Part shown: piece by piece, positions 1 through 64,000 of the stretch | Layout: each line of letters begins with the position of its first letter | Numbering within the stretch: the stretch's first letter is position 1 | Assembly (NCBI GenBank): GCA_973895155.1 | Contig: OZ316892.1 | Location: forward strand, 1,429,223-1,493,222 | Direction of reading: 5' to 3' | Length of the DNA: 64,000 nt | From: Marsupella aquatica | Lineage: Eukaryota; Plantae; Marchantiophyta | Made by a program: the position numbers and the translations under genes | Notes under the pieces: model-generated | What the model saw: only the letters and a program-made list of their open reading frames with translations | What the model was told of the DNA's origin: nothing | Database searches by the model: none

Positions 1-2420
1 GCTTGATTTTGAAAAGGCTTTTGACAGGGTCTGCCATGACTACATCTGGGAGTGCATGCACCTGCTCGGGATCAGTGGGCGCTTTATCATGCTAGTGAGA
101 GCGTTGTTGGCGCAAGCTACCTCTAGGGCACTGGTTAACGGATTCCTCTCGGAAAAGGTACACCTGAAGCGTGGGGTGCGACAAGGTTGCCCGCTCTCAC
201 CACTTTTATTTGTACTCTCCACACAGCCGCTTATGGACTTCCTTGATGCTGAGATTGAGGAAGGGCAACTCAGAGGACTGCGGATCATGGAGGACCTCAT
301 GATTTGCTACAGACTATTTGCAGATGATGTTGGCATGTTCATCCCAGCTACAAAGAAGGACTTTGAGGATACAAGGTTGGCACTTGAATGTTACGAGACT
401 GCCAGCGGCGCCAAACTGAATCTTGAGAAATCAGTGGTTATCCCATTGGCCTTGGAGCTCGGGGGGTCACTATATGGAGGGTCATACATCGCGTGCGACG
501 TTTTAGGGTTTGACCCCCCTAACTTTAAAGTGAATTTTTTTTTTTTGCAAAGCCCTTTCTTTCTTAAAATTTTGTCATTTTTTATTAAAAAACCCCTAAA
601 AACTTTATAGAAAGTATTTTTTGCAATTAAATAGGCCTATCTGTTCTTTAAAGTCGACCAATCAATAAAACATGCCCTATGTGTTCTTCCACCAAACTTT
701 GGAAGTCTTCCGCCACACCCATTTAAATGGGCCTATACTTCGTCGCACGTGATGTGTCACTTCCGTGGAAGTGACCCCCCCGAGCCTTGGAGGAAATACC
801 AAGATGGCTAACTAACATTGGATGTATTATCAGCCAAAAAGGTGAGGTTCAGAAGTACTTGGGCGCACCAATTGGGGTGGGGCTGCAGACAGAACAGCTG
901 CATAAATTCTGTTTAGACAAGATCAGCTCTCGTCTTTCTACTTGGGTAAACAAGCTCTTGTCATTCACAGGTAGAACCCTTTTGGTTAAGCATATTTTGC
1001 AAGCAATTCCTATATATCATGTGATGTATTGTAAAGCCTTTGCTAGTCTGGCAAAGAAGTTGATTGCTCTTAGTCGAGATTTCTTATGGGGATACAATAC
1101 CACAGGGGGAAGGAAGATCCCCCTGGTGGCCTGGGAACGGCTGGCACTTCCTAGGGTGGAGGGGGGTCTGGGATTTAAAGACTTCATAAGTCACTCAGAT
1201 GCACTGCTCTCCCAATGGTTCGCTAAAGCACTTAACTCCCCGAACCTAGAATGGTCTAGAATGCTTGCTGCAAATCTGGCTCTGATGGGCTGGATGAACT
1301 ACAAAGTAATCAGACGAAACCGATATTCCTTTCAAGACAAGTTATTACTGTGTACACCGAGGTCATATAGTGGCCTTCCATGTACGAGTGGACTATGGAG
1401 GAGTTGGACGATGCTCAGAGCACACCTGTCTTTTGAACCTGGCAGGCTTGGGGTTCCGGCGCGATGGAGCATCTATGACACCTTACATTGCCTTGCAGGA
1501 TTTCACTCCCTTTTAAATGAGGCCATTGTTGGGGTTGCCACCATTTGTGGTAGACTAGGAATGAGATCTATTGGGGACGGATGGTCTTTGGAGGATAGAG
1601 CCTGGAAGGAACTCCCAATGAGATGGCACAGCTTGCGGGGTTTCACTTCTGAGCACCGAGCACTTGCACACTCATTCCTAGAATACCTGTGGAACACCAA
1701 TGAATGTAGGACTGACTTTTACCTTTATGCCAAACAGTGGCGGTGGGCTGACAAAACAAAGAAGTTGAAGGATTTCAGGGTGGATAACTGTCGTGTTTAT
1801 GAATTCCTACGGCCCAAAAGCGCAAATCACGGTCATCTTAATCGGATCTGGTCCATTTCTCGACCTGAATTGAGATGGAACTTGGGGTGGTCTAGATTGT
1901 GGGGCTCTGATCTGCCAACCAGGGGCAAGACATTCATCTGGAGAATTATTGTTGGGGGTCTATTCACGGGTGCTAGGGCACTTAGAATTGGTGTGAGCAA
2001 TGGTGATTGCAAGGTGTGTAGCGGTACCTTGGAGACCATCCCCCACATGTTCTTTGGGTATGCATTTGCTATGAGGTGCTGGAGACTCTGCCACTACTTC
2101 TTACGTGAGCTGGGCTTACCAATCGGCCAGGGGCTGCTGACTTTGTTGGACTCTGCTTACGGGAGGGACCCTGAGCAAATTGTCAAACTATTTGTCTTGC
2201 AACAGATTTTATAGAGGTTGTGGCTAGGCAGGAACTCCCATATGTTCAATGCAGGTGGTAGACGTACATTTGATATGGGCCTTGTGCTTTCTGAAGCTGC
2301 TGAGTGCTTGAATGCTGTGAGCAGATGCTCACCCCCTGGTAGAAAGAACACCCGGTTGTGTCGGGCAAAAGATAGGATTGACAGTTTGCGTAGGCTCTGG
2401 CTTAGTGATGGCAGGGGCTG
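1..2420 (+). mobile_element. L1-like LINE ORF2 remnant (RT, C-terminal zf-RVT-like region), interrupted by a MITE and cut at the 3' end
   Basis: RT motifs GVRQGCPLSPLLF and LFADD, then KYLG, WERLALPRVEGGLG and CKVC...ETIPHMFF...WLGRN. Removing 458-784 plus one TSD copy fuses ORFs 56.. and 787.. in frame (PLALE-EIPRW). In-frame TAG at 2212. Confidence 0.93.
458..784. mobile_element. 327-bp MITE with terminal inverted repeats and 8-bp TSD
   Basis: TIRs CTCGGGGGGTCACT / AGTGACCCCCCCGAG; TSD CCTTGGAG at 450-457 and 785-792; AT-rich non-coding interior. Confidence 0.92.
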
Positions 2421-2504
2421 TACCTTGGGTCGAGTTACAAAACGAATATCTCCCAACGAGAAAGAAACGGGAGGCTCATCGGAGGGAGGTTTGTTGAGAT
2501 CCAT
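2420..2504 (-). pseudogene. LTR microprotein B (family F1), truncated
   Basis: MDLNKPPSDEPPVSFSLGDIRFVTRPK matches MDLNRSPDDIPISFSLGDIRIVFRRK; its ATG is 1 nt after the ORF A stop. Confidence 0.65.
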
Positions 2505-2505
2505 C

Positions 2506-2712
2506 TCAATACAAGATAAAAATTGTGCAAGCCCAATCCTGCCCGTAAACTACATAAGGGTATACAATTGGCTCTATTGAATTTAATACCGCAGTTGCAA
2601 ATGCTTCCCCAAAGTGAAAAGTCATATGCTGGCGCATTATCTCTTTTTGGAGTACATGAATTCTAATAAGGAAAGGATTAGGGAGAGGAAAAATAGGTAC
2701 TGGTCTGGGCAT
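2506..2712 (-). CDS. LTR microprotein A (family F1, 68 aa from ATG)
   Basis: MPRPVPIFPLPNPFLIRIHVLQKEIMRQHMTFHFG...EPIVYP...W.C.IFILY aligns without gaps to ORF A at 15618, 26953 and 47365. Confidence 0.7.
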   Translation of the reverse strand: MPRPVPIFPLPNPFLIRIHVLQKEIMRQHMTFHFGEAFATAVLNSIEPIVYPYVVYGQDWACTIFILY

Positions 2713-3369
2713 TATCGTACTATCAAATATTCCATCCAACTAATTTTTATTCTAATGACAAGAAATAGAATCATTCAACAAAAAGATCATCTATTTCAAA
2801 TAAATATCATGCATTGAGTTAACTCTAAGTATATATACATGTAGACGTTTATCTTAATAGGTTGATCTTCTTTTGAATGAAAATACTATCTGAATATCCA
2901 ACTCATACAAAATACCTCTGGCCGAGCCGAAGCTCTAAGCAAGAGTGCATGAGTGGGTCTACTTCATAAGGATTTCACCCAAAAGGGAGCATATGATGTC
3001 AAGGCATTGTTGAGCACTTTCCAACTCTTTAGAACTTAATAACCATCTCCTATCAAATGACAACACTTTCTGAAGGTCCGACTCATACAAAATATCCCTG
3101 GCCGAGCCGAAGCTCTAAGCAAGAGTGCATGAGTGGGTCTACTTTATAAGGGTTATATTCATAGAAGAGATCATCAAGTCCAATGGATTTTTAAGACTTC
3201 ACAACTTAGTTGATGAAAAATGGGGAGTGAGGGGAGAGAGCCCCTCTCCTCTTTATTTACAGTGCTCACACCTCAAGCACACGGATCAAGCATGGCACAC
3301 GGATGGAAGCCATGTGTCACACATCCAAGGCAAGTAAGTGTGCTAGTACTGTAGTTACGTGAGTGGAGC

Positions 3370-3665
3370 AACTGTAGACAGTACACTGTAGTATGCACAC
3401 TGTAGATCGTACACTATAGCATGCATACTGTAGATCGTACACTATAATATGCACACTATAGATCATACACTGTAGCATGCACACTATAGATCGTACACTG
3501 TAGCATGTACACTGTAGATCGTACACTGTAGCATGCACACTGTAGGTCTTGCACTGTAGCATGCACACTGTAGATCGAACAATATAGCATGCATACTGTA
3601 GACCGTGTACTGTAGCATGCACACTGTAGGTTGTGCACTGTAGCATGCACACTATAGACTGCATA
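3370..3665. repeat. ~28-bp tandem array (TGTAGATCGTACACTGTAGCATGCACAC-like) in the U3 of LTR F1
   Basis: About ten degenerate units visible directly. Confidence 0.9.
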
Positions 3666-3743
3666 TGCGAGAATTTAAACTACTATCCTATACTACTAAG
3701 CTATACTTAGGAGGAACTTACTAAACAAAGAATCCCCATGACA

Positions 3744-4736
3744 ACGCTGTTTGAGTTGCGGACTAGCTCGCTCGGAACCCGAAGAACACTCCGTGTTGAT
3801 TACTGGACGGACTTGGGACTGGTTCGGCAGTACTCCGGTGGTCATCGGTTGAGGCACTAGTGGTATCGAACTTCGCTTGAGTAAGCCGCTGGTTGCCCTT
3901 CAGCTTAAAGAACTTCGCTGGAACCTCAAGAATCGCCTCAGTTACCGATCTAAGCCCTTCCTCGCTGAGATATAGTTCGGTGATGTAGTCTCGCAGCTCA
4001 TTGTAGCTGGAATCCCTGGTGATGGCTGTCCTTTCGCAATTAACCAGTGCTACCTTGGTCACCAGCCTCGCGTATCTTCGTTCGTAAGCGGCTTTCTCGA
4101 GGCAAGAGTACTAGTAAGTCTCGGAGAATTTAGCATCTACCTCGCCAAACAAGGTCCAAAATCCCAAGGCTGTGAGGGTCATACTAACCTCGTAGTCCGG
4201 TTCGTTGAGTCCGCGTTCCCACCCGGCTGGTCCTCTGTCTCGTGGAGGCCTCGCTCGTCCTGACTAAATCTCGCCACATTCCGCTCTTCTCCCTCGATAA
4301 TCTCCTTGTAAAGGTCAACTCGATTCAATCAGCAGGGCGAGTGGGTGGCAACATCCGCGAATTCAAAGAAAGGTAGACATGAGCAAATGGCCCGCAGCAC
4401 CATCGGCTCCTCTCTTATGGAGGTGCTAGGATGAGCCCGAGCGTGAGAAGGCCAGGCCGTTTTGGTCGTTGATAGTGAGCTGAAGTCGGCGCCTCGGTCC
4501 AAGCGTGATTCTTCTAACTGATTTTTACTCCGCTGCCGCCACCGTACCTCGGTCGCGCGTAATAATTCCCTTCTTGAACTCGTAATGATTCGATCATCTT
4601 AACCTACTCCTAATCTAATCATAATGGCAACAGACGGCTATACGTGCTATTCTACACTATGGCTACGGTTCTAATGACCGTATAAGTCCTAATCTACGAC
4701 CTGGGTTCGGTCAAGTGACACGTTACCCGTGTCACA
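3744..4736 (-). mobile_element. 5' part of giant gene-carrying LTR family Y
   Basis: Minus strand starts TGTGACACGGGTAACGTGTCAC. Highly similar to 55903 onward and encodes the same N-terminal peptide (TKVALVNCERTAITRDSSYNELRDY). Confidence 0.85.
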
Positions 4737-6275
4737 TGGGGCTCAAGAGCTTTGGCTGCCCCACGTGTCAAAGCTACTGATACATCAATATGTGCAGTGC
4801 CACACATGAATCTCATGGTGACAAGGTCTCCATCAGCTTCATAAGATGTGGAAGGACCATGGGATGTGGAAGATCCATAGGATGTAGATGCCCCATCACC
4901 AAAAGTAGGTCTTACCTGGGGACTAGCCATGGCAGCCAGTTGTTGCTCCAATTGAGCAATCTTAGCATCTTTTGGATCTATGGTTACAGCAGGGGCAATG
5001 TCACCTCCCTGTCTCCCTGCATGTGGCATGCCACGACCACGTCCACCACCTCTACCTCCTCCTCCTCTTCCCTGATCATGTGTACGGGATCCTCCCCTCC
5101 GTAACTCAGGGTGGGGTGAGAAACACCTATCCTTGGTGTGTCTAGGAGCTGCACAGTGATTGCATTGTCGCTGATCAGGCGCTGATGCTCCCCCTGATCC
5201 TCTATGATCTGGGCAATATCTTTGTGCATGATCCCCACCACAGGTCCAACATCCTGACTGCTGTCCAGCATAAGAGGGCACAGGTATTTGGCTGGTAGAC
5301 TCTCGTGCAATAGGCTTCTCCCTCTAGCTCTTCCATGCAGTAGACTGTGGTGTGGATGTAGATGCAGCCTTTGGTGCTTCCTTGGCAAATCCGGAAGTCA
5401 CCACCTTCTCATTCACCATATTGAGCTCAATGCGCTCAGAAAGGGTAAAAACAACTGCTAATGTGGGATCTACATCCCTAAGCAGAGTGACATCTCTCAC
5501 TCTACGTTACAATTCTCTATCCATAATTGCATACCAAAATTGGACTGCCTGAGCCTCTGTCACTTCCTTGGTGACAATGATCAATCTACGCATACGAGTG
5601 TATGCCTCATGTAGACTCTCTCCAGTCTTGCGCTGGAACTCCTAGAGACCCTTTAACTTATCAATTCTCACACCCTGATAGAACTTCTGCTTCAGTACCT
5701 CAAAGAACTCCACCACAAGGTTAAATGCTAGTGTAGCTCTAGTCCCTATCGCAATCACACCGGTAGGAGTAGTGGTGGATGCTGCTGGAGTGCTACTGGT
5801 GGATGGTGTGCCACTCTAGCTAGTGCTGCTAGAAAAAGCAGTAGCTGTGGCAATGGGTTGGGCAGCCGCACTAGTGCCATAGTTGATGGATACGTAATTA
5901 GGCGACCAATGCTGCCTCCATGCCTCAATCTTAACCAAATGAGCCTTCCAAAACTCATGGTAGTCATCAATGGGTGGCCTCTTCAAATGCTGAAATAATC
6001 CCTTCCATGCCATGAAAGGGGTAAACAATGTGGCGTTACGCAATATCTGCATATTGCCCCACGTATCAAACTCCTGGATGAAGTCATCCAGATCAATCGT
6101 GCCAACTGCACCAGAGTATCATCGTGGGCCCTTTGTAGCCCTGTACATCTCTTTCATATCCCACAACAAAGGTGCAATCACCTGAGTCATCGTCAAAATC
6201 ACTGTTTGAAGTTGTGCTACTGACTGCTACCAATGTCGCTGGCCGAAATTGCGCCCCACTCTGAGTGAAACTCAT
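4737..6275 (-). pseudogene. gag: Decayed LTR-retrotransposon gag
   Basis: Zinc knuckles CWTCGGDHAQRYC and CNHCAAPRHTKDRC, RGG-rich tract; broken into several ORFs. Confidence 0.8.
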
Positions 6276-7231
6276 CTGTCATCCATCGGGTAACCCAGCA
6301 GCACCAAAAGAATCTGTGGTGACCAACCTAACCTAATCTATATGCTAACGCTAAGGGCAATCTGTCCCTGTCAGCAACACAAGCACTCACCATGGTGTGG
6401 CATCACTCCAACATCACCAAGAGAGAAATACGTAGCACAACTAGAATGTCAGGTTGCAAACCCGGATCACTCCTATAGAATCAAGCGCCCATGCCAAACT
6501 AACATGGCGCATAAACAGAAAGCATGTGTGGAGAGGATCCAACAACAAGAAGCGGATTTACCACAACTCTCCACACCAATCAATCAAAAATACGTGAAAA
6601 TAATGTCCATATAGTTCAATGTAGGGCCTTCATAATAGGCTTCAAGAATCCTGCGTCAAATATTCAAGAATCCATCGCAAAATAGTTGAAATAGAGTAGC
6701 TAGATGAATTCAAAAGTGCATAAAACCCCTGAGGCCTCATTCCTTGGACATCAAATGTGGAAGGAAGCATGTACAATACACTACATAAGAACTAGCTAGT
6801 TAAGCGCTTGAGGGGAGGAATAGCTTTGGGATGGGTGACCTCTCACTTGTCATTATGCACCAAATCTGACACTCAAAACTGCAACACTTGCAAGTTCTCC
6901 TCACGTACCAGCAAGCTCCTGCTCCGCCCTCACGCCCCTTGTCCAGAGTAACCACGAGTTGCCTCAAAGCCTCAAAACGCCGAGATGAGCCAAAGAGTGA
7001 GCCCGCAACGCTTTGCTATGCTAGATCTAACTTTGGGTTTCGGCAATATTCGCATTTGGCCTCATCGTTCCTTCACGGAAATTGCAGGGCTGTCACCGGA
7101 TTTGACTTAAGTTCAGGTTTTGGCAACATTCACACTCGGCCTCATCGTTCCTTCACGGTGTCCGAGGATTTTTAACTACTCGAGAGGCACTGGGCCTTGC
7201 TACCTGTGCAAATTATGACTACTCACCTGAA

Positions 7232-7441
7232 CTATACAAGCACAAAAATACTCAAAGTTCCCCTTGGATGATCCCCGTAAAGTATTAGAGCTTCTTTCGA
7301 AGATACTATAACATTATACAACTCTTCTCCAAACTTTCTTACTAAGATTTCTCTACATGCTATCTTCCTTCGCACAATAATCTTCAAACTCAAGGAAGAC
7401 GTCAAATTTAATATTGGACTTGGGACCTGATTCAAATCCAT
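7232..7441 (-). CDS. LTR microprotein B (family F3, 69 aa)
   Basis: MDLNQVPSPILNLTSSLSLKIIVRRKIACREILVRKFGEELYNVIVSSKEALILY...IFVLV, homologous to ORF B at 27173. Confidence 0.7.
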   Translation of the reverse strand: MDLNQVPSPILNLTSSLSLKIIVRRKIACREILVRKFGEELYNVIVSSKEALILYGDHPRGTLSIFVLV

Positions 7442-7446
7442 CTTTT

Positions 7447-7670
7447 CTAGTACAAAATATAGATAGTACACACCCACTCTTCTTCATAAGTACCTACGAG
7501 ATATATGAGTGAAATGTTTGAATCATAACCATGATGGCAAAATCTATACCAAACTGATACATAAGCGTTTGACGCATTACATTTTTATCTAAACAATGTA
7601 ATCTAATAAAAAATGGGCTGACAATCACTCCCGGTAATCTATGCACTCTTGGCAACCCATGCAACATCAT
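7447..7670 (-). pseudogene. LTR microprotein A (family F3), 1-nt frameshift
   Basis: Manual translation: SPFFIRLHCLDKNVMRQTLMYQFGIDFAIMVM / SNISLIYLVGTYEEEWVCTIYILY*. Confidence 0.7.
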
Positions 7671-8959
7671 TCACAATCTATGGGAATAGCTAAAGCCTAT
7701 GGTATAAGTTAACCTTTGATAATATATCCTTGATACAGGCGACATAGTCATCCTTGCCAGATTTGAGTATTTAACTTAAGGTGCTCAAGTGGTGGCATAG
7801 CCCTCCATGACCATAAGAAAAATTCTCAATTCCTTCTATCATGAAAACCGGCGGTATAGCCCTCCGTTATATCAAGGCAAACCATGGACTCAACTCTCAA
7901 TAGTGGGAACATAATGCCCTATGGGAAGCAAGTTCCCTTCTATTTATACTTTGAAATGTTGACCACCCATAATTTGATAGCCAACTATTTTGTCCACTTT
8001 CTTAGCACACTATTTTGTAAAGCAGACTACCCACAATTTGCTAGTCCACTTTTTGCCCACTATCTTAGCACACTGTTTTGTAAAGTGGACTACCCATAGT
8101 TTGCTAGCCCGCTTTTTTGGCACACTATTTTATTTTGTCCTATTCTATTATCTTGGCCTACTATACTCTTTTGGCCCACTATACTTATTTGACCTATTAT
8201 ACTCATTTGGCCTACTATACTCATTTGGTCTACTATTATTTTGGTATACTATTTTATTTTTACCTATTCTATGATTTTTACCTATTCTATTCTATTCACG
8301 GAAATTGCAGGACTGTCACTTCTACTCAACAGTCAGCTTGGTTGCGCCCTCAACGCCGTTCTTTCGCGGAAACGTCGAAGCTCGATTCAACAATATTGAC
8401 CCTCATTTCCTTCACGGAAATATAGATCCACAACAATTTCAAGTTCGACGGCAACAAACTTATCAAAACAACAACATTCGTGATCATTTCCTTCCCGAAA
8501 CTCACAGATCCGCAATGTATGATTGCAGATCTATTAACATCCGCACTCAGCAGGCCAGATCTATCAACATCCATCCCTCAACAGGCTCGATCTACTTCAC
8601 AAAAATGCGGGCAACAACATACTGTCCATCAAATGGCAGCACAGATCCCAGATTGACACACTGTCTCCTTGCAAATCTGGTAAAACAATAAGCGATCTTC
8701 AACGATCTGTGATCTCTCTTCTCAAAACAGCCCGACAACAAGACACAAACTACAGCAGATCAAAATACTAACAATCTAGTCAATATGATCCGAGCTACCA
8801 CGAATCCACGCAACAGCTTCAAATAATTTCCATGAGCCGTCGCCAACTCAATCGACACCAAACAAACTTTTGTTTGTACAGTCCGCACAACAGAGTTTGC
8901 ATCTGATCTTTCAATATAATTTTCTCAACAATCGGCACAATGATCCTGGTCAACAATAC

Positions 8960-9242
8960 CTCATCGATCCCACACCAATCCGATCACACATGTATGTCGA
9001 GCCAATGTACCTTGCACTCAAGGAATCCACGCTACATAGAGAGAGCTCTCAGCCACCATAGCCACCACACAAGCTCCCTCTCCAAGGCTCAACATTGAAA
9101 GATAACCTTTCAATGCCTCACAAGAGACAACTACCCTCTCACACAAACCTAATGGAACCCTATTGGCTCCAATAGCACACATACAAAATATACATACTCA
9201 ACTAGCACTATATACTACAACAACATTTAGAATGGTGTGACA
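8960..9242 (-). mobile_element. LTR family Z-like 5' segment
   Basis: Reverse complement of 58839-~59110 (TGTCACACCATTCT...); lies upstream of the minus-strand gag at 4737-6275. Confidence 0.75.
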
Positions 9243-9329
9243 ACTCGCAAATGTCAAGCCCAGAAAAGATATGAAACTTGGCTTCCTCCTGATCAAGTGG
9301 ATTTGGATGAAGAATCTATTGATGCATTG

Positions 9330-10567
9330 GTGACAGAAGATGCAGATCCATCCTCATTACGAGAGGTCCTAGCTTCTATGGAGAAGCAACAGTGGTAGGC
9401 GGTGATGCGCATGGAAATGAAATCACTTCATGATAACAAGACTTGGGAACTCATAAGTCTACCTAGTGACAACCAGGCTGTTGACAGCAAGTGGGTGTAT
9501 AGGAAGAAAGATGGACCTATGGAGGATGCTTAGAAGATATTTAAGGCTCAATTGGTAGCCAAGGGGTTTACTCAATAGAAAAGTATAGGCTACAATGAAG
9601 TTTTTTCACCTGTATCAAAGTATTCAACAATACGTTTGCTATGTGCTCTTGTAGTTTTATTTGATCTGGTTTTAGATCAAATGGATGTTGTCACAACATT
9701 CTTATACGGATTGTTGGATGAGGTGATTTACATGAGGCAATCAGAGGGTTTTGTGCAAAAGGGCAAGGAAAATCTGGTATGTAGATTGCTAAAATCCTTG
9801 AATGTATGAATTAAAGCAGAGCCCAAGGTAGTGGAACAAGTGTTTTGATGAATTTTTGAAATACTGGATTTGTGCGAAATGTGTACGATCCATGTGTTTA
9901 CATCAGGCATGTGAACAACACAGGTTTTAAGTTTGTCATCCTTGTACTTTATGTGGATGATATGCTCATTGTAGGAAAGGATAGGGGCAAAGTTGATAAG
10001 CTTAAGGCCCAATTCAGTTCTGAGTTTAAGATGAAGGACTTGGGCATAGCCAAGAGGATCCTAGACATGGAGATTGTCAAGGATGTGAACAAAGCCAAAG
10101 TTTGGCTGACACAGAAAAGATATGCATAGAAGGTGCTCTCAAAATTTAACATGGCAGATGCTAAGGCTGTGAGTGTTCCTTTGGCAAGGCATTTTAATAT
10201 TTTTGCAGCATTTTGTCGATCGGATGCGACAGAAAAAAGTTTGATGTCCAAAGTTCCTTATGAAAGTGTTGTGGATAGTTTAATGTATCTCATGGCATGC
10301 ACCCAACCAGACATAGCTTATGCCGTTAGCAAGGTAAGCAAATACATGGCAAATCCAGGAAAAGTTCATTGGGAAGTAGTGAAATGGATTTTGCACTACA
10401 TTAGAGGTTCCACTAAGAAGGGTTTATTGTTTGATGCAAGTTCAAACAATATGAAAGTGCTTCAAGGTTATGTGGATGCAGATTACGTAGGTGATCTGGA
10501 TAAGAGGAGATCAACAACTGGATATATATTTACACTTGCTGATGGATGCATTAGTTGGAAGTCTATT
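9330..10567 (+). pseudogene. pol: Ty1/copia RT-RNase H remnant
   Basis: QMDVVTTFLYG, LYVDDML, MKDLG and GYVDADYVGDLDKRRSTTGY motifs, with many stops and frameshifts. Confidence 0.92.
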
Positions 10568-10818
10568 TGTCACTTGCCTATCCAACAATTAATACGTGCA
10601 AACCGTACTTTTCTTTACTTAAACCGTTGGTATCGTATTACATGGTCGTGAAGGGACGCTATTTGGAGGATTTCCACACCTAAGGATGAGTATGTTTGAT
10701 TCCGCTCCCGGAAGTGTATTTTTTGATCAAGTCTACCGACTGGTCTCTTCATTTTTGATCAAGTCCAAGGGACTGGCCCTACCATCTACAACTCACGCCC
10801 ACTGGGTGAGTGCTGTCA
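10568..10818 (-). mobile_element. Probable 251-bp 3' LTR with adjacent PPT
   Basis: TG...CA ends; preceded on the minus strand by the purine tract AGAGGGGGGTGG (10819-10830); truncates the copia RNase H. No second copy in the window. Confidence 0.55.
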
Positions 10819-11859
10819 CCACCCCCCTCTCATAAGCAAACATACAAACGTTTACAATCAGATTTGAACACTAGTGACAAGGGCAAATGTTTCCACAATG
10901 AAACCGACCACATGCACTAGGGGAGGAAAACAAACAACACAAGCAACAACAAGTGACACACAAAATATTGGAACCTCAAGCCAAATCCATATCTCTTGGT
11001 GTTTCCCATAACACATGCAAGGATAACCCCGCCTCCTGCCATCTGCCCAACTCCTGCCTCCTGGGGACAAGTGCTACGTTCTCCACCTCACTACTTTGGC
11101 TTGAACTGCTCCTAATTGGTGCGCTACTCACAAAAGCTACTCAAAAGCATCAAAGCACTACGCTGAGTCCCCCCTAGCTCACTACGGGGCTCCCCCTAAA
11201 TACTGAAAAAAACACACCAAAGCACCCCTCACGGGGTCACCACAATGGCGGCTACCCTAGCGGCGCCGCTAAAACCTTTCACGAGAAATCCCTAACCTAA
11301 ACATGCAGCACACACATGTTCCTAAAAACCCTAATCTAACTACGGGACCGCCGGTGCCTTCGACAGTGCCAATTGCACCCGGTAGTCACGGAAGCACGTA
11401 CAATAAATCAATCAGCTACAGATGAAGATAATATGGAAGACCAAAAACCAGTACCAAGAGAATGTAAATGAAATACCAACCTATAGTCTCATGGCTGACT
11501 TTTCCAAAATGTCAAGGCTAGCTCGCGCTGCTGTGTAATCCTCAACCAAGAACTCTTCTATGGCAAGCAATGCATACCAGATCAGTATGATTCAGATTAG
11601 CAACTACTGATTTCAACAATGCAGTAGAAAAGTTGAAGCAGATTCTCTAGCAATAGCATAAACTAAGCTAAGCCAAACAAATTAGGCAAACACTACAACT
11701 TTGCGGAAACAACCAAGGAAAAGAATGTACCTTCACTTCCACTTTTTGGGCTTCTTGACACTTTTGACGGGATGACTATGCCCCAACGCCTGAATACACA
11801 GGAATGCTTGGACGATGACCTTAGTCTGCAATGTCCTTCACCCTTGATGTCTCGCGCGG

Positions 11860-12227
11860 TGTCGTGATAATTCAATTATTCATGATGAAATCATTATCAT
11901 TAAGTATATTATTTAGTATATAGATTATGTTTATATTTTGTTACGGGGTAACTAAATATTTTGACTATTACTTATGTGCATGCAAGGTAAGCAATTATGC
12001 AAACCACAAGGTGCATGCACAAATTGTTTTATTTGCATGCATTAGACTTTGTTTTATGTGCATGCAAGGTGAACAAATGTGCAAGCCACAAGGTGCATGC
12101 ACAAATTGTTTTAGATGCATGCAAATTGTTTTATTTGCATGTATTAGTTGTTTTATGTGCATGCAAGGTGAGCAAATGTGCAAGCCACAAGGTGCATGCA
12201 CAAATTGTTTTAGGTGCATGCAAATTG
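11860..12227 (+). mobile_element. Truncated U3 of LTR family F2
   Basis: TGTCGTGATAATTCAATTATT start and TGCATGCA-rich array, as at 14768 and 26081. Confidence 0.9.
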
Positions 12228-14764
12228 TCTGGACCGCGATCAAGAAACCCGACCATGCGGACTATCTCAAGGAGCATCAGTTGGAGTAGTTCGCTCACTT
12301 GCTATGGAGACCTAACGCAGCCGGACCAAGGAAGGTTTATGAGTTCATATCAAACTTTGACATTGACGCAGCGATCACCAAGGTTTCAGGGCAAACCTTA
12401 TCACTTATGGAGCATCGGTTGGCACATATCTTTTGTCTGCCAACCGGGCCGGTGTCAGTTGAACTCCAAATTTGGGATAAAGAGTATACACCCCAGCACT
12501 TCAAACCCGAGGATAAGACGGACAACGGGTACAAGCAGGGGTTATGCACCAACTTAGTCTATATGGAGCGGCTTAACTTCATACAGACTACCTTACACAT
12601 GATTGAGCCACAATCCAAGATCTCTCTCTATACGATCGTACAGGTGGAACAGTACAAACGATGGAACTGGGCCCAATTCTTTTACAGCAAGTTCTCAGGG
12701 GAAATTAAGCGGGCTCAAGGAGGTATGTCTATCGGGGGATGGACCTACCTGGGAAGCCACATCGCCATCATCCTCACCTGGTACAAGGCGCGGCGAGAGG
12801 CCAGGGGAAAGAATATCGCCACCTCAGCCCCAACTAGTGTCACCCCCGGTCCGGAGGAGGCTACCCCGAGCGAACAGACTACCACGCCTCAGGCAAACCA
12901 CGGGCCCGTGGCCCCGACAAATATATCGCCACCTCCTCCCATTGAAATTACACCGCCCCTTTCCGTCGAGCCTCTGCTACCCCTGGTACAACCACCCCCA
13001 ATCCCTCCACCACCTGAAGAAACCTTCCCCTCCCCATTGCAGACTACGGAGGAGCTCGCCGCCCCGCTCGAGGAACCACCGGTGCCCGAGAGGATGGAGG
13101 ATTACCAAGTAGCCCTGGGGACCATGGCCTACGACCTGGTCCAGAAGTTTAGTCAGACTATGTTAGGGGAGCTAGCGACGTACATCGGACAACCGGTCTC
13201 GGCGTACTTCCAACAAGCCTTCTTCATGTTAGAGCATCAACCGCGGATCGTAAGCCGCTTGGAGGAAGAACTCATGGCAAAGGGGAACGAGATCGGGCGC
13301 CTCCAAATGCTAGAAGAACACCTCGAAAAGGAGGCCACTACCCGCCGTGAGGAGTTAGTCCGCACCATTGAACAACGGGATGGACTAAGCCAAGAGTTGA
13401 GCACGGCGCAAGCAGATCTTAAGAAGCTTGATGACACCGTGCTTCAATTGCGCTCAGAATCCTCGGCTTGGGTTACCAGCCTTATCGACCTCAACAACCA
13501 ACTTCTGCAGGCAGCTCAACAGGTGGCTAGTCTCTCCGCCGAGCAAGATAAATTGCTGGCGCAGGACTAGAACCATCGTGACTCCATCGGCCAACTCAGC
13601 CTAGAGGTGGCATGGCTCCAGACCAAGGCCGACGAAGCTACAAACGAGGCAGAGGAGGCGGTACAGGATAACAAGGCCTTGCAGGATCACATTACCCTAC
13701 TCGTCCTCCAGCGGGCAAGACCTGGACCCACCTCTAATCAAGGCGGCTCGAGGTCTCGCCCCAACAAGAAGACAAACCCTGGTCCGACCACAACACGCAC
13801 GTAAGGGGTGGTTAGCGAAGGGTGTGAACAGGCGCCGCGCGAGGCAGTTGAGTCAGCAACATCTTTTTTATTAGGCTTAACGACAGAATGGCTATCATTA
13901 GGCATCGATTAGCGGCACAGTAGGAATAATTAGGACAAGGGCAGTTAGGATCAGCCGATGTAGGATAGAGTCCATTAACAGACTAGAATTTTGGTCAGTA
14001 GACTTAGCTACTGCCACCCCGGTCAGAGATAGTGCGGCCGGTTAGTCAGAAGGTAGTTATTCAATAGGCATTACCCCGGGAGGTAGTATCCTCTGGTTTT
14101 TTTCCGCAAACGTACTATTTAGGCTTCCCCTTCCCGCTGTGGGAGGGGGAGAAGGCTTAGTTATCTTAGCGCAAGAAAAAGCGAGGCACGGGAAGTCCCG
14201 GCTTGAGTAGGGTCAGAGTGCACTAAGGAGTGAGAATCAGAGTTGAGCTTGCGGGGCAAGTGCGGGGTGGGGCTTCGTAGAGACTGGGCATCAACTGCCG
14301 TTAGGCATGCTAACCCCCTTAGAAGTTGAGTCAACTATGTAAATTGATTCTTCATTGAGTAAATATAGTCTTTTCCCTTTGATTCTACCGCGAGTAACTG
14401 GTGTTGTGTGTATGCTTTGTCTGGGCAAAGGCGTCATTTCAAGGGACGTACCGGGTGCGGACTAATGGTAGGGATTGCCACCAATTGCATGTCATAAGGT
14501 TTTGTCGCGTCGATGGCTTGAAAGCCCCAAGCCGGGAGTTAGTCTGAGTCACTAACTGTGGGAATATTCCAACGGTGGAAAACAAATATACCTATGATTA
14601 ATGCGAGTTGTGTAAGTATCATACCAATAAGTATATCGACTTAGCCCGACTTAGGGCTAATTAGGACAACTACACACCTCCTTGCCGAACCCTCACCCCT
14701 ACTGGTGGTTGCGGTTGCCCCAGGGAAATAACTCGGATTTAAGGCCCGGATTATGGGCGCGACA
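12228..14764 (+). mobile_element. 3' part of giant LTR family Y, carrying the C-terminal two-thirds of its ORF (to 13804)
   Basis: Overlaps in sequence with 57193-57705; conserved domain, then Pro-rich linker and coiled coil; ends ...GGCGCGACA. Confidence 0.8.
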
Positions 14765-15617
14765 CGTTGTCATGATAATTCAATTATTCATGATGAAATC
14801 ATTATCACTAAGTATATAAGTAAGTATATAGGTTAGCTTTATATATTGTTACGGGTAACTAAATAATTTGACTATTATGTATGTGCATGCAAGGTAAGCA
14901 ACTATGCAAACCACAAGATGCATGTGCAAATTGTTTTATTTGCATGCAATAGTCATTTTATGTGCATGCAAGGTGAGCAAATATGCAAGCCACAAGGTGC
15001 ATGCACAAATAGTTTTAGGTGCATGCAAATTATTTTATTTGCATGCATTAGTTATTTTATGTGCATGCAAGGTGAGCAAATGTGCAAGTCACAAGGTGCA
15101 TGCACAAATTGTTTTAGATGCATGCAAATTGTTTTATTTGCATGCATTAGTTGTTTTATGTGCATGCAAGGTGAGCAAATGTGTAAGCCACAAGGTGCAT
15201 GCATGCACAAATTGTTTTAGGTGCATGTATTAGTTGTTTTACTTGCATGCATTATTTGTTTTGATTACAATAGTACTAGCACACATTCCTACGTTGGATG
15301 TGTGCCACTTGGCTTTCATCCAAACATTTGGGCGTAATCCATGCCCTCATGGATTCAATATAAATAAAGTGGTGAGGGACACTCTCTCCTCATTCCCACA
15401 TTTTAATAATTTCCGCGTCGAAGTGATTCTCTTTTATTCTCTCATCTTTCTCTTCTATTCTTTGCCTTACGTACATAGTAGTGGGGCATCCTTTGGCCCG
15501 GATAGCAAAGGAATGAGTGGTAGACTTATAGATGAGACCTTAGGGAACAAGGTCTTTTTGGAAACTTAGGGGTGGGGCATCCTTTGGCCCGGATAGCAAA
15601 GAAACAAGAGAATCATT

Positions 15618-15833
15618 ATGAATCCAGGAGGGAGAGATATCCCTAATCTTCCCCTTTGTAATCCATTTTTGGTTAGAGTCCATCTTTTAGACAATCCATC
15701 CATGAGGCAACATTTAACTTATCACTTTGGAGCTCAATTTGCAGCTGCTGTTATGAGTTCTAATGAGCCAATAGTATACCCAATAGTGTCTTACCGAGAG
15801 GAGTGGGAGTGCATTATCTTTGTCCTTTATTGA
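15618..15833 (+). CDS. LTR microprotein A (family F2, 71 aa)
   Basis: Intact ATG-TGA; conserved across four LTR families. Confidence 0.72.
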   Translation: MNPGGRDIPNLPLCNPFLVRVHLLDNPSMRQHLTYHFGAQFAAAVMSSNEPIVYPIVSYREEWECIIFVLY

Positions 15834-15837
15834 AGTC

Positions 15838-16047
15838 ATGGATCTAAATAGGAGTCCAGATGACATTCCTATCTCATTTTCTCTTGGAGATATTAGGATT
15901 GTATGTCATAGAAAAATTAGTTTTCGAGATGGTGTTGATCCGCAAGTATGGTGAAGTAGGATTTAATAGTATATATTAGTTTCACTTGAACCTTTCTTAA
16001 CACCCACCACCTTTCTTACAAGAGTTATCATTTTGGTTTTAGTGTAG
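15838..16047 (+). pseudogene. LTR microprotein B (F2, 5' LTR), frameshifted
   Basis: Matches 27173-27379 except for +1 (~15931) and +2 (~15971) insertions. Confidence 0.7.
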
Positions 16048-16123
16048 AACTTATGAGCATGCAAGGTTGACTTCATAAGAGCCAACATGCTCTTACCAGA
16101 AAACACGGTCACCCGGACATAAG

Positions 16124-16141
16124 TGGCGACCATACTGGGGA
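16124..16141 (+). other. Primer-binding site, tRNA-Arg-like
   Basis: TGGCGACCATACTGGGGA just after the 5' LTR; resembles the tRNA-Arg PBS TGGCGACTCCACTGGGGA of Tat/Ogre-type gypsy elements. Confidence 0.7.
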
Positions 16142-16199
16142 ACCGTTGGATTTTGGAGTTAGCTTGTGCAAGTCTAAGTTCTAGTTGAAGAAGAGTGAT

Positions 16200-17990
16200 A
16201 TGACTTTTGGAACTATGAGTCTTTGAGTTTTCAATATATCAATAGTCAAGAGGGAAGAATTGCAATCATAAGAGTTGCAGCTGAAAGATCCAGATAGGGT
16301 CACCTAGGCATCTTTCCTTGATTGGGTGACTGACAGAAGTAAGAAGTTGGGACCTCAAGAGTTGATGAGGGAGTTTGTCAAGAAGTTCAATCAACTTCTT
16401 GAGATAGGATCTAAAGTTATCAAGGTCCAGAAGGCTACTCTACTCATCCGGGCTGCTGATGAGAAGCTTCAGGATGAGTTAGAGCTTGCTCTTGAACTAC
16501 TGAACCCGAGTCGTGGGGCTAATCAGCCAACTTGGGAGGAGGTTGAGACTACTGTGCTAAGAGTCAGTCAAAAGCACAGAAGGAAGAAACTCCATCATGA
16601 AGGTGTTCTGGACACAATAGCACCTGTGACTTCTATAAGGAGAGTGGAGAAGATGGAATCAACAATCGGTAGGGGTGAGAAGAGTGTGGACAAGATGGAT
16701 GAGTTGTCTGAACTCATGAAGAATCTTACCATTCTTGCCATCCAAGCTTTGGGACAAATTGGAGGCAACACATCGAGACCACCATCAAGAGGTAGTGGAG
16801 GAGCAGGGAGTTCTATCGGAGGACCAAGAAGCTGGAATTGCATCTGGTGTGATAGCAAAGAGCACTCTAGAAGAGAGTGTGTTGAGCTGTCTGCTACTCT
16901 AAAAGAGAGAATAGTTAAGTTTGTTGAGCATGATGGCATAAGAAAGCTTGCCTACCACGATTCGGGTGAACTTATTCTAGTCAATGCCAACAAAGGTGGC
17001 ATGAAGGTACTAGTGGAGAAGAGAATGGCTGAACATCATAACTCAGCCATTGCTGCAGCTTATGGGGACAACGGTGAGCATGAAACAGATGTCTACACTA
17101 TGTTTGGGGATCCTTCGTCAGTAGGATCCTCAAAGACAGAGAAGAAAAGGTTGGCAGAGTTTGTAAGAAGGAAATCAGGTTGGAATGATCATGTTTTGAT
17201 CTCTGCTTTTACTGCAGAAGTAGGGTCTCTATGGGATTCTATGGTGGAGGAGAAAAGAAAGTCTGTGGAGCCTTTGGAAGAACGTGCTGAAGGAAAATAG
17301 AAAGTGGATTCTGGACCTTCTACTCCTAGGCCATCATCTGATGTGCCAATGAGAAGGAGTGTTCGATTTGAGGACAGAGTAAGCACGCCAAAAGAATCTA
17401 CTTCGACCCCTTCAAAGGAGTTGGAAGTAGTAAAAAAAGGAGAAGGCAGAAAAGAAAGGACCTGGTTGGATACTTGGAAAGGATGTGGAGCAACACATAG
17501 AGTATGACCAGGTTGCTGACAAGTTTTGGAAAGCCACAGTGAGTGGAGTCACCAATGAGGAGTTTTTTGCTTGCATGAACTCCAAAGCTCAAGATGCTTT
17601 ACTTGCAAAGGTGAAGCAAAAAAGATTTTATAAAGAAGGACCTCATGCATTGGGAGCAGAGTTTTATTCTGAAGTTGGAGAGGATGGAGAAGGTTCATTT
17701 TCAAGAGCTAATACAGAGTGTCAAGTGTATCAAGTAAATGTTGAGAAGATCCCTGGACCACAGATGCTAGGGTCTTCAAAAGAGGAGATCCCTGGACCAC
17801 AGATGCCAGAGTCTTCAAAGAAGAAGATCCCTAGACCACAGATGCCAGAGTCTTCAAAGAAGAAGATCCCTAGACCACAGATGCTAGGGTTTTCAAATGA
17901 TGAAGTTTCTGGACCACAGATGCCAGAGTCTTCAAAGGAGGTAGTTTCTGAAGCAAAGATGTCATAAGCTAAGCTATTGGATTTGGGAAG
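16200..17990 (+). pseudogene. gag: G2 gag, decayed
   Basis: Zinc knuckle CIWCDSKEHSRREC; ~5 x 39-bp repeats (KIPGPQMPESSK) at ~17745-17940. Confidence 0.8.
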
Positions 17991-20900
17991 TGTCACGTCA
18001 TTAGCCTTGGCCTTAACTCGGGCTTCAGCTTTAAACGGGCACCTCCTTCGTAAATATGAGGGTTCGGGCAGGGAGGGAAGAATATAATGCACCTAATTCA
18101 CTTAAACTAGCGCTAAGTGCGCCTACTGTTAGATACGGACATCTCCTAGGTATGGTTTGTGTTCCGCCGCCGGAACGTACCTTAGTCGATAATAGGATCG
18201 ACCCCGGCTTAAGGACTTCTAAGCCTTTGTGTTGTCCGCCTTCGATCCGGATTCTATGATACAGGTCCTCAACCCGTGCTTGCAACCACATACCTGCAAG
18301 CTGCACCTCGTGCACGACTCGGGTAGTGCGTTTGGCCCGGCGTTGTCACCTATACACGAGATTCACACACACATACACGCGCACAAGCATACAATCTCGA
18401 TTTACACGAAGGAAATAATGGGAAAGGATTTTACTACATAGGGGACATGTGCGTACACTTGGTTGACCCGACAACTCTGGAATAAACAGGTCAAGGCCGA
18501 GAGAGTATACTACAACGGAGCCCGGCTCCGCACTCACCCGGCGAGCTTAGTCCTACCCCCTCCCTTTGGTACTCTTTCACTCCCAGAGGTCGGGACTCCC
18601 CGCACATACCACGGATATCCAACTCTGAGACTAAAAACCCCCCCTTGCCTCTACCGAGGGGTGCACTAAATACTAAGGGCCGAGGAACGGAGTGTCCTCC
18701 CGCCCGAAGATTTGCTGACTTAGGTCCTAACTAATCTGACTGTCAGGCCGAAAAACGGTTGTGTCTTATTAGAAGATCCTAATCTATGCAGGCTGGACAG
18801 CATGGCAATGTTGTTGTAACTAAGGCAGGTGCCTGTCCCAATAGCCTGACTTAGCTATTCCTAACCCTATTCTATTCCTACTCCGCCGCTAATGCCTGGC
18901 ACGCTTGCCAGAGCCGCCCGAGTAGGAGCGGCCATCCCACTGCTTACGAAGTCTGTGTTGTCCGCCTTGAGGAGCTGGACCTGGTCTAGCAGAGATTCGT
19001 TCTCTCGCTTTGCCGCGTCCGTCTCCTCCGCTGCCTCCTGGCATGCCTCCTCCAGCTGCTGGGCGTCGCTCGTCAGCTTGCCCGCCAGCTGGTCCTGCTT
19101 CTCGGCCTCGGTTTGGAGTCGCACCACTTCGGCCTGTAGCGTGGCTATCTCCGCAGTGTCCGGCTGGGCCCGTTCTTCGGCCTCCTCCAGGTCTTTCTGC
19201 CAGATGACAGTTTGATTCTTCAAACTGTCAATCTGGTTTCGGAGTCGTGCAATCTCGGCCTCATTCCCAGCTTTGGCCTGCTCGGCTAGGGCGGTAAGGG
19301 CGTGCGCCTTTGCTAACAACTCGTCGGCGGCTGCAACTTTGGGTCGTAGTTGCAGAAGCTCAGCCTCTTGAGCTGCAACTTCATTCTTTAAGTATACGGA
19401 CTCCACCCGGTACCGCTCTATCCTCTGAAGGGCCTCTGACTGGGCCCGACCTGCCTTTACTGCGGCAACTAACTCCTGATTGAAGAAACAGGCTACCTTC
19501 CGGGCCATGAACTCCTCGGTATCCCGGGCAATTTGATGAGAGAAATCTTCCAGAAGCCCGTTCAGAAATGTACCCGGTACGAAGAGTTCCGGGTGGTCCA
19601 GGTTGTGCCTGTCCGGAGTTGGGCATGGGCAGACGTCAACACACGCGGGGGCCGAGGCAGTGACATCTAGCCCTGGGGATGTAATGTTGGAAGGGGCTGG
19701 AGTGTCCTCTTGCAGCAATGTTCGGTTCTCCGGAATAGCCACCGGTGGGTCTTTGGGAGACCCGGGCTCGAGTAAGACCTCCGCTGTACCGACTTCTGTA
19801 CTTAGCCCGGCTTGTTGGATCGCATCTATGGTTGCGATAACCGACCCATCCGGTACCTCCTCGGTTACGACTACAGCTACTTGTGGGGTGGGTGAAGCTT
19901 GCGTGTCCGCTGGACTTCAGGCCTCGGGTTGGGGCCCTCTCTCCAAGGCCAGAAAAACCCACCTAGCTGGGACTAGCTTTGTAACGTTGACACGGGGAAG
20001 GGTTTGTCGATCAAACTGAGCATACCACTCAAGAATGATCTCGATGTGGCTAGCAAAATACGCCTTCCCGCCAATGTACAGCGTCTTCCTTCGACGCTCC
20101 ATCTCTTCATGGAATTTCTTAGCGAAGTACGACGCCCACTTCCTAGGTCGATAGTTCTCGACCTGGATAACCTGGGCGGCGGAGATCTCCCCCCGGGGTT
20201 CCATCATGTGGAGGGTGTACCTTTGGAACTCCAGTCGCTCAGCTATCTCGGGGATGAGGCAGGTCCTCATCATGAACCCGTTGTCCACTACTCCCTCTAA
20301 GGGAAAACTCGAGGATTGGTACTTGGCTCCCTTGCCCCCGGGAGCCCGTGATTCGACTCGATGGTCATCTTTGGGTAATCCGAAGATCATCTTGAGCCGT
20401 TCTTCCGTGAGGGACATATTCCTTCCCCGCAACCGAGTATGCTGACGTGCGTCATCATAATTCTTGACGAATTCTGTCATGTCCTCCCCGTAGTACCTGC
20501 AAGTGTTCTAGGGGAGAGAGGCGAGGTGCTCAAATCCCTGAGTCTTCAGGTACACCGCATGCTTGGGATGGAGGATGTTCTTATGCACATTTTCCCCCAT
20601 GCGGTGCATTGTCACCTTGGCCACGGCTACCATGGCCAATGGTAACCCGGATGCAGTGGTGGGTTCCTTCCTCTTCTTCCCCCGTGACTGGCTCGGGGAG
20701 GGTGACACCTCCCCATCCTCTCTATCGGGCATAGGTAGTGCTACCGCCGTTAATATTGAGCCCGGGGCGGCCACGGTCACCGTGTTGTCTGTTGGAGCCG
20801 CTCCTTGGGTCCGAGCATGGAGAAGGGACGATGTAGTATCGGCCCCTTGAGTATTTGCTCCTCTGGGCCGCCTGAGCAAGGGTGGGGTAGCCTCGTCATC

Positions 20901-22001
20901 GTCGCTAAGGTCCACAGCGTTGATGATGGAGCGTACTTGTACTGCTGGCGGGACGATCGGCGGTGGGGGTTGGCTAGGCTGAGACTGAGACTAAGACTGA
21001 AGCTGAGCCTGAGCCTGAGTCTGCGTTGGTGTAGGTACAGGTATGGGGTCGACTGGGTCGGCGTCGGCGGTTGCGGGTCTAGTTCCCATGAAGCTTTGCA
21101 GGTGCTGGTAGAAGTTCTCCGAAGCAAGTGCAGAGGACCTTGTCGAACGGGTAGTGCTGGACTCGCTGTTGATGATAGCCCGAACCTAAGCAGGGATGTG
21201 GTCGAAGTGATGTCGTTGCAAGTCGATCGTACCCGGGATATTGAAGACCTCGTTCGAAAACCGAAGCAATGCTTCCCAGAAACTGATATATTTGTCTTCG
21301 TTGAAGAAGTACCCAGATACCTCTGCTGGTTGGTAAAGCTCGCTTTGAGACGGGTAGTCAAAGTTAAGGATGTAGTGGCGTCGTCCTGCTAGGCGGATGG
21401 CTCTCTCGTACTCGCATTCGATTTCGTATCGGTGCGGGTTGGCGTGTTTCAATGAGTCGGCCAAGTGTCTTCCGGTAGATAGGAACTGCGTCTAGAATCG
21501 AATGGCCGAACTGGAGAGGATCGTGTGCGACATTCAGAGGAGATAGTAGTGGCGACTAAGAGTGAACAAGAGAGCTGGGGTCGAAGCTGGCGCGTGGACT
21601 GATGGACTGGTGCACTACAAAGGGTCGGCTCCCTTTTTATACCTTGAGGGCTTGTCGATCCTCCGACATCTCCTTGTTGCCTATAGGCTGAACCGTTCAC
21701 GCTTGTAGTGTGTCGGCCACTTCGCCGGTCTGAGTCACCGCGTGTCAGTGGACGCCTCTTAAAGTTTGTTATACGGACCCGAGGGAGGGGGCCCCTCCAC
21801 GCTCGTAGCCCGGGCGTGCGAATGGCGACGCGCCGCCAGCCCGAACATGAATTCCCCTTATTGACTAATGATTTCCTACTCATAATGGATACCTAAATAC
21901 TGTCGTTATGCTAATCATAGCGGCCTAAGATACCCCTAACGCGCGTGCTAAGCACGATTTAGACCAAATTACTCATCACTCGCCGTACCGGCGGTATCAC
22001 A
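17991..22001 (-). mobile_element. 4011-bp solo-LTR-like element (family X) carrying one long ORF
   Basis: TG...CA ends; perfect 5-bp TSD GGAAG (17986-17990, 22002-22006); no terminal direct repeats and no pol; TATAAAA on minus near 21635. Confidence 0.88.
18867..21533 (-). pseudogene. ~888-codon LTR-encoded protein (N-domain, plant-retrotransposon accessory-ORF-like domain, coiled coil)
   Basis: ORFs 21464, 20915, 20480 and 19742 share one frame from ATG 21533 and are broken only by five nonsense codons; motif EFVKNYD...LRGRNMSLTEERLKMIFGLP. Confidence 0.8.
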
Positions 22002-22099
22002 GGAAGATGGGAACCATTGATGGGAGAAAAGTTTGACAAGTCACAAGAAGTGGCAAAAATCAGTCAAGAAGAGGTACTCAAGGCTTCACAAAATGTGTG

Positions 22100-25000
22100 G
22101 GTCATGTGTGCCTCTACCATGAAGAATCTTGAATTGGGAGATGGCAAGGAGTCCATCTTGGAACCATTTTAGGCAAGAACTTGCTCAATGGTGGAAATGG
22201 AGCTTGTGGGGATGGAGGGCAAAGCCCAAGCATTGATTGATACTGGATCAAAGGTAAATCTAATGTCAAGAAACATCTATGATCTTGGGCAATGGATGGT
22301 TGATTGTGATACCCAGTGGTCGGTAAACTCAATCAATCGTTCAAAGAATACACTTTGGGGAGGATGTCCAGGAGTTCCAGTGAAGGTTGGCAGTGTGATT
22401 GAGCCAACTAACATCTTTGTGCATGATAGCTTACCCTATGACTTGATTTTAGGGCAGCCTTACATTACTCAAGCTCGATTGAAATACAAGGTTTTGCCAG
22501 ATGGTACTCATATGGCAAAGGTGAGGAGTCGAGATGATTTGCGGATTATCCAATTTCCTATGGTGAAACCTGGACATTGGAGGAATCGAAAGGAGTTGAG
22601 AGGACCTGAATCCAAGGAAGGAAATGAGGATTTCCGGAAGGCGTCTCATTAAACAATGCGGGATGGCGGGGTGCCATCTCTGATGACCCGCTGATGGCTT
22701 GGAATATGAATAGTTTGTTGGCAAGCTCGTTTGAAGGTGAAGGCTTGCATTGACGAATTTCTTATGTGAAAGTGTGTGAAACTACTAGAAAATTCCAAAA
22801 AAAAATTGCGAGGATTGAGGATACTATGCAAATACATGGATTGCTAAAGGAATGTGAGGAGATTGAAGGCCTTCTAGATGAAGAAGGAGTGGTAGTCTCT
22901 TTGGAAGAAGTAATTGAAGGTCTTTCAGAGGGGAGAACTTCTATGGAAATCAGTCATGAGTTGTATGGTGAATTATCTCAATTTGTTGAGGTCAACACCA
23001 AGTACAAAACGGTGGACAAGAAAGTGAGACCAGCGGCACTTCCTTTGCCTTTGGATGCTAAGGAGGTTCTGGAGAAGGCAAGGAAGGAGACCAGTCTTAG
23101 AGATCGGACTAAGATTGGCCATAAATTCACAGAGGGGACCCTTAATCAACTAAGGATTGGCGATGATGGGCTGTTGACAAGGAGAGAAAGAGAGAAGTTT
23201 CGACAAATGATTGGTGAACATGGGTAAGGCTTTTGTCTTTTATCCTGAAGAGATGGGATGTGTGGATCCTAGTGTAGTTACTCCTATGGTGATTTTCACT
23301 GTCCCTCATATTCCTTGGGACTTGAAACCTATTCCGGTGCCCAGGGCTTTGTTGCCTAAACTTGTTGATCTATTGAAGGAGAAACTTTTCACTAGGATCT
23401 TGGAAAGAGCAGATGCACCTTATTCTAATCGTTGGTTTACCATTCGCCAAAAAAATGGTAAACTTAGATTTATTCAGGATATGCAACCACCCAACAAGGT
23501 TATTATTCGCAACACTGGGATAGGACCTATAGTTGATGAGTTTGCAGAAGAGTTTGTCGGTAGAGTCATCTATTCATGTGGTGACCTCTATTCAGGCTAT
23601 GATCAGTTTCAGTTGGCTCAAAGTAGTATAGATATCACTACAATGAGGACACCTTTGGGGCTACTTCGTATATGTACTTTGCCTCAAGGAGCAACCAACT
23701 CAGTGGCACACATGCAGAATGCCATGAATAAGGTACTACATTGTTTTATTCCAGAGAAGACTCAACCATTCCTTGATGATATGCCAATCAAGGGGTGCTT
23801 GGAGGCAAATAAGGATGAGACTATACGAGAAGATGGGTTGCGACAGTTTGTATGGAAGCACATTCAGGATGTGAAGGCCATCTTGAAGAGACTGATTGAG
23901 GTTGGGCTCACTCTTTCTAGAGAAAAATCTTCATTTGGGCTCCATGAAGTCCTGATTGTGGGACAGATTTGTGGAGTTGAAGGAAGGAGGCCAAATGAAG
24001 GAAAAGTGGATGCAATCAATCAGATGAAAGATTGCAGAACATCTTCAGAGGTGCGAAGATTTCTTGGTGCTTGCTTATTTTATAGGGTTTAGATTCCACA
24101 CTTTGCACATATTGCTGATCCCTTGTATGGATTACTAAAAAGAATGTGCAATTTGTTTGGACTGAGGCACACAAGGAGGCTATGCAAAGATTAAAGGAGG
24201 CATTACTTAGCCCCCTTGTTATACGTCCCTTATGCTATGATGGGAGGCCAATCATTGTTACTGTCGATTCAAGCCCTGATGCTGCTGGATGGGCAGTAGG
24301 GCAATATGATGAAGAGGAAAGGAGAATTGCATCAAGGTTTGGGGCTAAGGTCTTTTCAGCAAGACAAAGACATTATCCTCAAATCAAACGAGAATTATGG
24401 GGTGCAAGAACAGCTTTGTGTCAAGAAAAGGTCTACTTGATTGGAGCACAAATAATTCTTGAGATAGATTGTTTATCACTTTTAGGGATGATTGCTAATT
24501 ATGATACTCCAGATATTGCTATGCTACGTTGGATAGCTTTTATCAGAATGATCAATCCTGAGCTTCGACATATTGCTGGAAAAGATAGCCCTGTAGCTGA
24601 TATGCTGTCAAGAGCTCGATATGATCATACTGAGACATCTGAAGCAGTTCAAGTGATGAGTGGAGAATTTGAGATTTTACAATTTCAAGAGAAACTATAT
24701 TCTGGACAGTTGCTTTTGATTGGGAGGTACCTTAGTACTCTTCAAAGGTCTTCTGAATTGACAGATGATGAGTTTCAGCGATTATGGAAGAAGGCTTACA
24801 AGTTCATGCTGAAGGATGGTGTCTTATGGAGAAGATCTTTGAAAAAAGGACATGTTCCATGTAGAGTGCTTGATACTGAAGAGGAGAAGAAAAAGGTCTT
24901 GTGGGACTCTCATGATGCAGTTGAAGCAAGACATCGAGGAGTTAGAGCTACTTATGAGCGGATTCAGAGATGGTATTGGTGGTCAGGCATGTATGTGGAT

Positions 25001-26040
25001 GTGAAATCATATGTTGGGTCTTGTAAGACTTGCCAATATTACTCCAAAGTTTGATTTAGGGATGGGCTTAATCCTACTAGTCCTTTATCATTACATTTTC
25101 AGTGGGCAATAGATGTGGTGCACATGCCATTGGGAGTTAGAGGAGCAAAGTACCTTGTCCTTGCAAGAGAAGATTTATCTTCTTATGTGGAAGGAAGAGC
25201 TTTGACCTCTAATACTACTGAAGCAATATGCAGGTTTGTACTTGAAGATATCATTGCACGTCACGGTTATTTTGTGCAAATGAGAGCAGATAGAGGAGAA
25301 CTCAATTCGGATGAGGCTGCAGATTTCTTTGATCGATTCAACATCAAGCTCAAACTTACTACTGCCTACAACCTGGAAGGCAATGGGAAGATTGAGCGAG
25401 GGCACCCACCGATTATAAATGCCTTGGTAAAGTCTTGCCAAGGAAAAGCATCAATGTGGCCAAACCTTTTACCGTTTGCTCTTTTAGCATATCGGATGAC
25501 ATGCACTTCAACAACAGGATTTGCACCTGCCGAATTGGTCTGTGGACATTTACCTTTGATGCAGATTGAAGAGAATGTTCAAAGCTTGAGAATAATTGAT
25601 TGGGAAGATGACATCACTCGAGAGGATTTATTGGAACGAAGGATTGAGCACTTTAGCCAGACCAAGGAGAAAATTGAGGAGGCTTTATTAAGGCTCGTGA
25701 GAAGAATAAGGAGCAATTTGATAAGACTCATCGTTTGAGACCAATTCCAATCCAGAGTGGAGATTGGGTATTGATCTATGAAGGAGGACTTGAGCAACAA
25801 CATTCTACCTTAAAGAAGTTTGCACGTCATTGGAGATGACCATTTGTTGTTGAAAAAGTCAATCCTAATGCAACCTACTTGGTTAGAGAACTGGATGGAG
25901 CAATTCATCGCACTCCCTATGCAGGAAAGCGAGTGAAATTTTTCAAGCGGCGAACTCACTTTATGGCAAAAGAGAAAGAGTTTGAACCAGATGACTTTGA
26001 AGCTTTGGATGAGGATGAAGATTATCGTGATCTATAGGTG
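22100..26040 (+). pseudogene. pol: G2 pol (PR, RT, RNase H, integrase), decayed
   Basis: ALIDTGS, DLYSGYDQ, LPQGATNS, FLDD, VDSS, H..H/CKTC zinc motif, RADRGE, GKIERGH. Confidence 0.93.
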
Positions 26041-26952
26041 TGGTGCATCCGGAGGTTGCACAGATTTGGTAGGAATGATATGTCGTGATAATTCAATTAT
26101 TCATGATGAAATCATTACCACTAAGTATATAAGTAAGTATATAGGTTAGCTTTATATATTGTTACAGGGTAACTAAATAATTTTACTATTATGTATGTGC
26201 ATGCAAGGTAAGCAACTATGCAAACCACAAGATGCATGCACAAATTGTTTGGATGCATGTGCAAATTGTTTTATTTGCATGCAATAGTCATTTTATGTGC
26301 ATGCAAGGTGATCAAATATGCAAACCACAAGGTGCATGCACAAATAGTTTTAGGTGCATGCAAATTATTTTATTTGCATGCATTAGTTATTTTATGTGCA
26401 TGCAAGGTGAGCAAATGTGCAAGTCACAAGGTGCATGCACAAATTGTTTTAGATGCATGCAAATTATTTTATTTACATGCATTAGTTGTTTTATGTGCAT
26501 GCAAGGTGAGCAAATGTGCAAGCCACAAGGTGCATGCATGCACAAATTGTTTTAGGTGCATGCATTAGTTGTTTTACTTGCATGCATTATTTGTTTTGAT
26601 TACAATAATACTAGCACACATTCCTACGTTGGATGTGTGCCACTTGGCTTTCATGCAAGCGTTTGGGCGTAATCCATGCCCTCTTGGATTCAATATAAAT
26701 AAAGTGGTGAGGGGCACTCTCTCCTCATTCTCACATTTTGATAATTTCCGTGTCGAAGTGATCCTCTTTTCTTCTCTCATCTTTCTCTTCTATTCTTTGT
26801 CTTATGTACATAGTAATGGGGCATCCTTTGGCCCGGATAGCAAAGGAATGAGTGGTAGATTTATAGATGGGATCTTAGGGAACAAGGTCTCTTTGGGAAC
26901 TTAGGGGTGGAGCATCATTTGACCCGGATAGCAAAGGAATAAGAGAGTCATT

Positions 26953-27168
26953 ATGAATCCAGGAGGGAGAGATATCCCTAATCTTCCCATTCGTAACCCA
27001 TTTTTGGTTAGAGTCTATCTTTTAGAAAAGCCATCCATGAGGCAGCATTTAACTTATCACTTCGGAGCTCAATTTGCAGCTGCTGTTATGACTTCTAATG
27101 AGCCAATAGTATACCCAGTAGTGTCTTACCGAGAAAAGTGGGAGTGCATTATCTTTGTCCTTTATTGA
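26953..27168 (+). CDS. LTR microprotein A (F2, 3' LTR, 71 aa)
   Basis: Intact; same family as 15618. Confidence 0.72.
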   Translation: MNPGGRDIPNLPIRNPFLVRVYLLEKPSMRQHLTYHFGAQFAAAVMTSNEPIVYPVVSYREKWECIIFVLY

Positions 27169-27172
27169 AGTC

Positions 27173-27379
27173 ATGGATCTAAATAGGAGTCCAGATGACA
27201 TTCCTATTTCATTTTCTCTTGGAGATATTAGGATTGTATTTCGTAGAAAAATTAGTTTCCGAGATGTGTTGATCCGTAAGTATGGTGAAGTAAGATTTAA
27301 TAGTATATTAGTTTCACCTGAACCTTTCTTAATACCCACCACCCTTCTTACAAGAGTTATCATTTTGGTTTTAGTGTAA
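27173..27379 (+). CDS. LTR microprotein B (F2, 68 aa)
   Basis: MDLNRSPDDIPISFSLGDIRIVFRRKISFRDVLIRKYGEVRFNSILVSPEPFLIP...; ATG 4 nt after the ORF A stop. Confidence 0.72.
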   Translation: MDLNRSPDDIPISFSLGDIRIVFRRKISFRDVLIRKYGEVRFNSILVSPEPFLIPTTLLTRVIILVLV

Positions 27380-27451
27380 AACTTATGGGCATGCAAGGTT
27401 AACTTCATAAGAGCCAACATGCTCTTACCAGAAAACACGGTCACCCGGACA

Positions 27452-28225
27452 CCGGGATATTGAAGACCTCGTCCGGAAACCGAAGCAATGCCTCCCAGAA
27501 GCCGATGTATTTGCCTTTGTCATAGAAGTACCCTGATACCTCTTCGGGTCGATAAAGCTCGCTCTGGGATGGGTACTCAAAGTTAAGAAGATAGTGGTGG
27601 CGGCCTGCTAGGCGGATGGCTCTCTCGTATTTGCGTTTGATCTCGTATCGGCGCGGGTTGGTGTGTTTCAATGAGTCGGCCAAGTGCCCTCCGATAGACA
27701 GGAACTGTGTCCAGAATCGTATGGCCGAACTGGAAAGGATCGTGTGTGACATTCAGAGGAGATAGTAGGTGACTAAGGATAAGCGAGAGAGCTAGGGTCG
27801 AAGTTGGCGCGTGGACTGAAGAACTGGTGGACTGCAAAGGATCGGCCCCCTTTTATACCATGAGAGCTTGTCGATCGCCCGACGCCTCCTTGTCGCTCAT
27901 AGGCCAAGCCTTTCACGCTCGTAGTGTACCAGCCACTTCGCCGGTCCGGGTCAGCTCGTGTCAGTGGCCGCCTCCCAGAGTTTTTTATACGGACCCGAGG
28001 GAGGGGGAAATGGGGCCCCTTACATGCTCGCAACCAGGGCGTGCAAATGGCGACCCGCCGCCAGTCCGAACATGAATTCCCCTTATTGACTAATGATTTC
28101 CTATTCATAATGGCTACCTAAATACTGTCGTTATGCTAATAATAACGGCCTAAGATACCCCTAACACACGTGCTAAGCGTGGTTAGACCGAATCACTCAT
28201 TACCCACCGTACCGGCGGCGTTACA
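27452..28225 (-). mobile_element. 5' part of a second family-X giant LTR
   Basis: Similar to 21233-22001; minus strand starts TGTAACGCCGCCGGTACGG; ORF start MSHTILSSSAIRFWTQF at 27752. Confidence 0.88.
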
Positions 28226-29245
28226 ATCTAGCAAACCAAAAGGTAAGGCTTGGTTTAATGATTGATCTATGTACTGGATAGATTGATGTACAGTTTTAAG
28301 AACTTGCAAAGTAACAAGCATTATATATGTTTATGTTGTTTCCTGGTTTTGAAATGCTATGATGTTTTTCAGGGCATTTGCGTCGTGCTCTCTCTACGTC
28401 CAAGCACTCTCTTGTACTGATCTGCCATTTGAACTCCAAGGTACAGCCAAGCAATATTCTTCCCTAGTGCTTTCTTTCCTTGTATTTTGCACTTCTATTA
28501 TCAAAGGATAATGTACAGGGCATTGTGTGTTCTTAGGTAAGTTATCATTTCAACTTTGTCACTTTCCGCTGTAGATTTAGAACTTGTTTGCAGGGCCCAT
28601 CGAATTAATCAGAGACCATGGGGAAGTAATGCCCTCATTGGAGACTGCTAGATTTGGTCGCTGGCAGTCTAGCGCTCTATTAATTTTGAAGCAGGTTGCC
28701 CAAAAAGTGTATATAGGGGGCGTTGAGTGCTTAGAGTCTATTAGGTAATAGGGCTTGGGTGGTCTAGTCTCAACTTCTCTGCTGGTATCAATAGTGACTC
28801 TGCAAAGCCCAACTAACTATTGGAGGAGAGGGATGCCCATGCTCTCTTGTGCTTACGCCAAAATTGGAATCCTTGCATGCAAAGGGTACGTCTCTTCCCA
28901 CCCTAAATTCTTGGAGAAAGCAACAATGGACCTTGCAAAGCCAATCACCACGAGAAATGTTTGGGATGGGGCAAGGCCCTCGTGGGATTGTTCAAGTGGA
29001 GGCGGTCTCCAAACGTCTGTTGGGCTAGAATACTTTGTCGTTCTATCCATGTTATCCCTCTGACTTCTTTCTGTCAATCTTATCCCTCTGACTAGCTTCT
29101 TTCTATTAATCTTATCCCTCAGACTTATCATTTATTCTTCCACACTCATCATTTGCAAAAGAACCTATGTTGTCTGCCTAATGAAAACATAGGAAGTTGA
29201 CCCTCATGGTGTTGATGGTCATATTGTATTCTCAAATGTTTGCAG

Positions 29246-32200
29246 GCCCATGTAAGGTGCATAGGGTTACAAAAGAGGGTGTGATAGAATGCCGCCCACC
29301 ACACTATACAAGAATGCAAAGAAAATGGGAGAAACTCAATCTTATTGAGGATTTTGGGGGGAAGATCATTATCATCCCCATGAATGGTAGTGATGCTCCC
29401 ATTCAGAATGTGCTGGTAGGACCGCATCAAGTCCTCCGAAGTAGCAATGCCTCAAATGGGCCATCCTGGACTGAGAGTGACGAGCGTGCCACTTCTCTGA
29501 TCATGGACGAACCTGAATTGGGCCCTGGTCAAGATTCTGAGGCTCCATCATCTGAGCCCGAGCCTGAGCTTGAGCCTGAGCCTGATCTACAAGTCACCTT
29601 TCTGTCTGAAGGATGTCCAATGATCTTAAGAGAGTATGGACATCATCTGTGGAGAAGTTGTTGGCTTACATGGAGTCTATTAAATGTGGTGACCACAAAT
29701 GGAAGGTCAAAACCTGGGACAAAGACAACCTACCAAGGGGACATCTTGAGTGTTGTGAGTGTGATACTCAGGTGGAGGATTGATGGATAAAATATCCATC
29801 AACAATGCTTTCACAAACTACAAGAGCAAGCATTTGCGCTCATCCAAGCATACAGCCCGTGTTGCATCAAACAGGGGGGAAACTATGGACCCACGGGAGA
29901 TTTCAAGAAGGGCTCTTGCTACTAGTATGAGCGATAGAGTCATACTAGACCAACATCTGAGCATAGTTGCAAAGGTCTTGAATGAGTCCCAGAGTGTCGG
30001 TCGGGATACATTTACTGTTGTGGGTGATGTCTAGAAGGACCCGGTGGAGCTGTAGAGGTTGAAGCTTTTCTGCAATTTTTGTCTATGCCACATGTCATTG
30101 ATACCAAAGCAATGGAACTTGGAGTCCAACCTCAACGCTCATTGTAGTGGGTTGAGTCATCTTGATTACGTGACAAAAAGTCAGAGGCCTGCAAGAAACG
30201 AGCCTGTCATGTCAGGACGTCCTGGAAGACCCCAAATTGTGGATGGGAGGGATGTCAAACAACGGACAATCCAGGGGTTTTTGAGCCGTTTGTCCGCTGC
30301 AAGTGCTTCCAGCAGTTCCTCTCGAGTGCCTACAACAGACAATGACAGAGGTATTATTGATAACTTATCACTTTTGTGTTGGGGTCTATGGCGGGATGAG
30401 GTACAATATGGTTCAGAATCCAGGCCTATCAAGGGAGTCTTGAATGATCAAGTCAAAGTAGAGGGGAAGTGGTTTGTAGAGCCTTTGGTCAGGGTAGAGG
30501 TGTGGTGTTTGTCCACTCAAGAGACTTGTGTGATCATGGGTTTATTCAGACATTCCGAATGTAGGCGAATTTCACAAGAAGGGGGTGGTTTTGAAGATTT
30601 GACATGCTCAAAATGTTTTTCCATAAAAACATTAGATGACTTTAGACAAAGGGTATCAAGAGAAGATAAAGCCCTTGAGAAACGGGGTTTGAGAGGGACT
30701 GGGAAGGGTAGGCGCCTAGGGTACCTCAATGTTTTTGAGATTCAGAGGCAAGCTAAAGTGTATAGGAATACTCTTTGCAGAGAGAGAAAGTTACAGAGAT
30801 TCCTCAACCATAAATTGCTTATGTTTAAGTCCTCAATTCCAAGTGTGAGGGAGGTTTGCCTCAACTATCAGGGTCCAAACAAGGAATCTGTCATGAAAAC
30901 TTGCTAGTCAATAGTTTTAGCACACAAAAGGGGTGCTTTTGGTGGAAGGGGTGCTCTATGGGATATGTTGTCAGATATAGCTTCAAACTTGAACAAAGAG
31001 AAGGAAGGTTATAGATATAAGCCAGGAACAAAGCTTTTATGCCAAACATTGTTCTTGCATGGTGGGCGTCATGTAGTTGACTGCCTTGCCACTAACGGAA
31101 TAGGGCCTAGTTTAAACACCCTGCAACGAGACAGGAGAGGTATGCCAGTGTTTAGAGCAGGGATCCATGAATCTCAATTCAAGTTTATTGCAGAGATCTA
31201 CTCTGAAATAAAAAAACGCCTGGATATATCAGGCCCAATTCACTGCTTTCTGGCAGAGGACGAGACCTATGTCAAGCAAACAGTCAAGTAATTTGCCTTC
31301 AACAACTTATGAATATTTGTCAAAGCTGTTCAATGACTTCTCTAGTTCAAGTACGTGGAGTTCTTTGAACATACACTAAAGTAGTGACATCTTGCATTCT
31401 TTGCAGATGGTTGCCTAAAGATGATACACTTCTTGGATTTTGTGGAAGCAAAACTGACCATGAATGTAAGACTGGATTGCAAATAGAGGTGTGGCAGGGA
31501 GAAGTTGGCTTCAACAACATTATAGGTGCTTTTGATAATTCAAGGGTAGGGCACCTTGCAAGGTGTGTGATAGTGAATCCTCTTGGCGTGGGGTTCCCTC
31601 GCTTGCCTGTACTGGGCACGTCAACCTGTAATACGTTTGACAGTCCTTGGGTCAGGAGACAATGGAGTGACATGGATTCAATGTGGACCACCCACTATCT
31701 AGAGAAGGTGGGGCCTCTACTAGGCCACGCAAGTGATGGGGATTTGCAAAGACAAAAACTCATGCTTGAGGACTACAGTGGAAGAGGGGTACCAGGGCCA
31801 AGGGCACCAAACCTGATGTGGGAAGGTTTTAAACTAACTCACACCATGACCAATGATGGAACATTGAGGCATGCAACAGGGCTACATGATCAGGATTTTA
31901 TCCACAATGGGAAGAAACTAGTTAATCCACTGGATTCTACTACCCGGATCCTAAAATTAGGGTCACAGGTGGCAAACTTGAGTCACTTGAGACATGTCTA
32001 CCATTTATATGAGCATGAAGAGCATGGTCTTAATGAGGAGGACATAAGACGTGCAAACAGGCAAAATTGGGCAAGTGCACAAAGGCTGTGTAGCCGCAAA
32101 GTGAGTTCCATGCTAAAGATGCTACGATTGCGCAAGGATCCAAAGGTGGAGCTGGCAATTGGGACTGAGGTTTATACAGGGATATGTGCTGATTACTTGG

Positions 32201-33850
32201 ACATATTTATGAATACCCGACTCACTTTGCGAGAGAGAATTGTCCTATGTGAGAAAGTGGGTTTCTTTTTCAAGTTGTGGCGTCTGTGGTGCTTCCATGG
32301 TAATCATGCAGTGGGAGGTAACACATAGAGTATAACTTTTACCAAGAGCTACATCCCTATGCAAACTTTCCTGGACATACAGATATCAGTCCATTTTGTA
32401 GTCTTCTTGATAATTCAATTTAGGACTAATTTCCGTCATCTACTAGTGCCATTACATCTGACCGGGTCAGATGCTTGTGAACAGTTTTTTTCCAAGGTAG
32501 GGGGTATGCGGGGTAATGAGCGGAACTATGATATAGCTCAGAATTAATAGAGTATGCAACCTCCCTTAATAGGTTGGCTGCAATGGATCTGGCAGAGGGA
32601 ATAATGGGTGTTGGACAGAGCCATAAAAGCATAAGAGCATTTGGATGACTCTTCATCCTGCAAAAGAGGGGACTGATATAGAGGCAGACCAATCAGATTA
32701 CACAGGGATTGAGACTGATGCAGATGTCGTCCTGGCTTTGCAAGAGGGGTTCAAATTGGCTCAAACTGCAGCCACTGAATTGCAAATGAATCCTTCAACA
32801 TCTGCCAACAACAAACTATGGTGGAATTCACCATGGAAAGTTGAGGAGAAAGACACCAAGTTTGGTGGTTGGTGTAATATCAATGTGGACACCTTGGTAG
32901 ATGTGCGGGATACTCTTCCTCTTGAGTCCACCCCTAGAACCACCTCCACTGAAAATGTACTTGGAATTGCATCATCATCTACACCAATATCAGCCCCAAT
33001 GTCTAGCCCAAGCTTACAGGCGGGTGTCATCCCTACTGTCATTCCTACTGGCGAGGAGAGGGAGGTCCATAGGGAGGTAGACCCAGATTTAGAGGTGGTT
33101 GGGGCTGAACTGGAGGCTACCATGAATGTGATATATTCAAACTTGGTTTATGGGGCGCCCATACAGGAAGTGTGTCCAACTGTCACCCATAATGGACGAG
33201 AGATCTACAAAAGTACGTTGGTAAGTCAGCTTGTTGGGAACCCTCATCTCAGTAAGGACCGACTGACCCGAGTGAAGCAGAGTATATACTTCAATAACTT
33301 GGTGGATAAACCCACATTTTGTGAAGGAGTTGCAACTATGTTCATGACAGTCGGCAGTGATTGTGGGGTATTATTTTTGGATGAAACAGAAGAGGTCAGA
33401 ACTACTCGAAACACAGAGGCCAATTCTAGAGCATAGAAAGGGAAGGGTCAACGGGGAAAAAAGAAACAGTCGGTGCAGAATCCTAGAAGGCCAAGAGGTG
33501 AAGCAGTACCTGCATCTTCTACTCCTTTTCCAAAATATGGTTGGTGGATTGGTAGAGTATAGAGCATACATCAGAAGTATGGGGGTACCATTGCCAGATC
33601 AAGAGAAGCACTAGATCTACTAGATAGACCTGGTTCTGAAGCAGGGTGTCAAGTTGTCTTCAATTGGTTTACTCCTATTGGCACTCGTAGGCATAAATTT
33701 GCCTACAATATATGTGATCCTCAAACCATCGACATGGACTGTGTCATATCAACAGTCAATTTCACAGTTGATCCCTTGTATCGTTCAGTTTTTGAGTTAC
33801 ATCCAGATGATGTACTTGCCCTCGACAATTTTGTAAGGAACAACATAGTG
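29246..33850 (+). pseudogene. P-element/THAP9-like DDE transposase with N-terminal zinc fingers and an intron, decayed
   Basis: Motifs LAEDET, HASDGD, QDFIHNGKK and SDACEQFFS in P-type order; C2H2-like fingers (CNFC...HCSGLSH); GT-AG intron 31288-31406 restores the frame (TVK-WLPK). Confidence 0.65.
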
Positions 33851-35243
33851 TAATCAGGTGGAGTTGCCCAAGGTTTAGGGTACATAATCCCTACCCTAGA
33901 CTTCCATCTCATAGTGGGAAAAACATTGTTTGGTTGCAGGAAAGGCAGTTAGGAAGGGTACATAATTTATTCATTTCATCTGCAATTCATTGGTAAACCC
34001 TACCTACAACGTGACTTCTTGCACTCTTCAATATAGTATGTCATTTCAATTCTCTGATTTGCTAAGTTCATATTGCTGATATAATATGGTTTGGTCCATT
34101 GTGGATCAGGTTATTGACATCAGCTTGTGGTCTATTACAATCAAAAAATGATGTTAACTCGAGTCAAGAAGAAATGCGGACGTGATCGTGGAAGCCCTGC
34201 AGTACCAAGAGGCAGAGTGAGAAAAGGAATTTGGAGATCTGCAAAGAGGAACCCTGTAGGGGATGAAGCCAAAGTGATTGAAGTTCCTGCACAGAGGAAA
34301 CCTAAAGGGGATGAAGCCAAAGTGATTGAAGTTCATTGTGATGATGAGTCTGAATTTGATACAGGCTTAGAAGCTTGTGATGTTGTGGTTCCTATTGTAG
34401 AGTCAGGTGTGAAGGGGCTATGTAGGATAGTTAGGATTGAAAGATCTGAGCATATGTGTGTTGCTGTGCCAGCTCACTTTTACAATCAAATTTTTTGGCC
34501 TACAGAATTGCCTGTAAAGCTTTGCTTAACAGAGCATCCTAATAACGATGGAGGCCAGATGTAGGAAATCTAAACAAGGTTGCTAGAGCAGCCCGACAAT
34601 ATTTACTTGTAGTTATTAATAGTATGATTGTTCTCTTTCATACAATTCTAGAAAATACATCAGTGAATTCTCTTTACCAAAGAGTCTTTGATAATAAAAG
34701 TATACAAGTATTTTCATCATAGTTAGCTTTGTGTGTTTTCCTTGTATTTTGAACTAATTTTTTTATAACCGAACAAGGTGAATTAAATTATCTCAATTTC
34801 TTCTTTTATAAAAACTAAAGGATATAAACGAAGGTCAAAATATGGATTTTTAGAAGTAACAAGAGAAATTTAAATTACCAAAAAAATATTAAGAAAGGGT
34901 ACCAAGAGGGGGGCCGATCGCAAGGGGGTCTGGATATTTTACTAGGACTGAGGGCCCAGGGGATTTGTTGGAAATTGCAATCCATGACGTAACTTGGGAA
35001 GTAAATTATGTGGAAAGAGGATAGGCCAATTTGAGGCTTAGTGTGAGAAAACTGTTCATCGTAGAGTGGGACAAAGGTTGTGAGAGATATTTTAGAGGAT
35101 AATGGTGAGAGAAATTGATCGACAAAGGGGATCGCAAGGATAATGTGAGGTAAGATAAGGCGTACTTTGGAAAGCTTTCTTCCAAGATAGGAAAAATAAG
35201 AGCTCGGTGCTTCCCAAGAACTAAAGATTCCTTTGACATCGCC

Positions 35244-35425
35244 ATGGTACCTCGGTCGACGTAATAATCACTTTTTCTTAATTCGTAATCATTCAGTCAA
35301 CTAACCTACTCCTAATCTATTCATAATGACAAAGATGACTATTTGTGCTACTCTATGCTACGGTCCTAATGACCGTATAAGTCCTAATCTAGGACCTACG
35401 TTCAGTTAAGTGACACATTACCCGT
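35244..35425 (-). mobile_element. Diverged 5' end of a family-Y-like LTR
   Basis: Similar to 4543-4730. Confidence 0.7.
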
Positions 35426-35596
35426 TGTCCGGGGGTTTTAAACTACTCGAGAGGCACTGGGCCTTGCTGCCTGTGCAAATTATGACTACTCACCTGAACT
35501 ATATAAGCACAAAAATACTCAAAGTTTCCTTTTGGATGATCCCCGTAAAGTATTAGAGCTTCTTTCGAAGATACTATAATGTTATATAACTATTCT

Positions 35597-38500
35597 TGTT
35601 GTGTGACAATGGAGAGACTTGCAACTCGCTGTTGTGTTCCATTATGGGTGTGACTTATATAGTCACCATAGGGTTACATGTTGGGGTTGGTGTTAACCCA
35701 TGTTACCCCTTCAGGATAGGGTTAGGGGTTAACCATGGTCTAGAGTAAATGGTTACAACACTTCCCCTTGGAGAGTTTAGGGGTATAAAATCACCACACT
35801 ACTAACCCTATGTTTATTTTTGGTGCTGCCCCATTAAAACCTTCTGCTTTCTTCATAAGGAAAAAGGGTTCTAGCCACCATTAGTAGGATTTTCTTAAAT
35901 TTGCACTAAGGTGAGTCTACCTTATAATTTGTCCAAATGTAAAGTTTAATTTGGGTCCCCTATTACTAAAACTACTTCCCCTTAGTTTAAATGGGGTGTT
36001 TACGATAATAATTATTCTATCTTGTATTGGTATGAGAAATCGTATTCTGTCTATGTATACAGGAATGAAAGTTTTAGGTTGCATCGTCGTCGAGTCGGCT
36101 GTCGTCTGTCGGCTCGAGCTGCTCATTCAAACTGTGGAGTTTCTCTCGTTTGTGTGTCGACGGGCGGGCGCAATGTCGACAATCTTGTCATACCGATCGC
36201 TGCTACGTGCTTTCGATGGAGGCTGGCGGGTAATGGCTTCGTGAATAGATCAGCACAGTTCTCCTGGGAGCTCTTCCAGTGCACATTGATGTGCTGCCCT
36301 ATCTGTTCATGGGTAAAGAAAAATTTTGGGTCGATATGCTTCGTGCGGTCTGTCTTCATATATCCTGCATTGATTTGGTCCACGCAAGCTTTGTTATCTT
36401 CATGGATAATCGTCGGTTTGGTGAGTAGTGGCTTACCAGTATTCTTGCGGATGTGGTTTATGATGTTTCGAAGCCATAGCGCTTCTCTTGTTGCTTCGTA
36501 AAGAGCTATTACTTCTGAATGATTGGACGATGTGGTAGTCAAGGTTTGTTTTGTACTGCGCCATGATATTGCTGTGTTGCCTTGCAAGAAGACATAACCA
36601 GTCTGAGATTTCGAGTCATGCGGATCGGATAGATATCCAGCGTCCGCGTATCCTTGCAGTTCATCCGGGTTATCATTGGCGAAATACAGGCCCATATCCA
36701 TGGAGCCTTGAAGATAACGAAATAGTCGTTTGATGCCGTTCCAGTGGCGAATAGTAGGTTGGGCGCTATGTCGTACCAAGAGACTCACTGCAAATGAAAT
36801 GTCGGGACGGGTGTTGTTCGCCAGATAGAGGAGAGCTCCGATTGCAGATAAATAAGGCTTGTCTGCATCAAGAAGTGGTTCATTTTCTTGTCTCCTTCTA
36901 AACATATCTTTAGTGGTGTCCAGGGATCGCATCTCCATGGGAGTCGAGACTGAGTAAGCATTCTGCATGTTAAACTGTCGAAGAATTTTCTTTGTGTAAG
37001 TTGATTGACTAATAAACATACCTTGTGGCAGGTGGTCGAACTGTAGACCGAGGCAATACGTCGGTTCTCCCAGTTCTTTCATTTCGAAGATGCCCTTCAT
37101 TGTATTAATAGTCTGCTTTAATAGCTTGGGGGTGCCGAACAGATTGACGTCATCAACATATAGTGCTAATATCACGAACTCAGGTGCTAGGTGTTTTATA
37201 AAAATGCAAGGGGCGAGGTCGTCATTTATAAAGCCAAGAGTCTGCATCTTAGTTTTGAATGTCTGATACCAGATGCGTCCGCTCTGTTTCAGTCCGTTTA
37301 TTGATTTAAGGACTTGCACAGCAAATGCCTGCTGTCCAGTCCCATATTTACCTGGGTACTGGAGTGGTTCTTTGAGTGTGTTGCCACTGCTCAACACTAG
37401 GCCTTTAATGTCATCATCAGGGACAATCTGTCGAAGTCCCGACTTCATGTCCTGACTTAGGGTATGTATATTCTTCCCCTGGATGTGCTCTACCACTCTT
37501 TCGAGCAATTCCTTTGGAGCTTTCATATATATTTCGGAGTCTAAGACTCCATATAGGTACGCAGTTACCACGTCCATGAGTATGTTTTTGAGTTTATGCT
37601 TTCTTGAAAAAGATATTAAGTACCTAAAGGTAGTTACATCCATAACTGGCGAATAGGTTAAATCGTAATCCCTTCCAGGGATTTGGGTGTAGCCTTTCGC
37701 TACAAGCCTTGCTCGATATCTTATGACATCTCCTTGGGCATTGCGTTTTCTAACGAATATAAAACGACTATCTGTATAGTCATTCTTTGGTTGTACAACC
37801 TTAACTGGGCCGAATACTTGTCTTTTGATTAATGCGTCCATTTCTGTATTGATAGCCTCTCTCCACTGTGGCCAATCGGGCCTTTTCTGTGCTTCTTTGA
37901 TTGTATAGGGATCAGGTGTATCATTTGAGATGGATTGGGCTATATGATAAGCAAACTGCTCGTCTATTATTGTGTTTGATCGAGCATAAATGTGTCCTGT
38001 GTGTGTGTATTGAATAGACATTTCTTCATTATCTGGTGCCCTCTTTTTCTCTGGTTCGATACTGACCAGATTAAATGTGGTTTCAGTATTTACCGTTTGT
38101 GCACGTCTCTGGCGAGGGCGAGAATCAGTGGATCCTAGTGGGCGTCCTCTCTTCGCCTTAGGTAAGGTTTCCTTTGCTTGAGTTGGCAGCAGCTGAATCC
38201 GAGCTGGGGTATTGACTGCTTCAACATGTGATCTGGTCACATTTGCTGCGTCATTGAAAGCGTCAGGAATCTTTTCCAACATTTCGTGGAGATGTAATAA
38301 GCGCCTTACCTCCTCGTCTGCACTTTGAGTTCTTGGATCTTGATTGAGTAGATTTCTGCTATTCCAATTGAGCTGTACTGGTGTTATGTCGTGTGATGTA
38401 GTTGGAGCCTTAAGTAATGAGGGGAAAATTTCCTCATAGAAATGGCAGTCAGCGTGTCTTGCTTTAAATACATCAGCTGTGCTAGGTTCCAGATAGCGGA

Positions 38501-41380
38501 TAATAGACGAGGAGTCATGGCCAATATAAATACCTTCTCTCCTCTGTGGGCCAAGTTTGGATCGATGTGGCCCAAGGATGGGTACCATCACTTTACATCC
38601 GAATACTCTAATGTGTGAAAGATCAGGGGGTAAACCGAATGCAAGGTGATGAGGGGTTTTAGTATTAAATGCTGACGGCCGATACTTAAGCAAAGTTGTT
38701 GCATGGAGGACAGCGTGTCCCCATGCTGAAGGTGGTAGTTTAGAGTTCAATAGAAGTGGCCTTGTTATCATTTGAATCCTTTTTATGACTGACTCTGCTA
38801 TGCCGTTCTGGAAATGGACGTAAGGAACTGAGTATTCAATGTCGATCCCCGCTGTCATACAGAAGTCGTCAAATGCTCTGGAGGTAAATTCCCCTGCCCC
38901 GTCCACTCGCAATTTCTTAATTGGACAATCTGGGAATTGTACTCGAAGTTTTAATAAGTTGGCTAAGATTCTGGCAAAGACCAGGTTACGAGTAGAAATT
39001 AATGAAACTTGGAGCCATTTAGTTGAAGAGTCTACAATGGCTAAAAAATATCTGAAAGGCCCACTTGGAGGGTGTATTGGCCCGCAGACATTAGCATTTA
39101 GACGTTCCAGGAATTTAGGGATAGTATAGATGGTCTTTTGTGTAGCTGGGCGTGTACTCAGCTTCCCCTGAGAACATGCCAGACATTGCTTATGATTTAT
39201 AGATGGACGCACTCCTTTAGGGATTCCTCGTGAGTCATTGATGATGCGACGGTACATATTTATTCCCGGGTGCCCCAGTCGACAGTGCCAGAGGTATGTA
39301 AGATTATTTGATTCTGCTGTGGCATAGTTCGCTGTTATTGGGGCTGCATATAAACCCGGGGGTATTAGAGGTAGTATCTCTTTGATTTGAATTCCATCTG
39401 TGGTCATGGCTACTATTTGCAAAGTAGGTTTCTGCTGGAGCATTGCTGTGCGGAGTTGATAATTATTAGCAACAACGTCTTTGAAGCTAATCAAATTTCG
39501 AGTAGCATTTGGTGCAAAGATAGCTGCTTCGATGTTAATGACTGTTCCTTGGGGAAATTTGACAGTAGCCTTTCCTGTTCCTTCCTCAATCTTATTCGTA
39601 CCTGATATGGTTGTCATTACCCTGGCAGATGGAGTGATGTCTTGGAAATAACTCCTATCTTTTAGGATAGTGTGGGATGTCCCACTATCAATGATACCTA
39701 AATTGGGATCGTTGGAGGAGGGATATGGTGGCTCTGCTGTCACCAGATGAGCTTCAGCGTTGGATTGGTCTATCATATCAGTTTCTTCTCGATAAGATGG
39801 TAGCTCCTCTTCCAATTCCATATAGTTGCTATCTGGATTTTGCTTTAACTTAGCTCTTGCTTCTGAGTGCCTCTTAGCCGCTTGGTCAGAAGCCCAGCAG
39901 TCTTTCTTTAGGTGGCCAATTTTTCCACATCTATAACACATTCGGTCTTCTCGTGTGTTGTCAGATGATTGGGCGTGACCTCTGCCGCGTCCTCTTCCTC
40001 TACCCCGGCCACGGCTTCTGCTGCCTCGACCTCTGGTATTTTCATACTGATTTCCCCTTCCACTATAATTTGAGTTGCGACCTCGTCCTCTATATCCACC
40101 TCTTTGTGTACCCCGGCCTCTTATATTTCGTTGTTGGTCTTCTGGGGCATTGTAATTAATTTCTGGTTTCTGTGGTATTGGTGCAGTGCCTGGTGGTTGT
40201 TTCCTTGCATTCTGTAGAGAGACAATTTGTTGTTTCTCCTCTACTAGGAGATGTGCAATTAAGTTAGAATAAGTTGTGAATTGCATATTCCTGTATTGAG
40301 TTCCCAAGGCGATGTTGGCCTCTGGGAAAGTACTCAACGTTTTATCGATTTTGTCTAAGTCTGCAACTGGGTGGCCACACATCTCCAATTGAGATGTAAT
40401 ACGAAATAGAGAACTATTATAATTTGCTATAGAAGTATGATCCATGACACGTAGATTAAACCAATCCCTGCGGGCTTCTGGGAGCCAGACCTCTCGCATA
40501 TGGTCAAATCGAGCTTTTAATTTGTCCCATAATAGACGGGGATTAAGATCACTCATATATTGTGTCTTCAGTGATGGTGTCAAATGCTGTCTAAGTAGAA
40601 ATACAGCTTTGGCCTTCTGTTGCAATGTTAAATTGTCATCAGTAATTAATGTATCCTCTAGTTGTATTGATGCGAAGTAGGTCTCTACATCTATTAACCA
40701 GGTTAAGTAATTATTGCCATCTGCCAATAGGGCTGGAAAGTGTAATTTCTCCAGGGTGGCCATAGTATCTCAAATCTGTAACAAATCACTGTCCGCGTTC
40801 TGATTAATATCAAATCTATGTCGTTCTCAATTATTTCAATCACTCGTGCCTTTTTATCCACGGGATTTTCCTTAGCGATAAAAGAAACTCAGGATTTCCG
40901 TGGCGGAACAATAAGATATAAAAAAAATTGAGTCGAATTTGAACGGGAAAACACTATTTCAAAGTGATTCATGCCTCTCCGATAGTGTCACTAATCAATT
41001 ATATACGGATTGTGTGTTTTCCGTAAGGATTCGTGGACTATTCAGAGGATCCGAAGTTTAAATTATGGTGTGATTTGAATCGGTGGCAGTTACTGATGTG
41101 GGGTGGGGCTAAAAACGCAACATTGGAAGTCAATTTCTTTGTCTGAAAGCCGTACTCCAATTATCCTACCTTAACTCCAAACTGAAAAAAATTTAGATGC
41201 TATCGTGCTGATAACGTGTTGTGTGACAATGGAGAGACTTGCAACTCGCTGTTGTGTTCCATTATGGGTGTGACTTATATAGTCACCATAGGGTTACATG
41301 TTGGGGTTGGTGTTAACCCATGTTACCCCTTCAGGATAGGGTTAGGGGTTAACCATGGTCTAGAGTAAATGGTTACAACA
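35597..41380 (-). mobile_element. Intact Ty1/copia retrotransposon, Bianca lineage
   Basis: 164-bp LTRs (35597-35760, 41217-41380) that read identical; TSD ATTCT; PBS CGTTATCAGCACG (half-tRNA-Met type); PPT AAGGGGAAG. Confidence 0.95.
36123..40763 (-). CDS. gag-pol: Gag-Pol polyprotein, 1546 aa (gag, CCHC, PR, INT, RT, RNase H)
   Basis: CYRCGKIGHLKKDC, IIDSGT, WHCRLGH, RVDGAGEF, YVDD, GYADA, KHID. Confidence 0.97.
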   Translation of the reverse strand: MATLEKLHFPALLADGNNYLTWLIDVETYFASIQLEDTLITDDNLTLQQKAKAVFLLRQHLTPSLKTQYMSDLNPRLLWDKLKARFDHMREVWLPEARRDWFNLRVMDHTSIANYNSSLFRITSQLEMCGHPVADLDKIDKTLSTFPEANIALGTQYRNMQFTTYSNLIAHLLVEEKQQIVSLQNARKQPPGTAPIPQKPEINYNAPEDQQRNIRGRGTQRGGYRGRGRNSNYSGRGNQYENTRGRGSRSRGRGRGRGRGRGHAQSSDNTREDRMCYRCGKIGHLKKDCWASDQAAKRHSEARAKLKQNPDSNYMELEEELPSYREETDMIDQSNAEAHLVTAEPPYPSSNDPNLGIIDSGTSHTILKDRSYFQDITPSARVMTTISGTNKIEEGTGKATVKFPQGTVINIEAAIFAPNATRNLISFKDVVANNYQLRTAMLQQKPTLQIVAMTTDGIQIKEILPLIPPGLYAAPITANYATAESNNLTYLWHCRLGHPGINMYRRIINDSRGIPKGVRPSINHKQCLACSQGKLSTRPATQKTIYTIPKFLERLNANVCGPIHPPSGPFRYFLAIVDSSTKWLQVSLISTRNLVFARILANLLKLRVQFPDCPIKKLRVDGAGEFTSRAFDDFCMTAGIDIEYSVPYVHFQNGIAESVIKRIQMITRPLLLNSKLPPSAWGHAVLHATTLLKYRPSAFNTKTPHHLAFGLPPDLSHIRVFGCKVMVPILGPHRSKLGPQRREGIYIGHDSSSIIRYLEPSTADVFKARHADCHFYEEIFPSLLKAPTTSHDITPVQLNWNSRNLLNQDPRTQSADEEVRRLLHLHEMLEKIPDAFNDAANVTRSHVEAVNTPARIQLLPTQAKETLPKAKRGRPLGSTDSRPRQRRAQTVNTETTFNLVSIEPEKKRAPDNEEMSIQYTHTGHIYARSNTIIDEQFAYHIAQSISNDTPDPYTIKEAQKRPDWPQWREAINTEMDALIKRQVFGPVKVVQPKNDYTDSRFIFVRKRNAQGDVIRYRARLVAKGYTQIPGRDYDLTYSPVMDVTTFRYLISFSRKHKLKNILMDVVTAYLYGVLDSEIYMKAPKELLERVVEHIQGKNIHTLSQDMKSGLRQIVPDDDIKGLVLSSGNTLKEPLQYPGKYGTGQQAFAVQVLKSINGLKQSGRIWYQTFKTKMQTLGFINDDLAPCIFIKHLAPEFVILALYVDDVNLFGTPKLLKQTINTMKGIFEMKELGEPTYCLGLQFDHLPQGMFISQSTYTKKILRQFNMQNAYSVSTPMEMRSLDTTKDMFRRRQENEPLLDADKPYLSAIGALLYLANNTRPDISFAVSLLVRHSAQPTIRHWNGIKRLFRYLQGSMDMGLYFANDNPDELQGYADAGYLSDPHDSKSQTGYVFLQGNTAISWRSTKQTLTTTSSNHSEVIALYEATREALWLRNIINHIRKNTGKPLLTKPTIIHEDNKACVDQINAGYMKTDRTKHIDPKFFFTHEQIGQHINVHWKSSQENCADLFTKPLPASLHRKHVAAIGMTRLSTLRPPVDTQTRETPQFE

Positions 41381-42959
41381 ATTCTCTAAATTTTCTTACT
41401 AAGATTTCCCTACATGCTATCTTCCTTCGCACAATAATCTTCAGACTCAAGGAAGACGTCAAATTTAAGATTGGACTTGGGACCTGATTCAAATCCATCT
41501 TTTCTAGTGCAAGATATAGATAGTACACACCCACTCTTCTTCATAAGTAACTATAGGATATATGAATGAAATGTTTGAATTTATAACCATGGTGGTAAAG
41601 TCTATACCAAACTGATACATAAGCGTTTGACGCATTATATTTTTATCTAAACAATATAATATAATCAAAATGGGTTGACAACCACTCCCGACAATCTATG
41701 CACTCTTGGCAACCTATGCAACATCATTAACAATTTATGGAATAGCTAAAACCTGTGGTATAAGTTAACTTTTGATAATATATCCTTGATACACGCGACA
41801 TAACCGTCATTGCCAGATTTGAGTATTTAACTTAAGGTGCTCAAGTGGTGGCATAGCCCTCCATGACCATAAGAAAAATTCTCAATTCCTTCTATCATGA
41901 AAACCGACAGCATAGCCCTCCGTTATATCAAGCAAACCATGGACTCAATTATCAATAATGGGAACATAATGCCCTATGGGAAACAAGTTCCCTTCTATTT
42001 ATACTTTGAAATGTTGACTATCCATAATTTGATAGCCAATTATTTTGCCCACTTTCTTAGCACACTCTTTTGTAAAGTAGACTACCCACAATTTGATAGC
42101 CAATTATTTTGCCCACTTTCTTAGCACATTCTTTTGTAAAGTAGACTACCCACAATTTGCTAGCCCACTTTTTTCTCACTATCTTAGCACACTGTTTTAT
42201 AAAGTAGACTACCCACAATTTGCTAGCCCATTTTTTTGGCACACTATCTTATTTTGTCATATTCTATTATCTTGACCTACTATACTTTTTTGACCTACTA
42301 TACTCATTTGACCTACTATATTCATTTGGTCTACTATTTTATTTTTACCTATTCTATGATTTTGGTCTATTATATCTAATAATTTATAAATGACTACTCT
42401 AAGTCACACTATTTATTTTTATTTAGTTTTTAATAATATCTCCTAATAGAGTGAGAAACTCTATGTGAGGTATTCTAATTCCAAAACTTATTTCTTTAGA
42501 CAGTGGGGACAACATGTTTTTTCAACACTAAATATGTATGAAAGACAGAATATGACAAATCTATACACATCAAACATGCATACCCGTGTTGACACATTTC
42601 AAAAATATCATAGCGCAGATCCGGTCCAATGGATGACAAGATAATTTCAATTTGATTGACAGTTGCAAGAAAATGAAAATAATAACACAAGACACTTTTT
42701 ATCATAACCTTGACATCTGTTTAGGTATTATATACTAGTACTATACGATAAATTATGATATACTATGCCAGATTGTGCATGTCCTATGCAACAAATATTA
42801 TGCAATAAAATATGCTATACTAAACATTGTGTTTGCAATCTAGTCATTCCGATTCTCATTGTCTTGCACTTATATTTTCACCTCTGCCAGTTGCTAACAA
42901 CGACGAATAGATTGTTGCATATTTTGCTCATTTGTTGTTGGTCGATTGGTCATTGCATA

Positions 42960-44481
42960 TTCTTTCCACTGTTGGAATTTATAACTGAATAATAAATTGT
43001 CAAAGTCATCATCTGACAAGTTGTATTCATTGACTGTGAAGTTGTCAATGGGCCTTGAATCGATCTATGCCATTGTAATACTCTCTTGAGTCATTTCTTC
43101 ACTGTCTTGTTGTGTCTCCATTGGTGGTATTTGTTTTAACAAACCTCGTTGCTCATACCTTGTTGATGAAATAGTTTCCGACACCAATATTTTTGGCTCT
43201 TCTTCATCCACCTAAACAAGCAAGCATAATGTCATAAGTGATCGCATGTTCTCAAAATGAAAATAGATTTGAGACCCCATGGATACAAGCATCAAGTACA
43301 TCTTCCATCATTTTCTCGAACAAATTGGGCCATATTTTTATCCCTCTTCCACTTGTCAAAAAATTTCTCAACATCTTCTAGATCCTTCTCCACATCCAAA
43401 AAAAATGAGATTCTCCTGTAGGATCAATCATTTGCAAGTTCATATAATTATAGTTCCTGCATCTTGATTTTTCCTTGTCTGACTGACCATCCACCTCAGC
43501 AATGTTCATTTGCTCAATCTCCTCTTGCAAATTGTTTATGATCACCTATTGTGATGCAACCTGATTCTTCAAATCATAAATGACTCTATCTGCAACTTGA
43601 ACTTGCTTCATTTGACTACATTGACCATCTTTTTGGGCAAGTTGTTTGTTGAGCCTTGCGATCTTCTCCACCTTGTCGTACAGTTGCATCTTGTATTCCT
43701 TCATCTCTAAAGTAGTCGCACTTTGAATGAACATTTTTTTCCATTGCTTTCATCTTCAAAATATTATCTTGCAACTTTGACTTGTAGTTGTCAATGTTGC
43801 CAGTTTCATAAAGCTCAGGACAAAATTTTGTGCGAAGATTGTTTTCGATCAAATGATCGTTCTCTATGCCCAAACTCTTGCACATAATCTTCATGCTCAA
43901 TGATTCTTTCTTTGGATCCAAAACACCATTGAATTTTCCTAGTAAATTGTTACTTGTAGATGCTGCAATGTTTGATATTTTGTCCACATGTTTTAATGGG
44001 CTATAACTTTTGAATTTAGTGAAGAATCGTTACAATGCAGTCGGCTTATCTTTCTCATGCACATGAATGTTTTGCGTATCATCTATCTTTCTTTTCGACC
44101 ATTTATTGGTTGCTTGACTCAACAAATCTTTTGTAGTATTTTTGTTGCTCTTAATACCTGCAATATCCAGAACGGACTGATGCACATAGTGAGTCATCTT
44201 GCCCTCTTCTGTTTCCCAACGGTAATCCACCTTCCACTTGAGAATAAATTCAGTGATTAGGAGTCGAAGAAAAGGAAGATAAACCGAGCTGATTTTTTCC
44301 TCCTCCTTTTTTGGAGCAAACTCTCAAAATCTTTGCTGCCAATGCTTGCCAATTCCACATGTGTTACCTTGAACATGATGTACTTCTCTTGCAACAAAGA
44401 CTTTGTGGCCCATAAATTTTCATCATAAAAAATTATTTTTATCCATTTTAAGAACTCCACACGTGGCATCAATATCTCCAA
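42960..44481 (-). pseudogene. Fragmented unknown coiled-coil ORF(s) downstream of the kinase
   Basis: Chain of minus-strand ORFs (44481, 44230, 43987, 43734), K/E/Q-rich; no domain recognised. Confidence 0.35.
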
Positions 44482-44984
44482 TTTTTTGGCGTTGATGGGT
44501 CATTTATTGTGAAGAGGTTTCACATTTGGTATTGTGATATTTCATTCAACATCCTTGGTGTGCTTATCCATTTTGGTTTTGCTTTGCCTTGCATGATTGC
44601 TACTCATTCCAATGTCGTCGTTCATGGGTTGAAAATCTTGTTCAGCGTATTGTTCCTGAGACCAGAGGTGTAAATCCTGAGCAGGTTACAAATAAACATA
44701 TGGAATGTTGGTAGGTTTTTCCTCCTCATCGGATTCCAAATCCCATTTTCCTATCCTTGCAAATTTTACAATAACAAAAATATATTTAGCATTCATTCAC
44801 CATACACTCTTCAAGATAAAAATAATAACAAAACACAATGAAGCAAAATGAGAAATACATTTAAATTTATATGACATGATTAAATAGATAATTGTTTATG
44901 TCATATTTCATTATCATTCATAATGAAACTATATCATCCCTAATCTCTTAGATAAGGACTATTGTACTAAACTAATTTACAATC

Positions 44985-46524
44985 CTAGAATGTACTCATT
45001 ATTCTCAAACTCCAATGAACATAATCAATTCTTTTGTTGACATCAGTGACCATCATGTCACGTATCATAATCTCCAATTTAGGGCCATGCTCTCTAGCAT
45101 TCCAACCCCTATTCAAATATCGTGTCATTGGGGTCATTTCATCCCAATTTTTTGTAAATAATGTCTCAAAGATATTATCCAAAATATATATGTCAGTTGC
45201 TTGACTATACTCTATTGGATCAGAACGAACTAGCTCAGGTGCCAATTGTGGATATTGTTTTTGAGACACAACAACTTTTTTGCAGGGGTGGACTACATTC
45301 AATTCTATGGTATAGTGCATTGTGATTTGTGTTTGGACAATCCAAAATCACATATTCTTACATAAACTCTGACTGTCAAATCATTCTCGTGATTAAAGTG
45401 AAGAAGAATGTTCCCAAAATGAAGATCACAATGGAAACGGTCGTGTGCATGTAAATATTGCAACATCTCCAATAAAGTCATAACAATCCCCAAACGATGT
45501 TCCAAAAAGAGTTTTTTTTTATATGAATGTGACATCAACTTTAGAAGTGGATTGTGTCTTTCCTTTGTTTTTACTCCATTTTCCACACTTATCTATAAAG
45601 CTTCTCAAGTCACCTCCATTGTAATGATCATAGATAAGTTTCGATGGATCTTCGATAGTTATTGCCAAAGCCCCAATGATTCCTTTGTGATTCAAGCCTC
45701 CCATTAGCACTTCTTGTAAGGCATTTGTTTGTCTCTTGTGCCGGTCTTCGTCCTTGAATTGTTTTGCAACTAGTGTTGCATTTTGAGGAATCAATAGACA
45801 ATCCAATATATGACATATGAACACATGTCTTTGGATGCCGCTTCCAATGCGATGCAAATTCTGTACTTGCTCCCTCCTCAAGAAATGAATACTCTTGATC
45901 ATGGAAAGAACTCGTGATGGACGCATTTCTCTATCTGCAACTTCCATGTCAATCTCTCCATAGTGCACGATCTTGCTCGCATATTTGACATTGACTCTTT
46001 GCTCCATTTTGCTAGCAAATCTCTTCTATGTGTGTATAGCCTAGGAACTCCAAGCATGATGGCCCAGCCTCATCCAAATTGGTTTCCAACTTGTCCCAAA
46101 TATTTACCGCAAAGTTCAATGTCAGATGTTCAACAAATCCACCCAGCTTCTCAAAATCACTTATTAAGGCAGCAATTTCATCTTGGATCATGTCTTCTTC
46201 TTTCTCCACAGTCTCACGCATGCAACGCCCCATGTCATTTAAAAGGTTTTTGTAACCCTCTGCTCCATGCATGGCATACTTCCTCTCAAAGCCATCCTGC
46301 TGATACTGTGCTGGCAAAGTGTAGGGATATAGAATCTTTTTCCAAATCACAACTAACACATGTTGCCTTCTTTTTTTCAATGCAACACCAATTGCTCCTC
46401 CTCTGTGTTTCCGTTTCCCTAAGGTTTTGCCATGTTTACATATTTCTAAGGTTTTGTGAACATTCCTTAGGGCATTGAGGGCATGAAGATCTGGTTGATA
46501 TCCCTCGTTTAGCATGGTCTTCAT
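44985..46524 (-). pseudogene. Protein kinase pseudogene with an N-terminal helical region
   Basis: IGSGIQ, LVAKQF, LQEV, HCDLHFGNILL, DFGLS, LAPELV and TDIY in order across frameshifted ORFs. Confidence 0.85.
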
Positions 46525-47156
46525 TGCCTCAAAAAGTTTTATATACTCTACATCACATGTGCAGCGGCCATGTTCTCAAGTAATCACAACAAGTTGTAGG
46601 ACAAAGAATAGGCACTTACGGAGTGTGTTGGTTGCTTGCCGAGGGTATGGATGATGCAAGTACAATGAAGCTGGATCAAGAATCCTGAAATGTCATTTTA
46701 CACTTTGTGTTGGTACCAATAATACCCGAACAATATAATCTTAATATTGTTCTATTTTTTATTCTTTTGTTTAGTACTTTGAAAGTAACAATGATAAAGG
46801 GGAAAGACAACTATGTGAAATATCACACGCCAAGCCGAAACTCCAAGCATGCGCACAAAAGTTTTCTTTTCCTTCAAGTTGTTACATTCCTACTCCAATC
46901 TATGTGAAACCTATAATTTAGATATTATTTGTAAATGTTGTGAAAATATTTACAAGGAATCGAGATATCCATGTAGAGTATCACACGCTGAGCGAAAACT
47001 CTAAGCATGCGTACATAAAAATCTCTATCCTTGCAAATTCTCCACTCAACTCACAAATGATTCTAAACCGTTAAGGCGATGTCTGGGTGACCGTGTTTTC
47101 TGGTAAGAGCATGTTGGCTCTTATGAAGTTAACTTTGCATGCCCATAAGTTCTATA

Positions 47157-47360
47157 CTAAAACCAAAATGATAATTCTAGTAACAAGGGTAGTGGGTACA
47201 TTAAGAAAGGTTCAGGTGAAACAAAAATACTGTTAGACCCTATTTCACCATACTTGCAGACCAACACATCACAAAAATTAGTTTTCTTACGACATATGAT
47301 CCTAATATCTCCAAGAAAAAATGAAACAGGAATATCATCTGGACTCCTATTCACATCCAT
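47157..47360 (-). CDS. LTR microprotein B (F4), C-terminal frameshift
   Basis: MDVNRSPDDIPVSFFLGDIRIICRKK...SPEPFL, then out of frame relative to F2. Confidence 0.6.
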   Translation of the reverse strand: MDVNRSPDDIPVSFFLGDIRIICRKKTNFCDVLVCKYGEIGSNSIFVSPEPFLMYPLPLLLELSFWF

Positions 47361-47364
47361 GACT

Positions 47365-47580
47365 TCAATAAAGGATAAAGATAATGCACTCCCACTCTTC
47401 TCGGTACGACACTACTGGGTATACTATTGGCTCGTTAGAAGCCATAACAACAGTTGCAAACTGAGCTCCAAAATGATAGGTTAAATGTTGTCTCATGGAT
47501 GGTTTGTCTAAAAGATGGACTCTAATCAAAAACAAATTATGAAGGGGAAGATCAGGGATAACTCTCTCTCCTGGATTCAT
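47365..47580 (-). CDS. LTR microprotein A (F4, 71 aa)
   Basis: Intact homolog of 15618-15833. Confidence 0.72.
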   Translation of the reverse strand: MNPGERVIPDLPLHNLFLIRVHLLDKPSMRQHLTYHFGAQFATVVMASNEPIVYPVVSYREEWECIIFILY

Positions 47581-48599
47581 GATGACTCTCCTATTTCTTT
47601 GCTATCCGGGTCAAAGGACGCCCCACTACTATGTTTAAGACGCAAAGAGCTTCACAACCTTGAATGATAAACACTACAGAATGAGGGGAGAGTGCCCCTC
47701 ACCACTTTATTTATAGTGCACACCAAGAGGGCATGGATCAAACCCAAGCACTTGGATGAAGGCCAAGTGGCAAGCATCTAATACCTAAGAGTGTGCTAGT
47801 ACTATTCATAGTTGGTGAAACTACTTTTAATAGGTGGAACTACCATGCGTTGGTGGAACTACTGTGCGTTAGTGGATCTACTATGCGTTCACTTGATGAA
47901 ACTACTATGCATTGATGGACTTACTATGCGTTGGTGATACTACTATGCGTTGGTGGAACTATTGTGCGTTGGTAGAATTACTGTGCGTAAGTAAAACTAC
48001 TGTGTGTTATGGAATTATTGTAGTTTGTGGAACTACTCATATGCATTGGTGATACTACTATGCGTTGGTGGAACTATTGTGCGTTGGTAGAATTACTGTG
48101 CGTAAGTAAAACTACTGTGTGTTATGGAATTATTGTAGTTGGTGGAACTACTCATATGCATTGGTGAAACTACTGTAGTCCATTAATGTAGCTAAAGAAG
48201 TTAATAAAGTCTAAATTTAATAATCTAACTACTAAACTACTTATATAATCTATAATCTATTAAAACAAACAATTTTTTTATAACTTAAGAGAAAATCACG
48301 ACAATGATATTAGGTTCTCTCATATGAAATACCACACGCCAAGCATAAGCTCCAAGCATGCGCGTGCGTGAGAACCATAATACCCCTCCAAATTCTTAAA
48401 ATAAATTTATAAATGATACAACATGCAAGACAAAAGAAAAGGAAATCAAAAACTCACAAAAAGAAACCAAAACATAAGCAACAAACACAACAAATAGATA
48501 ATACAAAGAAAGAATGAAACAAAGAAAGAAGAAGAAAACTTACCAAAAACCCTCTTCCTACAAAAAGGAAATGAGGAGGAAATAGATTAGAAAATGAGG

Positions 48600-49183
48600 A
48601 TTGCCTCTTATAGCCCCGGTCCTCCCCCTCCCGGTCTCCTTCCGCCCTCCCGAGCCCTTCCTTCTCCTTCTCGCGCGGCGGCTATGGGTCGGCCGGCGGC
48701 GCCTTCTCACTCACCCCCCTGCCCGGCCGGGCCCGCCCGGTCTGCATTTCACATTCGGTCGGCCGGGCCGGGGCCGGGAGGTTTATGAGGGGGATGGGAT
48801 CGGGGGGAGGGGGGAATGTACTAGGGCCGGGAGGTTTATGAGGGGGGACCAAGGGATGGGACCGGGGGGAGGGGAGAAATGTACTAGGGCCGGGCCGGGA
48901 GGTCTATGAGGGGAGACCGGGGGATGGGGCCGGGGGGGAATGTACCAAGGCCGGGACCGAGTCCATAAGAGATTGGGGGCAGGGGCAGGGGCCGGGGCCG
49001 GAAAGGGGGAGTGAAGAGGGGGTGAGACCGGGGGATAGGGCCGGGGCCGTCCAAAGAACGCCAGACCGGAAGATGGGGTCGGGGACCGGGATAGTCCGGG
49101 TGCCGATTTGCCGGTTGATGACCTTTTAAGCGTCTATTTTCTGGGCAAGTCCAAATCCTGACACAAGTCCAAATCGGGCTCCC
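48600..49183. repeat. GC-rich GGCCGGG-repeat region, possible DNA-transposon end
   Basis: Many GGCCGGG units; duplicated CAAGTCCAAATC; abrupt compositional boundary after ...GGGCTCCC at 49183. Confidence 0.45.
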
Positions 49184-51597
49184 GACCAAAACTCAGAAAG
49201 AGCTATCAATTTTAGCTCAGCAATGGTCGTCCTAAACTTCTCAAGCCGTGCAGTGCAGTTCTCATGATAACACCTCTGCGCATTGGATCCTTCCATGTTG
49301 AATGAGAGAATAGAGTCAAGCGGAGACCTCCATGATAATGCAACCAAAGAGTGAATAGTGATATGGATGATTGATCTCACAAATTTTGCCCAAAACTTAT
49401 GGTTTTATTGCTAGTAGCAGATGAACTAAAAAACATTGTCTAAATATTATGCGATGAGGTGTTCAATATATTACAGGGTCTTCTATATGTTATCCATCTC
49501 AGAGAGGGTCTTTGAGATTTTACGGATTGTGCCCGCCAACACAATAGACTTATCTCAAAGACTCTCGCCGACTTCAAGAGGACAAAAGTGATGGTAAACG
49601 ACCTCTCCAAGACACATCTTAGAGACTCTCGCCAACATGAGAAAGACAATTGTGTATTGCTATGTATGTCAAAGAGGTCACCAACATAACAAGAACACCA
49701 CACTGAGATTTCGCTCAAATAACATCAAAATTTTTACTATTCAAAATTTATCGTACAAAATTGTTCTAATTGTTCTATTATGCTAAAATTATGACAAGAT
49801 GACACTACATCAATCTAATGCAGACTGGTATCTGACATGACATTCAATGTGGGCAAACAACTTTCACATTGGTGCTCAGTCAATGCCGCTAAAAATTGTC
49901 ACGATTAACAGGAAGACCATTATCAAGTCTTTCTTGAACCTGTTCAATGTACCAGTTACCAACACAAGTCCTTTTCCAAGACTCTACTCACGCTTGCTCA
50001 ACACCATATATCAAGAGGTAGCAGTCAACTTCCTCTGAAGTACATAACAACCAGGAATCAATCCTTTCATTTAATAAGATACTATAAGACAACCGATTCC
50101 AAACATCAATCAATGGGAACGCTCTCATTGAATCTTGAAAGAACAAAGGGGTCACTATAGCCCATCTTACGCTACAAAATGCTATAGCTGTAGTCATTGC
50201 AACCCATTAAATGTCTCCATTTCCCATTGATATGAGCAACTAATTGTACCATCGGGAAGAGTCTTCACTAGATGATGACGACCCCGAACTGGATCCAAAA
50301 CTGCGACACCTTTGAGCATTGACCAAATCTAAGGCCAGATGTGCAACTCCACAAGATCATCAGGTAATCTTAGAATCAAGTTACTCACTAGAAGATTATA
50401 TTGCAGGGGATAACGAGAATTCCAAATGTGAGCACGATCTTGTTTCTTACTAGTCACAAGCATCTGCAATTCCAATATAAGTTTTTGTTGTGTCCTATCG
50501 ATGAAAAGCTCACTCCGCCTACGTCAGGATCCATAGTAAGTTTGTAACAAAGAAACATGCTTAATTTTAGAGCAGACCGATGCTCTACCCTCCTAATGTA
50601 ACCTTGTCCAACCTAAACCCTAAACACTAAACCGACCAGGACAACGGGCACATAATATTGGTCACATTAAACGGTCATTTTCCTAAACCCTAAACCCTAG
50701 GCCCAAAAAAATTGACCATATTTGGTTGTTTGGTAATGTAAATGTTGGCGAGGGTCTCCAAAATACAATGTCGGTGAGGGTCTTTGAGATACAATGAAGA
50801 AGGAGTCCATGTCAATGGCCACTTTCAGAACCTATTCATGTTGGCGGTGGTTGTCGAGATCAGACAATACCGACATTAAATACAAGGTTATCGATCTCAA
50901 TTAGAGTCAAGATTGGTTGGTTAACACATTGATTTGTGTTGACATTCCATTTGAAGATGTTTGCAAAGCACCAGTACAAGTGCTTGCACAGGAAGTAGGC
51001 TCTTTCCATAGACTCCCTATACATGAAATCCTTGCAGGAGCAACTTGGGAAGACATAGATCTATACGCAATGTATGGAGTTTGCCCCCTCCAAATATTGT
51101 TGACCATGAGCCTCACGCCTATAGCATTTTCTGTTTTGATTCTCCTCATTGATGTGCATACAATTGCCTCAGTCTTAGCATTACGGATACGTGTGGCAAC
51201 ATACTTGGAGGTGTCTGACCTCCTTCGCCTTGCCTGGCCATTGCATCAAGTACCATGCTCATCATGCATTGTAGGATTTATCTGCTCTGGGTATGTGTTC
51301 AAATCCATTATGATGTCGTCAGCACTCACCAATTCATTCATAACATCTTCACTAAAAATGATGTCCACTCCATTGTTGTGTAGGAAGAGGACCTCTTCTT
51401 CTGAAAGATTAGTTCCACGAGAGATAGGAAACTTTGAAGGTAGCACTGGTGGTAAAACACTGGTAATAAATGGCAAAGAGAATTTTATGCAACACTAGTT
51501 GTTTGGGCAAAACCAATACGGATATGGAACACCTGGTTTGTTAAATTTACTCCCAGCTAGCCAACAGATACCGACAACACCTAATCCGCTTACTTTT

Positions 51598-52629
51598 CCT
51601 TGGAATGGTTTTTTTATAAATTTTAATACCGCAAAAAACCCCATGGATAGGGGGAACACCAACCCTTAATACATGGAGAAAGCACACAAGCAAGCCACAA
51701 AGAGAGCACAGAAATATAGTAGAGAGCATCAAAGCCCCAGGGAGAGCCTTCCAACAATAAATGAAATAACACCAATCGAGAAAGCACCTATGACCCTCCC
51801 ACAACAGCACCAAAAAAACACAGACCCCTCAATCAGTAGCGCCGCCATTAGAGGGCACAGAGAGAACTCTGTCACCACCCCGCCTCAGCCATTGTTGCCT
51901 CGTGCCCTGCATCCATTTTTGAGCGTGATTCAACCAAGAGCAACGTCTCCCACAGGGTAAACCAACCCCAATCACATGTATGTGGGTGGCAGTCTTAGCA
52001 AGCATCATGCCCATGTCAAATGAATGTCCCTCCTTATTAGAGAACATATGTTCATTTCTTCCTAGCCAAATCATCCAGAGAGTCTGATAGACACAAAAAA
52101 TCCTAGTAGTGTGAATAGGATTCGGCCCAATCGATGCATCGAGAATAGCCAACAGACCGCCCCCAATGGGTAAGCGCAGCTCCGTCAAAATCCTGTTGCA
52201 CATCCTCCAACAGCATGAGGCATGGGAACAATCAATGAACAAATGTTGTATCATCTCCAAGACCCCACAACACAGCTTACAATTCCCCATACCAGCCTGG
52301 ATACGGAGGGCCCTTTGGCCAGTAAACAATCCACCAACCAAAATCTGCCAGATAAAGGTTTTTGCTCTGCAAGAGAGGTCATAAATCCACAACTTTTTCC
52401 ATCCAATGCACCATTCAATTTCTGATCGGTGTGAGGACCAGCACCTATTAAGCAGCACATATAAACTCATCTTGGGTCTCAAGAACTGGTAAACCCTGCA
52501 GTTGGTGATATGAAAGTCCTTCAGAGGCTCAGCCCTGTCAGACTAGTGCCACTGTCTGATCGAAGGATCCTTGTCCCATCTGCAGGCGGTCGACTCCCAG
52601 ATTTTCCCTAGGAACGCTTTGGCCAGCCT
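51598..52629 (-). mobile_element. 5'-truncated L1-like LINE
   Basis: zf-RVT-like region (CKLC...HLFIDC, WLGRN) homologous to 1700-2420; short A-tail; 13-bp TSD TCCGCTTACTTTT (51585-51597, 52630-52642). Confidence 0.88.
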
Positions 52630-52699
52630 TCCGCTTACTTTTAGTCTTGTCTCTCTAATAAATTGAGCGTATACTCTCCGTTCCATGCCTTTGAATGCA

Positions 52700-55000
52700 C
52701 CTCAACAACCCAGACTCTTACCAATCATTGAGATGCAAGCCAAAAAAAACATGTCTAGAACCAAATCACTTTCCTGAACACGTTGTCTCACGGGCTCTGA
52801 ATGTGGGGTTGACCTCGTTGTTCGGGGTTCCACAATGACGACATCTGGGTTGCCCAAGCCACGAGAGCCATCGGACGATAGATCCATAACTTCAACATCC
52901 TGGCTTTTCAAGTTTGCGTCCCTATTTGCAATCCCCCTGAACTTCCTATTCTTTGGTCTGATTACCAAAATAATGTCAAGCCGGTGGGAATCTTCTACTA
53001 GAATATGATGGCCAGCAGTGGCCTTCCCACATTTCATAGGAATCGTTTCTACATCTCCTCTAAGCGGGTGGACAAGAACTCACGCAAGTGTGGTTGAGTT
53101 ACAACGATGTTCAATTTTGGAAAGAAAGATTCAACATTTCCAACGGCAATAGCATCTCAAAATCAAAGTTCAAACAAGCTCGGACCACATCCTTTCCTCC
53201 CACTGAATTTGTAGTTCTTCAAAGCTCCATTCTGGCTCAATGTGCAAGATGCATCCAGGGTACTAACCTAACCTTTGTAGTAAATAAAGATTTCACATAG
53301 ATGCGTGTACCGACTCTGCCCCGCTGTGGTTAGACATGAGTGTTGCCTTTTCTCTATTGATCTCGTGCAATACCGTTCTAAAATACATTTCAATTTCAGA
53401 TGGTCATTTTTTTGGTTCTCGACAATAGACAAAATAGGTGTAACAGAGCGTATCTCGGAGAGCTTCGTCGAGATCCGACATGTTGGACGGATATCATGCA
53501 TAGAGGGGGAAAATGTTAAGATATTTATGAGTCTCACAAAGTTTCCCCAGTGAGAAAACCGAACAATCCACCAAGACATCCATGTGGTGAGCTCCTTTGC
53601 TTTTTCTGGTAACGCATTGTCCTCATTCCACCACATTTCTAGCCTCTCAAAAACTTGATAGGCAAGAACTATATTATTAGCATGCCGAAGTGATTCCAAC
53701 AATTCTTTATGCTTGAATCTTGAACTTGGAACAATGTGAGCTTCTACATTCTCTATACTGATTGGGCCCAATGAAACGCATCAGACCTCTTTCTGTGGGA
53801 ATTCATCTTCTCATCCCAAAATTTATTGTGGATTGCATTCCACCCAGCAACAACATTATCAACCATAAATCCACATAACCGCACATTCTTCAGCCCATGT
53901 TCTTCACATACCCTCCTCCTGACCTTTCATGTAGTTTGCAATGACTTGTTGTCTTCTGAAACTAGCTCGCAAACAAAGATTGTGCATAAGCCTCGATAGA
54001 AATAGTCATATACGTGTGCTGACATAGTGCACCATCTGTTATCAAGTATGCGGTGCATGACATTAGACATCACCCAAGAATGCTCAAGATCCCCTCTTGG
54101 CTGCATTCTTTGAACGAGGTCCACTCCTGACCCAAGATCTTCTATACTCATTTTAAAATTGTGTGGTCGCTCATCTATTCCCACGTTCTGGGCTGGGAAT
54201 AAAACACTTTGGATAAAAGGAAATGCAGTCTATTTCTGCATTTCTGGTATCATGCTTACATCAGACAACACATGAGAGTATCTCTTGATGCTCCTGATCA
54301 TCAAGCAAAAAATAGATTCGTCGCCCAGAATGACCAATATTTCATCAAGGTTATTAATTTTGCCTCCTTAGTTGTGACCATCTCAGCCACTAGGTCCTCA
54401 AAAATATCTTTGAATTTTTGTACTACTTTGATCTTGATCACAGACGGCCGTGCTATAGGACTTCTTTTGAGTTCCTCCTCCATGAGATTATGCACAAGTG
54501 ATCATTGATCTTTGTTGTGTGTGAACATTGCAAGATGGGTGTGATTTCCAACATGCATGGCAACACAAGACTTGTGACAGTTATTAAGGTCATCCTTGGT
54601 TGGAGTGATGTAGTGTATCTCACGTGGGCATCCAGCTATACACCTAGGAGGCCTCTTGCAGAAGCCAAATTACACTCAATGGGAGAACGTCGCGTCCAAC
54701 AAGGAAAGGTAGCTCATTTGTGCCTGCTCGATCTCAGGTCCACTTTGCAGAATTGTGCTCTTTGCGCTCCTCAAAATTCTCACAATCCCTATGCAAACAA
54801 TGCAGAGAACCCAAACATTCACAATTTGGATGTTGTAAGAGTGGTTGTTGTTGTTTAGCTTTGGGCCGATATTTGCTCCTGTCTCAATTAACCTGCTCCA
54901 CATGTAACAATCATTCTTTCGCTCCTTATTCTCAACTCCTACCATCGCCCATGCTAGGAGTTCTAAGGATGTGGTTGTTGCAATCAAATGTAGTGGCAAG
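52700..55000 (-). pseudogene. Decayed MULE-like transposase
   Basis: MQPRGDLEHSWVM...HVYD...FMVDN...WW..RFSHWG fragments, as I recall from bryophyte MULE-like transposases. Confidence 0.6.
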
Positions 55001-55141
55001 TAAAATGATCATGGGAAATCTGCCGCCTGGAAGTTATGTGAGAGCCTAGTCAGAGGATACATCATGAGAAGCTTGCAACCATAGCATAAATGAATTACAC
55101 AAGTGACTTGTCTATTTTACTGCCAGCGCTCTAAAATGCTT

Positions 55142-55549
55142 TCACAATGCTTCGAGTAGTAGGATAGTGATACCTGTATGAGTGCCATCTATCCCAAAAA
55201 ATGGTCTCACATACTTAAAGGCATTCTGTGAGGATGTTGGTGATATATAAATACGCTGGAACATATTGTCAAACTCATAGGTCTGATAAACGACATGTGT
55301 GCCTAGATCGATGGCTTTAAGCTTTGCCACAAAAGATATGATATTTTGGAAAGACATGGCCTGGTCACCTCCTAACTTCTTCACGACATGTTGACGTGCC
55401 CTTGCAACAGTCCATATAGTGGTATCGGCACACTCATTCTCTCTAAGAGTACCTCTCATGTCCTTATTTGATGTATCTTGATTGACTCTGATGGTAGACT
55501 CCAACTTCTCCTCAACCCACCATCTTTTATTTGCTCCGTGGCGGAACAA
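55142..55549 (-). pseudogene. MuDR/MULE transposase fragment
   Basis: FQRIYISP...FKYVRPFFGIDGTH. Confidence 0.75.
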
Positions 55550-55902
55550 GTGAATGGCCTAACCACAATTGTGGATAAGATGACTTTGCTGGACACTGAC
55601 TCTACTTGACTCCTTCAAATGTTTAACATACAACTCAGCTTTGCAAGAGTCTATCAGTGTTTCGTGCAACCCTCTTAAAACTCCATCCTGCTTAAGCCTC
55701 GTAGTCATCTCGGGAGTCATCTAGAACTTTGTCAAAGTCACTCCATGTCAAGTATTGCTTTTCCTTTAGCAATCTTGACTCAAATAGTGTGGGTTCATGA
55801 CCATCAACAAACCCTGCACAATTGGAGGTTGTGTTGTTTTTTTTGTTTTTTGTTTTTTGTTTTTTGTTTTTTGTTTTTTTTTGGAGGTTGTGTTGTTAAA
55901 AC

Positions 55903-57705
55903 TGTGACACAGGTAACATGTCACTTAACCAAACCCAGGTCATAGATTAGGCCTTATACGGGCATTAGGGCCATAGCCATAGCGTAGAATAGCACGTATA
56001 GCCGTCGGTTGCCATTATGATTAGATTAGGAGTAGGTTAAGATGACCAAATAATTACAAGTTCAGGAAAGGGATTATTATGCGCGACCGAGGTACGGTGG
56101 CGGCAGCAGAGTAAAAATCAGTTAGAAGAATCATGCTTGGACCGAGGCGCCGACTTCAGCTCATTATCAATGACCAAAATGGCCTGGCCTTCTCACGCTC
56201 GGGCTCATCCTGGCACCTCCATAAGAGAGGAGCCGATGGCGCTGCGGGCCATTTGCTCATGTCTACCTTTTTGGAATTCGCGGACGTTGCCATCCACTCG
56301 CCTTTCTGATCGAATCGAGTCAACCCTTACAAGGAGATTATCGAGGGAGAGGAGCAGAATGTGGTGAGATTTAGTCAAGACAATCGAGGCCTCCACGAGG
56401 AAAAAGACCAGCCGGGTGGGAACGTGGACTCAACAAACCGGACTACGAGGTTAGTATGACCCTCACAGCCTTGGGATTTTGGACCTTGTTTGGCGAGGTA
56501 GGTGCTAAGTTCTCTGAGACTTACTGGTACTCTTGTCCCGAGAAAGCCGCCTACGAACGAAGATACGCGAAGCTGGTAACCAAGGTAGCACTAGTTAATT
56601 GCGAAAAGACAGCCATCACCAGGGATTCCAGCTACAACGAGCTGCGAGACTACATCACCGAACTATATCTCAGCGAGGAAGGGCTTAGAACGGTAGTTGA
56701 GGCAATTCTTGAGGTTCCACCAAGTTCTTTAAGCTGAAGGGCAGCCAACGGCTTACTCAAGCGGAGTTCGACAAGATTCCGGGGTACCTAGACCAGCAGA
56801 TCGCAGCCAAAAAGTGCCAGGAAGACATCAACAGACAACGGGAAGCGGCGCGTAATCTTACGTTTCTCGGGGAAAGCTCCAACGCCTTCAACTGGGATAT
56901 GGCTACCCCGATACCACCAGTGCCTCAGCCGATGACCACTGGCGTACCGCCGAACCGGTCCCAAGTCCGTCCAGTAATCAACACAAAGTGTTCTTTGGGT
57001 TCCGAGCGAGCTAGTCCGCAACTCGAACAGCGTCCTCGTAAGCGGCCAAGGACTACGATGGTCCCCGAATCAACAACGCGGACCAACGCCGCGCCTGCAC
57101 CGGCCCCGGTAAACCCCCCAACCAACCAGACCCGACGGCCCCTGGATAACCCGAAGTCCAACTTATTACAGGTAATCCGCGTCCCCAAAGTAGTCTGGAT
57201 CGCGATCAAGAAACTCAAACATGCGGACTATCTAAAGGAACATCAGTTGGAGCAGTTCGCTCACTTGCTTTGGAGGCCGTGCGCCGCCGGGCCGAAGGAG
57301 ATTTGTGAATTCATCTCCAATTTCGACACTAACGCGTCGACCACCAAGGTTTCGGGGCAGGCCTTATCACTCACGGAGCATCGGTTAACGCAAATCTTCT
57401 GCCTACCAACCGGGCCAGTGCCGGTGGAAATCCAAATTCGGGATAAGGAGTATACGCCGTAGCACTTCAAACCCGAGGGTAAGACGGACAACGGATACAA
57501 GCAGGGGGCATACACCAACTTAACCTGTATGGAGCGGCTTAACTTCATACGGACTACCCTACACATGATTGAGCCACGATCCGAGATTTCCCTCTGCATG
57601 ATCGTGCAGGTGGAACAGTACAAACAACAAAACTGGGCCCAATTCTTCTACCAAAGATTCTCGGGGGAGCTAAAGCGGGCTTAGGGTGGTATGGCTATTG
57701 GAGGG
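55903..57705 (+). mobile_element. 5' part of giant LTR family Y with ORF from 56456
   Basis: Starts TGTGACAC; one frameshift (~56720) joins ORF 56456 to ORF 56899; matches 3744-4736 and 12228 onward. Confidence 0.85.
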
Positions 57706-58524
57706 TTTGAGAATTTATGTGAGCAAGCTCTGATTGATCATCGTATTACCTCTCGTGATCATCCTGAGGCAGATGGATTAGCTTAGAGAGTTGTGCAAAC
57801 TGTGAAGAGAGGATTGCATAAGTATGGCTTGCAAGTTGGTCATCTGGGAGATTGGGATCTCCAGCTACGTTGGTTAGCTATGGGCTACCATTTTAGTCGG
57901 CAAGCATCACTTGCATCCTTCTCACCTTATTTTTTTGCTCTATGGTAGAGAGCCAAATTTGCCAACAGCTATTCATCGTGATGCTGCACCAATTGTGAAC
58001 TTGGATGATCCTGATGTTTGGGTCAAGGTGTGTTCAGAGAGAGCACGGGTATTTCAGAGAGTGATGCTCATGGCTTTTGACAACCTTGCAATTGCCCAAC
58101 ATCGTGATACTTTGAGGTATGCCACTATTCGTGGAGGAGGTTACCATGCCAGCATTTGACGATTTCATCCTGGTGATTATGTTTATTTGTAGCAGACAGC
58201 ACCCACGACACTTGATGTGACCGCAGGCCAGACAATCTTACGTGTACGTGAAGTGTTGTCTTCTGGTGTCCTAATGTTGAAGGGACGCAATGGTATGGTT
58301 TGGAAGGATCATGTGCGCAACTGTGCACCATGTCACCTTGCCAACATTGATGGTACAGTAGATCCAAGCTTGGCACATGTTCATGTTGACTTGAAATGTA
58401 TGTTGTGGGAGTAGCTACTATGTTGATTTGTGATAAGTGTTCTAGAGGATGACACATGTCATGTTTGACACCACCATTGCAGGTGATTTCTAGTGGATCA
58501 TGGTTGTATCCTCAGTGTCGGTGA
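57706..58524 (+). pseudogene. Ty3/gypsy integrase C-terminus with a PHD finger
   Basis: SRDHPEADGLA*RVVQT, LYGREP, then CML...MLICDKCSRG*HMSCLTPPL...GSWLYPQC. Confidence 0.8.
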
Positions 58525-58838
58525 AGCCGACTAGTTATCATTTGTGTTCTCTTGGCCGATACGGATTGCAGGAAGGTGATCGATGGGGCTCACTTACACC
58601 CGGCCTCTTGATCTTCACTTAAAAAGACCGTGTATATCAGCCTTGTAGAACTCATGGCTAGCTAGAGTTGGGGGACCTTAATCCTAGCTAGGGGAGCGAT
58701 TATGGGTTTTGGACATGTGTGGACATGAGTTCCACTTGTATTCTATTCTCTTGTGTTTGTGATGCTGCATTGTGGATATGTTTGGATGTGTGTGACAAGC
58801 GGTGTATGTTGTGTAGCAATGTGTATGCGCACGACAGC

Positions 58839-59306
58839 TGTCACACCATTCTAGATGTTGTTGTAGTATATAGTGCTAGTTGAGTATGTATGTTTTGTAT
58901 GTGTGCTATTGGAGCCAATAGGGTTCCATTAGGTTTCTGTGAGAGGGTAGTTCTCCCTTGTGAGGCATTGAAAGGTTATCTTTCAATGTTGAGTCTTGGA
59001 GAGGGGAGCTTGTGTGTGGTGGCTATGGTGGCTGAGAGCTCTCTCTATGTAGCGTGGATTCTTTGAGTGCAAGGTGCGTTGGCTCAACATATGTGTGTGA
59101 TTGGATTGGACGGGATTGAGTGCATAATGTTGGCATCGATCGTTGTTCCGATTGCATTGAGATTTTTGTGGGTTTTGGACATGTGTGGACATGAGTTCCA
59201 CTTGTATTCCATTCTCTTGTGTTTGTGATGTTGCATTGTGGATATGTTTGAATGGATGTGTGTGACAAGCGATGTATGTTGTGTAGCGATGTGTATGCGC
59301 ACGACA
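58839..59306 (+). repeat. 3' LTR family Z (468 bp), with an extra copy of its last ~135 bp at 58703-58836
   Basis: TGTCAC...CACGACA; purine tract AGGGGAG near 58690. Confidence 0.8.
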
Positions 59307-62156
59307 ATCTCAATTTATTTTTGGAAAAGCAATGGAATGCCTATTGTAGGGAACCTACTAAAAAATGTTTATCGGATGAGCATGCCAGTTGACAAACCCA
59401 CTAATAAACCCGGGTGACGACGAAGGTGATGCTCGGAAGCGGAAAAATTGGGTGTCCTAGGTTTGTGGAATGTCGCTGAGGGGGACGTCTACAAGTGAAG
59501 AGTCAGCACATGATATTCCTATGCATCCAAAATGGGGTGCATATATAGCAAACAATGCAAGAAAGGACTGGTAAATTTGGGCAAAGCATAGTCGACACTA
59601 AGAACAATGACCCATCACAAGTGGGAGTGCAACCCACAGGTCTGTTGACCATATCAAATACACGCAGAGCCAGTGTATGGAAAAGTACTTGGACTCTGAT
59701 TGACCTTAATTTGGAAATGTCATACAATTCCGAATGTGAGAAATAAAACCACGCAGGTGCGATGTATCCTCCTAAGAAGACAAAGTAGTTTGCGCGCAAA
59801 ACCCACACATGCCAAAAGATCTACAGCAACGTGACCTACATAGGGTATGGCCATAATTGGATGCGCCCACATCTTCTATTTTGTTGCAGTATTGCAGTCC
59901 AGAGGTAGTGCATTTATGACACGTGTCTATATTGCAGAAAGACAGAAGAAAAGCACAATATGCAATTGCAAGACAGGACGAACATTACTCTATCTCTGAT
60001 GGGAAGGTTGTATACCATGCAACATACGTGTCTTCAAATCAGAGCAAACTTTTGGGAACCATGCATTGAAAGCACATGGTCTCTTCTCAGAGGATGACCC
60101 CAACAACTATGAGGAGGTGAAGAGGCAGGTACACAATGCCAGGAGAAGAAAACATCCTGACGGTCCCCAAGCCGCCAATTGGTACTATTGGGAAAAGGTT
60201 GCCATGAGAAGCAGTTGGGAGGTCGACAAAAAGATTGATGAGGTACACATGTTTATGGAAGAATAAGTACGTGCCACCAGTTTGCGCAAATCTGATTTAC
60301 TATGTGGAGGGTGAAGACTTGTTTATCGTTGGTTCTGTAATAATGGTGAAGGTTATTTTATGAAACTATTGATTAACTAACCCCAATTAATTGATGATTT
60401 AAAGGTGCTCTATACTTGAGAGGTACGTGAAACTGTCAAACCAAAAATTTATCATTGTGGAGCATAATCAGAGGAAGGCCAAGCAGGATTACAAGAAATG
60501 AAAAATTTGCAAAAAAGCCAGGACTCGAGAGAAAGCAATCCCTTTTCTTTTGAAATCATACAAGGCTTGGATGGAAGGATGCATAGCTGAAGAGGCTCCT
60601 CATTAGATAATTCAATTAAATGACTTCCATGTTTTGGCCCGTGTTTTGGTTTGCGACTGATTTTCTTGTCAAATTCAACATTCATGCGAGTTTTGCGGTT
60701 TATTTGTACAGGTTCATCTGGATTCAGCCTAGACTGACACATCTGATGAAGATGACACTATGGATGAAGAATTCTTCACCCAATTGAAGAAAGCACTCGA
60801 GACTAGGCAAACAAAAGAGTCAACACAGAAGGTAGAGGAGCCAAATCAATGTCCTTTGCAGTGGGCGACACCTGGGGCAGTTCAGTACCTTAAAAAATTG
60901 CCCGAGGATGAGGACGAGCGAGAGCGCAATGAGAACCATGGAGAGAAGCTTGTTATGCAAGCCATTGGCACTGTAGTTTGCCATAGAGAACCAAAAATCA
61001 CATTTTAAAGTCTCTAAACTCGGTATTCGTTCCCTTTAAGAACAAGATGGGGTTGGTTTGATGTAATAAACTAAAAACAAAGCTTTAAGCTCTTGTGTCA
61101 CACATAGTAATCAATCTTGACTACTTTAATCAGGTACTTTGAAGATCGCTCCACAGCGGTGAGTAGTTTTTGATGATAACTCAACATCAGATAACCTTCA
61201 ATTAAGCAAAAGATTGCAATTAACAAAACACAAGGAAAAATCTCTCAGAGTATGCTTAAGGGAGTCTGGAATAGACCAAGGTTACTCCTTAGACATAAGT
61301 AATAATGGAATGACTTTAAGGGGAATCCAAATCCACACGGCTTTTCAGATCTAAACTGCATACTAGAGTATCCTTTTAAAATGCCGGCAACATGTCTTGA
61401 CCTTTCTTCCTAAGTGATACTTAGTCAAGATCTAAAAGGATAAATACTTCAGCATTTAGATGGTACTAAGCAACATGAAGGTGAAAACATCATTTCCAAT
61501 GTAACTTAAACTCAATGAGTTAACTCTAAGAACTTGTGAGATTACAATGTGTCACCAAAGCGGAATCTGACATTATAATTCACGAGATTCATAACTGAGG
61601 TTTTACTTCAAGTATTTGGGTTCCAAAATACAAGAAGGAGGTAAGTCTCTCCAAATGTTAAACCTGATCTCGAACTCATAGATTCATGATCAACTAGTTT
61701 AACACAAGGGAGAGGCAAAACTGCAAAACTTAACCATCTCTCTACACTAGGGGAAGAGGTATAAATAGTGATGAACTACAGAATAAGAGGTCACAGGGTC
61801 GAAGAGACATGCCTCTTCATACCCCTCAAAAAGTCAAAACGACGATTCAATAAGTGGAAAGCCGGAAAAAATGGCTAAGTATGAACTCTTAAACTCTTAA
61901 AAACTTAAACTCTTAAAAACTTAAAAACTTAAACTCTTAAACTCTTAATTTCGGTATACTAAAAATTGAGTAGATTCAACTATTTTTAACTTTCTACTCC
62001 TGGTTCGGAAAACTCTGAAATTTTTCCAGTAGGGTTTCCTAGGTACAGACTACACACTAAAGAAGTATGACAGCTTCTAAAGCTCTAGAACACATTTCTA
62101 AAAATCAGATAAGATGCACTACTCTAAAAACTAACTAAGAACACTTAGAGACTTCT

Positions 62157-63987
62157 TCAAGCTTGCTGTCGGATGTCCTCTGGTTCTAGTAACTCCACAA
62201 GGGTAACAATTCGGTTCTGGGTAACCTCTATCAGCTTAGCTTGGCGTGGGGATCCTCTAGAGTAGGGTAGGCACCTTAGTTGTCTCTCAGGATACATCAA
62301 AGGCATTCTCTTCATCAAATAACAGGAATCTGTACGAAGAGCTTCTCTGTATATCCCTAGTACATCATAGTTGTTGCAGGTGGCAGCATATACTTGGGGA
62401 TAGTGATGCAGAAACTCATCACTATTCATCATCCTGGAATAGAAGGGTCGAAGTCTCCATCTGACATCCTTAAAATATCGGTTGAAATGAGCCAGGGTCT
62501 GAGTAGTGACATTATTCCAGATCCTCTGTTTCTCAGCTAGGGAACTGGTGGAAACAAGGACAACCTTCGGCTCTCGTGGGATGTAAGAGTTCTGGTGAGA
62601 AGTGGATTTCTTACTCTGCATGAGAAAAGAAATCACAAAGTCCAGAGCGTAAGCTGCAAAATTCCCGAAATAGGCCAAAACCAAATCTGGATCTTCTACT
62701 TCTACATCCCCTTGAAGTAGCATCATAGCAAGGATGGGTCGGAAGTAGATTGAGTCAGCCCAGAACTCATCAAATTGAGCCATCTCCACTCTTGAAGTTC
62801 CGAAACTTCTGAGGTCAAATATGTAACTGGCCTCAGTCTTCTTAAGGTAGTAGTATCTCCAAAACTCTCCAATTGGGGGTCTGTTGGCCTGCATTATCTT
62901 ACAAGTCTCCACGTACCTCTACACTTGAGACTCTGGATGTCGTGTATATCTTTTCTCAATGACAGAATACCGGGGTGTTTGAGTAGAGGAGGTGACAACT
63001 GCCACTAAATTTGGATCAGATCTTAAGGTAGTGTCAACATCCTCAAATCCTTGCCTTGGTGACGACTCGTATGGCAGTAATAGTTGGTTCAACCACGACT
63101 TCTTGTTGCTCAGGAAAAATCTCGTCTCCTTCAGCTTCAAGTTGATCTGCTCCACTGATTTCTCTTGGAGAGTATAAAATGACCTCCATGTTGTGTTCAG
63201 GGGGAAATTCCGAACCATCTATCGAGACATCCTCCATATTAACATCCTGATCAGTGGAATTCAGCAGAATGTCCTGTTCTGATTCTGCTACACTAATTTC
63301 TTCCTCAATGTCCAACTCGATCAGAAGTAATCCCCTTTCTGTTTTCTCCTCCGGATGTAAACAGTCATGTGCTTGATACAGCTGAGATAGATAGACTTGT
63401 AGACAAGTAGGTCTGCCTGCCTTCATACTTCTCACCTGATCGTGCATCACATTGAAAAGTAACAACGCCCAATTTACTTGAATAGCTCCACTGTGAGAAG
63501 CTACGATAGTATTCGCCAATGCCACAGGGCAGATAGTTGGTCTCTTCGGATGGAGAATGGGCACTAGAAATTCTAAAAGAATCCTCAAATCCGGATAGGT
63601 ACATTGTGTCACATTCCAGCCATTGGTAGGATGGCGAATCCCTGAAAAGTAAGGAGTGGACAAATCTTTTTTCTTTGAATATAATCCTTCTCCATCTAAG
63701 GGGCAGCGGAAGGCATGAGCTACTTGCTCAACTGTCCATAAACTTGGCCGAGCTCGAATGGTTTGTCGAAATTCAGGGGCAATCAGTGATCCTCTCACAA
63801 AATCCTGTAAATAAGAGTCGAGCTCCACATTCCAAGGGATTGCGAGTAGATGTTCCAATCCGAGCTGCTGTAACGATGTTCTCAAATTTTCACAACTGTC
63901 GGGCGCCAAAGGAATTCGAGCGACCACACTCTTAGGAATTGCCAGAGTTTGAACACGATACTGTGCATCAGCGTTCAAGTTAGCCAT
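62157..63987 (-). pseudogene. Third homolog of the X/Y LTR-protein domain, frameshifted
   Basis: LQQLGLEHLLAIPW, NGW...C...LEFL..LH and VNWA match the X/Y motifs; continues in ORFs 63218 and 62912. Confidence 0.65.
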
Positions 63988-64000
63988 AGCTCAAATTCTG

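Follow-up and report, generated by a model that had tools for sequence, protein, structure and literature searches.

The LTRs of plant retrotransposons are regarded as non-coding, and a solo LTR counts as debris. ORFs in or overlapping an LTR are familiar from retroviruses, namely MMTV sag and HIV nef. These are single, larger and located in U3, upstream of the promoter, whereas the two coding ORFs described here, A and B, are paired and lie downstream of a TATA motif. The nearest analogue of this pair appears to be sORF1/sORF2 of the Drosophila MDG1 group, which likewise are two short sense accessory ORFs ahead of gag and are under selection, but which are located outside the LTR and have other predicted structures (10.1101/2025.03.14.642691). 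The additional ORFs of plant LTR retrotransposons resemble A and B in being conserved and without cellular homologues; they differ in their location, which in the accessible text is internal to the element and for the most part between pol and the 3' LTR (PMC7264820). VANC of VANDAL elements offers a model for the targeting of tandem repeats by a TE protein. It is similar in being a TE-encoded accessory anti-silencing protein found beside fast-changing tandem repeats, but it belongs to a DNA transposon (PMC5735166); A and B showed no Pfam similarity, and no array motif common to their LTRs was found.

Phygy, a non-chromovirus clade of Ty3/gypsy elements that was described from a moss, has 4-nt NCGN target sites, a size of 8628 (7656-9968) nt and a PBS that is mostly tRNA-Trp (Neumann et al. 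2019, PMC6317226). That survey, the main one of extra ORFs, counted ORFs of at least 250 codons, so that genes of 70 codons were invisible to it (PMC6317226). No word beginning with "ORF" occurs in the accessible text of a paper on moss retrotransposons (PMC7466625), and the literature searched, in which coverage of subscription papers and bioRxiv supplements was incomplete, held no description of an A-B cassette.

The window, meaning the whole 64-kb stretch of DNA that was analysed, is eukaryotic and rich in repeats, among them remnants of LINE, copia and gypsy elements. Both A and B were found to lie inside the LTR of a Ty3/gypsy retrotransposon, downstream of a TATA motif, a context that was absent from an earlier note on this DNA. 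The element is composed as follows.

14768..16119, plus strand: upstream LTR (L1), 1352 nt, TG...CA, with A and B in its last third; 94% identical to 26081-27451
14925..15254, plus strand: CATGCA-rich 99-nt tandem array in the U3 part of L1, from TRF and k-mer counts
15359..15368, plus strand: TATA motif with overlapping AATAAA, the putative promoter ahead of A
15618..15833, plus strand: ORF A of L1, 71 aa, open; predicted beta-alpha-alpha-beta-beta
15838..16047, plus strand: ORF B of L1, frameshifted near 15931 and again near 15970; its start lies 4 nt past the A stop
16124..16141, plus strand: PBS-like site by sequence, beginning with TGG, 4 nt past L1
16308..17967, plus strand: decayed, probably gag-like region, from its position and a CxxC...H...C knuckle-like motif
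17991..22001, no strand assigned: nested 4-kb TG...CA insertion of another element by sequence, with a 5-nt target duplication
22173..25738, plus strand: decayed pol with protease-like ORF, RT, RNase H and integrase in Ty3/gypsy order (Pfam RVT_1, RT_RNaseH_2, Integrase_H2C2, rve)
26081..27451, plus strand: downstream LTR (L2)
26953..27168, plus strand: ORF A of L2, open; shares 89% identity with A of L1
27173..27379, plus strand: ORF B of L2, intact, 68 aa; same predicted fold as A

The TG...CA ends of the LTRs, the PBS-like site and the RT-RH-INT order of pol identify a Ty3/gypsy LTR retrotransposon. Decay has affected gag as well as pol in this copy, and a Pfam search with the gag-like region returned no match. 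L1 and L2 have different outer flanks, so the copy is either a recombinant or made up of two halves. No matching pair of target duplications was seen among the flanks of the LTRs that carry A and B, and NCGN was observed at 7 of 8 flanks, the exception being the 5' flank of L3. Subtracting the 4016 nt of the nested insertion from 12684 gives an element size of 8668 nt (8.67 kb), and both this size and the flanks are consistent with the Phygy clade. Judging by insertion sites, size and Ty3 domain order, the host element is probably Phygy-like, which would imply a bryophyte-like host organism; it differs in its extra ORFs, which are unlisted for the clade in the accessible text of the survey (PMC6317226).

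Six A-B cassettes, on four LTR types, are present in the window. The remaining four are all on the minus strand.

47080..48303, minus strand: L3, solo-LTR-like; 19-nt array in U3; open A at 47365-47580, frameshifted B (near codon 54) at about 47152-47360
2421..3743, minus strand: L4, truncated LTR; 14/28-nt array in U3; open A at 2506-2712, B truncated to roughly its first 28 codons
41385..42400, minus strand: L5, upstream part of an LTR, upper end approximate; A from 41727, with a frameshift near its start
35426-35596, minus strand: rest of B of L5, which is split by a Ty1/copia insertion at 35597-41384
7159..8290, minus strand: L6, LTR of the L5 type, upper end approximate; A from 7670 with a frameshift mid-way, B open at 7231-7441

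The U3 arrays of the four LTR types are unrelated to each other (99, 19, 14/28 and 18/64 nt). The order of the genes is fixed, A being followed by B, and B starts 1-5 nt behind the stop of A in all six cassettes. Within the window A is open in 4 of 6 copies and B in 2 of 6; the intact 68-aa copy of B reported at 27173 was confirmed at 27173-27379. The extra bases near 15931 and 15970 that interrupt B of L1 are absent from other genomic copies. Hundreds to roughly 1900 contig pieces per genomic run match the LTR (1257 and 1887 were counted), and the LTR family is thus abundant. The Ty1/copia element in B of L5 appears young, as its 168-nt LTRs are 99% identical and it holds an open ORF of 1548 aa at 36123-40769. 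A further LTR of the L1 type at 11860-12228 is truncated to U3 and carries neither A nor B.

The tight bicistronic order, the paralogy of the two genes and their presence on every LTR would fit the layout of an addiction module, in which one paralogue is harmful and the other neutralises it, at a cost to any spore or cell in which the LTRs are silenced or lost. The broken copies in the window, four of six for B and two of six for A, were counted in favour of such a poison and antidote. Drive from a single locus would however be masked by the very many copies, and the analysis gave no sign of toxicity, which leaves this a very unlikely explanation.

A and B are very probably real coding genes. 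In 7 of 7 comparisons pN/pS was 0.35-0.54, against neutral means of 0.70-0.93. For the deep pairs L1/L4 and L4/L5, whichever transition setting was used, no more than 1.3% of the 400 simulations reached the observed values, while L1/L3 (0.22), B of L2/L3 (0.16) and L1/L5 (0.095) were not individually significant with transitions at 0.8. The five alternative frames of A contain 2-8 stops in all five copies. Among the 40 of 113 variants listed, which include lesions private to the reference copy, 28 fall in A or in codons 1-30 of B, and 16 of these are silent; on L2, 11 of the 22 listed are silent. The position of A and B in the leader ahead of gag and the disruption of B in four of six copies might suggest upstream ORFs that merely dampen translation of gag, or non-coding LTR sequence, the peptides themselves being inert. 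This reading is largely refuted: pN/pS of the deep pairs lies below neutral expectation, the larger A profile had 38 matches at E <=0.001, mostly equal in length, both proteins gave confident globular models, and gag and pol of the L1-L2 copy have decayed as well.

The relationship between A and B was evaluated by profile comparison. The 37-residue ungapped alignment on which the claim of paralogy had been based was reproduced with 9 of 37 identities and a BLOSUM62 sum of 31; as a single pair it is marginal, since 50 of 2000 shuffles of B scored equally well. The hhalign probability of the A against the B profile rose with depth, from 88.4% (6 x 9 sequences) over 93.8% (17 x 9) to 97.1% (42 x 15), the last with an E-value of 4.9e-11 over 61 columns and a score of 53.0 compared to a maximum of 21.3 among 100 shuffles. 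The real score was reached by none of 200 column shuffles and none of 150 shuffles of five-column blocks, and reversed profiles gave probabilities of 0.4% and 1.1%. Database searches returned one relative for A as a single query, seven for B as a single query and 12 for the A alignment. The B half of a natural read-through protein, P0038, was also scored by the A profile (two stretches; 24.4 bits), and the most intermediate protein, P0059, reached 63 bits against the profile of A and 29 against that of B.

In a tree of 53 rows (42 A, 11 B), built on few columns and with rows below 55 aa and five near-copies of B omitted, A and B fell on opposite sides of one branch with 99/99 support; the stem branch of B is long, at 1.25 changes per column. 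Identity between A and B within a cassette is 23-33% and therefore lower than that between the A copies of different cassettes (38-82%), which places the duplication before the split of these LTR families. A and B are thus almost certainly diverged duplicates of each other. The test that the earlier note had named as able to refute paralogy, a comparison of profile score and predicted folds, was run and returned a significant profile match and the same layout in both proteins. This match, the predicted secondary structure being in register and the 99/99 branch support its view that a single small fold underwent tandem duplication.

Linkage of the two genes was also observed in other sequences. 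Three A/B pairs of database proteins have longest contigs of equal size, which suggests that A and B are located on one contig, and A reads into B in P0038, P0052 and P0061. The distant A type P0046, of which P0074 is a cluster-mate, contains a B-like ORF in its +1 frame (0 of 200 shuffles; one of 14 tests). Besides these two, five other independent read-through extensions of A type were tested, and a B-like shifted frame was found in none of them; B is in frame in P0038 and P0061 and absent from P0055, P0065 and P0068, and some lineages may accordingly have A alone.

A comparison of secondary structure between separate AlphaFold2 models of A and B shows a strand, a pair of helices and a hairpin whose residue numbers correspond. 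In A (pLDDT 75) the elements are strand 18-24, helices 26-37 and 39-46 and strands 52-59 and 63-70; in B (pLDDT 82) they are strand 19-24, helices 26-37 and 39-47 and strands 52-58 and 61-67, with an additional strand at 12-16. The hydrophobic C-terminal segments that had been described are present in both proteins and were modelled as the last beta-strand. The best 19-residue hydropathy window is 0.99 in A and 1.82 in B, where it comprises the last 19 residues. Membrane anchors were rejected because the C-termini are modelled as beta-hairpins and A lacks a membrane-length segment. A fusogen of the MDG1-type sORF2/FAST kind, with one transmembrane helix and a polybasic tail, was rejected as well on account of the low hydropathy of A and of the C-terminal, tail-less, hairpin-forming hydrophobic stretch of B. 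The description of B as much more basic than A holds for pI (10.2 compared to 5.8), but net charge is just +3 compared to -2; the family medians are +2 for B (n=15) and 0 for A (n=39). Basic positions common to both paralogues are R20 (59% in A, 93% in B), K26 (79%, 100%) and R30 (71%, 87%), and the C-terminal end of A is strictly conserved at P55, Y59, W63 and L70.

KH, ribbon-helix-helix and winged-helix domains are nucleic-acid-binding folds and were considered as candidates for A and B. Pfam searches with A and B gave no match, and a family search with 42 A-type members gave nine single weak matches, the best at E 0.011. The best E-value in a PDB sequence search was 0.53, the ESM Atlas held no usable match for A or a relative of B, Rfam returned nothing at gathering score over L1, and metagenome scans returned zero loci. 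Fold searches with these small models reached at best Z 3.4 for A (rmsd 3.3, 53 aligned) and Z 3.2 for B (rmsd 5.2, 54 aligned), seven chains being common to both VIA lists, and Foldseek with the B model gave best E-values of 1.4 in PDB and 0.055 among viral entries; for models of this size the lack of a fold match does not equal a new fold, and the proteins may belong to unlisted families. A and B are accordingly described as small, soluble-looking members of a family without a database match.

With a rough probability of 0.4, A and B are a tandem, LTR-borne accessory pair that shares one predicted fold and acts together on the RNA or DNA of the element itself. A and B would be the first two cistrons transcribed from the LTR promoter, with B translated through reinitiation after the stop of A. 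The two chains would form a pseudo-symmetric heterodimer by contact between the hydrophobic edge strands at their C-termini. In it, R20, K26 and R30 of both chains, together with R24 and R35 of B, would touch nucleic acid and thereby promote expression or replication of the element. Suggested by the tight linkage of the genes and the three shared basic positions, the heterodimer is mildly favoured, and nucleic acid as the target is put forward tentatively. Predictions of the A:B complex scored 0.00 in two runs in which alignments were unused and the partner fold was uncertain, and these count neither for nor against. The TATA motif at 15359, some 260 nt ahead of A, is retained in L2 and L3. 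Between TATA and the start or core of A there are 2-16 ATGs in the leaders of L1, L2, L4, L5 and L6 and zero only in L3, so that plain scanning to A would need splicing or another start. A 41-nt block at 15473-15604 is doubled in the leader of L1 and L2 and present as a single copy in L3; the extra segment brings short upstream ORFs ahead of A.

The 72-nt tail past B is the most conserved part of the LTR, with 2 of 72 differences between L2 and L3 compared to 33 of 154 in the leader. On this pattern of conservation it is a candidate nucleic-acid target, the LTR ends being constrained by integration as well. The U3 arrays are wholly different between L1/L2 and L3 despite 83% identity of A, and no 6-mer is repeated in the U3 arrays of all four LTR types; a VANC-like array target is therefore not evident. 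Downstream of the CATGCA-rich, RY-like U3 array a block at 15290-15325 with a G-box-like core is conserved in L1-L4. RY and G-box elements together are typical of ABA- or desiccation-responsive promoters.

Nucleic-acid binding is weakened by B being mildly basic and A neutral, and by the conserved P55/Y59/W63/L70 end of A, which resembles a protein core or a protein interface more. The pair could instead bind and block a protein of the host, such as a factor of silencing, RNA decay or chromatin, and make no contact with nucleic acid. The low net charge of both proteins, the conservation of the hydrophobic and aromatic C-terminal hairpin in A and the independence of A/B conservation from the U3 arrays agree with such a role, as do accessory TE proteins of Arabidopsis, which in the accessible text have more predicted host contacts than core enzymes (PMC13547354). 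Against it, the non-core residues common to both paralogues, R20, K26 and R30, are basic, and the analysis points to no host partner. Taken alone this explanation is doubtful, and a host-protein target was judged nearly as likely as the element's own nucleic acid.

Alternatively, A and B might be structural or movement helpers of virus-like particles, or separate homo-oligomers with split roles, like the unrelated MDG1 sORF1/sORF2, which they match in being two small same-strand ORFs ahead of gag (10.1101/2025.03.14.642691). The long stem branch of B suggests a change of role, and the hydropathy of up to 1.82 in its last 19 residues would suit such a function, but A has no membrane-length segment and both C-termini are modelled as beta-hairpins, which makes this improbable.

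Given the location of A and B in the LTR, solo LTRs would likewise hold the promoter together with the two genes, and could serve as a source of the proteins in trans. In the furthest-reaching form of this proposal, every LTR, solo LTRs included, would make a heterodimer, of a small alpha/beta fold that is new, which binds element RNA or DNA and sustains the family in trans, apparently dead solo LTRs thereby being helper genes; as a whole this is unlikely. What is described here is a microprotein family without a database match, present as a tandem pair inside plant LTRs, whose paralogy is well supported. Where an LTR contains such a conserved cassette, two protein genes are gained with every insertion and with every solo LTR. 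Since A and B are small, soluble-looking and without a family, determination of structure, binding assays and moss reporter tests are straightforward, and such tests would bear on self-regulation of plant retrotransposons or on their resistance to silencing.

Other features of the window were observed as well. Three long ORFs at 30056-33436 are without a Pfam match and are probably leftovers of another transposon. Four LTR ends of the A-B type (12228, 27452, 3743 and 35426) adjoin the GC-richer element family of the 17991-22001 insertion or its companion repeat, which suggests preferred nesting, perhaps via CG-centred target sites. Within that insertion, a long but interrupted ORF on the minus strand, with a coiled coil at its end, spans 18867-20990 and has related ORFs at 12290-13570 and 56713-57735; the insertion may be a second case of a gene within a large LTR.

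Follow-up and report, generated by a model that had tools for sequence, protein, structure and literature searches.

The stretch of Marsupella aquatica DNA that we analysed (64,000 nucleotides, GCA_973895155.1 OZ316892.1:1429223-1493222; hereafter the window) contains a 4-kb unit with TG...CA ends that carries one long gene on the minus strand (family A), together with pieces of a second, related family (family B). The coordinates of the features are collected in Table 1. Along the minus strand, the TATA box of the family A unit comes 361 bp in and its ATG at 469 bp, and the 888 codons are followed by 876 bp up to the end; the TATA box had been noted in the initial annotation, which placed it slightly further in, at ~365 bp. 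On the plus strand the first letters of the unit are TGTCAC and the last ATCACA, and TG/CA ends are read on either strand. As the initial annotation had stated, a single reading frame is broken by nonsense codons only: the frame from 21533 to 18867 contains five internal stops (four TAG and one TGA) and zero frameshifts, against 25-44 stops in the other five frames, and none of 2000 base shuffles had five or fewer. At the TGA, essentially all contig depth in all four of the public sequencing runs used here (X1-X4, from two studies) shows another letter, so this break is private to the 17991-22001 copy. The copy is a decayed pseudogene, and the complete expression cassette that the initial annotation saw in solo LTRs does not apply to it, the frame being broken by five stops. 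The genes of families A and B evolved under purifying selection; dN/dS between copies is 0.20 over 99 codons in family A and 0.19 over 167 codons in family B, with values of 1.0-1.5 in shifted frames.

Table 1. Features of the family A unit, its host element and the related pieces in the window.
Feature	Coordinates	Strand	Remarks
Family A unit, solo-LTR-like	17991-22001	-	4011 bp; TG...CA
TSD GGAAG, left	17986-17990	.	one copy in empty-site contigs
TSD GGAAG, right	22002-22006	.	one copy in empty-site contigs
Leader	21534-22001	-	468 bp; 85% alike in second copy
TATA box (TATAAA)	21636-21641	-	kept in second family A copy; putative promoter
ORF	18867-21533	-	888 codons + stop; internal stops at codons 14, 116, 181, 342, 539
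Conserved N-terminal domain	21177-21512	-	residues 8-119; unassigned to a family
Core domain	19998-20618	-	~residues 306-512; predicted VANC21/plant-mobile-domain fold
C-terminal coiled coil (putative)	18954-19448	-	~residues 696-860; weak coiled-coil family matches, all below curated cut-offs
Trailer	17991-18866	-	876 bp; TTAAGGCC starts 26 nt, CCGAACCCTCA 77 nt from CA end
Second family A copy	27452-28225	-	5' 774 bp only; 85% alike; cut by host element's 3' LTR
Host element, unrelated Ty3/gypsy	14768-27451	+	LTRs 14768-16119 and 26081-27451, 4.3% apart
Family B 3' part	12227-14764	+	core, coiled coil, 960-bp trailer, CA end; ends GCGACA
Family B 5' part	55903-57704	+	TG end, leader, ORF start to core; starts TGTGAC
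Family B second 5' part	3744-4736	-	starts TGTGAC
Family B short leader fragment	35240-35425	-	TG end missing

The family A unit sits in the gag-protease region of a Ty3/gypsy host element with reverse transcriptase, RNase H and integrase matches. Contigs from the public runs join the empty site from 17968 to 22002 (X3), from 17985 to 22033 (X2 and X3) and from 17809 to 22051 (X1, X3 and X4), and a single X4 contig passes from 17990 directly into the sequence starting at 22007, with one GGAAG at the empty site. Because the empty-site contigs lack the unit and 17990 runs on to 22007, GGAAG is a true duplication upon insertion, and the TG...CA ends and exact 5-bp target site duplication (TSD) of the initial annotation are borne out by both the sequence and these contigs. 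That annotation had also reported no internal LTR pair and no gag or pol, which agrees with our searches: within 17900-22100 there is no direct repeat longer than 25 nt, terminal or internal, and the three ORF pieces scanned gave no gag/pol Pfam match. None of the listed primer-site motifs lies on the ORF strand of the unit, and scans of the sequence gave 0 Rfam matches and no tRNA. Ginger-type DNA transposons have TG ends and terminal inverted repeats (TIRs); we rejected this class for the unit, in which TIRs of tens of bases are missing, no inverted repeat of ≥12 nt joins end to end, and the inverted match at the ends amounts to ~5 nt only. The host element has no matching TSD (CACGT on the left, CCGGG on the right) and has family B next to it at one end and family A at the opposite end; because the TSDs mismatch and different families flank each side, the sequence arrangement at 14768-27451 suggests that two host copies recombined. 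A cut host LTR, the third, lies at 11860-12226, and five 39-bp in-frame repeats occupy 17705-17964 in the gag-protease linker of the host, just before the insertion site.

Relative to three flanking host bins, the median depth inside the unit (26 bins) was 58-fold in run X1, 74-fold in X2, 26-fold in X3 and 39-fold in X4, ratios that are not to be read as copy numbers and that include one run that may be the source of the window. The lowest-depth bin inside the unit was still 7-17 times the flanks, and the leader, ORF and trailer were all high in the four runs. Since the depth rises 26-74-fold at both ends of the unit in all four runs, this many-copy repeat spans the full 4 kb. At the left end, at least nine of the 77 contigs examined exit at 17990 or 17991 into other flanks, and these contigs, the depth and the second copy in the window together place fixed ends at unrelated sites. 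The nine junction contigs listed have no dominant or readable shared flank, in a comparison that lets contigs sharing just 30 nt with the copy escape detection and that missed the main subfamily, which differs from the 17991-22001 copy near the end. A primer site in a mixed loose-end consensus was rejected, its letters being blends of 2-4 contigs. Scans of IMG/VR and JGI metagenomes gave no locus for the unit.

The protein consists of an N-terminal domain, a low-complexity linker with a basic stretch, a 200-residue core, another linker and a putative coiled coil. A four-sequence profile run against 1.84 billion proteins found 149 at E 0.001 or better, and a word-indexed protein search for the core found 0 among 305 candidates (488-1554 aa), followed by 1 of 1353 and 1 of 2268 in further runs. 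Of the twenty relative clusters looked up, six come from the liverwort Calypogeia fissa as products without a name, one has members called 'hypothetical protein' and 13 are nameless; relatives of this kind make a non-seed plant the likely host. P0154 is an uninterrupted 906-aa homologue with 28% identity over residues 8-858 (E 6e-84). In Calypogeia fissa a related ORF is present twice, and these copies, CAM6101869.1/CAM6101870.1 and CAM6101879.1/CAM6101880.1 (P0166/P0017 and P0167/P0165), have the same break, are 98-99% alike and lie on equally long contigs with mirrored accession order; they are possibly an LTR pair or an inverted duplication, and the mirrored order hints at an inverted pair.

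A Pfam scan of the family A protein itself gave no match to an Athila/Tat accessory ORF. Among the 131 aligned relatives, 11 match Transposase_32 (PF20167), and in the ESM Atlas the clusters nearest to the P0154 core are unnamed plant ones (0.93), followed by DUF1985 and plant mobile domain (PMD) clusters (0.90, a borderline score). The likeness to Athila/Tat accessory ORFs proposed in the initial annotation is thus absent from Pfam for the unit's own protein and is suggested at the superfamily level by the Transposase_32 matches, the PMD clusters and the fold. The core modelled from 131 sequences reached a pLDDT of 96 (37, and unusable, from four sequences), and VANC21 was the top match of this model in both PDB structure searches. 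One search returned 9lnk with Z 8.2, an rmsd of 4.1, 193 aligned residues and 11% identity, the next of 48,161 chains having Z 2.4, although a Z near 8 can reflect a common arrangement; Foldseek returned 9lnj with a probability of 0.91, TM of 0.57 and E of 0.13. The core domain is predicted to have the VANC21 (DUF1985) fold. The model had no match in a viral fold library at E 0.001, and PDB searches by sequence gave no match for the core and otherwise coiled-coil noise. VANC contains DUF1985 (PMC5735166, excerpt) and has a fold in common with the host silencer MAIN (PMC13547354, excerpt), and PMDs are present in gypsy elements (PMC5418596, excerpt). Because MAIN has the same fold and gypsy elements carry PMDs, the link to VANC fits the literature and does not fix the function.

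Within the window, tblastn located cores 36-38% identical to that of family A at 12194-12784 and 57217-57705, in family B. The plan of this family runs from a TG end through a leader, an ORF and a 960-bp trailer to a CA end over ~3.8 kb, as pieced from two partial copies that are 83% alike, and is never seen whole. TTAAGGCC starts 26 nt from the CA end in both families, and CCGAACCCTCA starts at 77 nt in A and 80 nt in B. Both family A copies have the TATA box, and family B has a TATA-like word only. Short palindromes of differing sequence lie just inside the 5' TG (21973-22001 in A, where it is hairpin-forming, and 55903-55925 in B). In a quick tree of 105 of the 131 rows, 26 rows with less than 70% core coverage having been dropped, A, B and four Calypogeia rows fall within one 24-row group with support of 83, and a sister relation of A and B is unsupported. 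An ORF at 62157-63990 (minus strand) lies outside this group, in the tree's other main group; it encodes a distant core homologue (~22% identity) in a different, CpG-poorer element, and P0002, an 808-aa relative of it, differs in the C-terminal domain.

Other elements adjoin these pieces. LTRs lie 3 bp past one family B 3' end (14764-14768) and ~7 bp inside the 5' end of another copy (35419-35430), and family B ends may attract insertions. Gypsy element pieces at 57705-58550 and 4737-6300 comprise an integrase piece and then a Cys-rich stretch, presumably PHD-finger-like. A young copia element at 35597-41384 has LTRs that are 99% alike and an unbroken 1548-codon polyprotein frame (36123-40769, minus strand), and a run of broken ORFs at 29185-34564 (plus strand), with no Pfam match, looks like a decayed DNA-transposon gene.

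The layout of the two families bears on the case that the initial annotation had set against its own reading, in which the unit is a deletion derivative of an ordinary short-LTR element with an internal accessory ORF. Such an origin would agree with the plant accessory ORFs described in the excerpted sources, all of which lie between LTRs (PMC7264820; PMC6317226; PMC4408406). Leader and trailer have no repeat in common, however, so that two deletions would be required, and the product could not be copied again, yet the depth is high across the whole 4 kb; the same layout recurs, moreover, in the second family. With two deletions needed and no multiplication thereafter, we regard this origin as very improbable.

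TG...CA ends with a 5-bp TSD and without a terminal inverted repeat are the mark of an LTR integrase, and we take the ends and the TATA position of the unit to be LTR-like. To our knowledge, an LTR without a partner lacks any primer site or repeat by which it could be copied. A solo LTR is the simplest reading because the unit has the ends and TSD of an LTR integrase and yet lacks a primer site or repeat for copying, and we consider it probable that the unit is the solo LTR of a paired element. An LTR-retrotransposon integrase would have inserted a paired element with two 4-kb LTRs, and recombination between both LTRs would have removed the inside and left a solo LTR. In plant non-chromoviruses, LTRs reach ~5 kb, a range that includes the 4 kb of the unit (PMC6317226, excerpt). 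The earlier proposal of an accessory gene inside a giant LTR gains from the repetition of the whole 4 kb, the same layout in a second family and the superfamily link, and it loses from the fact that no paired copy, primer-binding site (PBS) or polypurine tract (PPT) was seen. In the window, none of the four intact 5' ends is preceded by a purine tract (3-7 purines of 15, the host's own having 10), and neither of the two 3' ends is followed by a TGG primer site. These absences fit mostly-solo LTRs and a never-paired unit equally.

A never-paired unit would be a stand-alone, single-gene 4-kb TG...CA element that an LTR-type integrase, or else a related transposase, of another element mobilises in trans and that perhaps gives its VANC-like protein in return. 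The absence of a PPT at 4/4 intact 5' ends and of a PBS at 2/2 3' ends speaks for it, as do the only complete copy, which is unpaired with a perfect TSD, and the nine junction contigs listed, among which no flank dominates. The public contigs that carry several of the relatives measure 3.6-4.8 kb, near the unit size, and could also be transcripts or collapsed LTRs. An unpaired unit with no terminal direct repeat, a ~5-nt inverted match and no primer-site motif has no known copying route, however, its ends and TATA position are, as we take them, those of an LTR, and the junction data comprise 77 contigs from which those sharing just 30 nt with the copy are missing. We hold the stand-alone unit to be unlikely.

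Two features of families A and B concern self-recognition. The observed/expected CpG ratio is 0.75-1.07 in all five A and B pieces, compared with 0.19-0.49 in nine of ten other element stretches, the tenth being the young copia (0.68); youth or GC-rich coding could account for this retention. In a word test that covered the units in full, coding and non-coding, CRGACTA occurs 12 times on both strands of family B against 0.82 expected, and 0 times in family A. This level was reached by 0 of 40 best-word shuffles and in 0 of 6 other window stretches. The ORF stretches of family B contain the word seven times against 0.95 in synonymous shuffles (none of 1000 reached this count), and it is kept at 4/4 sites comparable between family B copies. 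The sites are dispersed, with these seven in the ORF stretches tested and three in non-coding parts. In family A no word stands out from the controls (best log10 p -4.4, controls -2.9 to -5.4), and its non-coding parts have no repeated motif. Among the best 34 listed differences inside the unit, from a listing with 836 further rows, 30 are of the C-to-T type in the 17991-22001 copy, and 20 of these 30 lie in a CG or CHG context (47% expected, p 0.024). Since it decayed at cytosines, mostly CG and CHG, this copy was unshielded after insertion.

The binding sites of VANC are short motifs in its own element, and VANC removes methylation (PMC5735166, excerpt). In our reading, transcription of the unit would start from its TATA box, the predicted VANC21-fold core would bind the element's DNA sequence-specifically, and through binding of its own DNA the element would escape silencing. 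The protein likely binds the DNA of its own element, and anti-silencing, rather than another regulatory role, is about an even call. With such another role, the unit would still be a solo giant LTR, and its protein would regulate transcription, nuclear entry or integration in a Tat/Rev-like manner. Roles of this kind have been proposed for plant accessory ORFs (excerpts of PMC7264820 and PMC11963269), and a fold in common proves no function; no word is significant in family A, and the 17991-22001 copy decayed at methylatable cytosines. CpG retention in A and B and the family B word are nevertheless what a VANC-like system predicts, and we find the Tat/Rev-like regulator decidedly unlikely. Our best reading, which we put forward as somewhat probable, is that the unit is a solo giant LTR of a Ty3/gypsy-type element holding a VANC-like anti-silencing accessory gene. 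A wider generalisation is tentative and rather doubtful, namely that in non-seed plants several 4-kb TG...CA families are complete VANC-like self-recognition cassettes, each with a promoter, a gene for a DNA-binding protein and a target word of its family, and that the unit is either a solo LTR that goes on providing its family with anti-silencing protein in trans or a new mobile gene, free of gag-pol, that is never paired.

What the accessory ORFs of plant retrotransposons do is an open question (PMC7264820, excerpt). New here are the VANC21-like core model, the CpG retention in both families and the family-specific dispersed word in B. The family A unit offers an accessory ORF with a confident VANC21-matching model in a compact unit with a putative promoter, and family B a candidate target word; one binding assay and one methylome can therefore test the anti-silencing role. 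Were the unit an LTR, the gene would survive the removal of its element by LTR recombination, and the host's purge would spread the counter-defence. Annotation would list such units among ordinary host genes, and the relatives in Calypogeia fissa are unnamed gene models. The finding also bears on the origin of VANC, as mobile DNA of a lineage distant from dicots encodes a VANC-like predicted fold; if the wider generalisation is true, VANC-type anti-silencing would operate in a retrotransposon setting far outside dicots.

Protein genes in LTRs are familiar from animal retroviruses, in which MMTV sag and HIV nef are ORFs in or overlapping the U3 of the LTR; these resemble the unit in having a protein gene in the LTR, but the LTRs and ORFs are far shorter and the proteins unrelated. 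In plants, the extra ORFs of Athila, Tat, Ogre and Retand elements (PMD PF10536, Transposase_28 PF04195, Athila ORF-1 PF03078; excerpts of PMC6317226, PMC4408406 and PMC11963269) and Transposase_32 (PF20167) probably belong to the same broad superfamily as the unit's protein. The putative coiled-coil tail, 5-bp TSD and LTR-like ends are alike, and the unit size is within the 5-kb LTR range. Athila/Tat-type extra ORFs are, however, located between the LTRs in the excerpts of PMC7264820, PMC6317226, PMC4408406 and PMC11963269, whereas the family A gene lies inside an LTR-like unit. In the mainly open-access literature that we searched, main texts only, we found no plant LTR described as enclosing a protein gene; the tables of extra ORFs in PMC6317226 may affect this novelty. 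The 5S sequence of the Cassandra TRIM appears to be the nearest plant analogue, the LTR of Cassandra, as proposed for the unit, holding a gene-like sequence together with the promoter; it differs in having a 5S RNA sequence, a polymerase III promoter and short LTRs where the unit has a 2.7-kb protein gene (PMC7215508, excerpt). The host PMD proteins MAIN and MAIL1 have their fold family in common with VANC (PMC13547354, excerpt), but they are encoded by host genes that silence transposons, whereas the unit's gene is on mobile DNA (excerpts of PMC5418596 and PMC13547354).

The closest likeness is to VANC21 of the Arabidopsis VANDAL21 element (9LNK/9LNJ), to which the predicted fold of the core is alike over 193 residues. 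The conserved core, variable flanks and coiled coil of VANC recur in the unit's protein (PMC13547354, excerpt). The short family-specific word of VANC has a candidate counterpart in family B, no word being significant in A; VANC words stand in tandem repeats in non-coding DNA, whereas the family B word is dispersed and also occurs in the ORF. Mutator elements make a 9-bp TSD, and the unit departs from the Mutator-like origin of VANDALs in its 5-bp TSD and in having no transposase within it. VANDALs are described as Mutator-like DNA transposons and VANC as dicot-specific, and the unit is neither (PMC13547354, excerpt). The unit, while no member of VANDAL/VANC, likely works like one.

What the first reader, a model, noticed from the sequence alone, without database searches (positions are those of the whole stretch)
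26953..27379. Diverged LTR families carry the same conserved pair of ~70-aa microprotein genes inside the LTR
Seen: six LTR copies from four families (2420-3743, 7159-8300, 14768-16119, 26081-27451, 35426/41381-42400, 47080-48303) have unrelated U3 arrays. All place ORF A and then ORF B downstream of the TATA box. ORF A consensus: NPF.IR.H.L....MRQ.L...FG..FA..V..S..(P)..YP.V.Y..EW.C.IF.LY*. ORF B consensus: MDLN...I....K...R..L..K[FY]GE.....I..S.E. Differences between families are largely conservative (I/V/L, F/Y) and lengths are kept. Established: plant LTRs are normally non-coding, and known extra ORFs lie between the LTRs. Inference: this is a selected, LTR-borne two-gene cassette that even solo LTRs could express. 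It could be an anti-silencing factor, a transactivator, or a toxin/antidote-like pair. I recognise no domain.
Basis: partly seen in the sequence, partly recalled or inferred. Interest (0 to 1): 0.92.

Follow-up and report, generated by a model that had tools for sequence, protein, structure and literature searches.

The report
Twin microprotein genes inside retrotransposon LTRs
The end-repeats of a family of plant jumping genes, normally thought to be non-coding, carry two small related protein genes that selection has kept intact across very distant families; they likely make a two-part helper protein of an undescribed kind that would assist the element's own RNA, though no expression or function has been shown.

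Summary
Confirmed. ORF A (26953-27168, 71 aa) and ORF B (27173-27379, 68 aa) lie inside the 3' LTR of a Phygy-like Ty3/gypsy element, downstream of the TATA box. All six LTR copies in the window carry the pair; only this one has both intact. Between distant families synonymous sites are near saturation while dN stays lower (omega about 0.1-0.5); the coding frame beats all five others in 9 of 9 gap-free tests, and no RNA structure explains it. New here: A and B are ancient paralogues (hhalign 91.6%) with the same predicted beta-alpha-alpha-beta-beta fold; 85 relatives at under 50% identity split into A and B clades; A's stop precedes B's start by 1-10 nt in 19 of 22 testable relatives; fused forms exist. 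The only named host of a relative is the liverwort Riccia. No Pfam, PHROG, PDB or fold match. Best reading: a translationally coupled accessory heterodimer acting on the element's RNA or particle (inferred, about 0.4). Expression, binding and LTR location outside this window are untested. The scan earlier noted single LTR-internal genes in two other genomes, not this family.

The parts
26081..27451 (+). 3' LTR of the gypsy element (family F1, copy a); TG...CA ends; right flank CCGG
   Evidence: 94% identical to 14768-16119; follows the integrase tail
26194..26597 (+). U3 tandem array, 99-bp unit, 4 copies
26694..26703 (+). TATA box TATAAATAAA, overlapping an AATAAA; followed by a short G/C hairpin (about 26707-26728) also seen in F2 and F3
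   Evidence: promoter and poly(A) roles are inferred
26953..27168 (+). ORF A, 71 aa, intact
   Evidence: model pLDDT 75
27173..27379 (+). ORF B, 68 aa, intact; paralogue of A; stop 72 nt from the LTR end
   Evidence: model pLDDT 84
14768..16119 (+). 5' LTR (F1b): A 15618-15833 intact, B 15838-16047 broken by frameshifts
16124..16141 (+). Primer binding site (TGG-start, 4 nt after the LTR)
   Evidence: sequence; tRNA identity not tested
16308..17967 (+). Gag remnant with a CCHC knuckle, N-terminal part damaged
   Evidence: translation; no Pfam hit; assignment by motif
22173..26038 (+). Protease, RT, RNase H, integrase in gypsy order, with stops and frameshifts; no chromodomain or extra RNase H detected
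   Evidence: Pfam RVT_1, RT_RNaseH, Integrase_H2C2, rve
47080..48303 (-). LTR F2: A 47580-47365 intact and the first AUG after the TATA box; B 47360-47154 frameshifted near codon 55
2420..3743 (-). LTR F3, cut off inside B: A 2712-2506 intact; B 2504-2421 (28 codons left)
7159..8297 (-). Solo LTR F4a between CCGT/CCGT target duplications, 5' end damaged: A 7670-7447 frameshifted; B 7441-7232 intact (69 aa), stop 73 nt from LTR end
41385..42400 (-). LTR F4b, 5' part: A 41727-41504 frameshifted; B 41498-41385 interrupted by a copia element
35426..35596 (-). LTR F4b, 3' part with the rest of B
11860..12226 (+). U3-only fragment of an F1 LTR, no A or B

Best explanation
ORFs A and B are two paralogous protein genes held by purifying selection inside the LTR of Phygy-like gypsy retrotransposons, and they are likely translated one after the other from the 5' end of the element's RNA to form a predicted A-B heterodimer that would act as the element's own accessory factor on its RNA or particle. 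Shown: coding selection, paralogy, fixed order, 1-10 nt stop-start spacing, position downstream of the TATA box and about 72 nt before the LTR end. Predicted: a small beta-alpha-alpha-beta-beta fold with a hydrophobic last strand and conserved Arg/Lys on strand 1 and helix 1. Inferred: ribosomes make A, then reinitiate at B, giving matched amounts; the subunits pair; the basic face binds the genomic RNA (or Gag) and helps unspliced RNA be exported, kept or packaged, much as the small ORFs ahead of the polyprotein do in plant pararetroviruses; Gag, third on that RNA, would need a spliced or separately started mRNA. The coding-cassette part I put at about 0.93, heterodimer at about 0.65, RNA/particle role at about 0.4.
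For: Selection: (coding frame lowest pN/pS of six frames in 9 of 9 gap-free blocks; codon position 2 least and 3 most changed in 9 of 9). Not RNA structure: folding z from -1.0 to +1.05 in 6 of 6 ORF stretches; none of 11 Rfam matches reaches its gathering score. Paralogy: hhalign 91.6%, E 8e-7; same predicted elements; A and B clades split at SH-aLRT 96. Coupling: 19 of 22 B relatives with an upstream extension can encode an A-type C-terminus plus stop in a shifted frame 1-10 nt before the B start (p<=0.05 against 200 shuffles; 16 of 19 after collapsing near-duplicates). Single-chain two-domain forms: 7 of 98 proteins, one cluster seen on 7 and 4 contigs. Conserved K26 (62 of 70), R30 (48 of 70), G38 (63), P51 (64); B median pI 9.3, no clear membrane helix. 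Three Riccia gene models join an A-side domain to CCHC zinc knuckles. Proteins stay conserved where U3 arrays are unrelated, pointing to a conserved partner rather than the arrays.
Against: No expression, translation or binding data. Leaders of F1, F3 and F4a hold 2-16 upstream AUGs (only F2 has none), which hinders simple scanning to A. A and B are not depleted of internal AUGs (5 of 6 ORFs as expected by chance), so badnavirus-type leaky scanning is not supported. A is neutral on median (pI 6.9) and the family has no known nucleic-acid-binding motif. The fusions may be read-through mutants, and the best-supported one joins two B-side domains; the Riccia knuckle fusion may be a gene-model artefact. 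Model pTM is only 0.50 and 0.62. That relatives outside this window sit in LTRs was not seen.
Confidence: 0.42

Rival explanations
1. A and B form a nuclear anti-silencing factor or transactivator that keeps the LTR promoter on, by binding the core promoter, the hairpin next to the TATA box, or a host silencing protein.
For: Genes sit directly behind the promoter and would be the first products; core promoter and hairpin are conserved in F1, F2, F3; small dimeric basic proteins often bind DNA (own knowledge); nuclear roles are proposed for other plant extra ORFs (PMC7264820).
Against: F1 and F2 keep 80%/70% identical proteins over unrelated U3 arrays, and F4's core promoter does not align to F1 above shuffles while its proteins stay homologous. 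Change is conservative, not arms-race-like.
Confidence: 0.25
2. A and B serve another step of the element's cycle through protein contacts: copy-number control, integrase or CpG-site targeting, or a host-protein adaptor role.
For: 7 of 8 outer LTR flanks are NCGN and no chromodomain is detected; conserved surface residues fit a conserved protein partner.
Against: A 4-bp target preference is normally set by integrase (own knowledge); nothing ties A or B to integrase.
Confidence: 0.16
3. The ORFs mainly act in cis as translated upstream ORFs that throttle Gag-Pol translation from the genomic RNA and so sort RNA between translation and packaging; the proteins matter little.
For: They lie between promoter and gag on the genomic RNA; B ends a fixed 72-73 nt before the LTR end in F1 and F4a although those tails do not align; uORFs sort RNA in pararetroviruses (PMC5902531).
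Against: Amino-acid conservation over the whole length, a confident globular model for B and two paralogous clades are far more than a uORF needs.
Confidence: 0.08
4. A and B are a toxin-antidote (spore- or gamete-killer) pair that drives the element through haploid stages.
For: Tight two-gene coupling and fixed order; a paralogous antidote could bind its toxin.
Against: Copies with only A intact (F1b, F2) and only B intact (F4a) both persist, though silencing or trans supply could hide this; no catalytic or pore-forming signature.
Confidence: 0.06
5. The ORFs are a captured or domesticated host gene pair, or an open-frame shadow of conserved DNA, with no function for the element.
For: Relatives outside the window were seen only as proteins; the in-register antisense frame of B is also nearly stop-free (0-1 stops).
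Against: Selection is between element families while inserted copies decay; all profile hits in the window are inside LTRs; no host family matches.
Confidence: 0.03

Closest known systems
Phygy lineage of plant Ty3/gypsy elements (Neumann et al. 2019, PMC6317226; passages and one supplement row read)
   Same: Gypsy domain order without chromodomain or extra RNase H detected; 4-bp NCGN targets; element about 8.7 kb once the 4-kb insert is removed, against a Phygy mean of 8628 bp.
   Different: Phygy is listed with no extra ORFs, but that survey counted only ORFs of 250 codons or more; the dominant Phygy PBS is tRNA-Trp, and this PBS looks to me (recalled) like a tRNA-Arg end; tree placement not tested.
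Additional ORFs of plant LTR retrotransposons: env-like, antisense ORFs of Grande/RIRE2/Retand, Ogre 5' ORF (PMC7264820 main text read; PMC6317226 passages)
   Same: Element-borne extra genes of unknown function kept across families.
   Different: Those described lie in the internal region and are long; these are two 65-75 aa paralogues wholly inside the LTR, with no sequence match.
MMTV superantigen ORF in the 3' LTR (PMC2191119, abstract read); HIV nef and foamy bet overlapping U3 (recalled)
   Same: A functional protein gene inside an LTR.
   Different: Animal retroviruses, single ORFs, in U3 upstream of the TATA box (position recalled); here two genes lie downstream of the TATA box (R or U5) in a plant retrotransposon; no sequence or fold relation found.
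ORFs I and II of badnaviruses and RTBV (PMC5902531, passages read)
   Same: Two small ORFs in a row ahead of the capsid-RT polyprotein on the RNA that is reverse transcribed, with close stop and start codons.
   Different: Those ORFs are free of internal AUGs and read by leaky scanning; A and B are not AUG-depleted, are paralogues and are duplicated with the LTR.

Membership tests
Ty3/gypsy LTR retrotransposon (host element) | Direct TG...CA terminal repeats with PBS, and PR-RT-RH-INT order | tested here: met
   target duplications of the two F1 LTRs differ (ACGT / CCGG), so this copy may be a recombinant
Phygy lineage | 4-bp target duplication of NCGN type | tested here: met
   7 of 8 outer flanks NCGN, CpG frequency 0.026, P about 7e-11; F4a has CCGT on both sides; definition
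Phygy lineage | No chromodomain, no additional RNase H, size 7.7-10 kb | tested here: met
   no such Pfam hit in the ORFs scanned; integrase tail read; 12684 bp minus the 4011-bp insert = 8673 bp
Phygy lineage | PBS complementary mostly to tRNA-Trp | tested here: inconclusive
   PBS seen but no host tRNA set to compare; by recall it resembles tRNA-Arg
Phygy lineage | RT/RH/INT fall in the Phygy clade of REXdb | not testable with these tools
   no REXdb on hand; RT search of viral contigs found nothing
Described plant additional ORFs (env-like, Transposase_28, PMD, Athila ORF-1) | Location between the LTRs | tested here: not met
   A and B are inside the LTR in 6 of 6 copies
Described plant additional ORFs (env-like, Transposase_28, PMD, Athila ORF-1) | Match to those Pfam domains or a membrane-spanning segment | tested here: not met
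   no family shared by more than 1 of 70 members at E<=0.05; median best 19-residue hydropathy 1.3
Badnavirus/RTBV-type ORF I-II | Internal AUG depletion allowing leaky scanning | tested here: not met
   two in-frame internal AUGs in all 4 A copies; out-of-frame counts as expected in 5 of 6 ORFs
AbrB/MazE swapped-hairpin or ribbon-helix-helix dimeric DNA binders | Sequence profile or fold match | tested here: inconclusive
   hhalign against a two-sequence MazE/ChpS alignment 0.1%; best fold Z 3.1 and 3.5 to unrelated chains; monomer models cannot show an intertwined dimer
Toxin-antidote element | One product toxic, the other rescuing | not testable with these tools
   needs expression tests; decay pattern is only indirect

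The most novel reading that the evidence does not exclude
A whole lineage of non-seed-plant gypsy retrotransposons encodes, inside the R/U5 part of its LTRs, a bicistronic pair of microproteins that form a heterodimer of an undescribed fold and act as a Rev-like or packaging accessory factor: the first LTR-encoded protein system in plants, spread over at least 85 sequence clusters and overlooked because of annotation length cut-offs.
Probability: 0.4. Interest if true: 0.88.

Novelty: new variant of a known kind. Interest (0 to 1): 0.76.

Why it matters
Plant LTRs are treated as non-coding control regions, and the reference survey counted extra ORFs only from 250 codons up. A selected two-gene cassette in the LTR, with dozens of diverged relatives and no match in Pfam, PHROGs or the PDB, adds an undescribed protein family and an accessory-gene layout (genes copied with the terminal repeat, ahead of gag) not found in the papers searched. 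It raises a testable question on how plant ribosomes read A, B and Gag from one RNA, and gives two 70-residue proteins that are easy to express, fold and pull down. The window holds a second, unrelated LTR-like repeat with its own large gene, which hints that coding LTRs are common in this host group.

Tried and rejected
No whole genome is held, so copy number and genome-wide location were not measured. No sequencing-run data were obtained, so expression is untested. DNA context of relatives: the metagenome scan gave 2 loci from 237 pattern matches, both judged chance on reading; viral contigs gave 0 of 63, 0 of 17 and (RT) 0 of 7; prokaryote genomes 0 of 426. A search for longer fused relatives scored 7992 candidates with no hit, weak evidence since it also missed the known 159-195 aa relatives. 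Family libraries: Pfam none for A or B and six single-member weak hits among 70; PHROGs 0 of 70; PDB sequences best E 1.5 (B), none (A), 0.037 (wide profile, riboflavin kinase, 26 residues). Fold searches: Foldseek no match at E<=0.001 in PDB (B) or BFVD (A, B); VIA-align best Z 3.1 and 3.5; absence does not show a new fold. ESM Atlas gave only sub-0.9 leads that disagree between A (Neuralized/SPRY, 0.82) and B (VPS13 N-terminal, 0.80-0.83): not used. AbrB/MazE likeness not supported. RNA-structure explanation rejected. Leaky scanning not supported; a calicivirus-type UGGGA lies 30 nt before the A end in F1 and F2 only and is part of the Trp codon. Splice-site patterns near A were suggestive in F4a but not shared. 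A C-terminal extension test found shifted-frame MDLN in 1 of 3 A proteins. The A/B distance correlation (rho 0.75, Mantel p 0.002, 9 pairs, five paired only by equal contig length) follows from linkage and says nothing on binding. Rows dropped: P0095 and P0118 (1274 and 993 aa, short weak matches) from the 87 hits. Papers PMC7466625, PMC11899658, PMC6431247 (passages) held nothing on this family.

Full report
Observation. The + strand of 26953-27168 encodes a 71-aa ORF (A) and 27173-27379 a 68-aa ORF (B), four bases apart. Both lie in a 1371-bp repeat, 26081-27451, that is 94% identical to 14768-16119. Between the two repeats are a primer binding site at 16124, a damaged gag with a CCHC knuckle, and protease, RT, RNase H and integrase in gypsy order. 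The repeats are therefore LTRs. Four more LTR copies lie on the - strand: 47080-48303 (F2), 2420-3743 (F3), 7159-8297 (F4a) and 35426-35596 plus 41385-42400 (F4b, split by a copia element). tblastn and a 70-sequence profile find A and B in all six and nowhere else at a meaningful score. In each, the order is tandem array, TATA box, leader, A, 1-5 nt, B. A is intact in 4 of 6 copies, B in 2 of 6, both only in the copy reported.

Selection. Pairwise codon counts give pN below pS in 19 of 20 A comparisons and 15 of 15 B comparisons; the exception is a 29-codon within-family pair. Between the deep families dS is 1.3-2.7 or saturated and dN 0.3-0.9; examples are omega 0.17 for A F1a-F3 (P 1.5e-6) and pN 0.40 against pS 0.76 for B F1a-F4a (P 4e-5). 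Fisher P is under 0.05 in 13 of 15 A and 11 of 11 B deep comparisons, which are not independent. To remove alignment bias I repeated the test on gap-free blocks in all six frames: the coding frame had the lowest pN/pS in 9 of 9, codon position 2 changed least and position 3 most in 9 of 9. Between F1a and F4a only A (score 64, shuffled maximum 32) and marginally B (39 against 36) align as DNA; U3, core promoter, leader and tail do not. The ORFs fold no better than shuffles (z -1.0 to +1.05) and no Rfam match reaches threshold. Within families the signal is weak or absent for A (omega 0.54, 0.63, 1.56), as expected if copies decay after insertion.

The protein family. A and B profiles match each other (hhalign 91.6%, E 8e-7), and both models read strand, helix, helix, strand, strand (pLDDT 75 and 84; B has one more N-terminal strand). 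A joint profile found 87 clusters at 50% identity; I dropped two long proteins with short matches. Of the 87, 46 are 60-79 aa. A quick tree of 103 domains splits them into an A side (47) and a B side (56) at SH-aLRT 96, midpoint-drawn, with many open forks, so the duplication predates the families. In 19 of 22 B proteins whose predicted start lay upstream, the extension can be read in a shifted frame as an A-type C-terminus plus stop, 1-10 nt before the B start. Seven of 98 proteins carry two domains in one chain. Of 30 proteins looked up, only one cluster carried an organism name: three Riccia sorocarpa gene models in which an A-side domain follows CCHC knuckles. No DNA around any relative could be fetched, so their place in LTRs is inferred. 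No Pfam, PHROG, PDB or fold match was found.

The element. Seven of eight outer LTR flanks read NCGN, and F4a has CCGT on both sides. Phygy elements have 4-bp NCGN targets in 100% of cases, a mean size of 8628 bp and no listed extra ORFs (PMC6317226 supplement row); that survey counted only ORFs of at least 250 codons. Without its 4011-bp insert this element is 8673 bp. Phygy occurs in moss and in a liverwort genome (PMC12885004 passages). I call the element Phygy-like and the host likely a non-seed plant; neither is proven, and the PBS does not look like the usual tRNA-Trp site (recalled).

How it likely works. The ORFs are downstream of the TATA box, hence in R or U5. In F1, F2 and F3 the TATA box overlaps an AATAAA and is followed by a hairpin; if that is the poly(A) signal, R is short, the genes are in U5 and are read only from the 5' end of LTR-started RNA. 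Otherwise each LTR could make a short A-B mRNA. This is unresolved. The constant short spacer with no fixed frame (1, 4, 5 nt here) fits termination and reinitiation, not read-through; leaky scanning is not supported because internal AUGs are not avoided (contrast PMC5902531 passages). Coupled synthesis of two paralogues, single-chain forms and a hydrophobic terminal strand suggest a heterodimer, untested. F1 and F2 keep near-identical proteins over unrelated U3 arrays, so the partner is more likely a conserved RNA, element protein or host protein than the arrays. Conserved Arg and Lys, a basic B subunit, the position on the genomic RNA and the Riccia knuckle fusion tip me to an RNA or particle role (0.42), ahead of anti-silencing or transactivation (0.25), other protein-contact roles (0.16), cis uORF control (0.08), toxin-antidote (0.06) and no function (0.03). 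Against the model: most leaders hold upstream AUGs (2-16; F2 none), and nothing was measured on expression or binding.

Novelty. A review of plant additional ORFs (PMC7264820, main text read) describes only internal-region ORFs. Four literature searches aimed at LTR-internal ORFs listed nothing on such a family; the library lacks most subscription papers (for example Steinbauerova 2011, not seen), bioRxiv supplements and repeat databases such as Repbase, any of which may note these ORFs. LTR-encoded genes are known from MMTV (PMC2191119 abstract). Earlier notes of this scan report single LTR-internal genes in two other genomes but none by sequence for this family. Verdict: real, a new variant of retroelement accessory gene with an undescribed protein family; interest 0.76.

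Noticed in passing
window 17991-22001: A 4011-bp insert in the gypsy element with TG...CA ends and a GGAAG 5-bp target duplication, a TATA-like box near 21635 (-) and one large decayed gene (about 21390-18867, -; low-complexity start, conserved middle, coiled-coil end; no convincing Pfam hit). It looks like a solo LTR of an unrelated family that also carries a gene inside. Related pieces: 12227-14764, 27452-28225, 56713-57704.
   Followed up: partly
window 35597-41384: Young copia element (Bianca-like by recalled motif) with an intact 1548-aa ORF and 168-bp LTRs 99.4% identical, inserted into ORF B of LTR F4b.
   Followed up: partly
window 27380-27451 and 7231-7159: B's stop lies 72-73 nt from the LTR end in F1 and F4a although the tails do not align; F4's tail has a strong splice-donor-like CAG/GTGAGT a few bases after the stop.
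   Followed up: partly
window 27049-27519 (-): The in-register antisense frame over B is open for 156 codons here and has 0-1 stops in other family pairs; likely a shadow of the sense ORF.
   Followed up: partly
window 14768-16119 and 26081-27451 versus 47080-48303: F1 and F2 are 87% identical from the core promoter to the LTR end but have unrelated U3 arrays: a U3 swap. The two F1 LTRs have different target flanks (ACGT, CCGG).
   Followed up: partly
window 63043-63990 (-), 62157-62918 (-), 30056-33436 (+), 45519-46575 (-): Further long ORFs without Pfam match (one weak kinase hit at 45519-46025), probably other decayed transposon or host genes; two LINE fragments at 775-2214 and 51829-52542.
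   Followed up: no
proteins P0100, P0127, P0128: Three near-identical Riccia sorocarpa gene models join CCHC zinc knuckles to an A-side domain; real fusion or annotation artefact unknown.
   Followed up: partly
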